64,000 nt of DNA from a virus. How positions within the stretch are numbered: the first letter of the stretch is position 1; every line of letters begins with the position of its first letter. A program made the position numbers and the translations under genes. Shown here in pieces: positions 1 to 64,000 of this stretch. The DNA is taken from IMG/VR virus record IMGVR_UViG_3300027863_001119, positions 32,001 to 96,000 of that record; one strand, given 5' to 3'. Under the pieces are notes generated by a model. That model worked only from the letters and a program-made list of their open reading frames with translations, made no database searches and had not been told where the DNA came from.

Positions 1-1507
1 ATACTCTCGTGCATATCCAGAAGCTAACATTCCACGACTAGCAGGAAGATTATATGAGGAGTATGGCGGTTTTGGAATGACTCCTCTTGCCGCAATAAAT
101 GCTGCTATGTATTTCTCGCGTATGGCAGCTTATGGTAGAATGATTCCAACCGCAGATGTTGGGGAAAATATGAATATTTTGTTAAGAACTGCAGAGTTGT
201 ATAAAAGTAGGGGATTAGGAGTAAAATCATTTGAAATGGCTCAAGCTTCAATATTAGGATTATCTCAAGTAAGAGGAGCGGGAGGAGAACCTTTACCTTT
301 AACTTTAATTACTGAATTATTAAGTATGTATCCTGGCAGAGCTCCAGAACAAGAAATTTTAATGAGAGCCTTAGGAGTACCTTTAACACAAAGAGCACAA
401 TATTTAGGAACTTACGGTCCATTGTTTACAATTCAAGCATTACAAAAGTGGGCTAAAAGTAAAGGATTAGCAGGAATGCCAGGAAGTGAAGTTCAGGATA
501 TTGTTACAAGAGAATTAGGATCGAAGATGGGAAGATCTTATCAAGAGTTAATTACTTTAGCACAATTACCTGATATTACCTTTAAGGTACAAGATATAGA
601 AAAAGTAGTTAAGAGTATAAATTCATTAAATACAGAACAAGTAAATTCATTAAAAAACTTTATACAAGGAATACCAGATAGACATGCAAGAGAACTAGAA
701 CAAAGAGAAAAGAGAGCTCGAAAATTACCAGACGTAATAGGAGGCTTTCTTGATTGGATTTCTACACAAGCTGCAGGGAAGGCAGAGGACTTAGGAATTT
801 CTCCATTACTTTTACAATCTATAATCGGAGGTCTTGTTAGTGGAGCTCTTGCTTATACAGGAATTAAAGGGATAAAAAAACTTAAAGGAATTGCAGGGGC
901 GCTTACAAAATCTGGTGGATTAAGAGACATTATTTTAGGAGGTAAAGTTGCAGGAGAGGTTGCAGAAGGAGTAGGAGGTAAGGTTGCTGGGGAAGTTGCA
1001 GAAGAAGTAGCAACAAAGGTAGGTACAAAACTCGGTTTAGGGGCATTAGGAAAAACAGTATCAAAATTCTTTGGACCAATAGGTGCTATACTTGCTGTTT
1101 ATGATATAGTAGATTTATTAGTTGATTCAATAAATAGACAAAGTGAGTTAACACAAGCAGAGAGAGAGTATAAAAAGATTGAAGAAGTATCAAAAGGAAT
1201 AGGAACTACACCAGGTAAGTTTTTTAGATCTCCTCAAGGTTTCAAATCTCTTAGTAAATATATGACTACTCCTTCAGTATCAGACGCAACTGGAGTTAGT
1301 CTTGGCAAAGAGCTTAGTAAATTAGATACGACAAGAGAAGATGCTTTATCTGCTTTAAAAGACAAATCTTCTTCTGGTACATTAAATGTTATATTTTCAA
1401 CTTCCTCTGGAATAAATCTTGGAGAAACAATAGCTGAGATAGGAAAAGAAACATTTATTAATATAAACATTGGCGCAATTATAAATTCAATGTCAGGAAG
1501 ATCTTAA
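1..1507 (+). CDS. Probable tape measure protein, C-terminal part (5'-truncated by window edge)
   Basis: Frame is open from position 2 to the first ATG at 77; Ala/Gly/Lys-rich amphipathic helices (GLGALGKTVSKFFGPIGAILAVYDIV); lies directly upstream of the baseplate genes. Confidence 0.6.
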   Translation, partial: YSRAYPEANIPRLAGRLYEEYGGFGMTPLAAINAAMYFSRMAAYGRMIPTADVGENMNILLRTAELYKSRGLGVKSFEMAQASILGLSQVRGAGGEPLPLTLITELLSMYPGRAPEQEILMRALGVPLTQRAQYLGTYGPLFTIQALQKWAKSKGLAGMPGSEVQDIVTRELGSKMGRSYQELITLAQLPDITFKVQDIEKVVKSINSLNTEQVNSLKNFIQGIPDRHARELEQREKRARKLPDVIGGFLDWISTQAAGKAEDLGISPLLLQSIIGGLVSGALAYTGIKGIKKLKGIAGALTKSGGLRDIILGGKVAGEVAEGVGGKVAGEVAEEVATKVGTKLGLGALGKTVSKFFGPIGAILAVYDIVDLLVDSINRQSELTQAEREYKKIEEVSKGIGTTPGKFFRSPQGFKSLSKYMTTPSVSDATGVSLGKELSKLDTTREDALSALKDKSSSGTLNVIFSTSSGINLGETIAEIGKETFININIGAIINSMSGRS

Positions 1508-1508
1508 T

Positions 1509-2267
1509 ATGTCAAGAATATCAATGAAAATATACAAAGTTCCAGTAGTTCCTTCATCTGAAATAAAAACAAAATTAAATTCTCAGAATTACTTAATAGG
1601 AGTTACAGAAGCAGATATAGTAAAGAAAGAAGATGACTACTTACATATTACTCTTACTCCTAATAATTTTTCTTCAAATGATGCATCTAAGATATTTCTT
1701 AGTTCTTCAATGCCGATAGATTGTGTAGTACAAAAGGATAGTGTAACAAACGAGTATTACGTACTCTTAACGGAAACTAATACAAAATATTATATACCTA
1801 AGAGTTTTGGTGTTGAAAGAAGAGAATTCGATCAAATCTTTGAATTCTATGTAAATCCAATAAGAGTAACTCCTATTTATAGGAAGATATATAACGAAAT
1901 TAGAACAAGAGGAGGATGGGAGGTACAACACTGGGGAAATGCGTTAACAGAATTAAAAGTAGATTGTATAACTGGAGGGATGTTATTAAAAGAAGATGGT
2001 TCTAAATTATCTAAAACTGAATCTATCGTAGAATCTCAAGCGTGGAAGAAAGTACAAAAACTAAGACAGATATATGAAGAAGATCATAAGTATAGAAATC
2101 AACCTTTAAAAAGTTTACTTGGCATAAATTATTATGATCTTTTTTTGATAGGCTTTTTCACAGAGTTTAGCGGGCCGATAGCAGATGCTGAAAAACCTTA
2201 TCTTATGACATTTGGGTTTACATTCAAAGTATTAGACTATATGCAGTTGGATACTGCATATATGTAA
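1509..2267 (+). CDS. Putative tail tube initiator / baseplate-associated protein
   Basis: FEFYVNP..IRTRGGWEVQHWG..FTFKV pattern resembles tube-initiator proteins; follows the tape measure gene. Confidence 0.5.
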   Translation: MSRISMKIYKVPVVPSSEIKTKLNSQNYLIGVTEADIVKKEDDYLHITLTPNNFSSNDASKIFLSSSMPIDCVVQKDSVTNEYYVLLTETNTKYYIPKSFGVERREFDQIFEFYVNPIRVTPIYRKIYNEIRTRGGWEVQHWGNALTELKVDCITGGMLLKEDGSKLSKTESIVESQAWKKVQKLRQIYEEDHKYRNQPLKSLLGINYYDLFLIGFFTEFSGPIADAEKPYLMTFGFTFKVLDYMQLDTAYM

Positions 2268-2295
2268 GTTTTTGAATATAGGAGGTTAAAGAAAA

Positions 2296-2853
2296 ATGAG
2301 AATTTTAAAGTTTAGTTATAGCTATACACAACTTAATGAAGATAGTATAAAAGAAGGAAAATTAAAGATTGGAGACTATGTAACGCCTACTACTACAATT
2401 GTATCTCCGGAAGAAACACTTGCTGTATATCCTGGAGAATTTTACAGAGTAGTAGAATTTTTACCTTCTAAATACAAAGGAGGGTTTGTAATTGATGTTG
2501 AAGGAAATAAATGGGGGTTTTGGTTTTCAAAAGAAGGATTAGGTGAGTACTTTCAAAAGGTAGAAATGTCTAAACAAGACAAGATGGAAGTAACATATGG
2601 AGAACTTCCTTACAAGATTTTACAAACATTAAATGAAAAAGGGTTGTTATCTCTCGACAACATTGTAGAGATTGTTTTAAATCAAAAATTAAGTGTTCCT
2701 CCTGAAAATGTACGTAAAGTAAAAACAGAAATTATAAAAGCAGTTTATGCTTTACAAGAATTACAATTTATTGCTCCTACTGTTGTTGTAAAAGATGGTC
2801 AAAAAACATATATGATTACTCCAAAAGGAAAACAATATTTAAAAGCAGATTAA
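2296..2853 (+). CDS. Hypothetical protein with C-terminal winged-helix-like motif
   Basis: GGAGG Shine-Dalgarno upstream; ends in L.ELQFI..YMITPKGKQYL, a wHTH wing signature. Confidence 0.45.
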   Translation: MRILKFSYSYTQLNEDSIKEGKLKIGDYVTPTTTIVSPEETLAVYPGEFYRVVEFLPSKYKGGFVIDVEGNKWGFWFSKEGLGEYFQKVEMSKQDKMEVTYGELPYKILQTLNEKGLLSLDNIVEIVLNQKLSVPPENVRKVKTEIIKAVYALQELQFIAPTVVVKDGQKTYMITPKGKQYLKAD

Positions 2854-2857
2854 GATT

Positions 2858-4876
2858 ATGTCGTGGCAAAACATTACACATTATTATCCTAACGCAATGC
2901 TCATATTTGTTTCGTCTTATCAGAAAGATAGCAATAATTTATCATCTGTAGTATTTTCTAATTTAGGAGACGTTAAGGAAATACAATCTATTCGTGTTTC
3001 TTTAACAGTAAAGTCATCTCCTGGAACTTTAAGCGCCACAATAGTTAATACAGGTAAAAAGTTTTTTAGAGAAGACGATCCAGAAAAGGAAATTCCAATA
3101 TTATATAACTATAGTAATAAAAAGAAAAAAATAAATGTGTATGCAAATATCTCATCAAATTCGCAACTTATGGATTCTTTCAGAACAGTCTCAGAAGAAG
3201 AGCATAGTAATTTTTATGAATTCAGTAGTTACGATGAATGGGAAAAGTATGAATACATAATTCTTGAAGATAAAGAAACTCAATTAAGATATCCTCTTTT
3301 TAATACAAGAAATTCATTAGGTAAAGTTCAAGAATATTGGACATATGATATAGACGGGAATATAATTGTTATAAAAGATATTAATCAGATAAAACAAAAG
3401 GTATCGGGAGAAGAAATTCTTATAAATGTTAACAATAGTACGAGAGTATTTATTATATACAAGTATAATAATCAAGCGTTTACTACTACATACAAAGATA
3501 TTGATGTACAAGGTAAAGGGAAAAAGTATGAAAGAGGAAGATGTAGAATCGAACCGATGGACAGAGTAATTTGTTATATGTCAAAAAGGTTTGATAATCG
3601 AAAAGTATCTGATATGATTAGAGTATTTACAGGAGTAGTAGATAGTGTAGAAGACAGCTATAGTGGAGACCAAGAACTTTTAAATATCCAATGTACAGAT
3701 GTTACTAAGTATATGAAACTTTCTTACATAAATGTAAATCCCGCATTGTTACTTGACAAAGCAACTGATATTAATCAAACTCCAGATCAAAAACTAACTA
3801 TTTGGACTAGTATACTAAAAGGACTTAGGGCTCCAGATATCATACGTTTAGTAACTTTAGGACATAAACATTTATCTAAGAAAACATCTCAAACACAATC
3901 TATCGATGGTATTGGATATTATGATGCTTCAAATGTTCCCAAAATAGGAACTCGTATTAGATTTAGTCCAGAAGACAATTCCTTTATAGAAGTAACTCAA
4001 GATGGTAATAGAAAGAAAATAAGTTTTAAAGAAGCATTAGGGGCGTTGTTTACAACAAGTACTGTTCATATAGTAGATCCTTTTAATAAAAACACTCATT
4101 TGAAAGGATTTCGCCCATACGAAATTTCTTTATCATTATCTTGGAGTTACTATCAAGGAGAATGGAAAACGAGAAGAGAAATAGCAGAAAGAGTTGCAGA
4201 AGATAGTCATTTTAACTTTTATGCAGATCGTAATGGGGAAATTTGGTTTCATCCTCTAAGGTTTGACAACTCTTGGATTTTTGCGTGTGAAGATCCTAGA
4301 ATTTATATTATTGACACAGACAGTATAATAAGCTATGGATTTGTAGAATCAGATCAAAATATATACTCTACTGTTTATGCTTCTACCGAACCAGATTTTG
4401 CTTATGAATCTTTGCAGTCATTAGGGTGGTATGCAAGAACAGTAAGAGATGATGGAGTTACTATGAAATATGGCCAAAGATTTTTTACAGTTCACAATCC
4501 TATTATAAACACTAAAGATAAAACGGATAAAGCAATCATTGCATTTGCAAAATCAGTTTTGCAAAGATTACTTGCAGGAAGGTATCAAGGACAAGTTACA
4601 ATAGTAGGTAGACCAGAGATTGATCCTGGCAGACCTGTATATATTCCATTAGTTAATAGAGTTTATTATGTAGAAACAGTTGAACATAGTTTTTCTTTTG
4701 GTAGTCAATTTACTACTACACTAAGTTTAAGTTATGGAAGAAAACCATGGGAATATTTACCAGAGATTATTTCTTTTTCGGAAAGCGACGAGATTTACTT
4801 AGTTGATGCACACGTTTATCAATATGTAGAAACCTTAACTAACGAAGCAAAGAAAAATGTCAAAAATCCGAAGTAA
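2858..4876 (+). CDS. Baseplate hub protein (gpD/gp27-like)
   Basis: VFTGVVDSV, FNFYADRNGEIWF and GQVTIVGRPEIDPGRPV..YYVETVEHSF..TTTLSL are typical of contractile-tail hub proteins. Confidence 0.7.
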   Translation: MSWQNITHYYPNAMLIFVSSYQKDSNNLSSVVFSNLGDVKEIQSIRVSLTVKSSPGTLSATIVNTGKKFFREDDPEKEIPILYNYSNKKKKINVYANISSNSQLMDSFRTVSEEEHSNFYEFSSYDEWEKYEYIILEDKETQLRYPLFNTRNSLGKVQEYWTYDIDGNIIVIKDINQIKQKVSGEEILINVNNSTRVFIIYKYNNQAFTTTYKDIDVQGKGKKYERGRCRIEPMDRVICYMSKRFDNRKVSDMIRVFTGVVDSVEDSYSGDQELLNIQCTDVTKYMKLSYINVNPALLLDKATDINQTPDQKLTIWTSILKGLRAPDIIRLVTLGHKHLSKKTSQTQSIDGIGYYDASNVPKIGTRIRFSPEDNSFIEVTQDGNRKKISFKEALGALFTTSTVHIVDPFNKNTHLKGFRPYEISLSLSWSYYQGEWKTRREIAERVAEDSHFNFYADRNGEIWFHPLRFDNSWIFACEDPRIYIIDTDSIISYGFVESDQNIYSTVYASTEPDFAYESLQSLGWYARTVRDDGVTMKYGQRFFTVHNPIINTKDKTDKAIIAFAKSVLQRLLAGRYQGQVTIVGRPEIDPGRPVYIPLVNRVYYVETVEHSFSFGSQFTTTLSLSYGRKPWEYLPEIISFSESDEIYLVDAHVYQYVETLTNEAKKNVKNPK

Positions 4877-5522
4877 TAGAGATATTAAATACGTAATAAT
4901 TCAGCATACTGGAGATTCTATTCCTATAACTGCAACAGAATTAAATCAATATCACTTACAGATGGGAGATTATGGACCTCCTTATGATATTATAATAGAT
5001 TCTTTTGGTAATTTATCTTTATCTCAACGGTGGACAAGATCTCAAAAAAGAGAACTATTAGAAGTAAACGCATCTTTTTATAAAATTTTTTACTACAAAG
5101 AACATTTTTACATAGATATATTACCTATATATTATCAAGACAAAAGTTTAGTTATTGGAGTTATAGGAGATTTTGATAATGTTAGGCCTAATTCTTTTAT
5201 TTATAATACTTTAGTTAAAGTTTTAACTGAGATAAATAATAATTTAAATATTGATTTATACACTGACCTACTTTATTATTATGAAATATATAATACTACT
5301 TCTCCAGGAGTTTTCTTTTTTGATAAGATTAAACTAATTAAAGATGTAACAAAAGCTAAAAAATCAGTATTTATACCTTATATTTATAAGAAAGAAATTG
5401 TTGATACTGGAGGAATTATTGATAAAGAACAATCTAAGGAAGAGGATATAAGTGGAGTTTTACTATATGAAGATAATACTATAATGTTTAGTGAAGATAA
5501 TACATATATACAATTGGAGTAA
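4857..5522 (+). CDS. Amidase_2/PGRP-fold protein, probably catalytically inactive
   Basis: YVIIQHT, H..MG..PYDIII, IGVIGDFD and TSPG align with T7-lysozyme-type amidase motifs, but the Zn ligands are substituted. Confidence 0.6.
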   Translation: MSKIRSNRDIKYVIIQHTGDSIPITATELNQYHLQMGDYGPPYDIIIDSFGNLSLSQRWTRSQKRELLEVNASFYKIFYYKEHFYIDILPIYYQDKSLVIGVIGDFDNVRPNSFIYNTLVKVLTEINNNLNIDLYTDLLYYYEIYNTTSPGVFFFDKIKLIKDVTKAKKSVFIPYIYKKEIVDTGGIIDKEQSKEEDISGVLLYEDNTIMFSEDNTYIQLE

Positions 5523-5528
5523 TAAAAT

Positions 5529-8327
5529 ATGGCAGTAACAGGAAAAAAATTATCAGAGCTTGAAAAAATACAAGATTCTAGTATAAGAGAATCTTTACAT
5601 CTAAAATATGTTCCAGTGCTTGATACTACTCGTTCGTTAGACTCAGCTAAAAATGTTACTGTGAATTTGGATAATTTATTAAGTGTAATAATAGATGACG
5701 AAAATTTATCTTATAATAGAAGTTGGAGTAGTTACAAAGTAAGAGATTTATTAGAAGTTAAAGCAGATAGATCATATGTACAAAGCATCTATGATTCTTT
5801 GATAAACGAACTGAATTCAAAAGCAACTAAATCATATGTAGACAATCTACTTTTAGGTATATCATGGCAAAATCCGGTAATTAATTTTGTAACACAAGCA
5901 CAATTAAACTCTTTATCTCCACAAGAAAATGATAGATATATTATTACTGATGGAACAAATATTAATAAAATCGCTATAAGACAAGGAGGAAGTTGGGTAT
6001 ATGTAACTCCTCAAAACAACTGGGCAGTAGTAAGATCAAGTAACAATTCTATTTATGTATATAACTCAAATTCTACAGATGCAATTAAGTGGATGAGTTT
6101 ACAAGGAGTTGCCCCACCTCCATATAATCCTTATAAATATTTTACGTTAACTACAAATATGAGCGCAGGGGATCTTGTAGTATTGAATACAAATGGTACG
6201 ATTTCAAAGATTACTTATAATCCTATTACTTTTATTTCTAATTTGGCTCCTAGTAATGTAAATGATAGTGTATTTATGCTATCTGTTATAGGATTACAAA
6301 ATGATGTATTTGTTTATACTTATCAAAGAAACGTTTCTTCTAGTGACCGAAGAATTATAACTAATGTAGTTCAGATTTCAGGAGGGTCAATAACTATTGG
6401 GAGTAATCCTCTTATTAGTTATTTTAATGATACGCTTCCTGACGCAAAATTATCAAAATATGATTCGAGTACAGGAGCATTATTTATAAAATATTTTATG
6501 GGATCACCTGCAACTATTGATACTATAAGAGTAAGCTTAACTCTTTTTACAACAAGTGGTACATCAATAATAACTCAGCAAAGCATAAGTCTTAGTTTAA
6601 CCTCTGGATATTTGAATGTTGCACGAAACAGTCTTGCAGGAGCTGGAACTTCTAACTCAGCATTAAGTTTTGGAGGATATAATCCTAATTTTGGAATATA
6701 TCTTTCAACAACAGAATTATTTGATAAAGTAGTTTGGACTACTAAAAATAATATGAATGTTGCACGTTACGGTTTAGCAGGAGCTGGAACTTCTAACTCA
6801 GCATTAAGTTTTGGAGGAGATAGTTCTACAGGATATGTTGCAACAACAGAATTATTTGACGGAATAAGTTGGACTACTAAAAATAATATGAATGTTGCGC
6901 GTGAAAGTCTTGCAGGAGCGGGAACTTCTAACTCAGCATTAAGTTTTGGAGGATATCCAGGTTATAGAACAACAGAATTATTTGACGGAATAAGTTGGAC
7001 TACTAAAAATAATATGAATGTTGATCGTGAACGTCTTGCAGGAGCGGGAACTTCTAACTCAGCATTAAGTTTTGGAGGATATCGTGCTGGTGCTGTTGCA
7101 ACAACAGAATTATTTGATGGAACAAGTTGGACTATTAAAAATAATATGAATGTTGCACGAAGCGGTCTTGCAGGAGCTGGAACTTCTAACTCAGCATTAA
7201 GTTTCGGAGGAATAGGGGGTACTAGAACAACGGAATTATTTGACGGAACAAGTTGGACTACTAAAAATGGTATGTATGTTGATCGTTACGATTTAGCAGG
7301 GGCTGGAACTTCCAACTCAGCATTAAGTTTCGGAGGACATGGTTCTGAAAAATATCTTGCAGCAACAGAATTATTTAATGGAACAAATTGGCATGATCTT
7401 TATAATTATACTCTCAAACCACAATTTTTTGATCGTTTTAATACAGTAAAATTATTTCCGTTATCAAGTAATAAAGTACTTTTATCGGTAGGAAAAGCTT
7501 TTGCTTCCTATAATCTATCTCCTTTTAGTTTTGATAATTATTATCTTTATATAGATAACAATACTTACGCATATGTTATAGACGCTCTTAACTCTACTAC
7601 TTTTGTTACTTATAGAACTTCTTCTAATAATCACTATGTAAGTATAATACAATACTTAAATAATGACTTAGTATTTGATCCATCATTATTTATGTTTGAA
7701 ACAGGAGTTACATTATCTAATGTAAGAATAAAAAGGTTAACCGATATTTCTTTCTTATTAGTATATTCTAAAAGTGGGGTGTATCATTTTAGAATAGGTG
7801 TAATTAGTAGTGGTCCTAATATAAGTTTTACATCTCCTATAATTCTATCAGGAGTTTCTAATGTTTATGATGTATGCGTTCTTTCTGAATCTACATTTAT
7901 AGTATATCATCCATCTGGAATAGTTCCAGGAAACATAGATTCTCAAAATCAAATAGAATTTGGTTCTAATATACCTTATAATTCATCTTATATAAGTTCT
8001 TCCTACAATGCTGGTACTACTATATCTCCTACGCTTAGTGCATTTGTATATTCTTCTGGGTCTATTGCTAAAGGTTATGGGATAGTTTATAGTCAACAAA
8101 CTATGGGGAAAGTAGTTGGTATCTTACAAGAGAGTGGAAGTGCTGGTCAAAGTAAACCAGTAGCACTTTTTGGGGATATAAGCAAAGTACATAGTGGACT
8201 TGTTCCTGGAAGTACTTACTATTATAATATTAATACTGGTAATGGTTTAACTACTACAAAAAATGATTATCCTGCTGGGATGGCAATTAGTCAAACAGAA
8301 TTAAAAATAATGTATCAAAAACAATAA
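5529..8327 (+). CDS. Virion fibre/receptor-binding protein with six-bladed Kelch propeller
   Basis: N-terminal KKLSEL anchor-like motif; six Kelch repeats (MNVARxxLAGAGTSNSALSFGG..TELFDG.SW); located in the tail module. Confidence 0.7.
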   Translation: MAVTGKKLSELEKIQDSSIRESLHLKYVPVLDTTRSLDSAKNVTVNLDNLLSVIIDDENLSYNRSWSSYKVRDLLEVKADRSYVQSIYDSLINELNSKATKSYVDNLLLGISWQNPVINFVTQAQLNSLSPQENDRYIITDGTNINKIAIRQGGSWVYVTPQNNWAVVRSSNNSIYVYNSNSTDAIKWMSLQGVAPPPYNPYKYFTLTTNMSAGDLVVLNTNGTISKITYNPITFISNLAPSNVNDSVFMLSVIGLQNDVFVYTYQRNVSSSDRRIITNVVQISGGSITIGSNPLISYFNDTLPDAKLSKYDSSTGALFIKYFMGSPATIDTIRVSLTLFTTSGTSIITQQSISLSLTSGYLNVARNSLAGAGTSNSALSFGGYNPNFGIYLSTTELFDKVVWTTKNNMNVARYGLAGAGTSNSALSFGGDSSTGYVATTELFDGISWTTKNNMNVARESLAGAGTSNSALSFGGYPGYRTTELFDGISWTTKNNMNVDRERLAGAGTSNSALSFGGYRAGAVATTELFDGTSWTIKNNMNVARSGLAGAGTSNSALSFGGIGGTRTTELFDGTSWTTKNGMYVDRYDLAGAGTSNSALSFGGHGSEKYLAATELFNGTNWHDLYNYTLKPQFFDRFNTVKLFPLSSNKVLLSVGKAFASYNLSPFSFDNYYLYIDNNTYAYVIDALNSTTFVTYRTSSNNHYVSIIQYLNNDLVFDPSLFMFETGVTLSNVRIKRLTDISFLLVYSKSGVYHFRIGVISSGPNISFTSPIILSGVSNVYDVCVLSESTFIVYHPSGIVPGNIDSQNQIEFGSNIPYNSSYISSSYNAGTTISPTLSAFVYSSGSIAKGYGIVYSQQTMGKVVGILQESGSAGQSKPVALFGDISKVHSGLVPGSTYYYNINTGNGLTTTKNDYPAGMAISQTELKIMYQKQ
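6612..7391 (+). repeat. Six Kelch-blade coding repeats (~125-140 bp) with near-identical framework and variable loops
   Basis: GCAGGAGCTGGAACTTCTAACTCAGCATTAAGTTTTGGAGGA and ACAACAGAATTATTTGA recur six times with few changes. Confidence 0.95.
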
Positions 8328-8339
8328 GGAGAATCTTTT

Positions 8340-9077
8340 ATGAATATTGAAAATGCAGTAAACATTATTAATACTTCTAATTTATTAAAAGAAAATGAAT
8401 TACAAGATATCTTAAACTTGAAAGAAGAATTAGCAGAAACATTTGCTAAATCTCAAGTTTTTAGAACTCGAACAGAAATGGAAGTTTCTGTTTTGAATGA
8501 CTTACATTTTCCTACTCATGCTGCTAAATACTGGCAAGCAGTAAGAGAACAAAACGTACATTTTACAGAGTTAGTAGAATTATCTTATGAGTATAGAAGA
8601 AAATGTATTGAAATTAAGAAGTTAAAAAGAAAGTTAGAAAAAGAAGAAGATGATTTAGAAAGAGAACTTATTCAAATTGACATAGAGAGAGAAGAATTTC
8701 ATTTAAGACAAATGGAAAAAGTTGCAAGAGACAGATTAAGAGAAGTAAAGGAGTGGAGCGATATAAAGAAGAGAGAAATGAAACATATGACAAAAGAAGA
8801 ACTGGAAGATGTAAACAATCATCAGTTAATTAGTTATACCAAGAGGTTTATACAAGAAGCAATGTTAATAGATTCTAATACTGAAGTTGCAGTAAAGATA
8901 AGTATATTAGGACATTTGAAGAATGCTTTGCAAGAATGTATAAGAAAAGAAGTATTGAACGAAGTACTAAAAGATCTTCCAGATAATCAAAAACTGTTTT
9001 TAGCGGAAGTCTTAAACTCTGAAATGAAGCAAGATAAAATAGAGGAAGCTTCTATAATAGAAGAAATAAAATTATGA
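8340..9077 (+). CDS. Coiled-coil phage protein (possible fibre chaperone/partner)
   Basis: AGGAG SD; FRTRTEM..SVL.D..PT.AAKYWQAVREQ motif followed by a charged coiled coil; immediately follows the Kelch protein. Confidence 0.5.
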   Translation: MNIENAVNIINTSNLLKENELQDILNLKEELAETFAKSQVFRTRTEMEVSVLNDLHFPTHAAKYWQAVREQNVHFTELVELSYEYRRKCIEIKKLKRKLEKEEDDLERELIQIDIEREEFHLRQMEKVARDRLREVKEWSDIKKREMKHMTKEELEDVNNHQLISYTKRFIQEAMLIDSNTEVAVKISILGHLKNALQECIRKEVLNEVLKDLPDNQKLFLAEVLNSEMKQDKIEEASIIEEIKL

Positions 9078-10219
9078 GATTTCGAAAGCAATATTTATCC
9101 GACATAACTTCTACTATAGTACCATCTAATTTAAACAAACACGCAAGGTTAGCTCAAGTTATAAGTGTAGAAGCAGAAAAAGGAGTGTGTACAATAAGAT
9201 TTCTCGATACTCCTAGTACACGCTCTGATGTTATTCTTGTACAGCCCTCCTCTGGAATATTCAACATCCCAGAGGTAGGCAATATTGTTATAGTTGTATT
9301 TGATAAATTTGAAAGGCCTTATATAGTAGGATATATAAATTTAGGACACGAAAGCAGAGTGCGTAAATTAAATACATTGCCAAAATTTAAGCCTGGTGAA
9401 AAATTTTTTGAAGCAGGGGGTTCTTACTTTTATATAAGAAAAAATGGAAATATTATAATATCTACTTTAACCGGGAATTATCTAGAAATAGAGAACACTT
9501 CAGGATCGTTAAAGTTTGAAAGTGTAAACTGGAAGGTTATTACAGAAGGAGGAATATTATATTTTGGAATTGTTAAAAGGCTTGTAAAGGATGAAAAAGG
9601 TAATCTTGAATACAAACCAATAACATCTTTTAATGGGGACGCTTATACAGAATTAAGCTTAAAAGTTATAGAAAAAGCGGATGGTTCTCTTGGAATTGAT
9701 CCAAATGCTTCTCCTTTAATTGAAATGACTTTAGGAACTTTAGTTGATAAAGAAGGAAATGTAGTAGATAAAAATTTAAACAAAACTTTATACTCAAATA
9801 AAGAAGTACTTTTACATTTAAAGTTAAAAAATGGAGTTCAAATTGATATAGATAAAGAAGGAAGATTAAGTATAAAGAACATGAAGATAAATATAAATGA
9901 AGGAAGTGTTGATTATGATGATCCAGATATTGCATTAGGATTAGAAAAAAACAACGCATTATTAGGTACAAGAGGACAACATGTTGCAAGAGAACATGAT
10001 GAAGTTACTATTCCTATAAGTACACAATTTGAATCTGTAGAACATAAAACATTATCTGAAAAGAACCTTCAAAATTTGAATGCTTTGCAAACTTTAGCTA
10101 TGTCAATTATTTCTCCTATGGGACCATGTTTTCTAAACCTCGGAGTTTTAGGGGTAAACAATAGTTTAAAAGGAGAAATAACATCTGGTGCAAAAGATGT
10201 TATAGTAGGAGGGGAGTAA
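9074..10219 (+). CDS. Baseplate spike / gpV-gp5-like protein
   Basis: N-terminal OB-fold pattern (AQVISV..IPEVGNIVIVVF..PYIVGY), PGEK..GS.FYI beta-helix repeats, C-terminal GEITSGAKDVIVG. Confidence 0.65.
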   Translation: MRFRKQYLSDITSTIVPSNLNKHARLAQVISVEAEKGVCTIRFLDTPSTRSDVILVQPSSGIFNIPEVGNIVIVVFDKFERPYIVGYINLGHESRVRKLNTLPKFKPGEKFFEAGGSYFYIRKNGNIIISTLTGNYLEIENTSGSLKFESVNWKVITEGGILYFGIVKRLVKDEKGNLEYKPITSFNGDAYTELSLKVIEKADGSLGIDPNASPLIEMTLGTLVDKEGNVVDKNLNKTLYSNKEVLLHLKLKNGVQIDIDKEGRLSIKNMKININEGSVDYDDPDIALGLEKNNALLGTRGQHVAREHDEVTIPISTQFESVEHKTLSEKNLQNLNALQTLAMSIISPMGPCFLNLGVLGVNNSLKGEITSGAKDVIVGGE

Positions 10220-13200
10220 ATGACACCTGCAGAGTTATTAGCTCAAAAAATAACAGAAAGTATATTAAAGCAAGATGCGGGGGCGGGAAAAACTATAGGA
10301 GATTTAACTGAAAATGATAAAAGTGGCTATATTTATAACTCGTGGCTTAATATTTGTAAACCTTTAGTTCAATATTTAGGGGCTTCTGGATCAGTATCTG
10401 GGTTTATTTTATGGGGAAGTATATTAGGAAGTATATCTGATCAAACTGATTTATATGAGATATTAACTACTCTTCAAAACGTAGATAATAATCTACAAAA
10501 CCAAATTACTTTAGTTTCAGGTTCTCTTGTAACTGAAATTCAAAATAGAATCAATGCTGATAATAATTTACAAAGTCAAATCAATCAATTAGTTATAAGT
10601 GGAGGCATAAGTACTGGTGAAAATTTAGGTAGTGGAGAAGGAATTTATATTGGTAATTTTGGTTCTATACTACGGTTTAAGACACTAAAAGGTTCTGGAA
10701 GTATAAATGTAAGTACAATTGGAAATGAGATTATAATTGATGGTCAAGATTTACAAAACCAAATTACTTTAGTTAGTGGATCATTAACTACTGAAATTCA
10801 AAATAGAATCAATGCAGATAATAATCTACAAAGTCAAATTACTTTAGTTTCTGGTTCTCTTGTAACTGAAATTCAAAATAGAATTAGCGGGGATAATAAT
10901 CTACAAAACCAAATTACTTTAGTTAGTGGATCATTAACTACTGAAATTCAAAATAGAATTAGCGAGGATAATAATTTACAAAACCAAATTACTTTAGTTT
11001 CAGGTTCTCTTGTAACTGAAATTCAAGACAGAATTAATACTGATAATAATCTACAAAACCAAATTACTTTAGTTAGTGGATCATTAACTACTGAAATTCA
11101 AAATAGAATCAATGCAGATAATAATTTGCAGAATCAAATTACTTTAGTTAGTGGATCATTAACTACTGAAATTCAAAATAGAATTAGCGAGGATAATAAT
11201 CTACAAAGTCAAATTACTTTAGTTTCAGGTTCTCTTGTAACTGAAATTCAAAATAGAATTAGCGGGGATAATAATCTACAAAACCAAATTACTTTAGTTA
11301 GTGGATCATTAACTACTGAAATCCAAAATAGAATCAATGCAGATAATAATCTACAAAACCAAATTACTTTAGTTAGTGGATCATTAACTACTGAAATTCA
11401 AAATAGAATTAGTGAGGATAATAATCTACAAAACCAAATTACTTTAGTTTCAGGTTCATTAACTACTGAAATTCAAGACAGAACTAATGTTGATAATAAT
11501 TTACAAAACCAAATTACTTTAGTTAGTGGATCATTAACTACTGAAATTCAAAACAGAATCAATGCAGATAATAATTTACAAAGTCAAATTACTTTAGTTT
11601 CAAGTTTATTAACTAATGAAATTCAAGACAGAATTAATGCAGATAACAACTTACAGAATCAAATAAGTCAATTAGCTGTAAGTGGAAGTATAAGTACTGG
11701 TGAAAATTTAGGTAGTGGAGAAGGAATTTACATTGGTAATTCGGGTTCTATACTACAGTTTAAGACATTAAAAGGTTCTGAAAATATAAATGTAAGTACT
11801 GTTAATAATGAAGTTATAATTAGTGGTCAGAATTTACAAAGCCAAATTACTTCAGTTTCAAGTTCATTAACTAATGAAATTCAAAATAGAATCAATGCTG
11901 ATAATAATTTGCAAAGTCAAATTACTTTAGTTTCAGGTTCTCTTGTAACTGAAATTCAAGACAGAATCAACACAGATAATAATCTACAAAACCAAATTAC
12001 TTTAGTTTCAGGTTCTCTTGTAACTGAAATTCAAGACAGAATCAACACAGATAATAATCTACAAAACCAAATTACTTTAGTTTCAGGTTCTCTTGTAACT
12101 GAAATTCAAGACAGAATCAACACAGATAATAATCTACAAAACCAAATTACTTTAGTTTCAGGTTCTCTTGTAACTGAAATTCAAGACAGAATCAATGCAG
12201 ATAATAATCTACAAAACCAAATTACTTTAGTTTCAGGTTCCCTTGTAACTGAAATTCAAAACAGAATCAATGCAGATAATAATCTACAAAGTCAAATTAC
12301 TTTAGTTTCAGGTTCCCTTGTAACTGAAATTCAAGACAGAATCAACACAGATAATAATCTACAAAACCAAATTACTTTAGTTTCAGGTTCTCTTGTAACT
12401 GAAATTCAAGACAGAATCAATGCAGATAATAATCTACAAAACCAAATTACTTTAGTTTCAGGTTCCCTTGTAACTGAAATTCAAAACAGAATCAATGCAG
12501 ATAATAATCTACAAAACCAAATTACTTTAGTTTCAGGTTCCCTTGTAACTGAAATTCAAAACAGAATCAATGCAGATAATAATCTACAAAGTCAAATTAC
12601 TTTAGTTTCAGGTTCCCTTGTAACTGAAATTCAAAATAGAATTAGCGGAGATAATAATTTACAAAACCAAATTACTTTAGTTAGTGGATCATTAACTACT
12701 GAAATCCAAAATAGAATCAATGCAGATAATAATCTACAAAACCAAATTACTTTAGTTAGTGGATCATTAACTACTGAAATCCAAAATAGAATCAATGCAG
12801 ATAATAATCTACAAAACCAAATTACTTTAGTTTCAGGTTCATTAACTAATGAAATTCAAAACAGAATCAATGCAGATAATAATCTACAAAGTCAAATTAC
12901 TTTAGTTTCAGGTTCCCTTGTAACTGAAATTCAAAATAGAATTAGCGGAGATAATAATTTACAAAACCAAATTACTTTAGTTAGTGGATCATTAACTACT
13001 GAAATCCAAAATAGAATCAATGCAGATAATAATCTACAAAACCAAATTACTTTAGTTTCAGGTTCATTAACTAATGAAATTCAAAACAGAATCAATGCAG
13101 ATAATAATCTACAAAGTCAAATTACTTTAGTTTCAGGTTCCCTTGTAACTGAAATTCAAAATAGAATTAGCGGAGATAATAATTTACAAAACCAAATTAC

Positions 13201-13927
13201 TTTAGTTAGTGGATCATTAACTACTGAAATCCAAAATAGAATCAATGCAGATAATAATCTACAAAACCAAATTACTTTAGTTTCAGGTTCATTAACTAAT
13301 GAAATTCAAGACAGAATCAACACAGATAATAATCTACAAAACCAAATTACTTTAGTTTCAGGTTCTCTTGTAACTGAAATTCAAAACAGAATCAATGCAG
13401 ATAATAATCTACAAAGTCAAATTACTTCAGTTTCAAGTTCATTAACTAATGAAATTCAAAATAGAATCAATGCAGATAATAATCTGCAGAATCAAATAAA
13501 TCAATTAGCTGCAAGCGGAAGTGTAAATAATTGGACATTAACTTCTCCGTTATTATTAAATTCTTATCCTATAGTTGAAACTTTTACAGCAGGAGAAAAT
13601 CTTAGTGCAGGAAATGTTTGTTATTTAAAAAGCGATGGAAAATTTTGGAAAGCACAAGCAAACAGTGAAAGTACTACAAAAGGATTGATTGCTGTTGCAA
13701 GTTCTTCTATTTCTGCTAATAATGTAGGGAGGTTTGTTTTATTTGGACCTTTTATAACATCTGGTATAAGCGTAGGAAGTGTTTATTATATTAGTCCAAC
13801 TACTGCGGGAGGTATTACAACAACTGTTCCTACTACTTCTGGACAACAAGTTAGAATAGTTGGCTATGGGCTTACTTCAAACATATTATTTATAAAACCA
13901 AGCGATGTATATTTGGAGATTGCGTAA
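10220..13927 (+). CDS. Long coiled-coil fibre protein with 25-aa repeats
   Basis: ~35 copies of NNLQNQITLVSGSL[VT]TEIQNRINAD, two copies of a globular knuckle domain, C-terminal beta-rich tip (FTAGENLSAGNVCYL..). Confidence 0.8.
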   Translation: MTPAELLAQKITESILKQDAGAGKTIGDLTENDKSGYIYNSWLNICKPLVQYLGASGSVSGFILWGSILGSISDQTDLYEILTTLQNVDNNLQNQITLVSGSLVTEIQNRINADNNLQSQINQLVISGGISTGENLGSGEGIYIGNFGSILRFKTLKGSGSINVSTIGNEIIIDGQDLQNQITLVSGSLTTEIQNRINADNNLQSQITLVSGSLVTEIQNRISGDNNLQNQITLVSGSLTTEIQNRISEDNNLQNQITLVSGSLVTEIQDRINTDNNLQNQITLVSGSLTTEIQNRINADNNLQNQITLVSGSLTTEIQNRISEDNNLQSQITLVSGSLVTEIQNRISGDNNLQNQITLVSGSLTTEIQNRINADNNLQNQITLVSGSLTTEIQNRISEDNNLQNQITLVSGSLTTEIQDRTNVDNNLQNQITLVSGSLTTEIQNRINADNNLQSQITLVSSLLTNEIQDRINADNNLQNQISQLAVSGSISTGENLGSGEGIYIGNSGSILQFKTLKGSENINVSTVNNEVIISGQNLQSQITSVSSSLTNEIQNRINADNNLQSQITLVSGSLVTEIQDRINTDNNLQNQITLVSGSLVTEIQDRINTDNNLQNQITLVSGSLVTEIQDRINTDNNLQNQITLVSGSLVTEIQDRINADNNLQNQITLVSGSLVTEIQNRINADNNLQSQITLVSGSLVTEIQDRINTDNNLQNQITLVSGSLVTEIQDRINADNNLQNQITLVSGSLVTEIQNRINADNNLQNQITLVSGSLVTEIQNRINADNNLQSQITLVSGSLVTEIQNRISGDNNLQNQITLVSGSLTTEIQNRINADNNLQNQITLVSGSLTTEIQNRINADNNLQNQITLVSGSLTNEIQNRINADNNLQSQITLVSGSLVTEIQNRISGDNNLQNQITLVSGSLTTEIQNRINADNNLQNQITLVSGSLTNEIQNRINADNNLQSQITLVSGSLVTEIQNRISGDNNLQNQITLVSGSLTTEIQNRINADNNLQNQITLVSGSLTNEIQDRINTDNNLQNQITLVSGSLVTEIQNRINADNNLQSQITSVSSSLTNEIQNRINADNNLQNQINQLAASGSVNNWTLTSPLLLNSYPIVETFTAGENLSAGNVCYLKSDGKFWKAQANSESTTKGLIAVASSSISANNVGRFVLFGPFITSGISVGSVYYISPTTAGGITTTVPTTSGQQVRIVGYGLTSNILFIKPSDVYLEIA
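10751..11665 (+). repeat. 75-bp tandem repeat array, ~12 units
   Basis: Unit GATAATAATCTACAAAACCAAATTACTTTAGTT..GAAATTCAAAATAGAAT.. with period 75 bp. Confidence 0.95.
11834..13498 (+). repeat. 75-bp tandem repeat array, ~22 units, with higher-order duplications
   Basis: Period 75 bp (e.g. 11941 vs 12016); 12601-12720 is identical to 12901-13020. Confidence 0.95.
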
Positions 13928-14856
13928 TGAAAGTATGGTATGTAACATCAAATTTAAATCAAGCAAGATGTTATTTAGGAGGGGGAGGAGGATGGGCATC
14001 TGCATTTGCAATTGGAGGGAGAACTTCTACATCTAGTGGTACTTTAACGAGTGTTGAGCTTTTTAGTGGTAGTACCTGGTCTTCTCTTGCTTCATTAAAT
14101 TTACAAAGATGGGGAATGGGTGTTACGAGTAGTCCTGGGTTTATACTTTCTTTTGTAATAAATGGGGATGCAGATGCATATACATATACAACGGAATACT
14201 ACAACGGAGTGTCTTGGGAATATAGTAGTAACACAAACGTCGCGAGAAAATATTTAGGAGCGATAGGAAGGGCAGACGGAAGTTCAGTCATTTTTGGAGG
14301 GTATGCAGCATTATACACTTCTGAGTTATATTCTGGAGTATCGTGGACAACTGGGCCTAACTTAAGCATAGGAGTAAGATGGCCATTAGGAGGAGACGGA
14401 TATGTAAATACAACTCAAGGATTAAAAATAGGAGGATATGATGGATCTAACTATTATAGTGTATGTGAAAGATATGATGATACATCTTGGGTAACAGTAA
14501 ATAGCTTAAATGTTGCAAGAGGTTATGGAGGAGCGGGAGGTACAGGAATTTCCAATATAATTGTATTTGGTGGTTATAATTCTACAAATAGAGTACTTTC
14601 AAGTACAGAAACTTTTAATGGCACTTCTTGGGCAGTAGACTCTGCAACACTTAATGTGCCACGATATATATTAGGGGGAGCAGGAGATAGTGATTATGCA
14701 TTAAGTTTTGGAGGATACAATGGATCTTCTGTATTAAACACTACTGAGTTATATCGAACTTCTGTAGGGTGGTCTGGAAAAATTTGGGGAATTTCTTCTA
14801 TTTCTAAAATAATAGGAGTTAGTAAATCTTCAATATTAAATGTAAAGGTCTCATAA
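13927..14856 (+). CDS. Kelch-repeat beta-propeller protein
   Basis: Six diverged Kelch blades (LN.AR..GG.G..FGG..E.Y.G.SW); 1-nt stop/start overlap with the fibre gene. Confidence 0.8.
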   Translation: MKVWYVTSNLNQARCYLGGGGGWASAFAIGGRTSTSSGTLTSVELFSGSTWSSLASLNLQRWGMGVTSSPGFILSFVINGDADAYTYTTEYYNGVSWEYSSNTNVARKYLGAIGRADGSSVIFGGYAALYTSELYSGVSWTTGPNLSIGVRWPLGGDGYVNTTQGLKIGGYDGSNYYSVCERYDDTSWVTVNSLNVARGYGGAGGTGISNIIVFGGYNSTNRVLSSTETFNGTSWAVDSATLNVPRYILGGAGDSDYALSFGGYNGSSVLNTTELYRTSVGWSGKIWGISSISKIIGVSKSSILNVKVS

Positions 14857-14857
14857 A

Positions 14858-15454
14858 ATGCAAGTTTCTCCTATAGCATATCAAATTTGTAACAAATTGG
14901 GTTTATCTGGAGATTATTGGACAGTCTTAACACAAACCCTTATAAATCTTACCAGATCAACAAGAATGGTAATTTATGACTATTTAAGTTCTAAACTTTC
15001 TTATTTAAGATCTTACAAAGGGACTTTGAATACATTAAGTAATAAAGCAAATATATTATCTTCAAAAATTAACAATTCTATTAATGCTTTGAATATTATA
15101 CTATCTCCAATAAGAAATACTTTAAAATCTATTCCATTAGAAGTTTTAGGATTACAAGAAATTCCAGAAGTTGCAGATTTGTTACAAGAAATAACAACAA
15201 AAGTACCTCTTAAGATACCTTCAAACCAAGCTACAATAATATCTAACTTAGCTGATTTTGATTTTTTAGAAGGAGTAGAAACTTTTGCAGATTTACAAGA
15301 TAAAATAACAGAACTCTCTTACAGAGCTTCAAGAGCAACTGCTTTATCTACTTACGTAGAGAAAGTTACCTTTATGGCAGATGAACAAATGAAAAAACTT
15401 GAAAATATACTATATATTATAGTAGAAATAAATAATATAGAAGGAACGTCCTAA
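14858..15454 (+). CDS. Hypothetical helical virion-module protein
   Basis: 198-aa ORF tightly coupled to its neighbours. Confidence 0.5.
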   Translation: MQVSPIAYQICNKLGLSGDYWTVLTQTLINLTRSTRMVIYDYLSSKLSYLRSYKGTLNTLSNKANILSSKINNSINALNIILSPIRNTLKSIPLEVLGLQEIPEVADLLQEITTKVPLKIPSNQATIISNLADFDFLEGVETFADLQDKITELSYRASRATALSTYVEKVTFMADEQMKKLENILYIIVEINNIEGTS

Positions 15455-15930
15455 TGGATTTATTAGGAATAACCATTTGTGATCATATTGTTGGAGATCC
15501 GATTGAAAAATTTACTTTAGAGAATTGTCCGAAATGTAATGGTAAAGGAGTAGTAGGAGACATCAGTTTTGATAGTAATGGTAAAGTAAATACCGTAGGA
15601 GGCATAGAACTATTAAAACAAAAAATAAAAAAGATTTTAACAGAATCAACAAGAGATACTGGATATGGATTTAATTATAATATGTTAAGTTATAATGATA
15701 AGTTAAAATCTGGGGTTAAAAGTGAAATATATAGATGTATTAATTATTTAATTAACTTACAAAAAGAAAAAGAGAAAGAAGGATTCTATTACTTACCTAC
15801 AGAAAAGATTGATAGTATTGATAAAGTCGATATACTTGAGAATCCTGATCCAAGGAAAGTAGAAATACTAATAGTCTGTAAAAGTACTTCAGGTAAACAA
15901 GCGGAAATAAACTTATCTTTAGAGGTATGA
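15454..15930 (+). CDS. Baseplate wedge protein, gp25-like, with CxxCxGxG motif
   Basis: GDISFDSNG..V.G.ELLKQKIKKILTE pattern; directly upstream of baseplate J. Confidence 0.6.
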   Translation: MDLLGITICDHIVGDPIEKFTLENCPKCNGKGVVGDISFDSNGKVNTVGGIELLKQKIKKILTESTRDTGYGFNYNMLSYNDKLKSGVKSEIYRCINYLINLQKEKEKEGFYYLPTEKIDSIDKVDILENPDPRKVEILIVCKSTSGKQAEINLSLEV

Positions 15931-15931
15931 A

Positions 15932-17335
15932 ATGGCAAGAACTTTTTCTAATATTGTAAATTCAATGATCTCTTTTATAAAAAGTGTAAAACCAACTATT
16001 GATACAAGTGAAGGGACGATTGTTAGAGATGTAATAATTGATGCTCCTTCTCAAGAGCTTGCAAAAATTTATTCCGAAATGGATACAATTTCTTTAAGTC
16101 AATCTCTTCTTACAGCTCCAGACTCAGTTCTTGATAAAATAGCTTCTAATTTAGGATTAGTTAGGAAAAATGCAAGACAGTCAAAAGGATATGTAACATT
16201 TTTCAGAAATACTGCACCTAGTTTTGATATAACAATTCCTGCTGGTACAGTAGTATCTACATCTCCTACCAATACTACGGAGGCACAGCGTTTTGTTACA
16301 TTATCAACTGTTACAATGTACACAGCGTTTTCACAAACCTATTTAAATCCCAACACTGGTGTATATGAAGTAACTGCGCCAATTGTATCTGTATTTCCGG
16401 GTGCAAATAGTGTTGTTGGTCCTTTATCTATTAATACTATTATTACTCCAATTACAGGAATCGAAGGATGTTATAATAAAGAGTCAACTACAGGAGGAAT
16501 GGATAGAGAAGACACAGAAACTTTTAGAAATAGGATTGCTTTAAAATGGAAAGGAAGTAATTTAGGAACTTTAAGCGGATTATTAAGTGATGTCTTAATG
16601 TTTTCAGAAGATGTAATTGATGCAAAAGTATTGGGGCACAATGATGTAGGGAGAGAAGATGCGGGAGCAGTAGATGTTTATGTAAAAGGATACAGAATAA
16701 GTAATACTCAAGAAGTTTTTTCTGCAGTATTAAATCCTTCATTTGACGAAATAGTTTTATCTAATCAACCCGTAAGAGAAATTTTTTATATAGCTCAAGG
16801 AGGAAGTGAGATTACTACTAATTATAGTTTTGTAAAAGACTCTGGAGCTTATGCGGGTTCAGTTAAAGGAAACGACAAAATAACCTTTAGTCCTCCTTTA
16901 TTTTCTTCTTCGGGATCTGTTATAGTAAATTACTCTTATAATTCTCTTATATCCGATTTGCAAAATTACCTTTTAAGAGAAGACAAATTAATTCAAAATG
17001 TAGATATTTTAGTAAAAGAAGCAATTGTCGTTCCTATTGTCTTAAATATAACAATTAGAGCTTTACCTGGTTATGACCAACTCAGTCTTGAAAGTTTAAT
17101 TAGAGATGAAATATCTTCCTTTATCGACAGTTTACATATAGGACAAGAATTACAACAAGCCGATATTGCAAGAGTAATTCTCAATACAAATGGAGTTGAT
17201 GATGTAAAGCTTCCATTTAATGAATTTAAAAGTGAAGATAATAGTATATTACCCAATAACTTTGGAAATCTTGAAATTCCGTTTAATTGTTTTCCTACAC
17301 TAAGTAATTTAACTATAAATTGGTTTACAGTATGA
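15932..17335 (+). CDS. Baseplate J-like wedge protein
   Basis: DTSEGT.VRD, LD.IA...GL.R..A, TIPAGTVV, GG.D.E....FR.RI, GAVDVYV motifs. Confidence 0.85.
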   Translation: MARTFSNIVNSMISFIKSVKPTIDTSEGTIVRDVIIDAPSQELAKIYSEMDTISLSQSLLTAPDSVLDKIASNLGLVRKNARQSKGYVTFFRNTAPSFDITIPAGTVVSTSPTNTTEAQRFVTLSTVTMYTAFSQTYLNPNTGVYEVTAPIVSVFPGANSVVGPLSINTIITPITGIEGCYNKESTTGGMDREDTETFRNRIALKWKGSNLGTLSGLLSDVLMFSEDVIDAKVLGHNDVGREDAGAVDVYVKGYRISNTQEVFSAVLNPSFDEIVLSNQPVREIFYIAQGGSEITTNYSFVKDSGAYAGSVKGNDKITFSPPLFSSSGSVIVNYSYNSLISDLQNYLLREDKLIQNVDILVKEAIVVPIVLNITIRALPGYDQLSLESLIRDEISSFIDSLHIGQELQQADIARVILNTNGVDDVKLPFNEFKSEDNSILPNNFGNLEIPFNCFPTLSNLTINWFTV

Positions 17336-19374
17336 TTTTTATAAACTGGAAAGATTACGCAAACAGAAGTATAAACAGAATCCTATCTAGCTTATTTTCT
17401 TATCTTTCATCTCGTTGGTATCCTGTAAATATTATTGGGTCTAATATATACAATATACTAAAAATGTATGCAGATCAAATATCTTCTGCTTCTATCGAAA
17501 GTTTTCAATTATTTAATGATCTTTTTATTGAAGGAGTAAGAACTACTCCTTTTCCTACTGACAGAAGTAGTAGTAAAATGTATGAGAACTTTGGTTATTT
17601 ATTTGAAGTTAGTAAAAATATAAGTCAAGAATATGAAATTCATAATTATATTTTACAAGGATACAGACAACAACTTCGATTTATATCAGAGGCTCTCTTT
17701 GATAGTACTACAATTAAAAGTATCCATCAAGTAGGACAAGCTTACAACGGAGTTTCTCCTTTAGTCAGAGAGTCTGTAAGAGATGTTTTAGGATGGAAGT
17801 TACAAACTGTTACAGGTTCTATATTGAGTACAGGAGATAATTTAGTAATTCTTGATGCAGAAATACCTAAAAAAGGAAATCTTTACTATACTAATCTTCC
17901 GGCGAGTGTAGGAGATCCTTATTTATATACATATTCTAAACTTGGTTTTAATACGAAATTGTTAGGAAAGAAACGTTATAATAGTGGAATTAATTGCACT
18001 TTATTCTTAGATAGTACTATTGCTACAAGTAGTATAGTTCGAAGTATAGAAAATTCTATTAATAATGTTTTAAAAGTAGATATAATTCCTTATTATGATG
18101 TTTCTGATAAAATATCTATATGGAAACCTTCTCCTATGAGTATACCTTCTTATTCTTCTGACTTATTTATGTATGCAAGTGGAGGGTACATTTATAATAC
18201 TCAACAAGTTCTTTTTTGGAGAGATCCAATATATGAGACAGATCCTCACGTTTCTTTAATAGATATTCCTTCCTATAAAGGCGCTTTAACATCTGGTTAT
18301 TTAGGAATTGTGGATATAAACCCTGACATTACTTATTATTATGATTGGTCTGTTTTACTAAGAAATGACGCAAGATATAAAGTTTATATGAGATCTTATC
18401 CTGGACAACCAATTCCAAGAACAGTTTACTTTAGAGAATATTTACCAGGATATAATAAGTTTAGTCTTTTATCTGACATAGAATCTTCAAAAGATTTACA
18501 ACCTATTAATCACTTAATATTTAATAAACTAAATGAAGTAGAAGATATTTCGACTGTAAATAATTTAACTCTTTGGACTAGTGGATCTTTTAAAACTACT
18601 TACATAAGAGGAAGAGAACCTTTAAAATTAGGGTGGAAACTAAGTTCTGGGTCTTTAATTTTAATATATAATGATGTCGCTTTGGATTTATCTCAAACTA
18701 ACTTTTTATGGGAAGGATGGATTTATGGAATAGATACTACATTTCGAGGTGTATTTGTTTATAAATATGAAGATCTTCCTTCTCCTCACGAAATGACTGT
18801 TATACCGGAAAACAATGGGTATTCAATAGCGATAGAATCATATGATTTTCTTAGCGGGTTTTTTAGCTTTAATATAAACAATAGTGGTAGTATTACTACT
18901 GTAAGGGCAGATATTTCAGAGTATCTTGAAGAATTACCATATAGACCTCATTATTTTGCATGTCTAGGTATTGATAATGTTATTTATTTACAAGTAGATG
19001 ATAATTTAATATATTCAGAACAAATAACAGGAAGTATTCCTTCTATACCATCTGGGTATTTAAGAATTGATACTAATTCTATAGGAATAGGATTTGATGA
19101 AATAATGTTAAGTACAGGAAGTATTGTTCCTGGAGAATTAAGAAATCGTTTTTATGATACATTGCCTAAAATAACATCTCGTAAAATAATGAACCAAGAT
19201 ACGATACATCAATTTCAATTTAGAATAGAAGCAAATGTAAAAGAATTTGAGTTGCATCAATGTTCTATTAGAGGAGTAACTACATCTTCTATTCCATTAC
19301 CTTATTTTAAAATAGCTCACGAAGCATCTGGGTATGGTGATATATATTCCGAAGATTATGGAATATACCTATAA
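17332..19374 (+). CDS. Baseplate wedge/structural protein with possible LamG-like domain
   Basis: ATGA overlap with baseplate J; ENFG..F pattern; C-terminal WEGWI..HYFAC..LQVD..FDEIML resembles a LamG beta-sandwich. Confidence 0.5.
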   Translation: MIFINWKDYANRSINRILSSLFSYLSSRWYPVNIIGSNIYNILKMYADQISSASIESFQLFNDLFIEGVRTTPFPTDRSSSKMYENFGYLFEVSKNISQEYEIHNYILQGYRQQLRFISEALFDSTTIKSIHQVGQAYNGVSPLVRESVRDVLGWKLQTVTGSILSTGDNLVILDAEIPKKGNLYYTNLPASVGDPYLYTYSKLGFNTKLLGKKRYNSGINCTLFLDSTIATSSIVRSIENSINNVLKVDIIPYYDVSDKISIWKPSPMSIPSYSSDLFMYASGGYIYNTQQVLFWRDPIYETDPHVSLIDIPSYKGALTSGYLGIVDINPDITYYYDWSVLLRNDARYKVYMRSYPGQPIPRTVYFREYLPGYNKFSLLSDIESSKDLQPINHLIFNKLNEVEDISTVNNLTLWTSGSFKTTYIRGREPLKLGWKLSSGSLILIYNDVALDLSQTNFLWEGWIYGIDTTFRGVFVYKYEDLPSPHEMTVIPENNGYSIAIESYDFLSGFFSFNINNSGSITTVRADISEYLEELPYRPHYFACLGIDNVIYLQVDDNLIYSEQITGSIPSIPSGYLRIDTNSIGIGFDEIMLSTGSIVPGELRNRFYDTLPKITSRKIMNQDTIHQFQFRIEANVKEFELHQCSIRGVTTSSIPLPYFKIAHEASGYGDIYSEDYGIYL

Positions 19375-19391
19375 AAAGAAAGGAGGAGTTT

Positions 19392-19865
19392 ATGAAAAAA
19401 TTATTATATTTTCTTTTATTTGTAGTTTTAACTTATATAAATGTAATTTCACAACAACGATTTGATCCACCTTCATCAAGAACACAATATTATAAATTAA
19501 GACAATGGGCTCAATCAGCAAGACCAAGTGCAGACTCGCTAAATAAAAATTGGACAGATATTGATAGTTTACTTAACGAATTAATTGTTTTTACAGATCC
19601 AAATCAATTACAAATAATAAATGATACTTTAAAGTTTTCTCCTTCTTTTTCAGGACAAAACTATTTTGTGGTTAACAAACAATATGATACTATTTATGTA
19701 CAAGGCATTAGACCACAAGATGTTGTTGTTGTAACTATATTAAATACAATACCAGATCCACAAGATGTATTAGGAGTTAGGATTGAAACCGATCGATTTA
19801 TTGTATCTAGACCTTCTACAAGTACAAGAGAATTATGGTATTGTTGGATTTGGATAAAGAAATAA
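19392..19865 (+). CDS. Secreted protein with signal peptide and tail-fibre-anchor-like motif
   Basis: AGGAGG SD; MKKLLYFLLFVVLTYINVIS-Q signal peptide; TQYYKL...DSLNKNW.DIDSLL motif. Confidence 0.6.
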   Translation: MKKLLYFLLFVVLTYINVISQQRFDPPSSRTQYYKLRQWAQSARPSADSLNKNWTDIDSLLNELIVFTDPNQLQIINDTLKFSPSFSGQNYFVVNKQYDTIYVQGIRPQDVVVVTILNTIPDPQDVLGVRIETDRFIVSRPSTSTRELWYCWIWIKK

Positions 19866-19881
19866 AGAAAGAAGATACTAT

Positions 19882-22704
19882 ATGAAAAGAATCATAATTA
19901 TCATTTTATTCTTATCACAAAATTTATTAGGACAGTTTGCAGGAGGAAGTGGTACTCAAAATGATCCTTATCTTATTTCTACCGCTCAACAATTTAATCA
20001 AATTCGTAACCAAGGTTCTAATACAACTGTTTATTACAAATTAATTAATGATATAAACTTAGATGATTTAGGAGTAGGTAGCGGAGGAAATTGGACTCCA
20101 ATAAATATATCTGCACGAGTATCTCTTGATGGAAATGGTCATGTTATAAGGAATATGAAAATGTATTATGAAGTTACGAGTGGTAATTATATAGGTCTTT
20201 TCTCAGGTGCTACTACTATTAGAGTATTCAATTTATCTTGTAAGAATTTTGAAATAGTAGACTCTACTTTAAATAATAATATGACAAATTCCTACATAGG
20301 ATTTATTGCTGGAAGATTCGGAACTTCTTTTTCTGATTTTAGAAATTTATTGTATAGAGTAATAGTTGATTCTTCAAAAATAATACTGAAAGAAAATTAT
20401 ATTAACATGCAAAATGGAGTCGGTGGAATTATAGGATATATTGGTACTACTACTTTAGATAGCGTAAAAGAATGTGCGATAAGAAATACTCTTATATGGA
20501 CAGCAGGGGATGGGACAAGCGGCGCAGGATTTTCAACAGGGGCAATTTGTGGTACAATTGTAGAAGGAGTAATTCAAAAATGTTTTGCAGAAAATGTACA
20601 TATAAAAGGAAGAAGATACTTAACATCTTCTGGAAATCTTGGAGCGTTTTTAGGATATATAGGATATTCTGCAAGTTCGAGTGGAAACGTAATAATAGAA
20701 GATTGTTTTTTCAAAGGTAAAATAACATTAACAACTAATTCTGGAGGAGCTACTGTAGGGTTTGTTACAGGAGTAGGATATTCAGGCGGAAGTCCTAATT
20801 TAATTATAAGAAGGTGTTATAGTACCACACAATTTGAAGGACCCGCGGGAGGTTTTACTAAATTAGGATGGTCTGGAGTTTCTCAAAACATATTCTATTC
20901 ATATTTTAATTATGAAATTTGTGGTACTCAAAAAAGCGCTTCTGTTTTAGTAAATTCTGATTCTGCTATAGCGAAGCTAACTGCAGAAATGAAAACTCAA
21001 AGTACTTATACAACATGGGATTTTGATAACACTTGGGCAATCGATCCTTCAATAAATGAAGGATATCCTTATTTAAGATGGGCTCCATTAACAAAGTATG
21101 ACACTTTAAAGTTTTTAAGTCCTTATCAAAATTCTTTATTTGTACAAGGGGATACTGTAAAGATTAAATGGTATTCTTCGAGAGATTCTGTAACTTTATT
21201 TGTATCTTTTTTGCAAGATTCTATTAATGTTTATAATAATACAACTTACCTTCTTCCTTTACCAGACTCAGCTCATAAATTTAACTTTACTATTATTGGA
21301 AAACCAATTACAAAAAATAATGTTGTTCCAATACCAGATACTTTATTTTTAAGTTATCTGCCAAATAGATATGTAGAAATTGATTCTTTATATATAAACA
21401 TATACGTTTTAAATCCAGTAAATTCCGGAAATTTTCAAAAAGACCTTAATGCAGTATTATCTTCAATGATTGTAGATACTGTAATACATGCAAAGATACT
21501 AAGCGTAGGATTAGATACTTTGGATGTAATATTTGTAACTCCTGATAGTATATTATATAGAGTTGGCTATTATAAAGTACAAGATACTACTCAAATACCG
21601 AATATTACTTACGTAGAAATTCCTTTAAGAATGTTTAGAAAAGGAATAGATGCTTGTGGTATGGTTAGAGTAGGAGAAAAGATGGCAGTAGTAGCTACTA
21701 CTCCTATACCAGAAGGAGGGTCTAGTATAACAGGATTTTCTGGTACATTAGGAAAAAGTGGAAAATCGAGTGGAGTATACTCTGGAGCATTTACTTATTT
21801 AGATATAGAAAAAGTTCTTAACTATCGTTTTGAAAGAATAAAAGTCGATATAAAGAAGGGCAAAACTTTGCCTAGTCCTTGTGGTTCATATTTTTGTTGT
21901 AATTACGTAGGAGGATTATTCTCTGGAATAATGTACATAGACTTAACTTGTGGATGGTATTCAAGTCCTCAAGGATGGACATCTAAAGATGGAAAAATGG
22001 TGGCGTGGGGGTACAACTTTACGGGTAAGAAAATAGAGCTTCCTATTTGGATACAACCATATCACAATAAAATAGTCTTTGAAGAAGAGTATCATTCTGA
22101 TTTTGTTTTACAAAGAAGTTGGTATACTTTTAAATACAAAGTAATAACAGTTTATGGTAGTACTACTTTTGATTGGAGTTGGTTTGACCCAGGTCGGTCT
22201 TTTTCTCAAAGTCAGGTTTTTTCTGATTATAATTATCATCCTACTTCAGTTCTTGTAAAAAATCCTTTTATATTCTTTGTTAATGAAAATAATGAATTGG
22301 TTACTCAAATAATCTTACCACATAAAACTTATGAGATTAAAACTTTCTTACCAGAATTATCAGAAAGAGGATTTCAACCACCATATGATATAGAATTCGA
22401 AATAATAGAAGGAAAACCCGTTTTATCTATATCAGATTCAAGAGATAATGCATTAGTAATGTTATTAGACGATCTCTTTAAACTATCTACAGAGGAGATA
22501 GAGAAGTTAGTTAATCCAGTTTTTATGACAAAAAAGATAAGTGTTAATATTATCAATAAACAATATTTATCACAGGATGTAATAAATTATTTATCAGAAA
22601 AGATACAAAATTGTGAATTTATTTATAATAGCAAAAGAAATTATTTTAGAGGAATACATCCAAAAATTTGGAAATATGGTAATCCTCAAGGAGAAAAAAA
22701 TTAA
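19882..22704 (+). CDS. Secreted GLUG-type beta-helix adhesin-like protein
   Basis: MKRIIIIILFLSQNLLG-Q signal peptide; FAGGSGT..DPYLIST, LDGNGHVI.N, GGIIG and WDF...W....NEGYPYL motifs of GLUG-repeat surface proteins. Confidence 0.7.
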   Translation: MKRIIIIILFLSQNLLGQFAGGSGTQNDPYLISTAQQFNQIRNQGSNTTVYYKLINDINLDDLGVGSGGNWTPINISARVSLDGNGHVIRNMKMYYEVTSGNYIGLFSGATTIRVFNLSCKNFEIVDSTLNNNMTNSYIGFIAGRFGTSFSDFRNLLYRVIVDSSKIILKENYINMQNGVGGIIGYIGTTTLDSVKECAIRNTLIWTAGDGTSGAGFSTGAICGTIVEGVIQKCFAENVHIKGRRYLTSSGNLGAFLGYIGYSASSSGNVIIEDCFFKGKITLTTNSGGATVGFVTGVGYSGGSPNLIIRRCYSTTQFEGPAGGFTKLGWSGVSQNIFYSYFNYEICGTQKSASVLVNSDSAIAKLTAEMKTQSTYTTWDFDNTWAIDPSINEGYPYLRWAPLTKYDTLKFLSPYQNSLFVQGDTVKIKWYSSRDSVTLFVSFLQDSINVYNNTTYLLPLPDSAHKFNFTIIGKPITKNNVVPIPDTLFLSYLPNRYVEIDSLYINIYVLNPVNSGNFQKDLNAVLSSMIVDTVIHAKILSVGLDTLDVIFVTPDSILYRVGYYKVQDTTQIPNITYVEIPLRMFRKGIDACGMVRVGEKMAVVATTPIPEGGSSITGFSGTLGKSGKSSGVYSGAFTYLDIEKVLNYRFERIKVDIKKGKTLPSPCGSYFCCNYVGGLFSGIMYIDLTCGWYSSPQGWTSKDGKMVAWGYNFTGKKIELPIWIQPYHNKIVFEEEYHSDFVLQRSWYTFKYKVITVYGSTTFDWSWFDPGRSFSQSQVFSDYNYHPTSVLVKNPFIFFVNENNELVTQIILPHKTYEIKTFLPELSERGFQPPYDIEFEIIEGKPVLSISDSRDNALVMLLDDLFKLSTEEIEKLVNPVFMTKKISVNIINKQYLSQDVINYLSEKIQNCEFIYNSKRNYFRGIHPKIWKYGNPQGEKN

Positions 22705-22719
22705 TAAAGGAGGTTCAAA

Positions 22720-24693
22720 ATGGAGAGACCTTATTTTTTTAATGATCAGTTAGTTTTAAGCGAAGATTTAAATAGTATAAGTGATAGTCTTATTGGAAAC
22801 TTGCAAAATGTAATAAGATCCTTTTTAGGAAGAAGCGGGGGATACAATGAAGATCAACTTGTAACATATGGTAAAGATAAAGGCGGGGTTATAGGAAGTC
22901 CCTCAGAACACACTATGAATAAAAATCTAAAAGTAGTAAAAGTTCAAGATGATACAATAAGAATATATCCAGGGGCTGCTATATTAGATCCTGGAGAACT
23001 TATAGTTTTACCTGGAATTCTTACTATATCTAAAGGAGAGTCTTCACTTTATTATAGATGGACTTCTTCTCCTAATGATATTAATTATGTTAAAATTTCC
23101 TACGCAGAAGCTACTGGTAGTTTAAAAGCGGATGACTTAGGTGTATTACATCCTACAAGATACTATAGGTCTTTCTTTGTTTCAATAGATAATCTTCCTC
23201 CATCAACATCTTCTGAAATATTATTAGCAAGATTTCAAGCAGATGGTAATGGTAATATTGATTCAAGTGGTATAGAAGATACTAGATTGTATACAAAATG
23301 GTTTACTACTGCAGATTCTGTTGGAGTAGACCCTTATAAAGTTCCAGTACCTACTCACAAATCAGTTGCAGATCATATATATTCAACAGGGTCTGCAACT
23401 CCAACACCAAACAATCCTCATGGATTAAGTTTTGACGATCTTGGAGGAGATTTAAAATTATTACAAAAACGACACGCAACAGATTTACATGTAAATGGAA
23501 TTATCCCTATTGGAGTAAGAAACCAACAGACTCTTGATAGTTATAAAGGAGTAATCAATGATCAATATATTGGAGCATATATTTCTTTTAATCCTCCTTC
23601 TAATGCTTTTTTGTTAGTAAATGGTAATGTAATAACAGGAAGTTTACCTATTTTACGTGCATCTGATGCTCCGTCTGACGGTTTATATTTTGCAGTTGTA
23701 AACTCACAAGGAGGAGTTGAGTGGAAAGAATTTGATAGTTTTTTCCTTACTTATATTGATAATCTTTTTTCATTTAACTTAAATGGATATCATTATAGTA
23801 CAGGTCATAAAGGAATTGAATATTATCCATTAGGAGTTGCTGAAATAGCAGATGCGGGAGATGATATATTATCATGGACAGATTGTAGAACATTTTATGG
23901 AAATAATATACTTGACATTGCTGCAGATTATGAAGAGGGTGTACAAAATCCTTCTACATCTGAGTTAACATTAACTAGTTCTCTTAAAGATACATTGCAA
24001 AGATTACGCTATCAAATAGGAAAAGCACTTACTGGAACAGGCAGTAACTGGAAATCTTCCAATCCTTTAACAGCTGGACCTACTTCAGATGCAGATCCCT
24101 ACCATACTCATTTGAGTTTGCAAAATAAGAGTGATATTTATGTTATTCCTTATAGTCTTTTTGATCCATATATACCACCTACTCCTGCAAACCTTGATTT
24201 TGATCAATTTCTTGATGTTTGTCAATTTATACCATGGCATAATATTACTGGTAATCAAATATCTCAAGCAGATATAATTACGGGTAATCCCACTTCTGGC
24301 ACCGGAAGTTTTCAAATTACGATCAAAGAAAAAGGAATATATGAAGTAGCGCTTTGTAGTACTCATTATTGCTCTTATCAGGTTACGGGATCATATGGAA
24401 TGATTATAATTAAGCCATATCCTTCTGGAAGTATGCAACAACCACAGTGGCAGGTTGCTGGTTGGTCTTTTGCTCAGGTAGACTCACATTACACATATAA
24501 TTCTTTAATTACAAAAGCAATTGTAAATGTAGATGATACAAGTGGTATTTATAATAAGTTACTTGTAACTGGATATAATTATGTTACTCAACCTATCATT
24601 TGTATGAGAAACACGCGAAATTTATTTAATTTTAATGATCTACATGGAGGATATGCAACATATTTAAGAATAACTAAACTAAAGAATCAGTAA
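22720..24693 (+). CDS. Tail fibre / baseplate-attached structural protein
   Basis: GGAGG SD; N-terminal FFNDQ....DLN, I.PG.AI...GE.I, ILLARF and NPHG motifs common in myovirus fibre-base proteins. Confidence 0.55.
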   Translation: MERPYFFNDQLVLSEDLNSISDSLIGNLQNVIRSFLGRSGGYNEDQLVTYGKDKGGVIGSPSEHTMNKNLKVVKVQDDTIRIYPGAAILDPGELIVLPGILTISKGESSLYYRWTSSPNDINYVKISYAEATGSLKADDLGVLHPTRYYRSFFVSIDNLPPSTSSEILLARFQADGNGNIDSSGIEDTRLYTKWFTTADSVGVDPYKVPVPTHKSVADHIYSTGSATPTPNNPHGLSFDDLGGDLKLLQKRHATDLHVNGIIPIGVRNQQTLDSYKGVINDQYIGAYISFNPPSNAFLLVNGNVITGSLPILRASDAPSDGLYFAVVNSQGGVEWKEFDSFFLTYIDNLFSFNLNGYHYSTGHKGIEYYPLGVAEIADAGDDILSWTDCRTFYGNNILDIAADYEEGVQNPSTSELTLTSSLKDTLQRLRYQIGKALTGTGSNWKSSNPLTAGPTSDADPYHTHLSLQNKSDIYVIPYSLFDPYIPPTPANLDFDQFLDVCQFIPWHNITGNQISQADIITGNPTSGTGSFQITIKEKGIYEVALCSTHYCSYQVTGSYGMIIIKPYPSGSMQQPQWQVAGWSFAQVDSHYTYNSLITKAIVNVDDTSGIYNKLLVTGYNYVTQPIICMRNTRNLFNFNDLHGGYATYLRITKLKNQ

Positions 24694-24697
24694 AATT

Positions 24698-24707
24698 TTG
24701 TATAATA
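24698..24707 (+). promoter_or_regulatory. Candidate phage promoter motif TTGTATWATA
   Basis: TTGTATAATA about 34 bp upstream of the first glycosyltransferase; motif recurs before several genes. Confidence 0.5.
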
Positions 24708-24740
24708 CAATTATTAATAAAAAAAAATTAGGAGATAATC

Positions 24741-25961
24741 GTGAAACTATTATTTATTACTGATGATATTCGTTTAAATACAGGAGTAGGAATACAAGCA
24801 AGAAAGTTGACCAAAGGATTAGCAAACTTAGGTTATGAAGTAGTAGTAATAGGGTGTGCATTAAATCATAAAGACCTAACTCCTGTTAAAGAAGATGTGT
24901 TAATATATCCAGTTAACATAGGTAGAGAGTATGGGGATAAGAACTTTGTAAGGTATGTTATTGATAAAGAGAAGCCCGACTTTATAATTCCTTTTTCTGA
25001 TCCTCGATTTTTTGGATACTTATTTAAAATGGATGATGAAATCAGAGAGTATAGTAGAATAGTATTTTACCATACTTGGGATAATGACCCTTTTCCAAAA
25101 TTTAACCTTCCTTTTTATGAATCTTGTGATGCGTTAGTAATGATTTCAAAATTTTCTTATGAATTAATGAAGGAAAATATTAAAGATAAACCAATTTATT
25201 GTGTTCAACATGGGTTTGATCCTACAGAATTTTATCCTTTACCACAAAACATTATTAGAAAAGAAAGAGAAAACTTAAAAAATCTTGTAAATATGGAAAA
25301 TCTTGAGTTCATTATATTTTGGAACAATAGAAATATTATAAGAAAAAGAGTAGGAGATGTTTTAATGATTTTTAAAGAATTTCATAAAACTCATCCACAC
25401 TCTTTACTTCTTATGAATACTGATCCAATAGATGTTGAAGGTATAGATATACTACAATTTCATAGAGATTTAGGATTTGAAAAAGTTCCAGTTGTTTATA
25501 ATTTTGAAAAAGTAAAGTCTGATAGGTTAAATTTATTCTACAATATAGCAGACGTAACGTTTACGATAACTTATAATGAAGGTTTCGGACTTTGTGTAGG
25601 AGAATCTTTATGTGCAGGAACTCCTGTTGTTGCGACTAAAACTGGTGGTATGACAGAGCAATTAACGGATGGGAACAAAGTATATGGAATATTGATGGAA
25701 CCCGATGTAAGAACTTTATTTGGAGTTCCCGGTGCATCTTATATATATCAAGATTATGTTTCATTTGACACTGCAATTAATTCTTTGCATACTATGTATA
25801 AAGAGCGCAAAACATTAAAAGAAACTATTGGAAAAGAAGCAAGAGAACACATCATATCTCATTTTCATATAAATCAAGTAATAGAAAAATGGGATAAAAT
25901 TTTAAAAGAACTTTATGAACAACCAAAATCTTATAAAAGAGTTAAATTAACAACAATATAA
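24741..25961 (+). CDS. Glycosyltransferase, GT-B fold (GT4-like)
   Basis: GTG start after AGGAG; TGVG near N-terminus; NRN..RK and EGFGLCVGESLCAGTPVV (EX7E) motifs. Confidence 0.9.
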   Translation: MKLLFITDDIRLNTGVGIQARKLTKGLANLGYEVVVIGCALNHKDLTPVKEDVLIYPVNIGREYGDKNFVRYVIDKEKPDFIIPFSDPRFFGYLFKMDDEIREYSRIVFYHTWDNDPFPKFNLPFYESCDALVMISKFSYELMKENIKDKPIYCVQHGFDPTEFYPLPQNIIRKERENLKNLVNMENLEFIIFWNNRNIIRKRVGDVLMIFKEFHKTHPHSLLLMNTDPIDVEGIDILQFHRDLGFEKVPVVYNFEKVKSDRLNLFYNIADVTFTITYNEGFGLCVGESLCAGTPVVATKTGGMTEQLTDGNKVYGILMEPDVRTLFGVPGASYIYQDYVSFDTAINSLHTMYKERKTLKETIGKEAREHIISHFHINQVIEKWDKILKELYEQPKSYKRVKLTTI

Positions 25962-25972
25962 AGAGAGGAATT

Positions 25973-27199
25973 ATGAATAAACCGAATATTGTTTTAAGAG
26001 CTCCAGTTTTTTCTCAAAGTGGATACGGAGCTCACAGTAGAGATATTGCTATTTCTTTGTGGAATAGTCAAAAGTTTAACATTGCAATTTTACCAACTCA
26101 ATGGGGTGGATCAACAAATACTGCGGATACTATTCCCGTAAAAGATAAAGAAGTACTGTTATTTATGTGTAATAATGTTATACACAAATATGTTCCTTTT
26201 ATATTTGTACATGTTGGAATACCACCAGAGTTTACAAAAGTAGGCAATTTAAACGTAGGAATTACAGCAGGTTTAGAGTCAAACAAAATACCTAAGGAGT
26301 GGGTAGATAAGTGTAACTTAATGGATTTAGTAATTGTTCCAAGTAATTTTCAAAGAGATGTTTTCAAAAATAGTGGGGTTACTACTAAGATAGCAGTAGT
26401 AGAAGAGGGAGTAGATACTAGTATTTTTAATAATAATCCAGTTAATTCCGATGTCTTTGTATACAAACTTTTAGATGATTTACCGTGCGAAAAAAACTTA
26501 CTAGGTGTAGGTCAATGGTTGCAAGGAGGAATCGGAGAAGACAGAAAAGGGATAGGGTTGCTACTAAATTTGTTTGTAAAAACTTTTGAAAATAACAAAA
26601 AAGTAGGTTTAGTATTAAAAACACAAATTTCTAATAATTCTTCTTATGATTACTACCATGTACAACAAAGAATTAAATCTATTAAAGGAAACGCTTTATA
26701 TCCTAAGATAACTTTATTACATGGAAACTTAACAGATGAAGAAATGGCAATTGTTTATAAACATCCTAAAATAACAGGGTTTGTATCTCTAACAAGCGGA
26801 GAAGGATGGGGAAGAGGTATTGCAGAAGCGGTTGCGTGTGATTTACCCGTAGCAGTAACTGGTTGGAGTGGACATATGCACTTTATAAATCCTAAATATT
26901 TTAATGTTATAGATTTCGATTTAAAACCTGTTTCTAAAGGAGCATTATCTACTGGATTTTTTACACCAGATATGATTTGGGCATACCCTAACATCGAGGA
27001 CGCAAAAAAGAAGATTAAAGACTTAATAGATAATGAAGAAGAAAACAGAAAAAAAGCAAAAGAAGCAGGAGAAATATTTAGAAAATCATTTTCAAAAGAA
27101 TCTACTTATAGTAAATTAATTGACTTATTTAGTAACCTTTCTCAATCTCTTATTTCCAAAAGCTCCTTAGGAAATATATTGACTTTAGATAAGGTGTGA
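25973..27199 (+). CDS. Glycosyltransferase, GT-B fold (GT4-like)
   Basis: SGYG, DRKG and GEGWGRGIAEAVACDLPV motifs. Confidence 0.9.
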   Translation: MNKPNIVLRAPVFSQSGYGAHSRDIAISLWNSQKFNIAILPTQWGGSTNTADTIPVKDKEVLLFMCNNVIHKYVPFIFVHVGIPPEFTKVGNLNVGITAGLESNKIPKEWVDKCNLMDLVIVPSNFQRDVFKNSGVTTKIAVVEEGVDTSIFNNNPVNSDVFVYKLLDDLPCEKNLLGVGQWLQGGIGEDRKGIGLLLNLFVKTFENNKKVGLVLKTQISNNSSYDYYHVQQRIKSIKGNALYPKITLLHGNLTDEEMAIVYKHPKITGFVSLTSGEGWGRGIAEAVACDLPVAVTGWSGHMHFINPKYFNVIDFDLKPVSKGALSTGFFTPDMIWAYPNIEDAKKKIKDLIDNEEENRKKAKEAGEIFRKSFSKESTYSKLIDLFSNLSQSLISKSSLGNILTLDKV

Positions 27200-27202
27200 T
27201 GT

Positions 27203-27252
27203 ATGTCAACCTTTTTAAAGGTTGACATTCGAGATGCTTTAGCATCTCGAAT
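27203..27252. repeat. Two abutting perfect inverted repeats (12-bp arms, TT spacer each)
   Basis: ATGTCAACCTTT-TT-AAAGGTTGACAT (27203-27228) and ATTCGAGATGCT-TT-AGCATCTCGAAT (27227-27252). Confidence 0.9.
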
Positions 27253-27504
27253 ACTTTAAATATAAATTTGTTCTTTGATTTTATTTTTTGTAAGAAAACT
27301 AACTTATTATATTTTAATAAGTTATAGAAACTATAAAAAGCATTTTTTTAACAGTTTTACAATCTTGAAAAAAATTTGAACTTAAATTATCTTTTAGGTT
27401 TTAACAATTTTTAAATTTTTTATTTCTATAAATTGTTATTTTACAACAAGTTATAAAAAAAATAAAAAGAAATGTAAATTTGTATGAAAAAATGCAAAAA
27501 TCAT

Positions 27505-27514
27505 TTGTATTATA
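27505..27514 (+). promoter_or_regulatory. Candidate phage promoter motif TTGTATWATA
   Basis: TTGTATTATA in the long intergenic region. Confidence 0.4.
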
Positions 27515-27516
27515 TA

Positions 27517-27533
27517 ATCGCGCTTCGCGCGAT
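27517..27533. other. GC-rich hairpin ATCGCGC-TTC-GCGCGAT
   Basis: Perfect 7-bp stem with 3-nt loop; minus strand contains GCGAAGC. Confidence 0.85.
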
Positions 27534-27583
27534 ACACATATAATTATTTATTAATATTAATATTATTATTATAATAAACGCCA

Positions 27584-27618
27584 TATATAATACGATTATA
27601 TAATACGATTATATAATA
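27584..27618 (+). repeat. 13-bp tandem repeat TATATAATACGAT x2.7
   Basis: Units at 27584, 27597 and (partial) 27610. Confidence 0.85.
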
Positions 27619-27660
27619 GGAATTCGTAATTTCGAATATGTTAAAAAGGAGACTTAGGAA

Positions 27661-29562
27661 ATGAATTTGTCAATTATTATTCCAGTTTACAATCAGTTAT
27701 TTTATACTAAGCAAGTTGTAGAATCTATACGTAGAGTTTTTTCACAATCTACTAAGATAAACAAACTCTTTTTAGTAATAGTAGATAATAATTCTACCGA
27801 TGAGACTTTACAATATTTAAAGAGCAAAGAGTACTTAAAAGAATCTCCAAACTTTTTTCCTTATTTTATTCATAGTGATGAAAATTTAGGGTATGGAGGA
27901 GGTGCAAATTTAGGGATAAAATACATTTTGAGTTTAAAAGAAGACTGCGATTTTTTGATTATGAATAATGATATGATTCTCCTTGATGGATGTATTGATA
28001 ATTTAGTTACTGCTGCATACTTAAGCAATGATATAGGAATTGTAGGAGGTAAATTATTATTTCCAGATGGAACTATTCAACATGCAGGTGCGTTTTTAAA
28101 TGTATTTGGATGGGGACAACATATAGATGCTGGACTTCCTACTTCTTTTATTAATCAAATTACAGAAGTAGAGTATGTTACTGGTGCATTGTTTTATATA
28201 AAGAAAGAGGTAGTTGATAAAGTTGGAATTTTTGATAATATATTTGAGAGAGGGTACTTTGAGGAAGTAGACTATGTTTATAGAGCTAGAAAAGAAGGAT
28301 ATAAAACTGTATATACACCATTTGCACAAGCTATTCATTATGAAAACGTTACTTCTAGAGATATAGTTAAAGGAGATAGTGAAGATGTTAAGAAACAAAT
28401 AAGTGATAAGAATCAAATTAAATTCTATTTAAAGAGAGAACAAGAAGAATATAAAAGTGATAATCCTTATAAAGTTTTGATATCCTCTGAAATATATGGA
28501 GAATGGTCTTTTTGTGGAGTAATGAGAAATTTAGCAAAAGGATTAAAAAGAAATGGAGTCGATGTTTCAATTGCTCCAGTTGAATATCATTATGATAAGA
28601 AAAATATGATTGATTGGGAAATTAAGGAGATGATTTTAAAACCTAATGATTACTGGAATAGAGTTGTTTTAAGATCTTCAGAAGGGGATCATATGTATTT
28701 AATGCCTCCAGGAAAACAACGTATTGCACATACTACAGGAGAAAGTACCAGAGTTCCAAAACAGTGGGTAGAACAATTAAATAACGTAGACAAAGTTTTT
28801 ACAACTTCTACTTTTTTTAGAAATGTTTTATTAGAGTGTGGAGTTAAGACTCCTATTTTTGTGTTGCCAAATTCAGTTGATACTTCTTTATTCAAAAAAG
28901 AAGGAAGCAGATTGAATATAGATGGATTAAAAGGATTAAATTTTGTTTCTGTTTTCCATTTTGGAGAAAGAAAAGCCCCCGAAATTTTAGTAAAGGCATT
29001 TTGTAATGCTTTTACAAAGAATGATGATGTTACTTTAACTATTCACGCACTATCTATGAAGTTTGTTTTAGAACAAAAAGGAATGTCAATAGTTGATTGG
29101 ATAAACTCTATTGTACCGTTTGAAAATCGTCCTTCTATACTTGTAACAACAAATTACATATCAGACAAGCTTATGCCAAATTTTTTAAGAAATTTTGATG
29201 TTTTTGTGTTACCAACAAGAGCGGAGGGATTTGGATTACCATTTATAGAAGCAGGTGCGCTAGGCATACCTTCTATAGCTACTGGTTATAGTGGATTATT
29301 AGATTATGTAGGAGAAGAAAATGGGTGGTTGATTGATTACAAACTTGTAGATATTCCTTTACAATACTTACCGTATTTTCATAATTATATAGGAGGACAA
29401 TGGGCAGAACCTAGTGTTGATCATCTTACAGAGATATTTAGACATTTGTATAATAATAGAGAAGAAATAAAGAAAAAAGGTGAAATTGCTTATATAAAAG
29501 CACAACAATATTCAATTGAAAATATTGGGAAACTAGGAAAAAATTTAATTTTTGATAAGTAA
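27661..29562 (+). CDS. Bifunctional glycosyltransferase (GT2 + GT4 fusion)
   Basis: N-terminal SIIIPVYN, VDNNSTD, MNND, YFEEVD; C-terminal ERK and EGFGLPFIEAGALG. Confidence 0.9.
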   Translation: MNLSIIIPVYNQLFYTKQVVESIRRVFSQSTKINKLFLVIVDNNSTDETLQYLKSKEYLKESPNFFPYFIHSDENLGYGGGANLGIKYILSLKEDCDFLIMNNDMILLDGCIDNLVTAAYLSNDIGIVGGKLLFPDGTIQHAGAFLNVFGWGQHIDAGLPTSFINQITEVEYVTGALFYIKKEVVDKVGIFDNIFERGYFEEVDYVYRARKEGYKTVYTPFAQAIHYENVTSRDIVKGDSEDVKKQISDKNQIKFYLKREQEEYKSDNPYKVLISSEIYGEWSFCGVMRNLAKGLKRNGVDVSIAPVEYHYDKKNMIDWEIKEMILKPNDYWNRVVLRSSEGDHMYLMPPGKQRIAHTTGESTRVPKQWVEQLNNVDKVFTTSTFFRNVLLECGVKTPIFVLPNSVDTSLFKKEGSRLNIDGLKGLNFVSVFHFGERKAPEILVKAFCNAFTKNDDVTLTIHALSMKFVLEQKGMSIVDWINSIVPFENRPSILVTTNYISDKLMPNFLRNFDVFVLPTRAEGFGLPFIEAGALGIPSIATGYSGLLDYVGEENGWLIDYKLVDIPLQYLPYFHNYIGGQWAEPSVDHLTEIFRHLYNNREEIKKKGEIAYIKAQQYSIENIGKLGKNLIFDK

Positions 29563-29613
29563 TGATAAAACATTTTTTTTTAAGAAAAAAATAAGAAATT
29601 TTGTGGAGGCTTT

Positions 29614-30585
29614 ATGATATCTACAGAAGAGTTGTTGATTATACACGTACTTCCAGAAAATACGTCTCCTTGCGGAGGAATAAAAGTACATTATGATTTA
29701 TCTGAGATAGAGAAAAAATTAGGAATTGAGTCTATTATATGTTTTCCTAATGTTAATTCGATTCCTCATTGGATGGCAAAAAGAGACACAGGAAGAATAA
29801 CTTCATATAAAGAAGCTCAACAATATGCATATACTTCAAAGAAATCTGGTAAAAAAGTTGTAGTAATAGGGTGGGAAGATACTTATCCATTAGATTCTAT
29901 GTTTAATGATTTTATTAAAGTTTGTTACATACAAGGGCATGTATTTTGGAATCCTATTTTGAATAATTACAGAGATAAACACATACTTTGTATTTCAGAG
30001 TTTGTGAGAAAGTTTATTTTGAGAGAAGATGCTCACGTTGTAGAGCCTTTTATAAGAAAAGATATTTTTTATCCGATGAATTTTAATTTGAAATTTTTTG
30101 CGAATCGTTGTAATGTTTTAATACAAAAAAGAAAAAATGGTGATAAAGTTAGAGAAGATTTAATAAATATTCTTTACTCTTCTAATAAATATTCTCCTAC
30201 TCTTTTGAGAAGAGTTCAATTTTATACATTAGAAGATGTATCGGAGATTGCTTTCGCACATGTTTTAAGAGAACATGATGTTTTTATTGCTCATTCTTAT
30301 CCAGAAGGATTTGGATTACCTGCATTGGAGGCAATGGCGTCTAATACTTTTGTAATTGGTTTTACAGGAGGTGGTGGAGAAGAATTTATGAAAGATGGTC
30401 AAAATTGTTTTGTTGTAAAAGACGGAGATTTAAATGCCTTAGCAGATTCTTTATATAATTTTTTACTTTTAGATAATCAAAAACTTGAAGTGTTAATTAG
30501 AAATGCATACAATACTTCTTTAAAGTATACTAAAGAAAATACAACACAACAATATTTAAGATTTTTAGAAAGGGTAGTAGGATGA
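29614..30585 (+). CDS. Glycosyltransferase, GT-B fold (GT4-like)
   Basis: GGIKV near N-terminus; EGFGLPALEAMAS. Confidence 0.85.
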   Translation: MISTEELLIIHVLPENTSPCGGIKVHYDLSEIEKKLGIESIICFPNVNSIPHWMAKRDTGRITSYKEAQQYAYTSKKSGKKVVVIGWEDTYPLDSMFNDFIKVCYIQGHVFWNPILNNYRDKHILCISEFVRKFILREDAHVVEPFIRKDIFYPMNFNLKFFANRCNVLIQKRKNGDKVREDLINILYSSNKYSPTLLRRVQFYTLEDVSEIAFAHVLREHDVFIAHSYPEGFGLPALEAMASNTFVIGFTGGGGEEFMKDGQNCFVVKDGDLNALADSLYNFLLLDNQKLEVLIRNAYNTSLKYTKENTTQQYLRFLERVVG

Positions 30586-30797
30586 AAGGAGATGATAAAT
30601 ATTTGGCTTTTATTTTTTACACATTTTATTTTTTAGGTGCAATAACAAGCAAAGAAGAAGAATTAAGAGTTAGAATATTGAATCCATGGGGAGTGATTTT
30701 TATTTTGTTTACTTTTATATATTTTTTATTGAGAGGAGTATTTGGAGCAGTAAAGGCTATTTTTATTATTATTCGAAATAGAACAGTATTATGGTAA
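30582..30797 (+). CDS. Small membrane protein
   Basis: ATGA overlap; two hydrophobic stretches. Confidence 0.5.
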   Translation: MKGDDKYLAFIFYTFYFLGAITSKEEELRVRILNPWGVIFILFTFIYFLLRGVFGAVKAIFIIIRNRTVLW

Positions 30798-30812
30798 AAG
30801 GGAGTGAATAAA

Positions 30813-31115
30813 ATGCCAGTATTTAGTTATAAGTGTATAAATGTTGATTGTTCTAACTACGAAGTAATAGTTAAAAGAGTTTCCTTTAAGTTTTCTTCAG
30901 ATGAAGTTTGTGAAATTTGCAAAAAACCTTTAAAAAAAGTTTACAATTTTTTTAATGTAAGTGTTAAGTCTTCTAATAGTGATAGTGTTACTAATATAGG
31001 TAAAATTATAGAGGAAAAGAATAATAGTTTGAAGAAAAAATGGGAAGCTTATAGTTACGAACAGAAATCTTTAAGAGAAAAAATTTCAGAAAAACTTAAA
31101 GAGAGGAAAAAATGA
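30813..31115 (+). CDS. FmdB-like zinc-ribbon protein
   Basis: MPVFSYKC..C and CEICKKPLKKV; ATG at 30813 after GGGAG. Confidence 0.6.
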   Translation: MPVFSYKCINVDCSNYEVIVKRVSFKFSSDEVCEICKKPLKKVYNFFNVSVKSSNSDSVTNIGKIIEEKNNSLKKKWEAYSYEQKSLREKISEKLKERKK

Positions 31116-31951
31116 GTCTTGGAGTATATCAATTTATAAGAAATGGAGTAATTTATGATTATCCATTTTTAGAATCTTTAGAATCTGTAGTACCAATTGC
31201 AGATCAAATAGTAGTTTGTGAGTGTGAAAGCGAAGACAATACATTAGAATTATTACAACAATTTCGAGAAAAGTATAAAGATAAAGTTAAGATTGTTAGA
31301 CATTCGTGGGCAAAACATTTTACAGAGTTATCTGTAATTGGGAACTATGCAGCACTATTTTTAGATACAGATTTTAAGTGGCATGTTCAATCTGATGAAG
31401 TAATACATGAAAACCAATATAATAATATTAAAGCATGGATTAAATTAGTTGAAAAACATAATTTAAATGTAACTGCACTTACGACCAAGTATATTCATTT
31501 TGTATGTAATTATGAAACAACATTTCCTTTTGTTTATGATGAAATAATAAGAATACACAGAAGGGGGAGTAATTGGATGTTAGTAGAGGATGCGCATCAA
31601 TTAGCAGGAGGGGTAGAGCGGGAGGTATTACATACGGATATTACAGTTTATCACTATGGTAAAGTTCATTCTGGTGAAAAAGGATGGAAGAAAGAGTGGG
31701 ACTTTCAACAATTATTCAAAGATATAGGATTTCCCGATCCAAAGATGTTAGAAATGAAAGAAAAATTAGGAAAAGAATATTGTGATTATTTATTTTTATT
31801 TGAAAAAGACATTATAGAAAATAAAATAAAAAAGTTTACTGGAACTCATCCAAAAGTTATGCATAAAAGAATAAAAGAGTTTAAGGATAATAATTACGAA
31901 CAATTTGTTTCTAAAATAAAAGAAAATTTAAGGATACAATATGAAAGTTAA
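31112..31951 (+). CDS. Glycosyltransferase, GT-A fold (GT2-like)
   Basis: IRNG..YDYPF.ES..S, SEDNT, QSDEV, YHYG motifs. Confidence 0.75.
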   Translation: MSLGVYQFIRNGVIYDYPFLESLESVVPIADQIVVCECESEDNTLELLQQFREKYKDKVKIVRHSWAKHFTELSVIGNYAALFLDTDFKWHVQSDEVIHENQYNNIKAWIKLVEKHNLNVTALTTKYIHFVCNYETTFPFVYDEIIRIHRRGSNWMLVEDAHQLAGGVEREVLHTDITVYHYGKVHSGEKGWKKEWDFQQLFKDIGFPDPKMLEMKEKLGKEYCDYLFLFEKDIIENKIKKFTGTHPKVMHKRIKEFKDNNYEQFVSKIKENLRIQYES

Positions 31952-32324
31952 TTATGAAAAATATAAAGATGTGTTTGAAAAACACGGATTTAAGTTAGGA
32001 AGATTATTATCTTTTTCTAAGGGTTTATATAAAACTTTGTATCCTAAAAATTTTGTTTTATTTAATGCTAATATAATTACAAGGAACACGGGAAAAATTT
32101 GGTATGGGGATTTAGATCTTACAAAAGACGAAAAAGTTTTAAAAAAGATATCCAAGGAGATTAACAAGGAGTTATTTGTGTTAAGAGAGATAGATTGTAG
32201 ATTTGAAAACGAAAAATTACCTTTTAAGGTTTTGAAAAAGAGAGCAATTTGGAGCTCTAAAGAAGGGCTTTTAGTCAAGTCCTATCTCAAAAATTTTCTT
32301 TCTTCTTTAAAGAAAAAAGTTTAA
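31941..32324 (+). CDS. Hypothetical protein
   Basis: 127-aa ORF overlapping the upstream stop; WYGDLDLT motif. Confidence 0.55.
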   Translation: MKVNYEKYKDVFEKHGFKLGRLLSFSKGLYKTLYPKNFVLFNANIITRNTGKIWYGDLDLTKDEKVLKKISKEINKELFVLREIDCRFENEKLPFKVLKKRAIWSSKEGLLVKSYLKNFLSSLKKKV

Positions 32325-32336
32325 GGAATAATTTAT

Positions 32337-32771
32337 ATGGAAAAAAAGAAAAACATTAATAGAAGATATTTACCTTCTATTAGTGATTTATTAGACAGAC
32401 TTAGTATAGATTTATTGAAGATTGTTTTTATAGAAGATAAAAAAGATGTGTATGAAAAAGAGATAGATGATATATTACACGATATTGATCAGATACTAAG
32501 ATCTTATGAAGATATTAAGATAACGTCTACTTTACTAAAGTCTCTGATAATTTTATCTCAAATTAATACTCATATATGGTATAATGAGAAATCAGTTAGA
32601 GAAGGGAAAGATCAAGATCTTTACAAGTTGAAGTTAACACACAGTTTAAATGGGATAAGAAACTTAATGAAGAACAGAATTTTATCAGAATTGAAAGAAG
32701 AGAAAGGATATGATTATAAAACAGATTGTTTAGCAGCTGAATTTAAAGAATGGAATTCTTTATGTAAATAG
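32337..32771 (+). CDS. Helical protein, DUF4254-like
   Basis: SISDLLDRLSI..LK, IN..IW..E, LN..RN..KN.I pattern. Confidence 0.5.
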   Translation: MEKKKNINRRYLPSISDLLDRLSIDLLKIVFIEDKKDVYEKEIDDILHDIDQILRSYEDIKITSTLLKSLIILSQINTHIWYNEKSVREGKDQDLYKLKLTHSLNGIRNLMKNRILSELKEEKGYDYKTDCLAAEFKEWNSLCK

Positions 32772-32796
32772 TATTTTAGATTATATAGAAAGGTTT

Positions 32797-33609
32797 ATGA
32801 ATATAACTATTGTATTATCTTTATTTTCTGATTCACGTAAGTATATTAATAGACTACCTTTAATTAGAAGATGTTTGATAAGTTTAAAAAATCAAACGTT
32901 TTCTAATTTTGATGTTATTGCTATTGATAACAATAGTTATGATGATACTAAATCTTTATTTTTAAAATACTTTCCAAATTCTTCTTATTTTGTTTGTAAT
33001 TTACCTAAAAACCGTTCTGCGGTTCGTAACTTAGGAGCGTCCAAGGTTACTACTCCTTATATTATTTTTCTTGATTGTGATTGTATAACATATCCAAATT
33101 ATGTAGAAAATTATGTAAGATACATAAACAATCATTCTTTTCAAGTTATTCAAGGTGCTTTTTACTCTTATTGGAAATACCTATATTTAAAGGATGAGTT
33201 TATAATCATTAATGATGGTAAAGAGATGATAGATTATTCATCTTTAGAAAAGATAGATACTTTAGTCAAATCTTTTTATGGATATCAAACAACTTCTATA
33301 TCTTCTGATAATTCCAAGGAAGAATTTTATCATAAATGTGACTCTATTTTTTCTGGAAATTTTTGTATATTAAAAGAAGTGTTTGATAAAGTAGGAGGTT
33401 TTGATGAAGATTTTGCAGGATATGGATATGAAGATGCTATGCTAGGTCATACATTAATCTCCAATAAGGTAAAGATTGTAGGAGTTTTGAATACTGCTGT
33501 AATTCATCAGAATCACAGATGTGAAAATGATCTCTCTCACGAAGAAGATTGTAAAAATGCAGCAATTAATAAAGAATTATTGATAAAAAAGATGAGAGGA
33601 GAAAAATGA
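32797..33609 (+). CDS. Glycosyltransferase GT2 with galactosyltransferase-like C-terminus
   Basis: IDNNSYD, RN.GA, FLDCD (DxD), GGFDEDFAGYGYED. Confidence 0.85.
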   Translation: MNITIVLSLFSDSRKYINRLPLIRRCLISLKNQTFSNFDVIAIDNNSYDDTKSLFLKYFPNSSYFVCNLPKNRSAVRNLGASKVTTPYIIFLDCDCITYPNYVENYVRYINNHSFQVIQGAFYSYWKYLYLKDEFIIINDGKEMIDYSSLEKIDTLVKSFYGYQTTSISSDNSKEEFYHKCDSIFSGNFCILKEVFDKVGGFDEDFAGYGYEDAMLGHTLISNKVKIVGVLNTAVIHQNHRCENDLSHEEDCKNAAINKELLIKKMRGEK

Positions 33610-34601
33610 TATACTTTATAACTGGAGGCACAGGGTTTGTAGGGAGTCATATGATTGATTTTCTTTTGAAAAAAGAAGAAGATTCTTTTATATATGTTTT
33701 GAAAAGATGGAGGAGCTCTAATAAAAATATTAAACATTTATTTAGTAATAGTAGAGTAAAATTTGTAGAAGGGGATTTACTCGATATAAAGAGCTTAATG
33801 GATATTATTAAAGGTTTTAAATCCTTGGACTATGTATATCATTTTGCGTCTCAAAGTTACCCTGCTTATAGTTTTCAAGCTCCAATAAGTACTTTAATGA
33901 CAAATGTAATTGGCACTGTTAATTTATTAGAAGTTTTAAAAAATTTCAGAGATTTAGGTTTACACGATCCTCTTATAATTTCTGTGAGTAGTTCTGAGGT
34001 TTATGGAAATCCAACACCTGAAGAGGTCCCTATAAAAGAGACTAATTCTATAAGAGCTGCAAATCCTTATTCAATATCAAAAGTAGCTCATGATTTAATG
34101 AGTCAATATTATTATAAAGCATATGGAATGAGAATTATAGTTACTCGTATGTTTTCTCATGAAGGACCTCGAAGAGGAGAAGTTTTTGCTTTAAGTAATT
34201 TTGCTTATCAAATTGTTTCTCACGAGAAGTCTCAAGAAACAAAAGAGAATTATCTTATTAAAGTAGGAAATCTAAACTCTGTTAGAACATATTCTCACAT
34301 AGATGATGCTATATATGCATATTATTTATGTGCAAAGAAAGGGAAAGTAGGAGAGATTTATAACATAGGAGGAAATTATACTTGTACAGTAGGAGATGCA
34401 TTAGAAAATATGTTAAGTAAAAGTATTATTCCAAAAGAAAAGTTTCAAATAATAGTTGATCCTTTAAGAGTAAGACCTACAGATATAACTCTTCAGATAC
34501 CAGATTGTACAAAATTTAAACAAGATACTGGTTGGAGTGCTAAGAAGTCATTAGATGATATTACTAATGATTTATTACAATATTGGAGAAAAGAATTATG
34601 A
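33606..34601 (+). CDS. gmd: GDP-mannose 4,6-dehydratase-like SDR
   Basis: ITGGTGFVGSH, ASQS, SSSEVYG, PYSISK (YxxxK), HEGPRRG, VGNL...R, RPTD. Confidence 0.75.
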   Translation: MIYFITGGTGFVGSHMIDFLLKKEEDSFIYVLKRWRSSNKNIKHLFSNSRVKFVEGDLLDIKSLMDIIKGFKSLDYVYHFASQSYPAYSFQAPISTLMTNVIGTVNLLEVLKNFRDLGLHDPLIISVSSSEVYGNPTPEEVPIKETNSIRAANPYSISKVAHDLMSQYYYKAYGMRIIVTRMFSHEGPRRGEVFALSNFAYQIVSHEKSQETKENYLIKVGNLNSVRTYSHIDDAIYAYYLCAKKGKVGEIYNIGGNYTCTVGDALENMLSKSIIPKEKFQIIVDPLRVRPTDITLQIPDCTKFKQDTGWSAKKSLDDITNDLLQYWRKEL

Positions 34602-35329
34602 TATCAATATTAATTCCTACGAGAGGCAGACATGAAAGGCTGCGCTCTTTAGTTAAGAACATTTTAAATACTTCATTATATTCTGAATCAAACGAAATTT
34701 GTTTTTACGCAGATGAAGACGATACAAGTACAATCAAAGAGTTAGAAATTTTATCAAGAGACTTTTGTGATGTTGTTAAATTTAAAAAGGGGCCTAAAGT
34801 TATTTTTTCGGATCTTTGGAATCAATGTTTAAGTATTGCTACTAAAGATTATTATATGATTTGCGGAGATGATGTTGTGTTTGAAACTCAAAATTGGGAT
34901 GAGAAAGTATTGCGCGTTTTTAAAGATTTTTCTGATAAGATTGTTTATGTAGGTGTAAATGATGTAATACACAACGACGGGTCTTTAGCAGTACACGGAA
35001 TTGTTCATAAGAATTGGGTAGATGCATTAGGATATTTAACTCCTAAAATATTTATTTATAACTATGCAGATAATTGGATTGATGATATTGCTAAGATGAT
35101 AAATAGAAGGATTTTTTTAAGGGAAGTAATTGTTCGACACAATCACTGGATCGTTGATTCTACATTGTACGATACTACTTATGATTTTAATTTTAATAAT
35201 TATAGAAGGCGTCAGCTAGAAGTTGATAATCTTTATAGAGAAACATTAAACCAACGGAAATTAGATGCAAAAAAATTGCTTGATTTTATTAATAATTTTT
35301 CTACGAGTAAAAAAGAAGGTGTATTATGA
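34598..35329 (+). CDS. Glycosyltransferase, GT-A fold (GT2-like)
   Basis: ATGA overlap; ISILIPTRGR, DEDD, GDD, YADNW, H.HW. Confidence 0.75.
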   Translation: MISILIPTRGRHERLRSLVKNILNTSLYSESNEICFYADEDDTSTIKELEILSRDFCDVVKFKKGPKVIFSDLWNQCLSIATKDYYMICGDDVVFETQNWDEKVLRVFKDFSDKIVYVGVNDVIHNDGSLAVHGIVHKNWVDALGYLTPKIFIYNYADNWIDDIAKMINRRIFLREVIVRHNHWIVDSTLYDTTYDFNFNNYRRRQLEVDNLYRETLNQRKLDAKKLLDFINNFSTSKKEGVL

Positions 35330-36303
35330 AAAAATTTATTGCTACAACTACTATTAATAATCTCGAAAAAACATCTTATACTTATTTTACAAAAAATCAT
35401 CCAGATTGGACTTTGGTTATTTCAGGAGATAGCAAGACAGATGATAGTATATATGAAAAATTTGCTAAAGATAATAAAAATGTTGTATATCTAAGTTTAG
35501 ATGATCAAAAGAAAATGTATAGTGATCTTCATTTTATTTTAAAAGAGAACACTGATACAAGAAAGATGTTTAGTATATATTATGCTTATACTCAAGGAGC
35601 AGATGTGATTGCGCTTGTAGACGATGATAATTATCCAATTAGGGCATGGGGTCAAAATATTTTAGTAGGAAAACAATCTAGATATACTTGTTATTTTTTA
35701 GATAGAGTAAATGCTCAAACAGTGGATCCTATATTTATTGTAAAACAACATCCTTACGTATGGCACAGAGGTTATCCTTTAAAACAACTGAAGTTTAGGA
35801 AATTCGTTAAAAAGAAACAAGTAAAAGTTACTCCTTATGTCCAGACTAATCTTTGGTATGGAGAACCTGATGTAGATGGTATATGCAGATTATTAAAATC
35901 AACAGAAGATTTTTTTAGTACAGATTCTAATATGAGTGTTTGTCCTTTTGTTACTTTACGGTTTTCTCCTTTTAATTCTCAAAATACTATTTTGCATAGA
36001 AGAATTGTACCTTACTACTTTTTGTTTTCTTCTCTAGGAAGAATGTCTGATATATGGATATCCTACTATATAGAGTCTTTATTTAAGGATCCTATCGTAG
36101 TTTATGATAAACCTACTGTTTTTCAAAGAAGAAATCCTCATGATATAATTTTAGATATTGTAAATGAAAAAAATGGATATTATAATAATGAAAAATTACT
36201 AAGTGACATTTCTAAAGATTCGTCATTATTTTTTAACTATATTACAAGTGATGAAAAAACATTTTATTTAGAATATTTAGATAAAATGAGGAAGCTTTTA
36301 TGA
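35326..36303 (+). CDS. STELLO/reversibly-glycosylated-polypeptide-like GT-A protein
   Basis: TTTIN, GDSKT, VDDDN, WHRGYP, PDVDGI.RL, PFNSQNT, GRMSDIW motifs. Confidence 0.7.
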   Translation: MKKFIATTTINNLEKTSYTYFTKNHPDWTLVISGDSKTDDSIYEKFAKDNKNVVYLSLDDQKKMYSDLHFILKENTDTRKMFSIYYAYTQGADVIALVDDDNYPIRAWGQNILVGKQSRYTCYFLDRVNAQTVDPIFIVKQHPYVWHRGYPLKQLKFRKFVKKKQVKVTPYVQTNLWYGEPDVDGICRLLKSTEDFFSTDSNMSVCPFVTLRFSPFNSQNTILHRRIVPYYFLFSSLGRMSDIWISYYIESLFKDPIVVYDKPTVFQRRNPHDIILDIVNEKNGYYNNEKLLSDISKDSSLFFNYITSDEKTFYLEYLDKMRKLL

Positions 36304-37193
36304 GATTATTAATAACTGGTGGAAATGGTTTTATTGGAAGTAATTTTGATGTAGGTGTTAAGATTAGTAGAAAAGATTGTGATTTAATGAATTTAGATGA
36401 AGTTATAAAAGTGTTTTCTGATATTAAACCAGATGCTATAATTCATACTGCAGGCAAGATAGGAGGAGTGTATGGGAACATTAAAGAAAAAGGAAGGTAT
36501 TGTTATGAGAATGTAGTTATTAATGCTAATGTATTAGAAGCTGCGAGAATAGTAGGGGTTAAAAGAGTATTATCTTTATCTTCTTCTTGCGCGTATCCCG
36601 TAGATGCTCCTATACCTTATAAAGAAATTGATTTTCATAATGGAATGCCTCATGAAGCACATTATGGATATGCTTATGCTAAAAGAGTGTTAGATATAAT
36701 GAGTAGAACATATTGTGAACAGTATGGTGTTATTTACAATTGTTTAGTGTTATGTAATGTTTATGGCCCTAATGATCATTTCGGAAAAGAATCCGGGCAT
36801 TTAGTTCCTAGTTTAATTCATAAAGCATATGTATCTTGGAAGAATAAAACTGATGCTTTTTGTGTATGGGGAGATGGTACTCCAATGAGACAGTTTATTT
36901 ATGTAAAGGATGTTGTAGATATTTGTAAAAAGGCGTTATTAAAATTTACAACTCCAGGAATTTTAAATGTAGGAGATGAAAAAGAGTATACAGTTAAACA
37001 ACTTGCAAAGATAATTTCTTCTAATTTTGATAATATTCCTTTTTACTTTGATGTAAATATGCCTAACGGACAGTTTAGAAAACCAATGAGTATAGAGTTG
37101 TTTAAACAATTATTTTCTAATTATAAGTTTACGAGTTTACAAGAAGGAATTAAACAAACTATAGAAATTTACAAAAAAGAGATGGAGAAATGA
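36300..37193 (+). CDS. fcl: GDP-L-fucose synthase
   Basis: TGGNGFIGS, AGKIGG, SSSCAYP, YAYAKR, NVYGPND, HLVPSLI.K, WGDGTPMRQFIY. Confidence 0.88.
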   Translation: MRLLITGGNGFIGSNFDVGVKISRKDCDLMNLDEVIKVFSDIKPDAIIHTAGKIGGVYGNIKEKGRYCYENVVINANVLEAARIVGVKRVLSLSSSCAYPVDAPIPYKEIDFHNGMPHEAHYGYAYAKRVLDIMSRTYCEQYGVIYNCLVLCNVYGPNDHFGKESGHLVPSLIHKAYVSWKNKTDAFCVWGDGTPMRQFIYVKDVVDICKKALLKFTTPGILNVGDEKEYTVKQLAKIISSNFDNIPFYFDVNMPNGQFRKPMSIELFKQLFSNYKFTSLQEGIKQTIEIYKKEMEK

Positions 37194-37564
37194 AACGAAA
37201 AAAAGTAAGCAACCGATTTGCAGTTACTTTAAACAACCTTCTTAGAAGGAATGTTGCTTCTTTTAAAAAAGAAGCTTTGAGTGATAATAATATCGAGTTG
37301 ATAAAATCAGAAACTATAGGAGAAGTTATTGAAAAACTAATAATTTTAAATATTCGAATATGGATACTTGAAGATCTTGCAGCAGAGGCAAAACAAAAAA
37401 ATAATATTAGTAAGTATGTTGATTTAAAAAAGAAATTAGATATTTGTTTTAAAATAAAAAGACCAATGCTAGTAACTGCATTAAATAAAATGTTTGAAAG
37501 TATTGCTAAAGGAGATTTAGATGTATGTAAAGACGGAAATATTAAATTGTATAATAATGAATAA
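37190..37564 (+). CDS. Helical protein, DUF4254-like
   Basis: ETIGEVIEKLIILNIRIWILED motif. Confidence 0.5.
   Translation: MKRKKVSNRFAVTLNNLLRRNVASFKKEALSDNNIELIKSETIGEVIEKLIILNIRIWILEDLAAEAKQKNNISKYVDLKKKLDICFKIKRPMLVTALNKMFESIAKGDLDVCKDGNIKLYNNE
37547..37556 (+). promoter_or_regulatory. Candidate phage promoter motif TTGTATWATA
   Basis: TTGTATAATA about 18 bp upstream of the sigma-factor ATG. Confidence 0.4.
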
Positions 37565-37573
37565 TAAATTTTT

Positions 37574-38215
37574 ATGATATTTTCTCATACTCTCACACAG
37601 TATATAAAAGAATTAGGAGATCCTAAATATGAACCTCTTACTAAAGAAGAGGAGAAGGAGTTGTTAATACAATTTGCCTCAGGTTCTTCTTATGCAAGAG
37701 AAAGATTAATAAATTGTCATTTACGTTTTGTGATTTATCTTTTGAGAGATTATAAAATTCCACCTCAGGTAGATGTAATGGACTTAATTCAAGAAGGTAA
37801 TTTAGGGTTAATAGATGGATTACAAAGATTCGACCCGTCTTATGAATGTAGAGTTTTTACTTATGCAAGACATTATATTTTATGGTATATAGGAAGAGCT
37901 TTAGCATTTTACTCTAAAACAAGTCAATTTTATACTATACCAGAAAGTTTTGATTTTGATAATATTAAAAGTGAAGAAAGTGAAGATATTACTGTTAAGA
38001 CAAAAGCTTATAGAGATATAGTTAAGAGTATAGAGAAAGTGTTAACTGATAAGGAATTGTCTATCATAAAATTATATTTTGGATTAGATCCACCTTATTT
38101 TAAGTCTTATACTTTGAAAGAAATAGGATTATTACTTCATTTAGATTCTGAAAAAGTACGTCAAATAAAGGAACAAGCTTTAATAAAAATTAAGAAAAAT
38201 TGTAGTTTTTATTAA
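37574..38215 (+). CDS. Phage RNA polymerase sigma-70 family factor
   Basis: Region 1.2 PLTKEEE; region 2 HLRFV..DLIQEGNLGL..RFDP..TYA; region 4 TLKEIG..EKVRQIKEQAL. Confidence 0.9.
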   Translation: MIFSHTLTQYIKELGDPKYEPLTKEEEKELLIQFASGSSYARERLINCHLRFVIYLLRDYKIPPQVDVMDLIQEGNLGLIDGLQRFDPSYECRVFTYARHYILWYIGRALAFYSKTSQFYTIPESFDFDNIKSEESEDITVKTKAYRDIVKSIEKVLTDKELSIIKLYFGLDPPYFKSYTLKEIGLLLHLDSEKVRQIKEQALIKIKKNCSFY

Positions 38216-38234
38216 AATTAATAAGGAGAAATTT

Positions 38235-40934
38235 ATGAAATTTGAAAGAGTATTTACAGCAGAAGGACTTCACCCTTTTAATACCGTTACATGGAAGAAT
38301 TTTAATTCTTCTATTACAAATAAAGAAGGAAAGAAAATATTTGAACAACAAAATGTAGAGTTTCCTGAATTTTGGGATCAAACAAGTGTTGATATTGTTT
38401 GTGAAAAATATTTTGCAGGAAGTACTCCTAAAAATAGGGAATACTCTTTAAAACAATTAATAACAAGAGTAGTAGGGTGGTATTATGAAAAAGGACTTGC
38501 GGATAAATATTTTGACACTGAAGAAGATGCAGAAGTTTTTAAAGATGAGTTGACATATTTAATGCTTTATCAATATGCAGCATTTAACTCTCCTGTATAT
38601 TTTAATGTAGGAGTGAGGAAAGACCCGCAAGTTTCTGCTTGTTTTATTTTATCTGCAGATGATACTATGGATTCTATATCAGATAATATGAAGATAGAAA
38701 TGAGTATATTTAGAGGAGGTTCTGGAGCAGGATTAAATAGAAGCAAATTAAGATCTAGCAAAGAAAGAGTTTCTACAGGTGGAACTGCAATGGGTCCTTT
38801 AGTTCCTATAGAGATTTCCGACAAAATTGCGAAAGCTACTAAGAGTGGAGGAAAAACAAGAAGAAGTGCTTTAATGATGGAATTAGATATAGACCATGGC
38901 GATATAGAACAATTTATAGTACAGAAAGCACAAGTTGAAAAGGCTGCAAAGATTTTGATAAAGGAAGGATGGAGTGCAGACTTTGATGATCCTAACGGAG
39001 TATATTCTTTGTTAGGGTTACAAAATTTTAATCAGTCAGTATCTATACCTGATTCTTTTATGCAATGCTTAATATCATCTCAACAATGGGCATTACTTGA
39101 AAGATATCCTACAAATTTGCCCGATATAGATAAGAAAAAACTTAAGACTATAACTACATTTCAAGGAGATTTTTTTGAATACGAAGGTAATTGGTATTTA
39201 GAGAAAAAAGATGAGTATATAAAGGTCATTAAGTGGGTAAAGGCGAGAGATTTATGGAATATGATTTGTGAAAGTGCATGGGAATGTGCAGATCCCGGGG
39301 TTCAATTTCGCACTCATATTAATAATTGGCACACTTGTAAAGCAGATGGAGAGATAACAGGGTCTAATCCTTGTTCCGAATATTTCTTTTTAGAAGATAC
39401 TAGTTGTAATTTAGCATCTTTAAACTTATTAAAGTTTTTAGAAGGAGATTCTTTTAATATAAGTAAGTTTAAGCAAGCTGTGAGAATATTTATAACCGCA
39501 ATGGATATTTCCGTGCATAATGCATCTTATCCAACTAGACATATTAAAGAGAAGACAAAGTTATACAGAACTTTAGGATTAGGGTATACTAATTTAGGAG
39601 CTTTACTTTTATCTAAGACATTACCTTATGATAGTGAAGAAGGACGTAAGTATGCAGCTGCAATAACCGCTCTTCTTTTATCTTTTGCATATAGTACATC
39701 TCAGGAATTAGCTTCTCAATTAGGACCTTTTGAAAAATATGAAACAAACAAAGAATATGTGTCTGAAGTTTTAGCAAAACACTTATCTTATATGGAGAAG
39801 TTAAAGAACGATTTATCTTTTTCTCAAATAAATGAAGACATAAAAACAGAGATAAATTATATTATTGAACAAGCTATTCAGAATTTTCCTTCTAATCATT
39901 CACCAGTTCGCAATGCACAGGTAGTTGTTATTGCACCAACTGGTACTATTAGTTTTATGATGGGAGCAGAAACAACTGGTATAGAACCTGTTTTAGGTTT
40001 GACTTATTATAAGAAAATGGTAGGAGGAGGGTTCATTGAATTAACTGTTCCTTCAGTAAAGAAAGCTTTACTTAAATTAGGTTATACAGATAGAGAAATA
40101 AATGTTATTTTTAAATCATTAAAAAATGATCCAGAATCTCTCTTTTCTTTATTAGATGCAAAACACCTACCATTATTACAAACTTCTTTTTCTTCTCTAC
40201 CGCAATTAACTTTATCTCCAAGCGCACACGTTGAGATGATGGCAGCTGTTCAACCTTTTATCAGCGGTGGTATATCTAAAACAGTAAATCTTCCTTACAA
40301 TGCTACTAAGGAAGACATTGACAAAATATTTATGACAGCATGGAGATTAGGATTAAAAAGCATTTCTGTTTATAGAGATGGATGTAAAGGAAGTCAACCG
40401 TTATCTTTAGACAAAAGTGAAAAATTATTGAGTAATGGAAGACCTAAACCAATTAGAAGAGTTTTACCAGATGATAGACCGGGATATAATCATAAGTTTA
40501 GGATAGGTAATCAGAAAGGATTTTTACAATTCGGATTTTATCCAGATACTCATAAGTTAGGAGAAATGTATGCAGAAATAAGCAAAGGAGGTAGTACTCT
40601 AAATGGATTGGTTAATACGATTGCTATTTTAGTAAGTATTATGTTACAGTATGGAGTTCCTCCTGAAGAAATTATTGATGCATTTGAAAATTTACAATTT
40701 GAACCAAGTGGATTTACAAGTAATCCTAATATTCCAGTTGCTTCTTCTATTCCAGATTATATAGCAAAGTATATGAGACATTTATTGTCATTTCATTCTC
40801 ATAATTTAGGTTCTGAAAAGAAAAAAGAAGAGTATCAAACAGGAGAAACTTGTCCTAATTGTGGAAATTTAATGGTAAGAACAGGTACTTGTTATACTTG
40901 TACTCATTGTGGTAGTACAGGTGGGTGTGGTTGA
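38235..40934 (+). CDS. nrdJ: Class II (B12-dependent) ribonucleotide reductase with C-terminal zinc ribbon
   Basis: FNSPV.FN, SACFI, NPCSE, CNLASLNL, IAPTGTIS, ISKTVN, YRDGCK; C-terminal CPNCG..C.TC..CG. Confidence 0.93.
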   Translation: MKFERVFTAEGLHPFNTVTWKNFNSSITNKEGKKIFEQQNVEFPEFWDQTSVDIVCEKYFAGSTPKNREYSLKQLITRVVGWYYEKGLADKYFDTEEDAEVFKDELTYLMLYQYAAFNSPVYFNVGVRKDPQVSACFILSADDTMDSISDNMKIEMSIFRGGSGAGLNRSKLRSSKERVSTGGTAMGPLVPIEISDKIAKATKSGGKTRRSALMMELDIDHGDIEQFIVQKAQVEKAAKILIKEGWSADFDDPNGVYSLLGLQNFNQSVSIPDSFMQCLISSQQWALLERYPTNLPDIDKKKLKTITTFQGDFFEYEGNWYLEKKDEYIKVIKWVKARDLWNMICESAWECADPGVQFRTHINNWHTCKADGEITGSNPCSEYFFLEDTSCNLASLNLLKFLEGDSFNISKFKQAVRIFITAMDISVHNASYPTRHIKEKTKLYRTLGLGYTNLGALLLSKTLPYDSEEGRKYAAAITALLLSFAYSTSQELASQLGPFEKYETNKEYVSEVLAKHLSYMEKLKNDLSFSQINEDIKTEINYIIEQAIQNFPSNHSPVRNAQVVVIAPTGTISFMMGAETTGIEPVLGLTYYKKMVGGGFIELTVPSVKKALLKLGYTDREINVIFKSLKNDPESLFSLLDAKHLPLLQTSFSSLPQLTLSPSAHVEMMAAVQPFISGGISKTVNLPYNATKEDIDKIFMTAWRLGLKSISVYRDGCKGSQPLSLDKSEKLLSNGRPKPIRRVLPDDRPGYNHKFRIGNQKGFLQFGFYPDTHKLGEMYAEISKGGSTLNGLVNTIAILVSIMLQYGVPPEEIIDAFENLQFEPSGFTSNPNIPVASSIPDYIAKYMRHLLSFHSHNLGSEKKKEEYQTGETCPNCGNLMVRTGTCYTCTHCGSTGGCG

Positions 40935-40959
40935 TAACAACAAAAAAAGAGGTATAGAT

Positions 40960-41628
40960 ATGCAATATCTCTCAATTAATGACTTAAAAATACCTTTTCT
41001 TGTTGCACGAAGAGGAAGAGGCAGTAATGAAGTTATTTCTAAAGTATGTATTAATTACGAAAATGATGTTAGTTTATTTGATATAATAAAAGTAATGACT
41101 GATTATCAGAAAAAAGTGATCAACAAAGATTTGTTATTAGATATAATTGAAGATTTGAAGAAGTTGGGATCTCTTAAGTTTTTAGAAATTTTATTTTTCC
41201 TTCCTGTAGATAGAGTTTCTGTTTATTTAAAGGAGTCTTTAAGTTATCTTTTAGAGTGTGGTTATAAATTTGAAAAAGATAATGATGAATTGATTATGAT
41301 AATCAAATGTCCAGTTCCGGTAGATTATCTTTTTCCTTTTTTAGGAGAAGTTTATTTGGAAGTAAACAATCCTAGTTTAAATTTTTATTTTGAAGATTTA
41401 CTTGATTTATTACAGAGATACGGAAGTGTTATTATTTATCCTATGGTTTCTTTTGAGGATTTACCTCGACTTTCTACATCTTTTGAATCTAGAGTTACTT
41501 TAGATGAATTTTTGAGAATTATGAAAAGTATTTTTACTAAGAGAAAGTTGTGTGAAAATGGAAAGATTTGCGTTAAATTTAGAGATATGTATGGTTTATA
41601 TACTGTTGAAAAAGGTATAGTATGGTAA
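40960..41628 (+). CDS. Degenerate GTP cyclohydrolase IB (FolE2) paralogue
   Basis: Collinear by eye with 47230-48156 but lacks CPCS, HNQR and ESIH; ATG at 40960 after AGAGGT. Confidence 0.55.
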   Translation: MQYLSINDLKIPFLVARRGRGSNEVISKVCINYENDVSLFDIIKVMTDYQKKVINKDLLLDIIEDLKKLGSLKFLEILFFLPVDRVSVYLKESLSYLLECGYKFEKDNDELIMIIKCPVPVDYLFPFLGEVYLEVNNPSLNFYFEDLLDLLQRYGSVIIYPMVSFEDLPRLSTSFESRVTLDEFLRIMKSIFTKRKLCENGKICVKFRDMYGLYTVEKGIVW

Positions 41629-41633
41629 TAATG

Positions 41634-41643
41634 TTGTATTATA
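41634..41643 (+). promoter_or_regulatory. Candidate phage promoter motif TTGTATWATA
   Basis: TTGTATTATA in the 39-bp gap before queE. Confidence 0.5.
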
Positions 41644-41667
41644 TGAATAAAAAAAGAAGGGATATAT

Positions 41668-42417
41668 ATGGAAAAAGAAATAGGAATATCAGAGTTTTAC
41701 ACATGTATTCAAGGAGAAGGAAAATATACAGGAGTCCCTCATATTTTAGTTCGTATGGTAGGATGTCCTATGAGATGTGTTTTTGGAAGTTCTATTTGTG
41801 ATAGCTGGTATACTAGTTGGGCTCCTGAACCTTTTCGTGTTGTAGAGAGTACACTTATAAACTTTTATAAAAAAAATTCTCATATAAAGCATACTATGAT
41901 AACAGGAGGAGAACCTACTTCAAATCCAACTTTGTTAAATAGGTTGGTAAATATTGCGAAAGATTTTGGTCATTTTGTTACTATAGAGACAGCCGGTATT
42001 GCTTTTGTAAAAACAAAAGCAGATTTTATTTCTTTATCTCCTAAATTATCAAGTACTACTCCTAAAGTTGGAGGTCTTTACAAAGCAGGAGATAAAGTTA
42101 TCAAAGTTCCTCAAGCTTGGGTTACTCGTCATAAATCATTAAGGAATAATTATGATATTATGTTACAACTTATTTCTTATTATGATTATCAATTTAAGCC
42201 AGTAGTATCTAACTTTGAGAAGGATATTGAAGAAATTGAAGAAATGGTAAAACAACTAAAAATTCCAAACTGTAAGGTATATTTGATGCCTGCAGGAGCT
42301 ACGAGAGAGGAATTAGATAAGATTAGAGTTCCTTTAATAGAGTATTGTATTAAAAAAGGATATAATTATACTGATAGAATTCACATTGTTGCTTATGACA
42401 ATAAAAGAGGAGTTTAG
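41668..42417 (+). CDS. queE: 7-carboxy-7-deazaguanine synthase (radical SAM)
   Basis: E.Y..IQGEG..TG.P..VR..GC..RC..CDS, ITGGEP, TIET.G, SLSPKL, YLMP.G, DRIH. Confidence 0.9.
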   Translation: MEKEIGISEFYTCIQGEGKYTGVPHILVRMVGCPMRCVFGSSICDSWYTSWAPEPFRVVESTLINFYKKNSHIKHTMITGGEPTSNPTLLNRLVNIAKDFGHFVTIETAGIAFVKTKADFISLSPKLSSTTPKVGGLYKAGDKVIKVPQAWVTRHKSLRNNYDIMLQLISYYDYQFKPVVSNFEKDIEEIEEMVKQLKIPNCKVYLMPAGATREELDKIRVPLIEYCIKKGYNYTDRIHIVAYDNKRGV

Positions 42418-42420
42418 TTT

Positions 42421-42741
42421 ATGTTAGATAAAGAAAGAGTTGTTTATGAGATATTAGAAGAGTTAAGAAGAAGATATAATTCACCTGTATTACGTAAAAA
42501 CTTAAGATTAGATGTCAATTTTCTTCGAGAAGTATTAGAAATTGTAGAAAATTCTGGATATGATATATTACCTGCGAAAAGTTATCCTACAGAAGGATTT
42601 TCTGCAACTGCTATTGATGATTTTTATCAAGAAATAGCTCAATGGGTTCAAACAGATAGAGATTATTATATACCAGCAGAACAGATTATAAGAAACCTAA
42701 TTTATAAAGGATGGGTTATTATACCCCCAAGAGGTTTGTAG
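42421..42741 (+). CDS. Hypothetical protein
   Basis: 106-aa ORF with GAGGAG SD; tight packing. Confidence 0.55.
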   Translation: MLDKERVVYEILEELRRRYNSPVLRKNLRLDVNFLREVLEIVENSGYDILPAKSYPTEGFSATAIDDFYQEIAQWVQTDRDYYIPAEQIIRNLIYKGWVIIPPRGL

Positions 42742-44214
42742 ATGATGGGAAAAGTAGTTATTAATTTTTCTTTTGTTTGGTGTAAAATTATTTCTGCTCC
42801 CTCCGCGGTGTATAATCTTTTATATGATACTCTAAAGTATAGACCAGAAGGATATTATTTTTCTCCGAAGTACCAAAATGGTATATGGGATGGATATTGT
42901 AGATTGTATAAACATGCTTCTAAGAAATTCAGAACAGGATTATTACCAAGAGTAGTAGATATACTTAAGAGTAATAATTATGAGATAGAGATATTAAATT
43001 TTCCAAATCATGCAATATCGGAGATTTCAAAAGTTGATTTTAAAGATGCAAATGATAATGTTGTTACTTTAAGACACTATCAACAAGAGGCAACTTTGAC
43101 TGCTATAAGAAAAAGATTTGGTATAATTCAAGCTCCTCCGAGAAGTGGTAAAACTTTGATTGCGGTTTCTATTATTTATCATTTTAATCAATTTCCCGTA
43201 GTTTTCTTAGTGCGCAGCAGAGATTTAGCGTATCAAACTTTAAGGGTGTTTGAGAAGAATTTTAAAGATAAACAAATAGGTTTTATTTGTGATGGTGAAT
43301 GTAAGATAGGAGATATTAATGTAGTTACAGTTCAAAGTGCTTATTCTGCTTATAATAAGAAATATAAAGAAAAAGGATTATACGAAGAAAAAGAAGTAGT
43401 TGATAAAGAAGGAGTAAGAAATTTATTAATAAAAACAAAAACCTTATTTTTAGATGAAGTTCATCATTTACAATCTTCCACTACAGGATTTATTTATGAT
43501 AGGTGTATAAATACAGTTATGAAAATAGGGTTGTCAGCTACTCCTTTTTCAGATAAACCTGACTCTATCTTAGTAGAAGAGAGAACTGGTCCTGTTATAT
43601 ACAAAATTACTTATTCTTCTTTGATCGAAGAAGGATATTTAATGACTCCCTACATATATATGTATAAACTTCCTTCTATTAAGGTTGATGGTAATTATAG
43701 AGCTGTTTATACAAAAGCTGTAATACAGAATCCATTTTTAACTCATTTAGTACGTAATTTAGCGAAACAACTAAACGCTCTTGGAAAATCAGTTGTAGTT
43801 CAAACTGAATTTATTCAACATACTAAAGATTTAGCAAAATTCTTAGAATGTGAGTATTTAGTAGGCAGTGATAGTACAGAGAAGAGACAAGATGTATTAA
43901 AGAGATTACAAAATAAAGAAATTTTACTTTTAGTGTCTACATTATTTGAAGAAGGTTTAGATGTTCCAAGTTTAGATTATACTATCAATATGGTTGGAGG
44001 GTTAAGCAATATAGCAACTTTTCAACGTATGAGATCTATAACCAAACATGAATCAAAAACAACAGTAGGAATTATAGATTTTATACATCAATGTAAATAT
44101 CTATCTCAACATTCTCAAAAGAGATTATCTTTATATAAGTCAGAACCTGCTTTTGTAGTAGAGATTAGAGATGTTAGTAATTTAACTTTAGAGGATATAG
44201 AAAATGAAGATTAA
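42742..44214 (+). CDS. SF2 helicase (UvsW-like)
   Basis: WDG motif, LRHYQ, PPRSGKT, DEVHH, GLSATP, EGLDVP. Confidence 0.88.
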   Translation: MMGKVVINFSFVWCKIISAPSAVYNLLYDTLKYRPEGYYFSPKYQNGIWDGYCRLYKHASKKFRTGLLPRVVDILKSNNYEIEILNFPNHAISEISKVDFKDANDNVVTLRHYQQEATLTAIRKRFGIIQAPPRSGKTLIAVSIIYHFNQFPVVFLVRSRDLAYQTLRVFEKNFKDKQIGFICDGECKIGDINVVTVQSAYSAYNKKYKEKGLYEEKEVVDKEGVRNLLIKTKTLFLDEVHHLQSSTTGFIYDRCINTVMKIGLSATPFSDKPDSILVEERTGPVIYKITYSSLIEEGYLMTPYIYMYKLPSIKVDGNYRAVYTKAVIQNPFLTHLVRNLAKQLNALGKSVVVQTEFIQHTKDLAKFLECEYLVGSDSTEKRQDVLKRLQNKEILLLVSTLFEEGLDVPSLDYTINMVGGLSNIATFQRMRSITKHESKTTVGIIDFIHQCKYLSQHSQKRLSLYKSEPAFVVEIRDVSNLTLEDIENED

Positions 44215-44602
44215 GTTAACAAATACTAAAGATATAGATAAATGGTCTAATAGAGATATTTTAATTTATTTTTTAGTTAAGTATAAGGAGTTTGTTTCTA
44301 AAGAGTTTAGTGTGCCAGAAGATGCTTGGGTTGGTATGATGTCGAGGATAAAAGGATTTAGAGAAAAGATGAATTTAACTTCTCTTCAATACAAAGAATT
44401 TATTGATGATGTATTTTCTATTTTTTTTACTCAAAAGGATTACGTTCCTTCTTTTGGGGCAATAGTAAGTGAAAAAGTATATTATAATATTAAGTTTTTA
44501 AAAACTTCAAAATTAACATCTTGCAAATCATTTACAAACGATGATTTTGAAAAACTTAAACAAGAACTTTATAGTAAGGAAATTTTTAGAAAACTATTAT
44601 GA
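44204..44602 (+). CDS. Hypothetical protein (possible replication initiation factor)
   Basis: Directly upstream of the DnaC-like and DnaB-like genes. Confidence 0.45.
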   Translation: MKIKLTNTKDIDKWSNRDILIYFLVKYKEFVSKEFSVPEDAWVGMMSRIKGFREKMNLTSLQYKEFIDDVFSIFFTQKDYVPSFGAIVSEKVYYNIKFLKTSKLTSCKSFTNDDFEKLKQELYSKEIFRKLL

Positions 44603-44614
44603 GAAATATTGTTT

Positions 44615-45376
44615 ATGAAAAGTTTCTTAATACCCCCAGAGAAAGTTGAAAGTATTAAAAATTCTGTTATTGGAAAGTTTTGTAAAGGAAAGTGTTTAGG
44701 GAGAGGTGCATATTTAACAACGAATGGTATATTTATGGATTGTGAGTGTGTAGAAGAGTTTAGAAGACAGATAAAATTACTTTCTGCTAATATACCTCAA
44801 AAGTATTGGGATTTTGACCTTCGAAATTTAACAAAAGAATTTATAAGTAATAATAAAGAAGCGTTAAAGATAATAAAAAATTATGTAGATAAGATAAAGA
44901 TTATGGTAGATGAAGGTGTAGGGTTGTATATACAAGGAGCACATGGTTTAGCCAAAACAGCACTTAGTTATTATATTTTGAAAGAAGCTATGAAACAAGA
45001 CATTATATGTTATGCTATTAGTATGTCTCGACTTACAGGACTATTTTATGACATAAATATAGAAGAGAATAAAGAGTTAATTGAATGGATTAAGAATGAT
45101 GTAAAATTGTTAGTTATAGAAGAAATTGAAAAAGATTATAATATTGATAAGTCTACTACTTTTTTGGGTTCAATGGTAAATGATTTTTTTAGAAGTATTT
45201 ATGATACAAAAAAATCATTGATTGTTAATTCTAATTTTTCTAAAAAAGTATTGAAGGAAAGTAGGGTTCACGCAGATAACGTAGTTGATAGATTTGAGGA
45301 ATTAGTAGATGTTATTTTAGTTGGTAATTCTTATCGTAAACAGTATGAAAACCTTCGAAAGATAATAGAATTGTAA
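44615..45376 (+). CDS. DnaC/IstB-like helicase loader
   Basis: N-terminal C..C.G.G...CEC, ANIP.KY, GLYIQGAHGLAKT, LLVIEEI, SN, DRF.E, G.SYR. Confidence 0.8.
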   Translation: MKSFLIPPEKVESIKNSVIGKFCKGKCLGRGAYLTTNGIFMDCECVEEFRRQIKLLSANIPQKYWDFDLRNLTKEFISNNKEALKIIKNYVDKIKIMVDEGVGLYIQGAHGLAKTALSYYILKEAMKQDIICYAISMSRLTGLFYDINIEENKELIEWIKNDVKLLVIEEIEKDYNIDKSTTFLGSMVNDFFRSIYDTKKSLIVNSNFSKKVLKESRVHADNVVDRFEELVDVILVGNSYRKQYENLRKIIEL

Positions 45377-45377
45377 T

Positions 45378-46709
45378 ATGATAAAATTTAAAGATCCTCA
45401 AGTCGAAAAGTTAGTATTAGCTGCCTTCTTAAAAGGCCCAGAATTTTGGAAAGAGATTCCAGAAAGCTGGTTTGAGGAAGAACTACACAGAAGATGTTAT
45501 AAAGAATTTAAAAAAATTCTAAGACCTCCTTACTCTACTTTTCCTACTCCTGATATAATTATTGATAAGACAAATGATCCGGACGTAAAAATTTTAGTTT
45601 TAGAATTAAAAGAAATTAATATTACTTTGCAAGAACTGAATGTTAGAATTCAAGATTTATTTGATATGTTTTGTTCACGCAAGTTATTTGATGTAGCATC
45701 AAAGTTACCAGAGGAATTACAATCAAAGAATCCAAGGGAAATTGTAAGAGAGAAAATATCTGTTTTATCTGAATTAGTAAATCCTTTTGGTATAAAAGAA
45801 AGTAATAGAGAATTTATTTATGATTCTGCCGTAGAAAGATGGGAGTATTATAAAGGAGTAGAATCCAAAACTATTGAAAGTACAGCAATACCTTTTCATA
45901 TAAACGACTTAGATTATTATACTAATGGAGGTTTAAGAAAAACTCATATGATGTTAATTGTTGCAGGAACTGGAGAATTTAAAACCCTTACTAAATTGTC
46001 TATTGCATATAATTATGCTTTTATAGAGAAAAAAGATACAATGGTACTTACACTTGAAGTTCCTGGTTCTGGAGACCAAAGAGATTATCAAAGAATGATT
46101 GATGCGAGACATTCTTTATTAGAGTTTAAGGATATAGTTTCTGGTAAATTGAATGTAAATAGAGGTATTTATAGAGAGAAGTTAATAGATATTGTTGAAA
46201 ACAAATATCCTCTTTACATTGTAGATATTCCAGATAAAGCTACTTCTGGAGATGTTATTAAAGAGATAGAGTTATATTTTGCTAAAACAGGAAAGTATCC
46301 AGATGCAGTTATAATTGATTATTTGAATGAAATGGAGCCTTTAGGAAGTTATAGTAGTAGTTCCGAAAAGTTTAAGTTGCTTGCGTCAGAACTTAGAGTT
46401 ATAGCTCGTACATATGGAACTCGTTTAATTACAAGTATGCAATTGAATAGAGAAGGGAAAAAGATTAAGGAAGGAGAGAAAAGAGATTTAGAGAATATTT
46501 CAGAATCTCATTATGTTACTAATCCTTTTCATGTTATTGTTTTTTTACATCAGGATCCAAATGGAATTGATGCTGCTACAAATCAATTACATTGGACGAT
46601 AAGAAAAAATAGATATGGTCAAAAGAATGTTACTTTTACTACATTTGCAAATCCTGCATTTTGTTACGTAGGGGATAGAAAAATAATATATCCAGGGTAT
46701 GAACAATAA
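45378..46709 (+). CDS. dnaB: DnaB-like replicative helicase
   Basis: LD..TNGGL, AGTGEFKT, TLE, IIDYL, SMQLNR, KNRYG. Confidence 0.8.
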   Translation: MIKFKDPQVEKLVLAAFLKGPEFWKEIPESWFEEELHRRCYKEFKKILRPPYSTFPTPDIIIDKTNDPDVKILVLELKEINITLQELNVRIQDLFDMFCSRKLFDVASKLPEELQSKNPREIVREKISVLSELVNPFGIKESNREFIYDSAVERWEYYKGVESKTIESTAIPFHINDLDYYTNGGLRKTHMMLIVAGTGEFKTLTKLSIAYNYAFIEKKDTMVLTLEVPGSGDQRDYQRMIDARHSLLEFKDIVSGKLNVNRGIYREKLIDIVENKYPLYIVDIPDKATSGDVIKEIELYFAKTGKYPDAVIIDYLNEMEPLGSYSSSSEKFKLLASELRVIARTYGTRLITSMQLNREGKKIKEGEKRDLENISESHYVTNPFHVIVFLHQDPNGIDAATNQLHWTIRKNRYGQKNVTFTTFANPAFCYVGDRKIIYPGYEQ

Positions 46710-46723
46710 AGCAAAAAAAATGT

Positions 46724-47215
46724 ATGAGTATTAATATTGATATAATCAATATATTAAACAAGTATAATATAAGTTATAGAGAAAATTCTTACTCTGATGA
46801 AATAGATATTTTATGTCCTTTTCATGATGACCATCATTTTGGTAATGCTAAGATTAATAAAAAAACTGGTTTGTTTAATTGTTTTTCTTGTGGAAAAGGA
46901 GGAGGTATAGTTAGGTTTGTGGCGTTATTGGAAGGAATAACTGATAGAGAAGCTTTTTTATTGTTGAAAGGAAATAATAATTATGACTTAAATACTTTAC
47001 AAAAGAAAATAGATTTTTATAAAAGAGAACAAGTAAAAAAAGATAATAGAAATCTTTCTCAAAGAATTCTATACAAGATTTTAAATAATTTACCAATTGT
47101 ACCAATAGATTCTACAAACTATTGGTTGTATATATGTAATTGTATTTTATCATATAATTTTAGTGAAGAAGAATTATTACAAATTTATAATGAATTTTTA
47201 CATCAAAAAAAATAA
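46724..47215 (+). CDS. Primase CHC2 zinc-finger domain protein (stand-alone)
   Basis: CPFHDD..FNCFSCGKGG.I..FV...EG...EA. Confidence 0.8.
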   Translation: MSINIDIINILNKYNISYRENSYSDEIDILCPFHDDHHFGNAKINKKTGLFNCFSCGKGGGIVRFVALLEGITDREAFLLLKGNNNYDLNTLQKKIDFYKREQVKKDNRNLSQRILYKILNNLPIVPIDSTNYWLYICNCILSYNFSEEELLQIYNEFLHQKK

Positions 47216-47229
47216 AAAGGAGAAGTGAT

Positions 47230-48156
47230 ATGTCTAACTCAATAGAAGAATTAACAAAAACTTTACCAGATGTTCAAAATTCTCAAGATCCTCGAGGCAT
47301 AGGATTAGAAAGAGTAGGGCTTACTAATATAAAGTTTCCTATTATTATTTTAAGAAAAGATGGGTCTCAAGTTAATGCCTCTGCTAAAGTAAAATTATTT
47401 GCTTCTTTACCCGAAAGTGCTAAAGGACATAATTTGAGTAGATTTATGGAAGTTTTAGTGTTTTTTAAGGATAATCATTCTTCAATTTTAAACTTTCAAA
47501 TTTTAGAAGATATATTAGTAGATATGCAAAGACGGTTAGGAAGTAAAGATGTTTATGCAAGATTTGAATTTGATTATTACATAAATAAAAAAGCTCCTGT
47601 TTCTAAAAAAATTGCTCCGATGTCTTATTTGTGTGCAATGACTGGTATAAAAAAGAATGGAAATACTTATTTTCTTTTAGAAGTTAATGTAGTTGCTGCA
47701 TCTGTTTGTCCTTGTAGTAAAGAAATGAGTTTATTACAAAATGATTATATAATAAATGAAATTTCCGCGGAGTGTAAGTGTTCTAAAGATATAGAATTTT
47801 ATAAAGATATAGGAAGATTTGTAGGTTTAGGAGCTCATAATCAACGTTCATTAATTAAAATAGAGATTCAAGTTGATAAAGATGATAGTTTATATATAGA
47901 AGATTTGATAAAATCTATAGAAGCTCAAGCTTCTGCTCCTACTTTTCCACTTTTAAAAAGAGCTGATGAAAGATGGGTTACTGAGAAAGGTTATAAAAAT
48001 CCTAAATTTTCTGAAGATATTGCAAGGGATTTACAAATTATGTTACAAAACAATCCAAAAGTGTTAGCGTGGTCTTTGAAAGTTGAGAATGAAGAATCAA
48101 TACATCCTTTTAATGTACTTTCTTCTAGTAAATCAGTTAATTGGATATTTTATTAA
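47230..48156 (+). CDS. folE2: GTP cyclohydrolase IB
   Basis: PDVQ, KG.NLSRF, APVS, CPCSKE, GAHNQRS, LLKR.DE, NPKFSED, ESIH. Confidence 0.92.
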   Translation: MSNSIEELTKTLPDVQNSQDPRGIGLERVGLTNIKFPIIILRKDGSQVNASAKVKLFASLPESAKGHNLSRFMEVLVFFKDNHSSILNFQILEDILVDMQRRLGSKDVYARFEFDYYINKKAPVSKKIAPMSYLCAMTGIKKNGNTYFLLEVNVVAASVCPCSKEMSLLQNDYIINEISAECKCSKDIEFYKDIGRFVGLGAHNQRSLIKIEIQVDKDDSLYIEDLIKSIEAQASAPTFPLLKRADERWVTEKGYKNPKFSEDIARDLQIMLQNNPKVLAWSLKVENEESIHPFNVLSSSKSVNWIFY

Positions 48157-48258
48157 CAATTTAAAAAAAAATAAAAAAAAAATAAAAAAAAGATTTGGAT
48201 TATTTCATTTTGTTTATTATATTTTAGTTAACATTTTTTTAAAAGTTAGGAGAAAAAA

Positions 48259-48900
48259 ATGGATATCCAATCATTACAAAAAATTATTGATGATATTACA
48301 TATTCAATATGTTCCCCCATCACTTCTCTGGAAGAAAGATTTAAAATCTTCGAGGAACAAAAAATCCTTCCTTATTACATAAGAGGAAAGAACAAAGGAA
48401 AGATAAGGGAATTTTATAATGTGGACGATAGGGGATTCGAAAAGCTGTGGGGGTTTATTTTCCCTTATATTTTTAAGTCTTGTATTAGAAGTAGAAGTTA
48501 TAATGAAAGTATTGATGTTGAAGACCTTATAAGTGAAGTCAGATTTTCGACTTATAGGTCCTTACAGTATTACGGACCTATGTACAATAATCAAACCTTT
48601 TCAAAGAGGTTGGGATTAATTGTTAATAATATCCTAACTAATGAACATAGGAGGATTAGCAAAAATAACGTTATTGAAATACAATATTACGATAGAGAAG
48701 AATTTGATATTATTTTGGACTCAAATCACGGATGTGAGAAAGAAGGAGACGATGTTGATTTTTGGTGTAGCGTGCCAAATGATATAAGACCGTATGTTGA
48801 AAAGATTGTTTTTGAAGGGGTAGAGTGGGAGGAAGTAAAAAAAGAAATGGATGAGGAAAAAATAGAAATTTTAATTAAATTTGTGAAGTCATTGAAATAA
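48259..48900 (+). CDS. Sigma-70 region-2-like transcription regulator
   Basis: AGGAG SD; D.EDL.SE......L..Y...FS......N.L.NE.RR resembles sigma region 2. Confidence 0.45.
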   Translation: MDIQSLQKIIDDITYSICSPITSLEERFKIFEEQKILPYYIRGKNKGKIREFYNVDDRGFEKLWGFIFPYIFKSCIRSRSYNESIDVEDLISEVRFSTYRSLQYYGPMYNNQTFSKRLGLIVNNILTNEHRRISKNNVIEIQYYDREEFDIILDSNHGCEKEGDDVDFWCSVPNDIRPYVEKIVFEGVEWEEVKKEMDEEKIEILIKFVKSLK

Positions 48901-48910
48901 TTAGTTGATT

Positions 48911-48920
48911 TTGTATTATA
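48911..48920 (+). promoter_or_regulatory. Candidate phage promoter motif TTGTATWATA
   Basis: TTGTATTATA about 37 bp upstream of the ArcS-like gene. Confidence 0.5.
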
Positions 48921-48956
48921 TTTGTATATAAATAATAAGTAATAGGGTAAAAAAAA

Positions 48957-49814
48957 ATGAATCTTTTTAATTCTAGGAATTTTTATAATTCTATTTCCAA
49001 ATCCCGTAATGTTACTACTTCTTTAGTAGGGGATGAAAAAGAAATTATTCCACCAAATGAATGGGATTTGGGTCCGGATTCTCCTTTATTGCATCCAGTA
49101 AAAGAACATTTTTATCATCCACATCCTGAAAGGGCTTTTCAATTTGTTTTAGATAATTTTAAACCTCTTCACGATATAGTTCTTTTTACAAATTGTACTG
49201 CAAAAAAACCTTATTCTACGACTCATACTTATAAAAAGATAATTGGCGCTACTAAACCTTATGATGATATTTATGATTTAGTAACCATTTCTTCTATTGG
49301 AGTTATACCAACCCAATATGAAAAGTATTATCCTTTTGCTCATTATGCGTGGGATGATAATCATAGAACTCCAGAAGAAATAAAAAAAGTTTTTTATCAA
49401 GTAATCGGGGATAGAGTAAAAAAGTTTTTAGAAAAGTTTGATTATAAGTATGTAATCGGAGTATTTAGAGTTACGAGTAAAGGTAAAAAAGCTCTTAAGT
49501 ATGCTTGTGATCAGTTGAATAAGCCTTTAATAGAAATACCAAGTGAGATTACTTTTGAGAAAATTAAGGATAATTTAATGAAAATGAATGTTTTTCAATT
49601 ACTTAATAGTGAAACTTTAGGGGAATTAAATGATGTTTTATCTAAGTTAAGTAAAGGAGTTCATGTAGATGCAAGAAAATCTTGGACACCAGAACAAGTA
49701 AAGGATGCTATAAGAAAAAGACAAAAAGAAATAAAAGAATTGAAGAAACAACTTATGGCAGAGGGAAAAACTAAGGAAGAAATTTATGAAATGTTATATG
49801 GAGGGAATAAATAA
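48957..49814 (+). CDS. Archaeosine synthase (ArcS)-like core domain protein (DUF5591-like)
   Basis: LFTNCTAKKPYS.T.T and ISSIGVIP..YE.YYPFAHY match the ArcS PC..KPYS.S / S..G.VP.E.E..YP..Y motifs. Confidence 0.75.
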   Translation: MNLFNSRNFYNSISKSRNVTTSLVGDEKEIIPPNEWDLGPDSPLLHPVKEHFYHPHPERAFQFVLDNFKPLHDIVLFTNCTAKKPYSTTHTYKKIIGATKPYDDIYDLVTISSIGVIPTQYEKYYPFAHYAWDDNHRTPEEIKKVFYQVIGDRVKKFLEKFDYKYVIGVFRVTSKGKKALKYACDQLNKPLIEIPSEITFEKIKDNLMKMNVFQLLNSETLGELNDVLSKLSKGVHVDARKSWTPEQVKDAIRKRQKEIKELKKQLMAEGKTKEEIYEMLYGGNK

Positions 49815-50941
49815 TGGAAATAACAAGTAGTTATATATATGATTTTGATATTGTTTTTAAGAAATATAAAGAACCTGGAGTATTATTAGATATTAATAAC
49901 AAAGAATACTTTGACGCACATTCTTTTTCATGTTCTACTTCTTTGTGGATCCCTACTTTATCTAAAGTAATAGGAGAACAGTATAATGCACTTCCAACTG
50001 CTTATGAGTTTAATAGTGAATTGAGAAAGATGCTGACCTCAAAGTTAGAGGATCTTGTATCGAATAATTATTTTATATCTTATACCGCGAGTGGTACCGA
50101 TTCTGTTATTAGTGCTATTCATTTTGCAAAGTTATATACTCAAAAAAAATATGTAATAATGTTTGATGGTCAATACCATGGAAAATTTGGTTCTCTTTCA
50201 GGAAGAAGAGAAGTTATTTTGCAACACACTTTTTATGATTCAAGTATAATATTATATGATTCTATTCACAACAAAGATTTTTCTTTTGAAAATTTTGAAC
50301 ATTTTTTAAGTCTTTTTCGAGGGGATGTTGCTGCTATTATTGTAGAACCTTGTGCGATTGCAAATTCAGGAGGAGTTTTCTTAAAGCAAGATGTTTTTAA
50401 GAAGTTGTTTGATGTTGCTAAATCTATGGATATATTATTAATTGTAGATGAAGTACAATCAGGATTTTGGAGAACGGGAAATGTTTTTTCATATCAAGGA
50501 TATTTTGGAATAGATCCTGACGTTATTGTTTTTGGAAAAAGTATAGGAGGAGGTCTTCCTCTTTATGGAGTTTTTTATAAATCTAATTTATTTGATAATT
50601 TCTCTTTGAAAAGAGGATTTTATAGTAGTACTTTTGCATTTAATTTGATTGCAGCGCGTGCTGCTCTTCATATATTAGAAAACATATCATCTTATAAAAG
50701 TATTTATGATTATATAGAATGTAAAGGTAAAATATTTGATGAATTTTTTTCTGATATGAAAGATTATAACAGAAAAGGAATGTTAATTTCTTTTTATTTA
50801 GACAGACTTAGCACTAAAGAGTTTTTAGAAAAAGGTGTATTATTAAGAAAAATTAAAAATAGAATATTATTAACTCCTCCTTTATTTACTTCTTTTGATG
50901 TTATAAAAGAGATGTGTAATAGAATTAAGGAAATAATATGA
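49814..50941 (+). CDS. Class III PLP-dependent aminotransferase
   Basis: SGT, YHG, AAIIVEP, IVDEVQSGFWRTG, PDVIVFGKSIGGGLP, STF, TPPL. Confidence 0.9.
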   Translation: MEITSSYIYDFDIVFKKYKEPGVLLDINNKEYFDAHSFSCSTSLWIPTLSKVIGEQYNALPTAYEFNSELRKMLTSKLEDLVSNNYFISYTASGTDSVISAIHFAKLYTQKKYVIMFDGQYHGKFGSLSGRREVILQHTFYDSSIILYDSIHNKDFSFENFEHFLSLFRGDVAAIIVEPCAIANSGGVFLKQDVFKKLFDVAKSMDILLIVDEVQSGFWRTGNVFSYQGYFGIDPDVIVFGKSIGGGLPLYGVFYKSNLFDNFSLKRGFYSSTFAFNLIAARAALHILENISSYKSIYDYIECKGKIFDEFFSDMKDYNRKGMLISFYLDRLSTKEFLEKGVLLRKIKNRILLTPPLFTSFDVIKEMCNRIKEII

Positions 50942-51507
50942 AAGACTATCATTTTCATTATGATCCACGCTATCATAATCAATATGATTATTATATTAAT
51001 AATGTAATAACAGACGGCATTATGGTGATACATAAAAATCAAATGAGGTTAAATGATTTTGTAAGAGGATTAGAAGAATTTAGAGGTAAGATTAATATAG
51101 GGATAGAGTTAAGCTCAAATTCAAATTATAATAAAATGGAACGGGATATTAAAGAATTAGAAGAGAAAAATTATAAAATAATTTTATCTTTACATACTTA
51201 TAAAGATTCTTTACATTATTTAGAAGTATTAAAGAGTATCTATCCATTACTTACAAGAGTACATCATTTAGGTCATCCTTTTCATAAAGAGACAATACCT
51301 CTTTCTGATTTTGTGATTGAAGACTTTATTTCATTTTGTTTAGCACAAAATGTTTTAGTTGAATTGAATGAAAGATATTTAAGAAAACATTTGGTTAATT
51401 TTTATAAAGAAGTTAAAGAAAGATTAAACTTTTTGTATTCTACAGATGCACATATTCCAAACAAAATAGGTGTGTATAACAAAATGAAGCAATATTTTCT
51501 TTTATAA
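50938..51507 (+). CDS. PHP-family phosphoesterase
   Basis: DYHFH, GIE, SLH, GHP, VELN, STDAH. Confidence 0.8.
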   Translation: MKDYHFHYDPRYHNQYDYYINNVITDGIMVIHKNQMRLNDFVRGLEEFRGKINIGIELSSNSNYNKMERDIKELEEKNYKIILSLHTYKDSLHYLEVLKSIYPLLTRVHHLGHPFHKETIPLSDFVIEDFISFCLAQNVLVELNERYLRKHLVNFYKEVKERLNFLYSTDAHIPNKIGVYNKMKQYFLL

Positions 51508-51546
51508 TTGTATTTTATTTATAGAAAAAATGAAAAGGGGATAAAT

Positions 51547-52128
51547 ATGTTTAATCAAAAATTGTTAGTATTATTTACTGGTACTAATAGTACTGGAAAA
51601 ACAACTCTTTTAAAAAAAGTGAAGAAAGAGTTAGATTCTATGAGAATTTCTACGTTTGTAATTAGTGAGTTTGTAAGAGATCTTATTAGAAAAAAAGTCA
51701 TTGATGATAAAATTGATGTAGAAAGTAATGAGTATAATCAAATTGTAATTACTTCTCAATTAATGAATTTGTTTTGGAAAGGAATTAATAGTGAAAGTTG
51801 TGTTGTATTATCAGAAAGAACTCCTATTTGTACAACAGCTTATACATTATCAATTAAGAGTTCTTCTTTTTTAAAGTCTTTAAATATTGAGTTTATTAAA
51901 AATTTGTTTAATACACCAGGAATAAAAATACTTTTGTTTTATTTCCCTCCGATTATTCCTTATGTACAAGATGATATAAGAAAAGAAAAAGGAAGACTTT
52001 TAGTGGATAAAAAAATAAGAAAGATACTAAAAGATTTTAATATTCCTTTTATAGAAGTAAAAACAACGGATATAAAGGAAAGAGTTAATTTAATAATTAG
52101 TCATATTAAAGAAAATCAAGTTCAATAA
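51547..52128 (+). CDS. P-loop nucleotide kinase (AAA_28/dNMP-kinase-like)
   Basis: FTGTNSTGKTT, SE.VR, SERTPI...AY, DDIR; ATG at 51547 after AAGGGG. Confidence 0.75.
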   Translation: MFNQKLLVLFTGTNSTGKTTLLKKVKKELDSMRISTFVISEFVRDLIRKKVIDDKIDVESNEYNQIVITSQLMNLFWKGINSESCVVLSERTPICTTAYTLSIKSSSFLKSLNIEFIKNLFNTPGIKILLFYFPPIIPYVQDDIRKEKGRLLVDKKIRKILKDFNIPFIEVKTTDIKERVNLIISHIKENQVQ

Positions 52129-52147
52129 TTATTTTTTCTCCTAACTT

Positions 52148-52178
52148 AATAAGAGGAGGACAATGTCTTCCTCTTATT
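52148..52178 (+). terminator. Intergenic stem-loop, probable terminator or RNA stability hairpin
   Basis: AATAAGAGGAGGAC-AAT-GTCTTCCTCTTATT, 14-bp stem with one G-U pair; weak U tract. Confidence 0.55.
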
Positions 52179-52206
52179 GTAATAAATTAATAAAAGGGAG
52201 GTTTTT

Positions 52207-52923
52207 ATGAAAAAAGCGGTTGTAATACTTAGCGGAGGGTTAGATTCTAGTACGTGTCTATTTATTGCAAAAAAAGAAGGACACGAATTATATGCTCTAA
52301 CCTTTTTATATGGGCAAAGACATTCTAAGGAAATTGAATGTGCTAAGAGGGTGGCAGAAATTGCAGGAGTAAAAGAACATCGAATAATAAACTTACCAAC
52401 TCCAAAAGGAAGTGCATTAACTGATAGTATTGAAGTTCCACAAGGAAGATCGCTAGAAGAAATTTGTAAAGAAATTCCAGTTACTTATGTTCCCGCTAGA
52501 AATACATTATTTATTGCTTATGCATTACAATATGCAGAAGAAATAGACGCGGATGCTATATTTACTGGAGTTACTGCAGTAGATGCAAGCGGATATCCAG
52601 ATACTCGACCAGAGTATATACAAGCGTGGCAAAATTTAATAAATAATGCTACTAAAAAAACTACAACTGGAGGAACTATAAAATTAAGAACTCCTTTACT
52701 TCACTTATATAAGTCTGAAATTATTGAGATAGGAAATATTTTGAAAGTGCCTTATGAATATACTTGGAGCTGTTATAAAGGAGAAGAAGAACCATGCTTA
52801 GAATGTGATACTTGTAAGTTGAGAATAAAAGGGTTTATAGAAGCAGGTGTAAGAGATCCATTAGTTAATGAAGATAAATGGAAAGAAGTTTTAGAAAAAT
52901 GGGAGCAAAACAAAAGTATTTAA
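52207..52923 (+). CDS. queC: 7-cyano-7-deazaguanine synthase
   Basis: SGGLDS, YGQRH, SALT, TYVPARN, GYPD.RPE, TWSCY..C..CDTC..R. Confidence 0.95.
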   Translation: MKKAVVILSGGLDSSTCLFIAKKEGHELYALTFLYGQRHSKEIECAKRVAEIAGVKEHRIINLPTPKGSALTDSIEVPQGRSLEEICKEIPVTYVPARNTLFIAYALQYAEEIDADAIFTGVTAVDASGYPDTRPEYIQAWQNLINNATKKTTTGGTIKLRTPLLHLYKSEIIEIGNILKVPYEYTWSCYKGEEEPCLECDTCKLRIKGFIEAGVRDPLVNEDKWKEVLEKWEQNKSI

Positions 52924-52971
52924 AATAGGAATGATTTTTTAATAAAAGAAGTTGTTTAACAAAAAAAAAGT

Positions 52972-53583
52972 GTGAGAGTAATGGTAATAAAAATTAAAAG
53001 TGATTATGTTGACTATTTAAAAACTGCTACGGAAAAAGATTTTGCTATTGTGGATCCTCCTTGGGATTATAAAGATAAAGAAAATCCTGCTATTTCTAAT
53101 AATCTCACTTATTCAAGATGGGATAATGTTCAAGGGTTAAATACCTTATTTAGTCTTTTAAATACAAAATATTTATTTTTGTGGTGTACTAATTCAATGA
53201 TAGAAGAAGTTTTTAAGACAAATTTTAATAACTATGTTTATAAAACTATTATAACTTGGGTAAAAGAAACTCCTCATAAAAAATTACATTATGGATTAGG
53301 CAATACATATAGAAATTGTACTGAACAATTATTAGTTTTTTCTAATAAGAAAGAAAAACCTCTTCGTTCATCTCTTAGAAATTGTTATATAGATATAGGG
53401 TGGTTTAAAGAAGTATCTTTGTCAAGGACACAGAAACCAAAGGATTTTGAAGTATGTTTAATTAAAGATTTAGTTACTAAAGGATTAAAACAAGGTGTTT
53501 ATCTTTTTTCTGGTCCTAATGTAGATGTATTTAACAGTATTGAAAATTTAGAATTGGAGTGTGTAGATATATGTGTGGAATAA
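52972..53583 (+). CDS. MT-A70-family amino-methyltransferase
   Basis: VDPPW.Y, LFLWCT, TWVK, GLG..YR..TE.LLV, QKP; start may be the ATG at 52981. Confidence 0.8.
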   Translation: MRVMVIKIKSDYVDYLKTATEKDFAIVDPPWDYKDKENPAISNNLTYSRWDNVQGLNTLFSLLNTKYLFLWCTNSMIEEVFKTNFNNYVYKTIITWVKETPHKKLHYGLGNTYRNCTEQLLVFSNKKEKPLRSSLRNCYIDIGWFKEVSLSRTQKPKDFEVCLIKDLVTKGLKQGVYLFSGPNVDVFNSIENLELECVDICVE

Positions 53584-54233
53584 CAGGATGTATAGTTAAT
53601 AATAATCCTTCTTTTGCTACAGAAGTTTATTTTAAATTACTTAAAGCTTCAGATATCAGAGGTCAAGATGGAACTGGATTGACCTTGCTTAGAAATAAAA
53701 AGTTTTATACTTATAAGTGGCCTATACGAGCAAGGGATATATCTTTTGATTTGGCTTTAGAGAAAGGAGATAAAATTATTGGTCAAAATCGTTATGCAAT
53801 TTTCGGTCTTGATTTTTCTAATAATCAACCTATAACATTTGATAATCTTTCTTTAGTACATAATGGGGTTTTGTATAATTATGAGAAGCAAAAGAAATTA
53901 TTCGAAGAAAAATATAATATTTATCAAGATACACAGGTTGATACTGAATTGATTGTAAGACTTTTACATTTGTTTTTATCTCAAAAGATAAAACAAAAAG
54001 ACGCTATCAAGGATGTTCTTTCTGTTATTGACGGAGAAGCCGCTTGTATTTGTTTAGATTGCTTTAATTCTTCTTTATATGCATTTATGAAAAACAAGAT
54101 ATTGTATAGAGGGGAAGACGAGTATGGAAATGTTTATTTTTTTTCTACTTTGTATATTAAAAATAAAGTTTCAGAAATTTCTAAAAATATTATAGAATTT
54201 AAAGATTGCGAGGTGTTTGTATGGAACAATTAA
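53571..54233 (+). CDS. Class II glutamine amidotransferase (Ntn), stand-alone Gat
   Basis: MCGITG (Cys2 nucleophile), RGQDGTG, NRYA, NNQP, VHNG...NY, DTE. Confidence 0.88.
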   Translation: MCGITGCIVNNNPSFATEVYFKLLKASDIRGQDGTGLTLLRNKKFYTYKWPIRARDISFDLALEKGDKIIGQNRYAIFGLDFSNNQPITFDNLSLVHNGVLYNYEKQKKLFEEKYNIYQDTQVDTELIVRLLHLFLSQKIKQKDAIKDVLSVIDGEAACICLDCFNSSLYAFMKNKILYRGEDEYGNVYFFSTLYIKNKVSEISKNIIEFKDCEVFVWNN

Positions 54234-54556
54234 TTATTATATTAATTCTCTTTTTATTTATGACTTTCCTATTGAATTCTCAACGTTGGTATAATTCTTA
54301 TCTAAAAGAAAAGGATAAAAAAAGAAAGGATCTTGAAATATATGTTATGAATTTAAAAGAAAGACAAATGTTTGAGATGGAAAAACAAGGATTTGTTACG
54401 TTTGTAAGATTTTTGTTTTTACTTTCTCTTTTCCCTTCTTTTATAAAAAATTTAGTACGATCTTTAATAATAGAAATAAAATTTGTTAAAAATTCTATGG
54501 ATATAGAAAGTAATAAACTATCTAAGTATTTAGAATCTTTAAAGAGAGATAATTAA
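54221..54556 (+). CDS. Hypothetical membrane protein
   Basis: GAGGTG SD; N-terminal hydrophobic helix. Confidence 0.5.
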   Translation: MEQLIIILILFLFMTFLLNSQRWYNSYLKEKDKKRKDLEIYVMNLKERQMFEMEKQGFVTFVRFLFLLSLFPSFIKNLVRSLIIEIKFVKNSMDIESNKLSKYLESLKRDN

Positions 54557-54571
54557 ACTACAGGAGGAAAA

Positions 54572-55387
54572 ATGCAGCATTGTATTATTTGTCCAACTTC
54601 TTATTTAGAAGATTTTGCAACAAAATCTAAGTACCATCTTATTTTACCACATGTGTTACAGTCGGATTCAAAATATTATGAATTTTATAGAAAGCGTATA
54701 CGTGAAAAAGATTTTGTCATTTTAGATAATTCTATTTTTGAATTAGGAACAAGTTTTGATGCAAATGCTTTATTGGATATTGCAGAAGATTTACAAGTTT
54801 CTGTAGTAGTTGCCCCAGAAGCATGGGAAGACGCAGCAGAAACGAAAAAGATGGTGTTAGACTTTATTGAATTACATTCATCTAGAAATTGTAATATTCC
54901 AATATTAGCAATGGCTCAAGGAAAAAATGTAGATGAAATTATAGGGTCTTTTTTCTTTTGGAACAACCATTCTAAAATATCTTATATTGGACTTCCTTTT
55001 TCTCTTGATTTTGAGATTGAAGGAGTATCTGATAATATAAAGAGTCAAACTTTAAAAAGAGTTTTAAACAGGTGGTATTTAGTAGATCGTATAAATAGAT
55101 ATATAAGAGCATCTTCACAAAAGATTGTTAAACCAACACATTTAATGGGACTAAGCGATGCTGTAGAGTTACAAAGATATAAAGGAGATTCTTATTATTG
55201 GATTCATTCTAATGATTCTTCTTCTGCATATATTCATGGTAAGCATTGTATTAAGTATACTGATAGAGGTCTTCCTTGCGAAAAGATTTTAGAAAAAGTA
55301 AACTTTTCTGATTCTACTGTTTTAAACACAGAACAATATAATTGTATAGTTTATAATATTGAAAAAATTTTAAGTTGGGTTAAATAA
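54572..55387 (+). CDS. dpdA: TGT-fold DpdA-like deazaguanine transglycosylase
   Basis: ILDNS.FE, AQG, HLMG and SNDSSS correspond to the TGT/DpdA DSG, QG, H.LG and S.DS motifs; lies in a que gene cluster. Confidence 0.65.
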   Translation: MQHCIICPTSYLEDFATKSKYHLILPHVLQSDSKYYEFYRKRIREKDFVILDNSIFELGTSFDANALLDIAEDLQVSVVVAPEAWEDAAETKKMVLDFIELHSSRNCNIPILAMAQGKNVDEIIGSFFFWNNHSKISYIGLPFSLDFEIEGVSDNIKSQTLKRVLNRWYLVDRINRYIRASSQKIVKPTHLMGLSDAVELQRYKGDSYYWIHSNDSSSAYIHGKHCIKYTDRGLPCEKILEKVNFSDSTVLNTEQYNCIVYNIEKILSWVK

Positions 55388-55392
55388 AAGTT

Positions 55393-57996
55393 ATGTATGA
55401 TTTGAATTGTCAAAAATGTGAATTATATAAAAATAGGACACAAGTAGTTCCTTCAGTAATTGTTGAAGGTTCGGAGATATTCTTTATAGGAGAAGCTCCT
55501 GGAGTAGAAGAAGACAAGAAAGGCATTCCTTTTGTAGGAGATGCTGGAAATTTATTAAATGCGTGCTTAAGAGAGGTAGGTATTGATAGAGAGAAAGTTT
55601 CTATAGGAAATATTTGTGCATGTAGACCTCCAGATAATAGAGTTCCATTACCGAAAGAGGTTGAAAGCTGTTTTGAATTTTTAGAACAAGATATTTTAAG
55701 TTTAAAACCAAAAGTTATTGTTACTTTAGGTAATACTCCTCTTAAAAAGTTTTTAAAAGGAGTAGGGGGTATAACAAGAGTACATGGTAAGATATTTGAT
55801 TGTGAAGAATATAATTGTAAGATTATCCCATTATTTCATCCTGCTTATATACTTAGAAATCCTCAAGAAAGAACTAAATTTACTAATGATTTAAGAACTG
55901 TAAAAGATTTTTTGCAAGGTAAAATTAAAATAGAAAATGAATCTCCTGTTGATTATAAAGTTGTTACGAATTTAGCACAATTTGATTGGTTAGTTTCTCA
56001 ATTACACGAAAATGATTTGTGGGCTTTCGATATTGAGACCACTGGTTTAGATTTTATGAAAGATGAGATTTTTATACTTACATTTTCTTGGATGGAGAAT
56101 ACCGGAGTACTAATTGATTTAAGAATTTTAACACAAAAAATAGATAAAGATTATATTTTTGATAAGTTGAAAGAAGTTTTTGAAAATAATTCTAAAAAGA
56201 TTGCACATAATGGATCTTTTGATATTGAATTTCTTTTATCTCGAGGTATTATAGTTAATAATTATTATTGTGATACTATTTTGATGGATCACTTACTCGA
56301 TGAAAATAGTCCACATGGTTTGGAAGTTCTTTCAGAAAAGTACACAGATTTAGGAAGATATGATATTCCTCTTAATCAATATAAGTTACAAAATAAAATA
56401 TCTAATTATTCTGATATTCCAGGAGAAATTTTGTATCTATATGCTCTTAAAGATGTTGATTGTACTTTAAGATCTTATAACAAAATGTTACCTGAGATAT
56501 ATGAACAAAAACTTGATTTTGTATTGTTTGAGATAATGATGCCTATGCAGAGAATTTTGATTCAAACTGAATTTTGCGGGGTTAGTATAGATATTGATTA
56601 TTTAAATAAAACTATTGAGAAGTATGAAAAGAAAATGGAAGAGTATTTACAAAAAATTTATGAAGTACCTCAGGTAAAACAATTTGAATTAGAAAAGACT
56701 AATGAAAAAATAAAAGAACTATATGAAAAATGGGAAAGTTCTGCTTTTTTACAAAAAAGATTTCCTAATTTTGAAGATTATTTAGAGTTTAAGAAAGAGG
56801 AAACAAGATTTGTTTTTAACATTAATTCTCCTAAACAATTAAAAGAACTTCTTATAGAGAAGATGAAGTTACCTATAATAAAAACTACTGTTAAGAATAA
56901 TCCTAGTTTAGATGACGAAGTATTATTAGAGTATTCTAAAGCTAATAAGTTTTGCGAATACTTAGCAAAATATCGTACTTTGTCTCATCTTAAAAGTACT
57001 TTTCTTGATGGTATTAAGAAAAGATTAGTAGGAGATAAAGTTCATACAGATTATTTATTGTTTGGGACAGTTACTGGTAGACCGAGTTCTAGAAATCCTA
57101 ATTTAAATAACATTCCGCGTACTGGAACTGCAGAGGATATTAAAGATATTTTTTGTGCGGATCGTTATGAGGATGGAACGTCAGATTGGTTAGTAGAAGT
57201 AGACCAAGGTCAAGCAGAATTTAGAATATGGATTAATTACAGTAAAGATCCACAAGCTTTAAGAGATTTACAAAATGGAATAGATATTCATAAATTAATG
57301 GCAGCTGCTGCTTATAAAAAAGTGCCTATACCTAATAGAGATATTTCATACGAAGAATTTTTAGAAATTACGAAAGATGTTACAAAAGCAGAAAGACAAG
57401 ATACGAAGTTGATAATATTTGGAATAATGTATGGGAGAGGTGCGAAGAGTGTATCAGAACAATTAGGAGTTTCTCCTTCATTAGCTCAACGTATTATTGA
57501 TACTTTTTTTAATCGATATAAAGTAGCAAAGAAATGGCTTGCAGTAACCACCGCTTTAGCAAAGAGAGATGGATATGTTGTTAATTTATTTGGAAGAAGG
57601 AGGAGACTTTTAAATATAAATAGTTCGAATCAAGGTCTAAGAGCAGAAGCAGAAAGACAATCAATAAATAGCCCTATACAGAGTGCTGCTTCTGATTTAA
57701 CATTTTTGTCTTGCGTAAAAGTATTTAGAGAGATAAGAAAAAGAAGCTTGAGATCAAGACTTGTCTTAACTGTATATGATTCTTTAGTATTTAATGTTCC
57801 AGATGATGAATTAGAATTCGTTTCTAAACTTTTGTATAATAAAATGTTGAATCCCGAAGTTTCTGATTTAATTGTTCCTTTATCTCCAGAAATTAAAATA
57901 GGAAAATCTTGGGGGTCTTTAGTTGAGGTAGATTTAACTAAAGATTGGAGCATTATTAGAGAAATGTTAAGAGAAAAGTTTGAATTTCATAAATAA
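55393..57996 (+). CDS. polA: Family A DNA polymerase with N-terminal family-4 uracil-DNA glycosylase domain and 3'-5' exonuclease
   Basis: C..C.L..R, GEAPG..ED, CRPP.NR, HPAY.LRNP (UDG4); DIET, HN..FD, YA..D (exonuclease); TGR.SS..PNL.NIP, motifs A/B/C. Confidence 0.93.
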   Translation: MYDLNCQKCELYKNRTQVVPSVIVEGSEIFFIGEAPGVEEDKKGIPFVGDAGNLLNACLREVGIDREKVSIGNICACRPPDNRVPLPKEVESCFEFLEQDILSLKPKVIVTLGNTPLKKFLKGVGGITRVHGKIFDCEEYNCKIIPLFHPAYILRNPQERTKFTNDLRTVKDFLQGKIKIENESPVDYKVVTNLAQFDWLVSQLHENDLWAFDIETTGLDFMKDEIFILTFSWMENTGVLIDLRILTQKIDKDYIFDKLKEVFENNSKKIAHNGSFDIEFLLSRGIIVNNYYCDTILMDHLLDENSPHGLEVLSEKYTDLGRYDIPLNQYKLQNKISNYSDIPGEILYLYALKDVDCTLRSYNKMLPEIYEQKLDFVLFEIMMPMQRILIQTEFCGVSIDIDYLNKTIEKYEKKMEEYLQKIYEVPQVKQFELEKTNEKIKELYEKWESSAFLQKRFPNFEDYLEFKKEETRFVFNINSPKQLKELLIEKMKLPIIKTTVKNNPSLDDEVLLEYSKANKFCEYLAKYRTLSHLKSTFLDGIKKRLVGDKVHTDYLLFGTVTGRPSSRNPNLNNIPRTGTAEDIKDIFCADRYEDGTSDWLVEVDQGQAEFRIWINYSKDPQALRDLQNGIDIHKLMAAAAYKKVPIPNRDISYEEFLEITKDVTKAERQDTKLIIFGIMYGRGAKSVSEQLGVSPSLAQRIIDTFFNRYKVAKKWLAVTTALAKRDGYVVNLFGRRRRLLNINSSNQGLRAEAERQSINSPIQSAASDLTFLSCVKVFREIRKRSLRSRLVLTVYDSLVFNVPDDELEFVSKLLYNKMLNPEVSDLIVPLSPEIKIGKSWGSLVEVDLTKDWSIIREMLREKFEFHK

Positions 57997-58024
57997 CTTA
58001 TTTTTATTAATAAATTAAAGGAGA

Positions 58025-58534
58025 ATGACTATGGGAAAAATAACAGTAGGAGAAAGGAAGAACATTTTACAGAAAGATGTTAAGCCTTCTCAGACAGAGT
58101 TAAAAAATGATGCTTTTTTAGAGGAAAAAGCCAAAGCAACTAACTCAGATTTAGATGATATTTATTTAGATGATGAAGTTATAGATGATGAAGTTATAGA
58201 TGAAGATGATGTAGATAATTATTTAGACGATGATGATGAAGATGTAGAAGAAATGGAAGAGTATAAAAATCAATTTTCTAATACTACAACAACTGAATTT
58301 GAAAGTAAGATAGAGGTTCCGTCCTCGAGCAGTTTTTCTTTATCCATTGAGGAGCTTAAAGAGTTTATTTTTAATACTGCTGGGTCTTTTTATGCTACTT
58401 ATGTTTCTCATTTTCATCCTTCTCAATTAGCTAAAGGAGGAGATTCTATTAGAAGAGATGCAGCTAAAGAGATTATTGCTTTTTCTAAAATTCTTTTAGA
58501 AGAATTATCTAAAGAAATGAGAAACAAAAAATAA
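58025..58534 (+). CDS. Hypothetical protein with long acidic tract
   Basis: AGGAG SD; DLDDIYLDDEVIDDEVIDEDDVDNYLDDDDED. Confidence 0.55.
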   Translation: MTMGKITVGERKNILQKDVKPSQTELKNDAFLEEKAKATNSDLDDIYLDDEVIDDEVIDEDDVDNYLDDDDEDVEEMEEYKNQFSNTTTTEFESKIEVPSSSSFSLSIEELKEFIFNTAGSFYATYVSHFHPSQLAKGGDSIRRDAAKEIIAFSKILLEELSKEMRNKK

Positions 58535-58576
58535 TAGTTTGTTTAGTTTTTAATAAATTAAGGAGAAATCTTTGTT

Positions 58577-60214
58577 ATGAAACAAAGAAATATTGTTTAT
58601 GAAGATGCTCTAATTAAGTTGAAAAAAGGTGTAGATTATTTAGCAAATATTGTAAAATGTACTTTAGGACCTAAAGGCAATAATGTAATTATAGAAAGAC
58701 CCGGATTATCTCCCTTGATTACTAAAGATGGGGTTACTGTTGCAAAAGAAGTGTTTGTTAAAGATGGAATTGAAAATTTAGGAGCTCAGATCGTTAAAGA
58801 AGCTGCATTAAAAACTAATGAAATAGCAGGAGATGGAACTACAACCGCAACAGTATTGTCCCATTCTTTGATTACTTATGGTATTAAGAATATAGTAGCT
58901 GGTGCGAATCCTATAGATTTGAAAAGAGGTATGGATATTGGAGTAAAGATGGTAGTGAGTCGTTTGCAAGAAATTTCTCGAAAAATAGAAAGTAGAGAAG
59001 ACTTAATTAATGTTGCTAGTATATCCGCAAACAATGATTATGAGATAGGAGAAATTATTACAGATGCTATTGAAAAAGCGGGAGAAGATGGAGTTGTAAT
59101 TGTAGAAGAGAGTAAAGGACCTCAAACTATCATAGATGTTGCGGAGGGAATGCAGTTTGATCGAGGATATAAATCAATAGGATTTATTAATAAAAAAGAT
59201 AGTATGGAAGTAGAATTAAAAAATTGTTATATATTGATATATAATGATATTCTTAATAATATGTACTTAAAACAAATAATGGAAGAGGTGTATCATAAAG
59301 GAAATTCTTCTTTATTAGTAATTGCAAATGATTTTAGTGATGACATACTCAAATTATTATTGTTGAATAGTGTTAAAGGGGTTTTGAATTGTTGTGCAGT
59401 ATTATCTCCTGGATATGGAGACAGAAGAACAGACTTGCTTAATGATATCGCTGTTTTTACTGGAGGGACTGTGTTTGGAGATGTTGTTCCTATAACTCAA
59501 GCTACTACTTCTATTTTAGGGAAAGCAGAAAAAGTTGTTGTTAGTAAAGATAGAACTATTATTTTCGGAGGAAAAGGAGATCCAAAAAAGATTCAAGAAA
59601 CTATTGAACAAATAAAGACACAAATTAATAACACGGAAATAGAATATGATAAACAAAAATTAAGAGAGAGATTAGGTAAGTTAACAGGAGGCATTGTTGT
59701 ATTAAGAGTAGGTGCATTTACAGAAACTGAATTAAAAGAAAAGAAAATGCGGATAGAAGATGCATTACATGCAACGTCCGCGGCATTAGAAGAAGGTATT
59801 GTCGCAGGAGGCGGGGTAGCTTTGTTAAGAGCAAGAGAAGTTTTGAAAGATTTAAGTGACGTAAAGTTTGTTAAAGGAAGCATTGAGGATCAAAAAATAG
59901 GGATAAATATTTTGTATAATTCTTTAGAGATTCCTTTTCTAAGTATATGTGAGAATGCAGGATTAAAAGGAGATGCGATTTTAAAAGAAGTTTTAGACTC
60001 TAAAAATATAAATTTTGGGTATGATGTTTTGAATAATACTTTTGGGGATTTATTTGAAATAGGAGTGATTGATCCTGTAAAAGTAACAAGACTTTCTTTA
60101 GAAAACGCAGTTTCTGTTGCGGGTATGTTTTTGACTACTAAAGGTATTATATCTTTATCAGACGAAGAGAAAGATTATATTGATAGACTTTTTACTCAGT
60201 CAGCGCAATCTTGA
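58577..60214 (+). CDS. groL: Chaperonin GroEL-like
   Basis: TLGPKG.NV, ITKDGVTVAKE, GDGTTTATVL, EGMQFDRGY, GGGVAL, DP.KVTR. Confidence 0.95.
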   Translation: MKQRNIVYEDALIKLKKGVDYLANIVKCTLGPKGNNVIIERPGLSPLITKDGVTVAKEVFVKDGIENLGAQIVKEAALKTNEIAGDGTTTATVLSHSLITYGIKNIVAGANPIDLKRGMDIGVKMVVSRLQEISRKIESREDLINVASISANNDYEIGEIITDAIEKAGEDGVVIVEESKGPQTIIDVAEGMQFDRGYKSIGFINKKDSMEVELKNCYILIYNDILNNMYLKQIMEEVYHKGNSSLLVIANDFSDDILKLLLLNSVKGVLNCCAVLSPGYGDRRTDLLNDIAVFTGGTVFGDVVPITQATTSILGKAEKVVVSKDRTIIFGGKGDPKKIQETIEQIKTQINNTEIEYDKQKLRERLGKLTGGIVVLRVGAFTETELKEKKMRIEDALHATSAALEEGIVAGGGVALLRAREVLKDLSDVKFVKGSIEDQKIGINILYNSLEIPFLSICENAGLKGDAILKEVLDSKNINFGYDVLNNTFGDLFEIGVIDPVKVTRLSLENAVSVAGMFLTTKGIISLSDEEKDYIDRLFTQSAQS

Positions 60215-60235
60215 TTTTATATTCAGAGACATACT

Positions 60236-61036
60236 ATGAATTTGGATGCTTTATTTAAACATTATAAAGATGCTGTTTTATCTTTGAATCATTTAGCGAA
60301 TTTTTATAGGAAGTCTCTCTTTCACAGTCAAAAAGGATTAGATTATTGTAGTAAAAGGGGAATTGATAGTAATATGATTGATAAATTTTTGATTGGTTAT
60401 GATCCTGGAATTGTATACAATAAGAACTTTTTTGAGACTTATCAAATAGATCCAATTCTTTTAGAAAGAATAGGAGTTTTGAAAAAAAATAATGATAATG
60501 TTTATCATAGTTTTTTTTCTCATCATTTAATTTTTCCTATTTTTGATTTAAAGGGAAATGTAATAGCAATATGTGGTAGAACATTAGATAATTCTTTACC
60601 AAAATATCGTATGACTAAAACTTCTGAAATTTTTCAAAAATCTTTATCTTTATATGGTTTATATCAGTCTTTAAATTCTATTATCAAATACAGAACCGTA
60701 TTTGTTGTAGAGGGCAATGTAGATGTAATTTCTTGTTATAAAGCAGGTATTCATATTGTAGTGTCTCCTTTTGGAACGTCTTTTATGTATACTCATTTTT
60801 TATTGTTGAAAACTTTTGCAGATTACTTTATTTTTTGTTTTGATAATGATGATGCAGGAAGAAAAGCCAAACAAAAAGTTATAGAAATGTCCAAACGTTT
60901 AGATAATATTAAATTAGGTTTTCTAGATTTAGAGGGGGCAAAAGATCCCGATGAGTTTATTTATGCACATTCATCCCACCCTCAAATGTTGATAAATAGT
61001 ATCAAAGATATGAGAGATCAAATGAGCTTATCGTAG
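60236..61036 (+). CDS. dnaG: DnaG-like primase catalytic core (no zinc finger)
   Basis: IFPI...G...GR...PKY, LYGL, VVEG.VDV, GT, FDNDDAG..A, KDPDE. Confidence 0.85.
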   Translation: MNLDALFKHYKDAVLSLNHLANFYRKSLFHSQKGLDYCSKRGIDSNMIDKFLIGYDPGIVYNKNFFETYQIDPILLERIGVLKKNNDNVYHSFFSHHLIFPIFDLKGNVIAICGRTLDNSLPKYRMTKTSEIFQKSLSLYGLYQSLNSIIKYRTVFVVEGNVDVISCYKAGIHIVVSPFGTSFMYTHFLLLKTFADYFIFCFDNDDAGRKAKQKVIEMSKRLDNIKLGFLDLEGAKDPDEFIYAHSSHPQMLINSIKDMRDQMSLS

Positions 61037-61133
61037 TTTATTTGTTTTATGTTGTTAAAATTTAAGGATTAAAGTTGATGAAAAAAATTAAATTTTATAT
61101 AGAAGGAAAGTTAGTAATTAGCGAGGTGATTTA

Positions 61134-61979
61134 ATGATTTTAAAAAAGCAAAGAAATCTTAAAAAAGAAGATTTTTACTACGATATAGTTGAGATTCCTA
61201 TAATTGTTTCTTTTCAAGAAAAGATACAAGAATGTTTAGGAAATATACTTGTAAGAAAGAATTCTTTATTAGAAAACCCAACAGCAGATGTTTTAACTAT
61301 AGTATCTTCAAATTATAAAGTAATTCTTCACAAAGATTTTGTTGAAACTGTGGAGAATACTCTTTTTAAAGAGGGATTAAAATATGAAGTTTATGATATA
61401 AATGAAGGGGGTAAAAATAATAATAGGTTATTTATTAATTATATACTTCCTTCATATAAGTTTAGTATTAGGAATGATACATGGGTTCCTTTTGTGCAAG
61501 GTTATAATTGTTATGATAAATTTATGTCATATGGATTAGGGATAGGATTATATAATTTGAATTATGAAAGTGCTTTTTTAATATCTGGTAATGTTTTAAC
61601 TTATAAGAAGAAGCATGTAAAAAGAAGTGGAGTTAATTTAGAGTTTGATATGATAAAAGTATCTGAGTGGATCTCGAGTATTGGGAAAGTAAGAAGAGCG
61701 TTAGGTTTATTATATGAGTCTTCTCTAAATACACAAGAAGATGTTGTTTTTTTGATAAAAGGTGTATTAGGAAATAGGAAACATTTTAATATTTTTCAGT
61801 CGAATCATATCTTTGAGCGGTTTGTAGTTGAATATGGGTTTACGTATTATTCTCTTTTGTTATCTTTGATGTATTATGTGACACATGCATATTTTTTTAT
61901 TTTAAAAAAGAGGAGTTATGATGAATCTAGAAACAAACAATTATTATTGTATAATAAATTTATAAAAGATAAGGTTTAG
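61134..61979 (+). CDS. DUF932-like phage protein
   Basis: VL.IVS.NY..I.H, GG, N.YD..S pattern. Confidence 0.5.
   Translation: MILKKQRNLKKEDFYYDIVEIPIIVSFQEKIQECLGNILVRKNSLLENPTADVLTIVSSNYKVILHKDFVETVENTLFKEGLKYEVYDINEGGKNNNRLFINYILPSYKFSIRNDTWVPFVQGYNCYDKFMSYGLGIGLYNLNYESAFLISGNVLTYKKKHVKRSGVNLEFDMIKVSEWISSIGKVRRALGLLYESSLNTQEDVVFLIKGVLGNRKHFNIFQSNHIFERFVVEYGFTYYSLLLSLMYYVTHAYFFILKKRSYDESRNKQLLLYNKFIKDKV
61947..61956 (+). promoter_or_regulatory. Candidate phage promoter motif TTGTATWATA
   Basis: TTGTATAATA about 29 bp upstream of the ATG at 61985. Confidence 0.35.
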
Positions 61980-61984
61980 TACAA

Positions 61985-62320
61985 ATGGATGTATATTATA
62001 TAAAAGTTGGTAAAAGATATAAACCCGCAGGATTAAGTATACCCGATTTGTTTGAAGGTATTTGGTATGTTTCTTTTCAAGGAAATTCTAAAAGAGTCCA
62101 AAACGTAGTTGCGTATAGTAAAGATGTTCCGATTATTGATATTAGTAAAGAAATTACAAAAATTGAACTTGTTGAGATAATTTATAGTTATATAGTAAAA
62201 ATTTTTACTAGTTGTTCTTCTATTTGCTCTTCTACTTTACACGATTTTGCAGAAGAAATAGCAGAAGAAATTTTAAAAAAGGTAACTAAGAAAAAACATA
62301 ATAAAGAGGTAAAATTATGA
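61985..62320 (+). CDS. Hypothetical protein
   Basis: 111-aa ORF, ATGA overlap with recA. Confidence 0.5.
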
Positions 62321-63375
62321 CAGATGTAAACAGAATAAAAATTTTGAATGATACTATTGCTTCTATTGAAAAAATGTTTGGGAAAGGTTCCATAATGAGG
62401 TTAGGAGAATCAAAAATAGAAAAAATTGAATCAATTTCTACTGGATGTATTTCTCTTGATTATGCTTTAGGAGTAGGAGGCATTCCAAGAGGTAGAATTA
62501 TTGAAATTTTTGGTCCTCAAAGTGGAGGTAAAACAACAATAAGCTTACATATTTTAGCAGAGTGTCAAAAATCAGGAGGGGTGGCTGCTTTTATAGATGC
62601 GGAACATTCTTTAAGTGTAGATTATGCAAAATCTATTGGAGTAAATGTTGATAGTTTATTACTATCCCAACCAGATTATGGAGAACAAGCTCTCGAAATT
62701 GTAGAAGCTTTGATTAGATCAGGCGCAATTGACGCAATTGTTGTAGATAGCGTTGCAGCGTTGACTCCAAAAGACGAATTAGAAGGAAATATGGGTGATT
62801 TACAAGTCGCATTACAAGCACGATTAATGTCTCAAGCTTTAAGAAAACTAGTTGCTTTGACTTCTAAGAGTAAAGCTTGTTTAATATTTATTAATCAACT
62901 TAGAGATAATATTGGACAAATGTGGGGTAATGCAGAAGTTACTCCTGGAGGTAATGCGCTTAAGTTTTATTCTTCTATAAGAATTGATGTTAGAAGAATT
63001 TCTAGTATTAAACAAGGAGATTCAGTATTAGGTAATAAAACAAGAATTAAAATTGTTAAGAATAAAGTAGCTCCTCCTTTTAAAGAGATTACTGTAGATA
63101 TTATTTTCGGTAAAGGTATAGATTATATACAAGATATTATTGATTTATCTATTTCTTATGATTTAATAAAAAAGATAGGAGGAGGGTGGTATATTTTTAA
63201 AGATAAAAAAGTACAAGGTAGTTCTTTTAAGAAGTATTTAGAAGAAAATCCTCAAGACTTAGATCAATTAAAATCTGAATTAATTAATAAGATAGAATCT
63301 TCCAGAATTCCTAAAAAAGATGCAATTGAAGTTTCAGAAGATCATCAGAAGGAGGTAAATGATGTCGAAGATTAA
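62317..63375 (+). CDS. recA: Recombinase RecA
   Basis: [55 protein letters not shown]. Confidence 0.96.
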
Positions 63376-63952
63376 ACTATCAGAGAATTTTGTAAAGGAA
63401 ATTAATTATCCTATTAAAGAATATGAAGAAGATCTTGTCTTTTTAATAAAAGAAATACAAGAAAGACAGAGTATGATTTATAAAGTTCCATATGAAGAAC
63501 TAGACGAGATTAACGTGGTTTTAGATTCAGTTCCAGAAGAAAGTATTGATAAGTTTAATGAGAAGTACTCTTATATTCAAGCTTGTTATAATAGAGTATC
63601 TTATATTTTAATGCAAGTAAAGAAAGAAATGAAGATATGGAATTACTTTAGAAATAGAGTTAATACATTGTATAGAAAAGCGAAAAATTTATTATTAGTT
63701 AATAATCCAGATATTAAAAATTTGAGGAATAAAGAATTACAAGAAGCAGCAATACAATCAGAACTAAGCGCATTAGTAGACTTAGTAGAAGGTTTAGACT
63801 CGATTATGGAAGATTTAAAGTTTGATTCTGATATTGTAACTCTTAAATTAGATACATTAGATAAAGCAAATTTGAATCTTAATAGACAACAAAAAATTGT
63901 AGAAAATGAAATTATGTTAGGTATGATTCCCGGAGTACGACAAAAAGAATAA
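63359..63952 (+). CDS. Helical hypothetical protein (possible recombination mediator)
   Basis: GGAGG SD; coiled-coil character; overlaps the end of recA. Confidence 0.45.
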
Positions 63953-63959
63953 GACAAAT

Positions 63960-63969
63960 TTGTATAATA
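63960..63969 (+). promoter_or_regulatory. Candidate phage promoter motif TTGTATWATA
   Basis: TTGTATAATA just after the last stop codon. Confidence 0.45.
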
Positions 63970-64000
63970 TATTTTAAATAATTTTTTAGAAATCAAAATA

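Follow-up and report, generated by a model that had tools for sequence, protein, structure and literature searches.

The gene pair described here belongs to an uncultured contractile-tailed phage, represented by a 133-kb virus record (134 ORFs, 74% complete) with a G+C content of 29%. The analysed window is a stretch of 64,000 nucleotides of this record. It contains two adjacent ORFs, a 157-aa ORF at 19392–19865 followed by a 940-aa ORF at 19882–22704, both of which begin with a predicted signal peptide and are rich in the glycosylation motif D-[ST]-[AILVMT]. The locus is organised as follows.

15932–17335, plus strand: Baseplate J-like wedge protein, context (PF04865, 1.4e-16; phrog_6, 9.3e-44)
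17320–19374, plus strand: 684-aa protein immediately upstream of the pair, presumed baseplate part, context (syntenic homologue in locus L005)
19392–19865, plus strand: gene for a predicted exported, mini-fibre-like protein of 157 aa (ORF; 4 motifs against 0.6 expected; homologues)
19392–19451, plus strand: its signal peptide, residues 1–20, predicted cleavage ..VIS / QQ (hydrophobicity, model, aligned leaders)
19452–19589, plus strand: N-module, residues 21–66, two predicted helices (alignments A3 and A5; model)
19644–19862, plus strand: C-module, residues 85–157, predicted beta-sandwich tip domain (model, pLDDT 79–91)
19882–22704, plus strand: gene for a predicted exported GLUG beta-helix protein of 940 aa (ORF; 14 motifs against 2.5 expected; relatives)
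19882–19932, plus strand: its signal peptide, residues 1–17, predicted cleavage ..LLG / QF (hydrophobicity, leaders of relatives)
19933–21081, plus strand: predicted right-handed beta-helix of the GLUG type, residues 18–400 (model and Foldseek; homologues with PF07581)
21094–21591, plus strand: motif-dense stalk, residues 405–570, in which 11 of 13 Asp residues start a motif (count)
21592–22701, plus strand: C-terminal part, residues 571–940 (motif-free; Cys residues and the final 20 residues conserved)
22720–24693, plus strand: 657-aa protein immediately downstream of the pair, without a signal peptide, presumed fibre, context (syntenic homologues in loci L003 and L004)

The first-pass annotation placed the pair between baseplate and fibre genes. 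Upstream, this is borne out by the Baseplate_J gene, but the fibre label stays presumptive, as the 657-aa ORF matches no family in Pfam or PHROG. The 684-aa ORF likewise has no match in these two collections; its conserved C-terminal tail is also present in L004.

Signal peptides were called by our own hydrophobicity and (-3,-1) rule. Only two of the 134 ORFs of the record encode a classical signal peptide with Gln at the next position, namely the 157-aa and the 940-aa protein, with cleavage sites V-I-S / Q and L-L-G / Q, respectively. Both leaders combine a charged n-region, a hydrophobic h-region, and small residues at positions -3/-1. The adjacent Sec-type leaders claimed earlier, ..NVIS/QQ and ..NLLG/QF, were thus recovered with n-h-c architecture by this heuristic. 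The 157-aa protein starts with MKK.., has a hydrophobic window mean of 3.17, and is modelled with a helix at residues 2–20; the 940-aa protein starts with MKR.. and has a window mean of 2.86. In all nine aligned members (A3) of the small-protein family, a small residue ends the leader and Q comes next, and the leaders of the four GLUG relatives that possess this end finish in HG, NA, KG or QA, each followed by QF. No Cys that would form a lipobox lies near either predicted cleavage site, the mature N-termini beginning with Gln, and no Pfam family corresponding to a type IX C-terminal sorting domain (PF18962 or relatives) was found in either protein at E ≤ 0.1. No homologue down to about 34% identity has lost the signal, the +1 Gln or the motif excess, which supports reading both proteins as true Sec/signal peptidase I substrates of a Q-rule host. 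Q-values are reported to average 71% in Bacteroidetes and to reach 77% in Ignavibacterium album (PMC5837995).

Homologues of the 157-aa protein are P0082 (69%) and P0083 (49%), in addition to six in loci L003–L005. The conserved core of its N-module reads ..ADSLN.NW.DIDS.., includes two of the glycosylation motifs, and is modelled as helices at residues 29–42 and 47–64. A profile search located this module at the head of proteins that are 150–900 aa long. The N-terminal motif may resemble phage tail-fibre anchors, as first proposed for this locus; no sequence match to known fibre anchors was found in Pfam, PHROG or the PDB. The best structural matches of residues 81–157 are the C-terminal tips of phage tailspikes and fibres, at middling strength: 9k4a (Z 7.2), 7eea (Z 7.2), 6cu2 (Z 6.3), 7w1c (Z 6.1), and 4mtm (Z 5.6). 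Leads for the tip from the atlas, specifically H_lectin, Gp53-like_C, and K1-lyase_C, score 0.84–0.87 and thus fall under the tool's mark of 0.9. The C-module also closes proteins of up to 1358 aa, and beta-helix, tailspike-like relatives have it in common with the 157-aa protein. A fibre-like nature of this protein is supported by the modelled tip-resembling C-terminal domain and by an N-module that heads many varied proteins.

The 940-aa protein has three full-length relatives (P0002, P0003, and a protein of L003) with 34–35% identity. Its beta-helix is modelled confidently across residues 20–400. The top Foldseek match is BACOVA_03286 (3n6z; E 2e-11, TM by target 0.70, 405 columns), followed by the N-terminal domain of the Streptococcus pneumoniae IgA1 protease. 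Both show the same GLUG-type fold as residues 18–400; in contrast to the 940-aa protein, they are cellular surface or secreted proteins. No Pfam family, PF07581 included, was detected in the 940-aa protein itself at E ≤ 0.1, whereas precomputed tables list PF07581 in at least 50 of 80 sequence relatives. The stalk is modelled poorly (pLDDT < 50). In the C-terminal part, none of the 15 Asp residues starts a motif and Cys is found at 592, 667, 672, 673, 690, and 911, of which C672 and C690 are invariant in alignment A1. The C-terminal end is common to P0002, P0003, and an 814-aa protein of L009.

The motif counts of the first-pass annotation were reproduced exactly. The 940-aa protein has 14 motifs (127, 193, 360, 407, 424, 435, 446, 462, 486, 501, 532, 545, 555, and 568), including those on 11 of the 13 Asp residues between 405 and 570, and the 157-aa protein has four on 11 Asp residues (DSL 48, DSL 58, DTL 78, and DTI 99). 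The chance level was set by 2000 shuffles of each protein's own composition. For the 940-aa protein, 2.5 ± 1.5 motifs are expected and none of the 2000 shuffles reaches 14; for the 157-aa protein, 0.6 ± 0.7 are expected (p = 0.001). These two proteins have the highest motif density among the 60 window ORFs tested. The proposed comparison with the remaining ORFs was carried out: the pair contains 18 motifs against 3.1 expected (5.8-fold), while the other 132 ORFs of the record contain 114 against 110.2. Two ORFs that encode no signal peptide are likewise above chance, namely 62317–63375 with four motifs (p 0.029) and 63359–63952 with three (p 0.004).

In the relatives, the excess follows the exported proteins. 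GLUG relatives have 10–14 motifs against 2.5–3.3 expected and small-family members 3–5 against 0.4–0.7, whereas signal-free flanking homologues have 0–1 against about 2.2. Pooled over the related loci, 21 ORFs with signal and Gln contain 103 motifs against 32.0 expected and 131 other ORFs 141 against 121.7. Among the flanking proteins, the 684-aa protein has five motifs against 2.2 expected (p 0.069) and its L005 homologue one against 2.2; the homologues of the 657-aa protein have none against 2.1 (L003) and one against 2.6 (L004). Eight of the 14 motif positions of the 940-aa protein, and six of the 11 in the stalk, remain motifs in all three relatives, with S/T and the third residue swapping. 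Because positions are kept as motifs despite these swaps and signal-free neighbours do not share the excess, selection on the glycosylation motif is supported in both proteins.

The search for co-conservation, likewise suggested at the outset, showed that signal, +1 Gln, motif excess, and gene order are kept in homologues. In L003–L005, a baseplate gene is followed by one or two small exported proteins, the exported GLUG protein, and a fibre-like gene. In L007 the pair is found again behind a tape-measure gene, and it is also present in L009; a position behind tape-measure genes is found in L007 and L008. Placement in the tail module is shared by several phage types. The small-protein family comprises at least 291 representatives at E ≤ 0.001. 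Among the best 150 of these 291, 135 have signal-like N-termini, and 116 of the 135 have a compatible +1 Gln, compared with 6–11 for N, E, K or D. The best 150 contain 789 motifs against 251 ± 15 expected (3.1-fold), with control motifs at 0.67–1.0-fold.

It could be argued that neither export nor glycosylation takes place, and that AT-richness of the genome or sequence conservation yields the hydrophobic N-termini and the excess of motifs as by-products. A G+C content as low as that of this phage favours I, L, F, K, and N, and part of the family-wide motif count falls in conserved module positions. However, the features occur in just the two ORFs of this genome and are kept by relatives on contigs of 28% to 60% G+C. 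The excess also extends to the family's non-homologous middle regions (257 motifs against 100 ± 9), control motifs are not enriched, and diverged leaders preserve the n-h-c shape, the small -1 residue, and the +1 Gln. A by-product of this kind is therefore very improbable. Export and adaptation to periplasmic O-glycosylation, as inferred from the sequences, are well supported; the host secretion signal and the several-fold motif excess indicate that the pair probably matures outside the cytoplasm.

Substrates of the general O-glycosylation system of Bacteroidota have the same three-residue motif and signal peptides. According to the source, the motif suffices for glycosylation once the protein is outside the cytoplasm, engineered motifs placed in exported proteins become glycosylated, and occupancy of sites is nearly complete (PMC12871550). 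The substrates described there are all cellular, unlike the pair, and the words phage and virus occur nowhere in this review (PMC12871550). In a rough test, the motif excess of the pair (5.8-fold) far exceeds that of exported host proteins (1.3–1.5-fold).

The host is probably a member of the class Ignavibacteria within the Bacteroidota lineage, rather than of the classical Bacteroidia. The earlier proposal of a Bacteroidota host thus stands for the lineage, while classical Bacteroidia are replaced by Ignavibacteria as the more likely class. This assignment is based on two distant relatives, both embedded in Ignavibacteriales MAGs, and on Shine-Dalgarno use, with Shine-Dalgarno-like sites at 57% of the phage ORFs. 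In the Ignavibacteriales MAG with a relative, exported proteins contain 188 motifs against 147 expected (1.28-fold) and cytoplasmic proteins reach 1.07-fold; in a Bacteroidales MAG, the values are 1.51-fold and 1.26-fold, respectively. Given the modest excess in the former, the O-glycosylation system is only putative for this class. As the oligosaccharyltransferase of the Bacteroidota system is still undiscovered (PMC12871550), there is no marker gene for such a system in the host.

The gene pair can be read as a conserved late tail-module unit that encodes two proteins, the smaller one fibre-like and tipped by a lectin-like domain, the larger one combining a GLUG beta-helix with a motif-packed stalk. 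In the proposed mechanism, cleavable Sec signal peptides would route both proteins to the periplasm of the Bacteroidota-lineage host, probably one of the Ignavibacteria. Signal peptidase I would bare the N-terminal Gln, which a host cyclase would convert to pyroglutamate, and the general O-glycosylation system of the host would load the D-[ST]-[AILVMT] sites. Disulfides could form in the same compartment. A point against this is that, to our knowledge, all tailed phages studied so far assemble their tails in the cytoplasm, and textbook fibres and spikes are built there. A periplasmic part would therefore join only at or after lysis, and most likely both proteins would dock on the cytoplasm-built baseplate only once lysis merges the compartments. 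We place the probability at roughly 45% that the pair represents accessory host-recognition appendages that are exported, glycosylated by the host, and docked on the baseplate at lysis. The signal-free fibre candidate encoded by the 657-aa ORF also counts against this, as it leaves no obvious need for the pair. No paper describing an extracytoplasmic maturation route for phage tail parts was found.

Attachment of the pair to the virion is the step that is inferred most weakly, and its nearest support is an analogy with Cellulophaga phage phi18:3 (NC_021794). The proteins gp085, gp086, and gp087 of this phage of a Bacteroidota host are, like the pair, late proteins with a signal peptide followed by Gln, with predicted sites ..GYS / QV, ..VSA / QT, and ..LNA / QT. 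According to the record annotation, they are virion structural/tail proteins 'based on experimental MS/MS proteomics analysis'. They show no detectable sequence similarity to the pair and, in contrast to it, are not motif-rich, with one motif each against 2.9–3.7 expected. Furthermore, phi18:3 is a short-tailed phage of another family, with a Shine-Dalgarno-like site at 1 of 44 ORFs. The MS detection of its proteins could also reflect co-purifying envelope material.

Alternatively, the proteins may be exported without ever entering the virion, acting as fibre-derived binders or enzymes on the envelope of the infected cell. By hiding or degrading the receptor or receptor precursors, they could bring about superinfection exclusion and shield progeny from debris, much like T5 Llp or Cor, or they could loosen the capsule or matrix before release. 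The export signals, the best-supported feature, fit this role, as does the presence of signal-free fibre candidates in the phage; some family members have beta-helix, depolymerase-like domains. Phages are known to carry receptor-blocking genes beside receptor-binding ones (T5 llp, cor of T1-like phages, lambda lom), and Llp, Cor, and Lom are, like the pair, exported phage proteins encoded in or beside the tail or receptor-binding module. They are, however, small lipoproteins or outer-membrane barrels that are expressed early or from a prophage, and they are not fibre-like. The pair is large and modular, and, unlike Llp and Cor, has no lipobox Cys after the leader. No integrase or other lysogeny genes were found in the 133-kb record, which is 74% complete. 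Prophages of Porphyromonas gingivalis offer a further parallel, since they encode proteins with a predicted Gln after the signal peptidase I site that are read as use of host secretion (PMC10367356). These five genes have no assigned function and are read as outer-membrane modifiers, which favours an envelope role; in the parts of the paper considered here, no fibre-like, tail-module or motif-rich proteins are described (PMC10367356).

The architecture of the family argues against a purely envelope-bound function, as it is built like receptor-binding proteins. One conserved N-terminal module on varied bodies and tips fits a part whose docking partner is conserved. Bacterial genomes hardly ever contain the family, with 2 of 401 in a phylum sample, 2 of 401 in a class sample, and no member in pattern scans over 185,579 genomes; thus, it is not a typical lysogenic-conversion gene. 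The structural annotation of the signal-bearing phi18:3 proteins points the same way, and an envelope-only role is the less likely of the two readings, albeit a serious competitor.

The first-pass annotation also offered display on the infected cell; exposed on its surface or on vesicles of the outer membrane, the proteins would serve as decoys or adhesins. GLUG beta-helix domains occur commonly in surface proteins with S-layer or type IX sorting domains, and Bacteroidota O-glycoproteins occur in outer membranes and vesicles (PMC12871550). For the pair, however, no means of crossing the outer membrane can be seen, with neither a type IX domain (Pfam) nor a lipobox or beta-barrel, and such display is improbable. 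Phage-fibre-like proteins with varied binding tips do exist outside the cytoplasm in the mosaic adhesive trimer (MAT) fibres of Bdellovibrio bacteriovorus (PMC10769870). Unlike the pair, MAT fibres are bacterial, belong to another phylum, and sit on the surface of the predator, and in the parts of the source considered here no tie to this motif or to a virion is stated (PMC10769870).

If docking at lysis is correct, the particle would leave the cell with host-type sugars on its host-recognition gear. As a tentative generalisation, to which we give less than even odds, tailed phages of the Bacteroidota lineage may run an extracytoplasmic branch of tail assembly, in which Sec-exported modular receptor-binding appendages are capped with pyroglutamate, coated with O-glycans, cross-linked, and added at lysis; here, this branch would comprise a two-protein unit. 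Should a widespread class of fibres be exported and glycosylated by the host, the way host range is set would look different, as the parts involved would carry a glycan coat and disulfide bonds and would resist proteases. For Bacteroidota phages from gut, soil, and marine habitats, virion proteomes and structures would need re-reading. Production and engineering of such phages would be affected as well, since defective fibres would be expected from expression hosts without Q-rule and O-glycosylation machinery. If the proteins instead stay in the envelope, they would form a large and so far unrecognised family of phage effectors that derive from fibres and act on the host surface. In either case, the combination of signal peptide, +1 Gln, and motif density provides a cheap host-lineage marker for uncultured phages; with Shine-Dalgarno use added, it seems to allow hosts of the Ignavibacteria and Bacteroidia types to be told apart.

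Two adjacent genes of the tail region very probably encode proteins that are exported and adapted to a periplasmic modification system, to judge from their sequences and from comparison with relatives. They lie in an IMG/VR viral record of 133,380 bases (CheckV completeness estimate 74%), in a window that spans bases 32001-96000 of the record, has a G+C content of about 29% and bears all long ORFs on a single strand. The gene order is as follows:

15932-17335, Baseplate_J protein (PF04865, 1.4e-16; phrog_6, 9.3e-44)
after the Baseplate_J ORF and before the pair, 684-aa ORF without family match
19392-19865, 157-aa ORF, the small protein of the pair
19882-22704, 940-aa ORF, the large protein of the pair
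downstream of the pair, 657-aa ORF without family match
24741-31951, run of glycosyltransferase-like ORFs, beginning 50 bases past the 657-aa ORF

The pair is probably co-transcribed with the baseplate genes, to judge from the intergenic gaps of 15-17 bases. In a scan around the genes, promoter-like sites (81 versus 77.6 ± 8.2) and terminator-like sites (4 versus 4.2) were found at chance level. If the glycosyltransferase-like ORFs served to glycosylate the virion in the cytoplasm, the phage would possess two distinct ways of glycosylating its particle. The C-terminal 15 or so residues of the 684-aa protein (..GYGDIY.EDYGIYL; window 19300-19374) are kept in relatives on the metagenome contigs L004 (3-248) and L005 (2180-2239); as pure conjecture, this conserved tail might be a docking site for the exported pair.

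Both proteins have a short charged start, a hydrophobic core and a small residue followed by Gln, the 157-aa leader ending in ..VIS before QQ and the 940-aa leader in ..LLG before QF. A heuristic based on hydrophobicity and the (-3,-1) rule bears out the signal peptides with following Gln that the first-pass annotation had proposed for the pair; in the whole record, 2 ORFs have this combination. Reading the leaders as those of lipoproteins was rejected for lack of Cys, and type IX cargo for lack of a sorting domain. The motif D-[ST]-[AILVMT] occurs, as claimed, 14 times in the 940-aa protein (2.5 ± 1.5 expected from shuffling, with 14 reached in 0 of 2000 shuffles) and 4 times in the 157-aa protein (0.6 ± 0.7 expected, p 0.001). 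The dense stretch of the large protein is likewise confirmed: in residues 405-570, 11 of the 13 Asp start a motif, and in residues 571-940 none of the 15 does so. When enrichment was checked against the other ORFs of the whole record, the 2 ORFs with signal peptide and Gln were found to contain 18 motifs versus 3.1 expected, and the other 132 ORFs 114 versus 110.2. The notion that leaders and motif excess are an artefact of composition is contradicted by the internal controls and has a next to negligible probability.

A word-based search identified two full-length relatives of the 940-aa protein (P0002 and P0003, identity about 30%), about 77 partial relatives matching residues 20-400 only, and two relatives of the 157-aa protein. 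Most of the partial relatives carry the GLUG family PF07581, often in addition to S-layer or type IX sorting domains. A metagenome scan yielded three short contigs, L003-L005, with the gene order of the window, differing in that they have two small exported paralogues and the window one. The paralogues are arranged in tandem with overlapping stop and start (L003 34-973, L004 257-1208, L005 2236-3196), and the second has lost both core motifs of the N-module, the leader and helical core of the small-protein family (ADSLN changed to NDLN or LDLN). In every relative, namely P0002, P0003, the small relatives and the pair homologues of L003-L005, the leader is followed by Gln. Motif counts reach 10-14 in the large family (2.5-3.3 expected) and 3-5 in the small family (0.4-0.7 expected); signal-free flanking homologues have 0-1, with about 2.2 expected. 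The joint conservation of signal peptide, motif excess and tail-module position, a point raised by the first-pass annotation, is thereby present in L003-L005. Of the 14 positions at which the 940-aa protein has a motif, 8 also have one in each of its full-length relatives, P0002, P0003 and the L003 protein (34-35% overall identity), and at the conserved positions Ser/Thr and the third residue swap within the allowed set. As the position is kept while these residues vary, this is the pattern expected from selection on the motif and not on particular residues. The large exported protein also has a conserved C-terminal end (..Y[FR]RG[IVL]H[PS]K...WKYGN.QG..; window 22645-22701; P0002, P0003, L003 and the viral locus L009), which is kept even in relatives whose middle part cannot be aligned.

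Against GenBank phages, tblastn of the 940-aa protein returned only a match of 17% coverage in a Bacillus phage record, and with the 157-aa protein, P0124 or P0139 as tblastn query nothing was matched, so that no cultured relative is at hand. Single-protein scans of IMG/VR gave one GLUG relative, L002, without an ORF combining signal peptide and Gln by the heuristic; further such scans gave no relatives. Pattern scans of species genomes with P0002 and the small-family alignment A5 found none, near-exact peptides being required so that distant copies can be missed, and an HMM search recovered two genome copies that these scans had not.

A profile of nine small proteins, searched against 1.84 billion representatives, matched 291 proteins at E <= 0.001, of which 55 have E <= 1e-10 and 9 have E <= 1e-30. 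The profile divides into two modules. The N-module, consisting of the leader and about 45 residues around the core ..ADSLN.NW.DIDS.., is found at the start of proteins of 150 to about 900 aa whose bodies are unrelated. The C-module, a predicted beta-sandwich tip of about 75 residues, is found at the end of proteins as long as 1358 aa, and tailspike-like right-handed beta-helix domains are present in 3 of 10 scanned C-module proteins. Among the best 150 of the 291 matches, 144 begin with Met, and the N-terminus is signal-like in 135. A +1 Gln fitting the (-3,-1) rule is found in 116 of these 135 proteins, whereas the same test gives 11 for Asn, 9 for Glu, 7 for Lys and 6 for Asp; several of the 19 proteins without a fitting Gln show one just beyond the search range. 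The best 150 contain 789 motifs versus 251 ± 15 expected, with 146 proteins above expectation, and five control motifs occur at 0.67-1.0 times chance. In the middle regions of the 57 proteins of at least 300 aa, the first and last 90 residues excluded, 257 motifs are found versus 100 ± 9. Comparing signal-free with signal-bearing C-module proteins is not a valid control, as it comprises only 7 candidates, several with truncated leaders.

The N-module occurs in seven IMG/VR loci with a G+C content ranging from 28% to 60%. In locus L007, two large ORFs lie downstream of a tape-measure gene (phrog_1533, 2e-96), and after them come a 332-aa N-module protein and then a signal-bearing 1206-aa GLUG relative carrying 14 motifs. 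In L008, nothing lies between the tape-measure gene and the N-module protein after it. Locus L009 encodes a 151-aa protein with 43% identity to the small protein of the window and, one short ORF later, an 814-aa protein matching the large one in the N-terminal 450 residues (E 8e-21) and the last 22 residues. The small and the large protein thus form a pair that is conserved among phages differing in other respects. In ten related loci taken together, 21 ORFs with signal peptide and Gln contain 103 motifs versus 32.0 ± 5.5, and 131 other ORFs 141 versus 121.7 ± 10.3; in L002 and L011, no ORF passed the filter for signal peptide and Gln.

L009 contains three more small ORFs with leader and Gln (144, 101 and 123 aa; 9884-11264) between a GLUG-type protein and an amidase-like gene, which looks like a cluster of exported small proteins beside lysis genes. 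In the high-G+C viral contigs L010 (2896-3678) and L012 (3250-4302), signal peptide and Gln are fused straight to IQ[IV][RK]RGT, a stretch that stands at the extreme N-terminus of a signal-free protein in L009 (13157-13651). Such a fibre N-terminus therefore seems to come in two forms, one with a leader and one lacking it.

In the model of the 157-aa protein (mean pLDDT 69), the leader helix is followed by two helices, and residues 85-157 form a beta-sandwich that is modelled with confidence. Comparison of the predicted sandwich with 48,161 PDB representatives gave as best matches the C-terminal tips of phage tailspikes and fibres, namely a Klebsiella phage depolymerase (Z 7.2), the cyanophage Pam1 tailspike (Z 7.2), the R2 pyocin fibre (Z 6.3), K1 lyase (Z 6.1) and AP22 gp53 (Z 5.6); these are interspersed with lectins and other sandwiches, and Z < 8 can mean a common arrangement. 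BFVD and the ESM Atlas give weak pointers in the same direction. A profile of the small-family alignment A3 matched, among PDB sequences, only unrelated helical proteins (E 0.78 and 0.94). The model of the 940-aa protein is usable at residues 20-400 only, a predicted beta-helix whose nearest structures are Bacteroides ovatus BACOVA_03286 (3n6z, E 2e-11, TM by target 0.70) and the N-domain of streptococcal IgA1 proteases. For residues 400-940, an Atlas search gave no usable match (TM < 0.31 in all structural rows), and neither model nor search assigned a fold to the stalk and the C-terminal 370 residues. These parts hold invariant Cys residues, which would fit oxidative folding outside the cytoplasm.

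The exported pair may constitute virion appendages that would dock on the particle at lysis. This reading is favoured because the family is modular in the manner of receptor-binding proteins, with one N-terminal module and many bodies and tips, because it sits at the fibre position in three kinds of tail module, and because it is nearly absent from bacterial genomes. Further support comes from the Cellulophaga phage phi18:3, a cultured phage of a Bacteroidota host, in whose record three proteins with signal peptide and Gln (gp085-087) are annotated as structural from MS/MS. These proteins are not motif-rich, however, which counts against the appendage reading. Fibre-less T4 particles accept fibres in extracts; by analogy, docking once the compartments have merged is plausible in biochemical terms. 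Further points against virion appendages are the topological problem and the presence of other fibre candidates, lacking a signal, in the phage. The main rival, which is less probable, is that the pair remains in the envelope and acts there to mask receptors or as enzymes, both proteins being derived from fibres. Display on the surface or on vesicles would need a route across the outer membrane, of which none is visible, and is considered improbable. The whole chain, from export through docking as virion appendages at lysis, is given a probability of about 0.45.

According to a survey of signal peptidase I sites, Gln follows more than 48% of them in 332 of 334 Bacteroidetes species (mean 71%), related phyla being mostly below 20% and Ignavibacterium album at 77% (PMC5837995). 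Shine-Dalgarno-like sites (GGAG, GAGG or AGGA at -20 to -5) precede 73 of 129 ORFs (57%) in the phage record versus a background of 15%; the values are 1 of 44 (2%) for phi18:3 and 7% for a Bacteroidales MAG. This usage argues against a classical Bacteroidia host. Among 401 genomes from the phylum of the Bacteroidales MAG, the small-protein profile matched 2, an Ignavibacteriales MAG and a Melioribacter roseus MAG; a further 401 genomes, sampled from the class to which the first match belongs, gave these 2 again. In each of the two genomes, the match belongs to a phage-like series of genes in which a portal gene (phrog_156, 2.6e-23) precedes the N-module protein (423 or 313 aa); in the first genome, a signal-bearing 941-aa protein with 18 motifs comes next. 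PHROG recognised 1 of 10 proteins in the Ignavibacteriales prophage-like run, the portal. In this MAG, Shine-Dalgarno-like sites are present at 33% of ORFs and a compatible Gln in 36 of 64 signal-like proteins. Owing to the two genome matches and these two properties, a host in the class Ignavibacteria (GTDB phylum Bacteroidota) is somewhat favoured. The Bacteroidota lineage proposed by the first-pass annotation is retained, a classical member of the Bacteroidia being less likely. Shine-Dalgarno use combined with Q-rule leaders, i.e., those with Gln after the cleavage site, may tell phages of Ignavibacteria-type hosts from those of Bacteroidia-type hosts.

Among the matches listed in full-text literature searches for a route by which tailed-phage fibres are exported, none was relevant. 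A 2025 review of the glycosylation system does not mention phages or viruses (PMC12871550), and the nearest statement in print concerns five Q-rule proteins with no known function that P. gingivalis prophages encode (PMC10367356). New here are the occurrence in a contractile-tailed phage, the conservation of the pair as a two-protein unit, the family defined by N-module and C-module, and the pointer to Ignavibacteria.

According to that review, glycosylation of non-cytoplasmic proteins is driven by this motif throughout the phylum Bacteroidota, engineered motifs become glycosylated, and cross-glycosylation of proteins between species is possible; the transferase is still undiscovered (PMC12871550), so there is no marker gene to search for. 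In a rough test, the host-wide motif excess was modest, and not decisive, both in the 758-kb Ignavibacteriales MAG (exported-looking proteins 188 versus 147 expected, 1.28-fold; cytoplasmic-looking 1.07-fold) and in the Bacteroidales control (97 versus 64, 1.51-fold; cytoplasmic-looking 1.26-fold). The phage pair is far denser in the motif than host proteins, which argues that something in the host periplasm reads it.

Two overlapping ORFs of the window without a signal-like N-terminus, 62317-63375 and 63359-63952, contain 4 motifs versus 1.2 expected (p 0.029) and 3 versus 0.3 (p 0.004), respectively. Outside the window, a 257-aa ORF at about 115361-116134 of G000:C1 (window-scale 83361-84134) contains 4 motifs, or 1.56 per 100 aa. 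It has an N-terminal segment resembling a membrane anchor and, by eye, no cleavable leader; if it faces the periplasm, it could be a third substrate.
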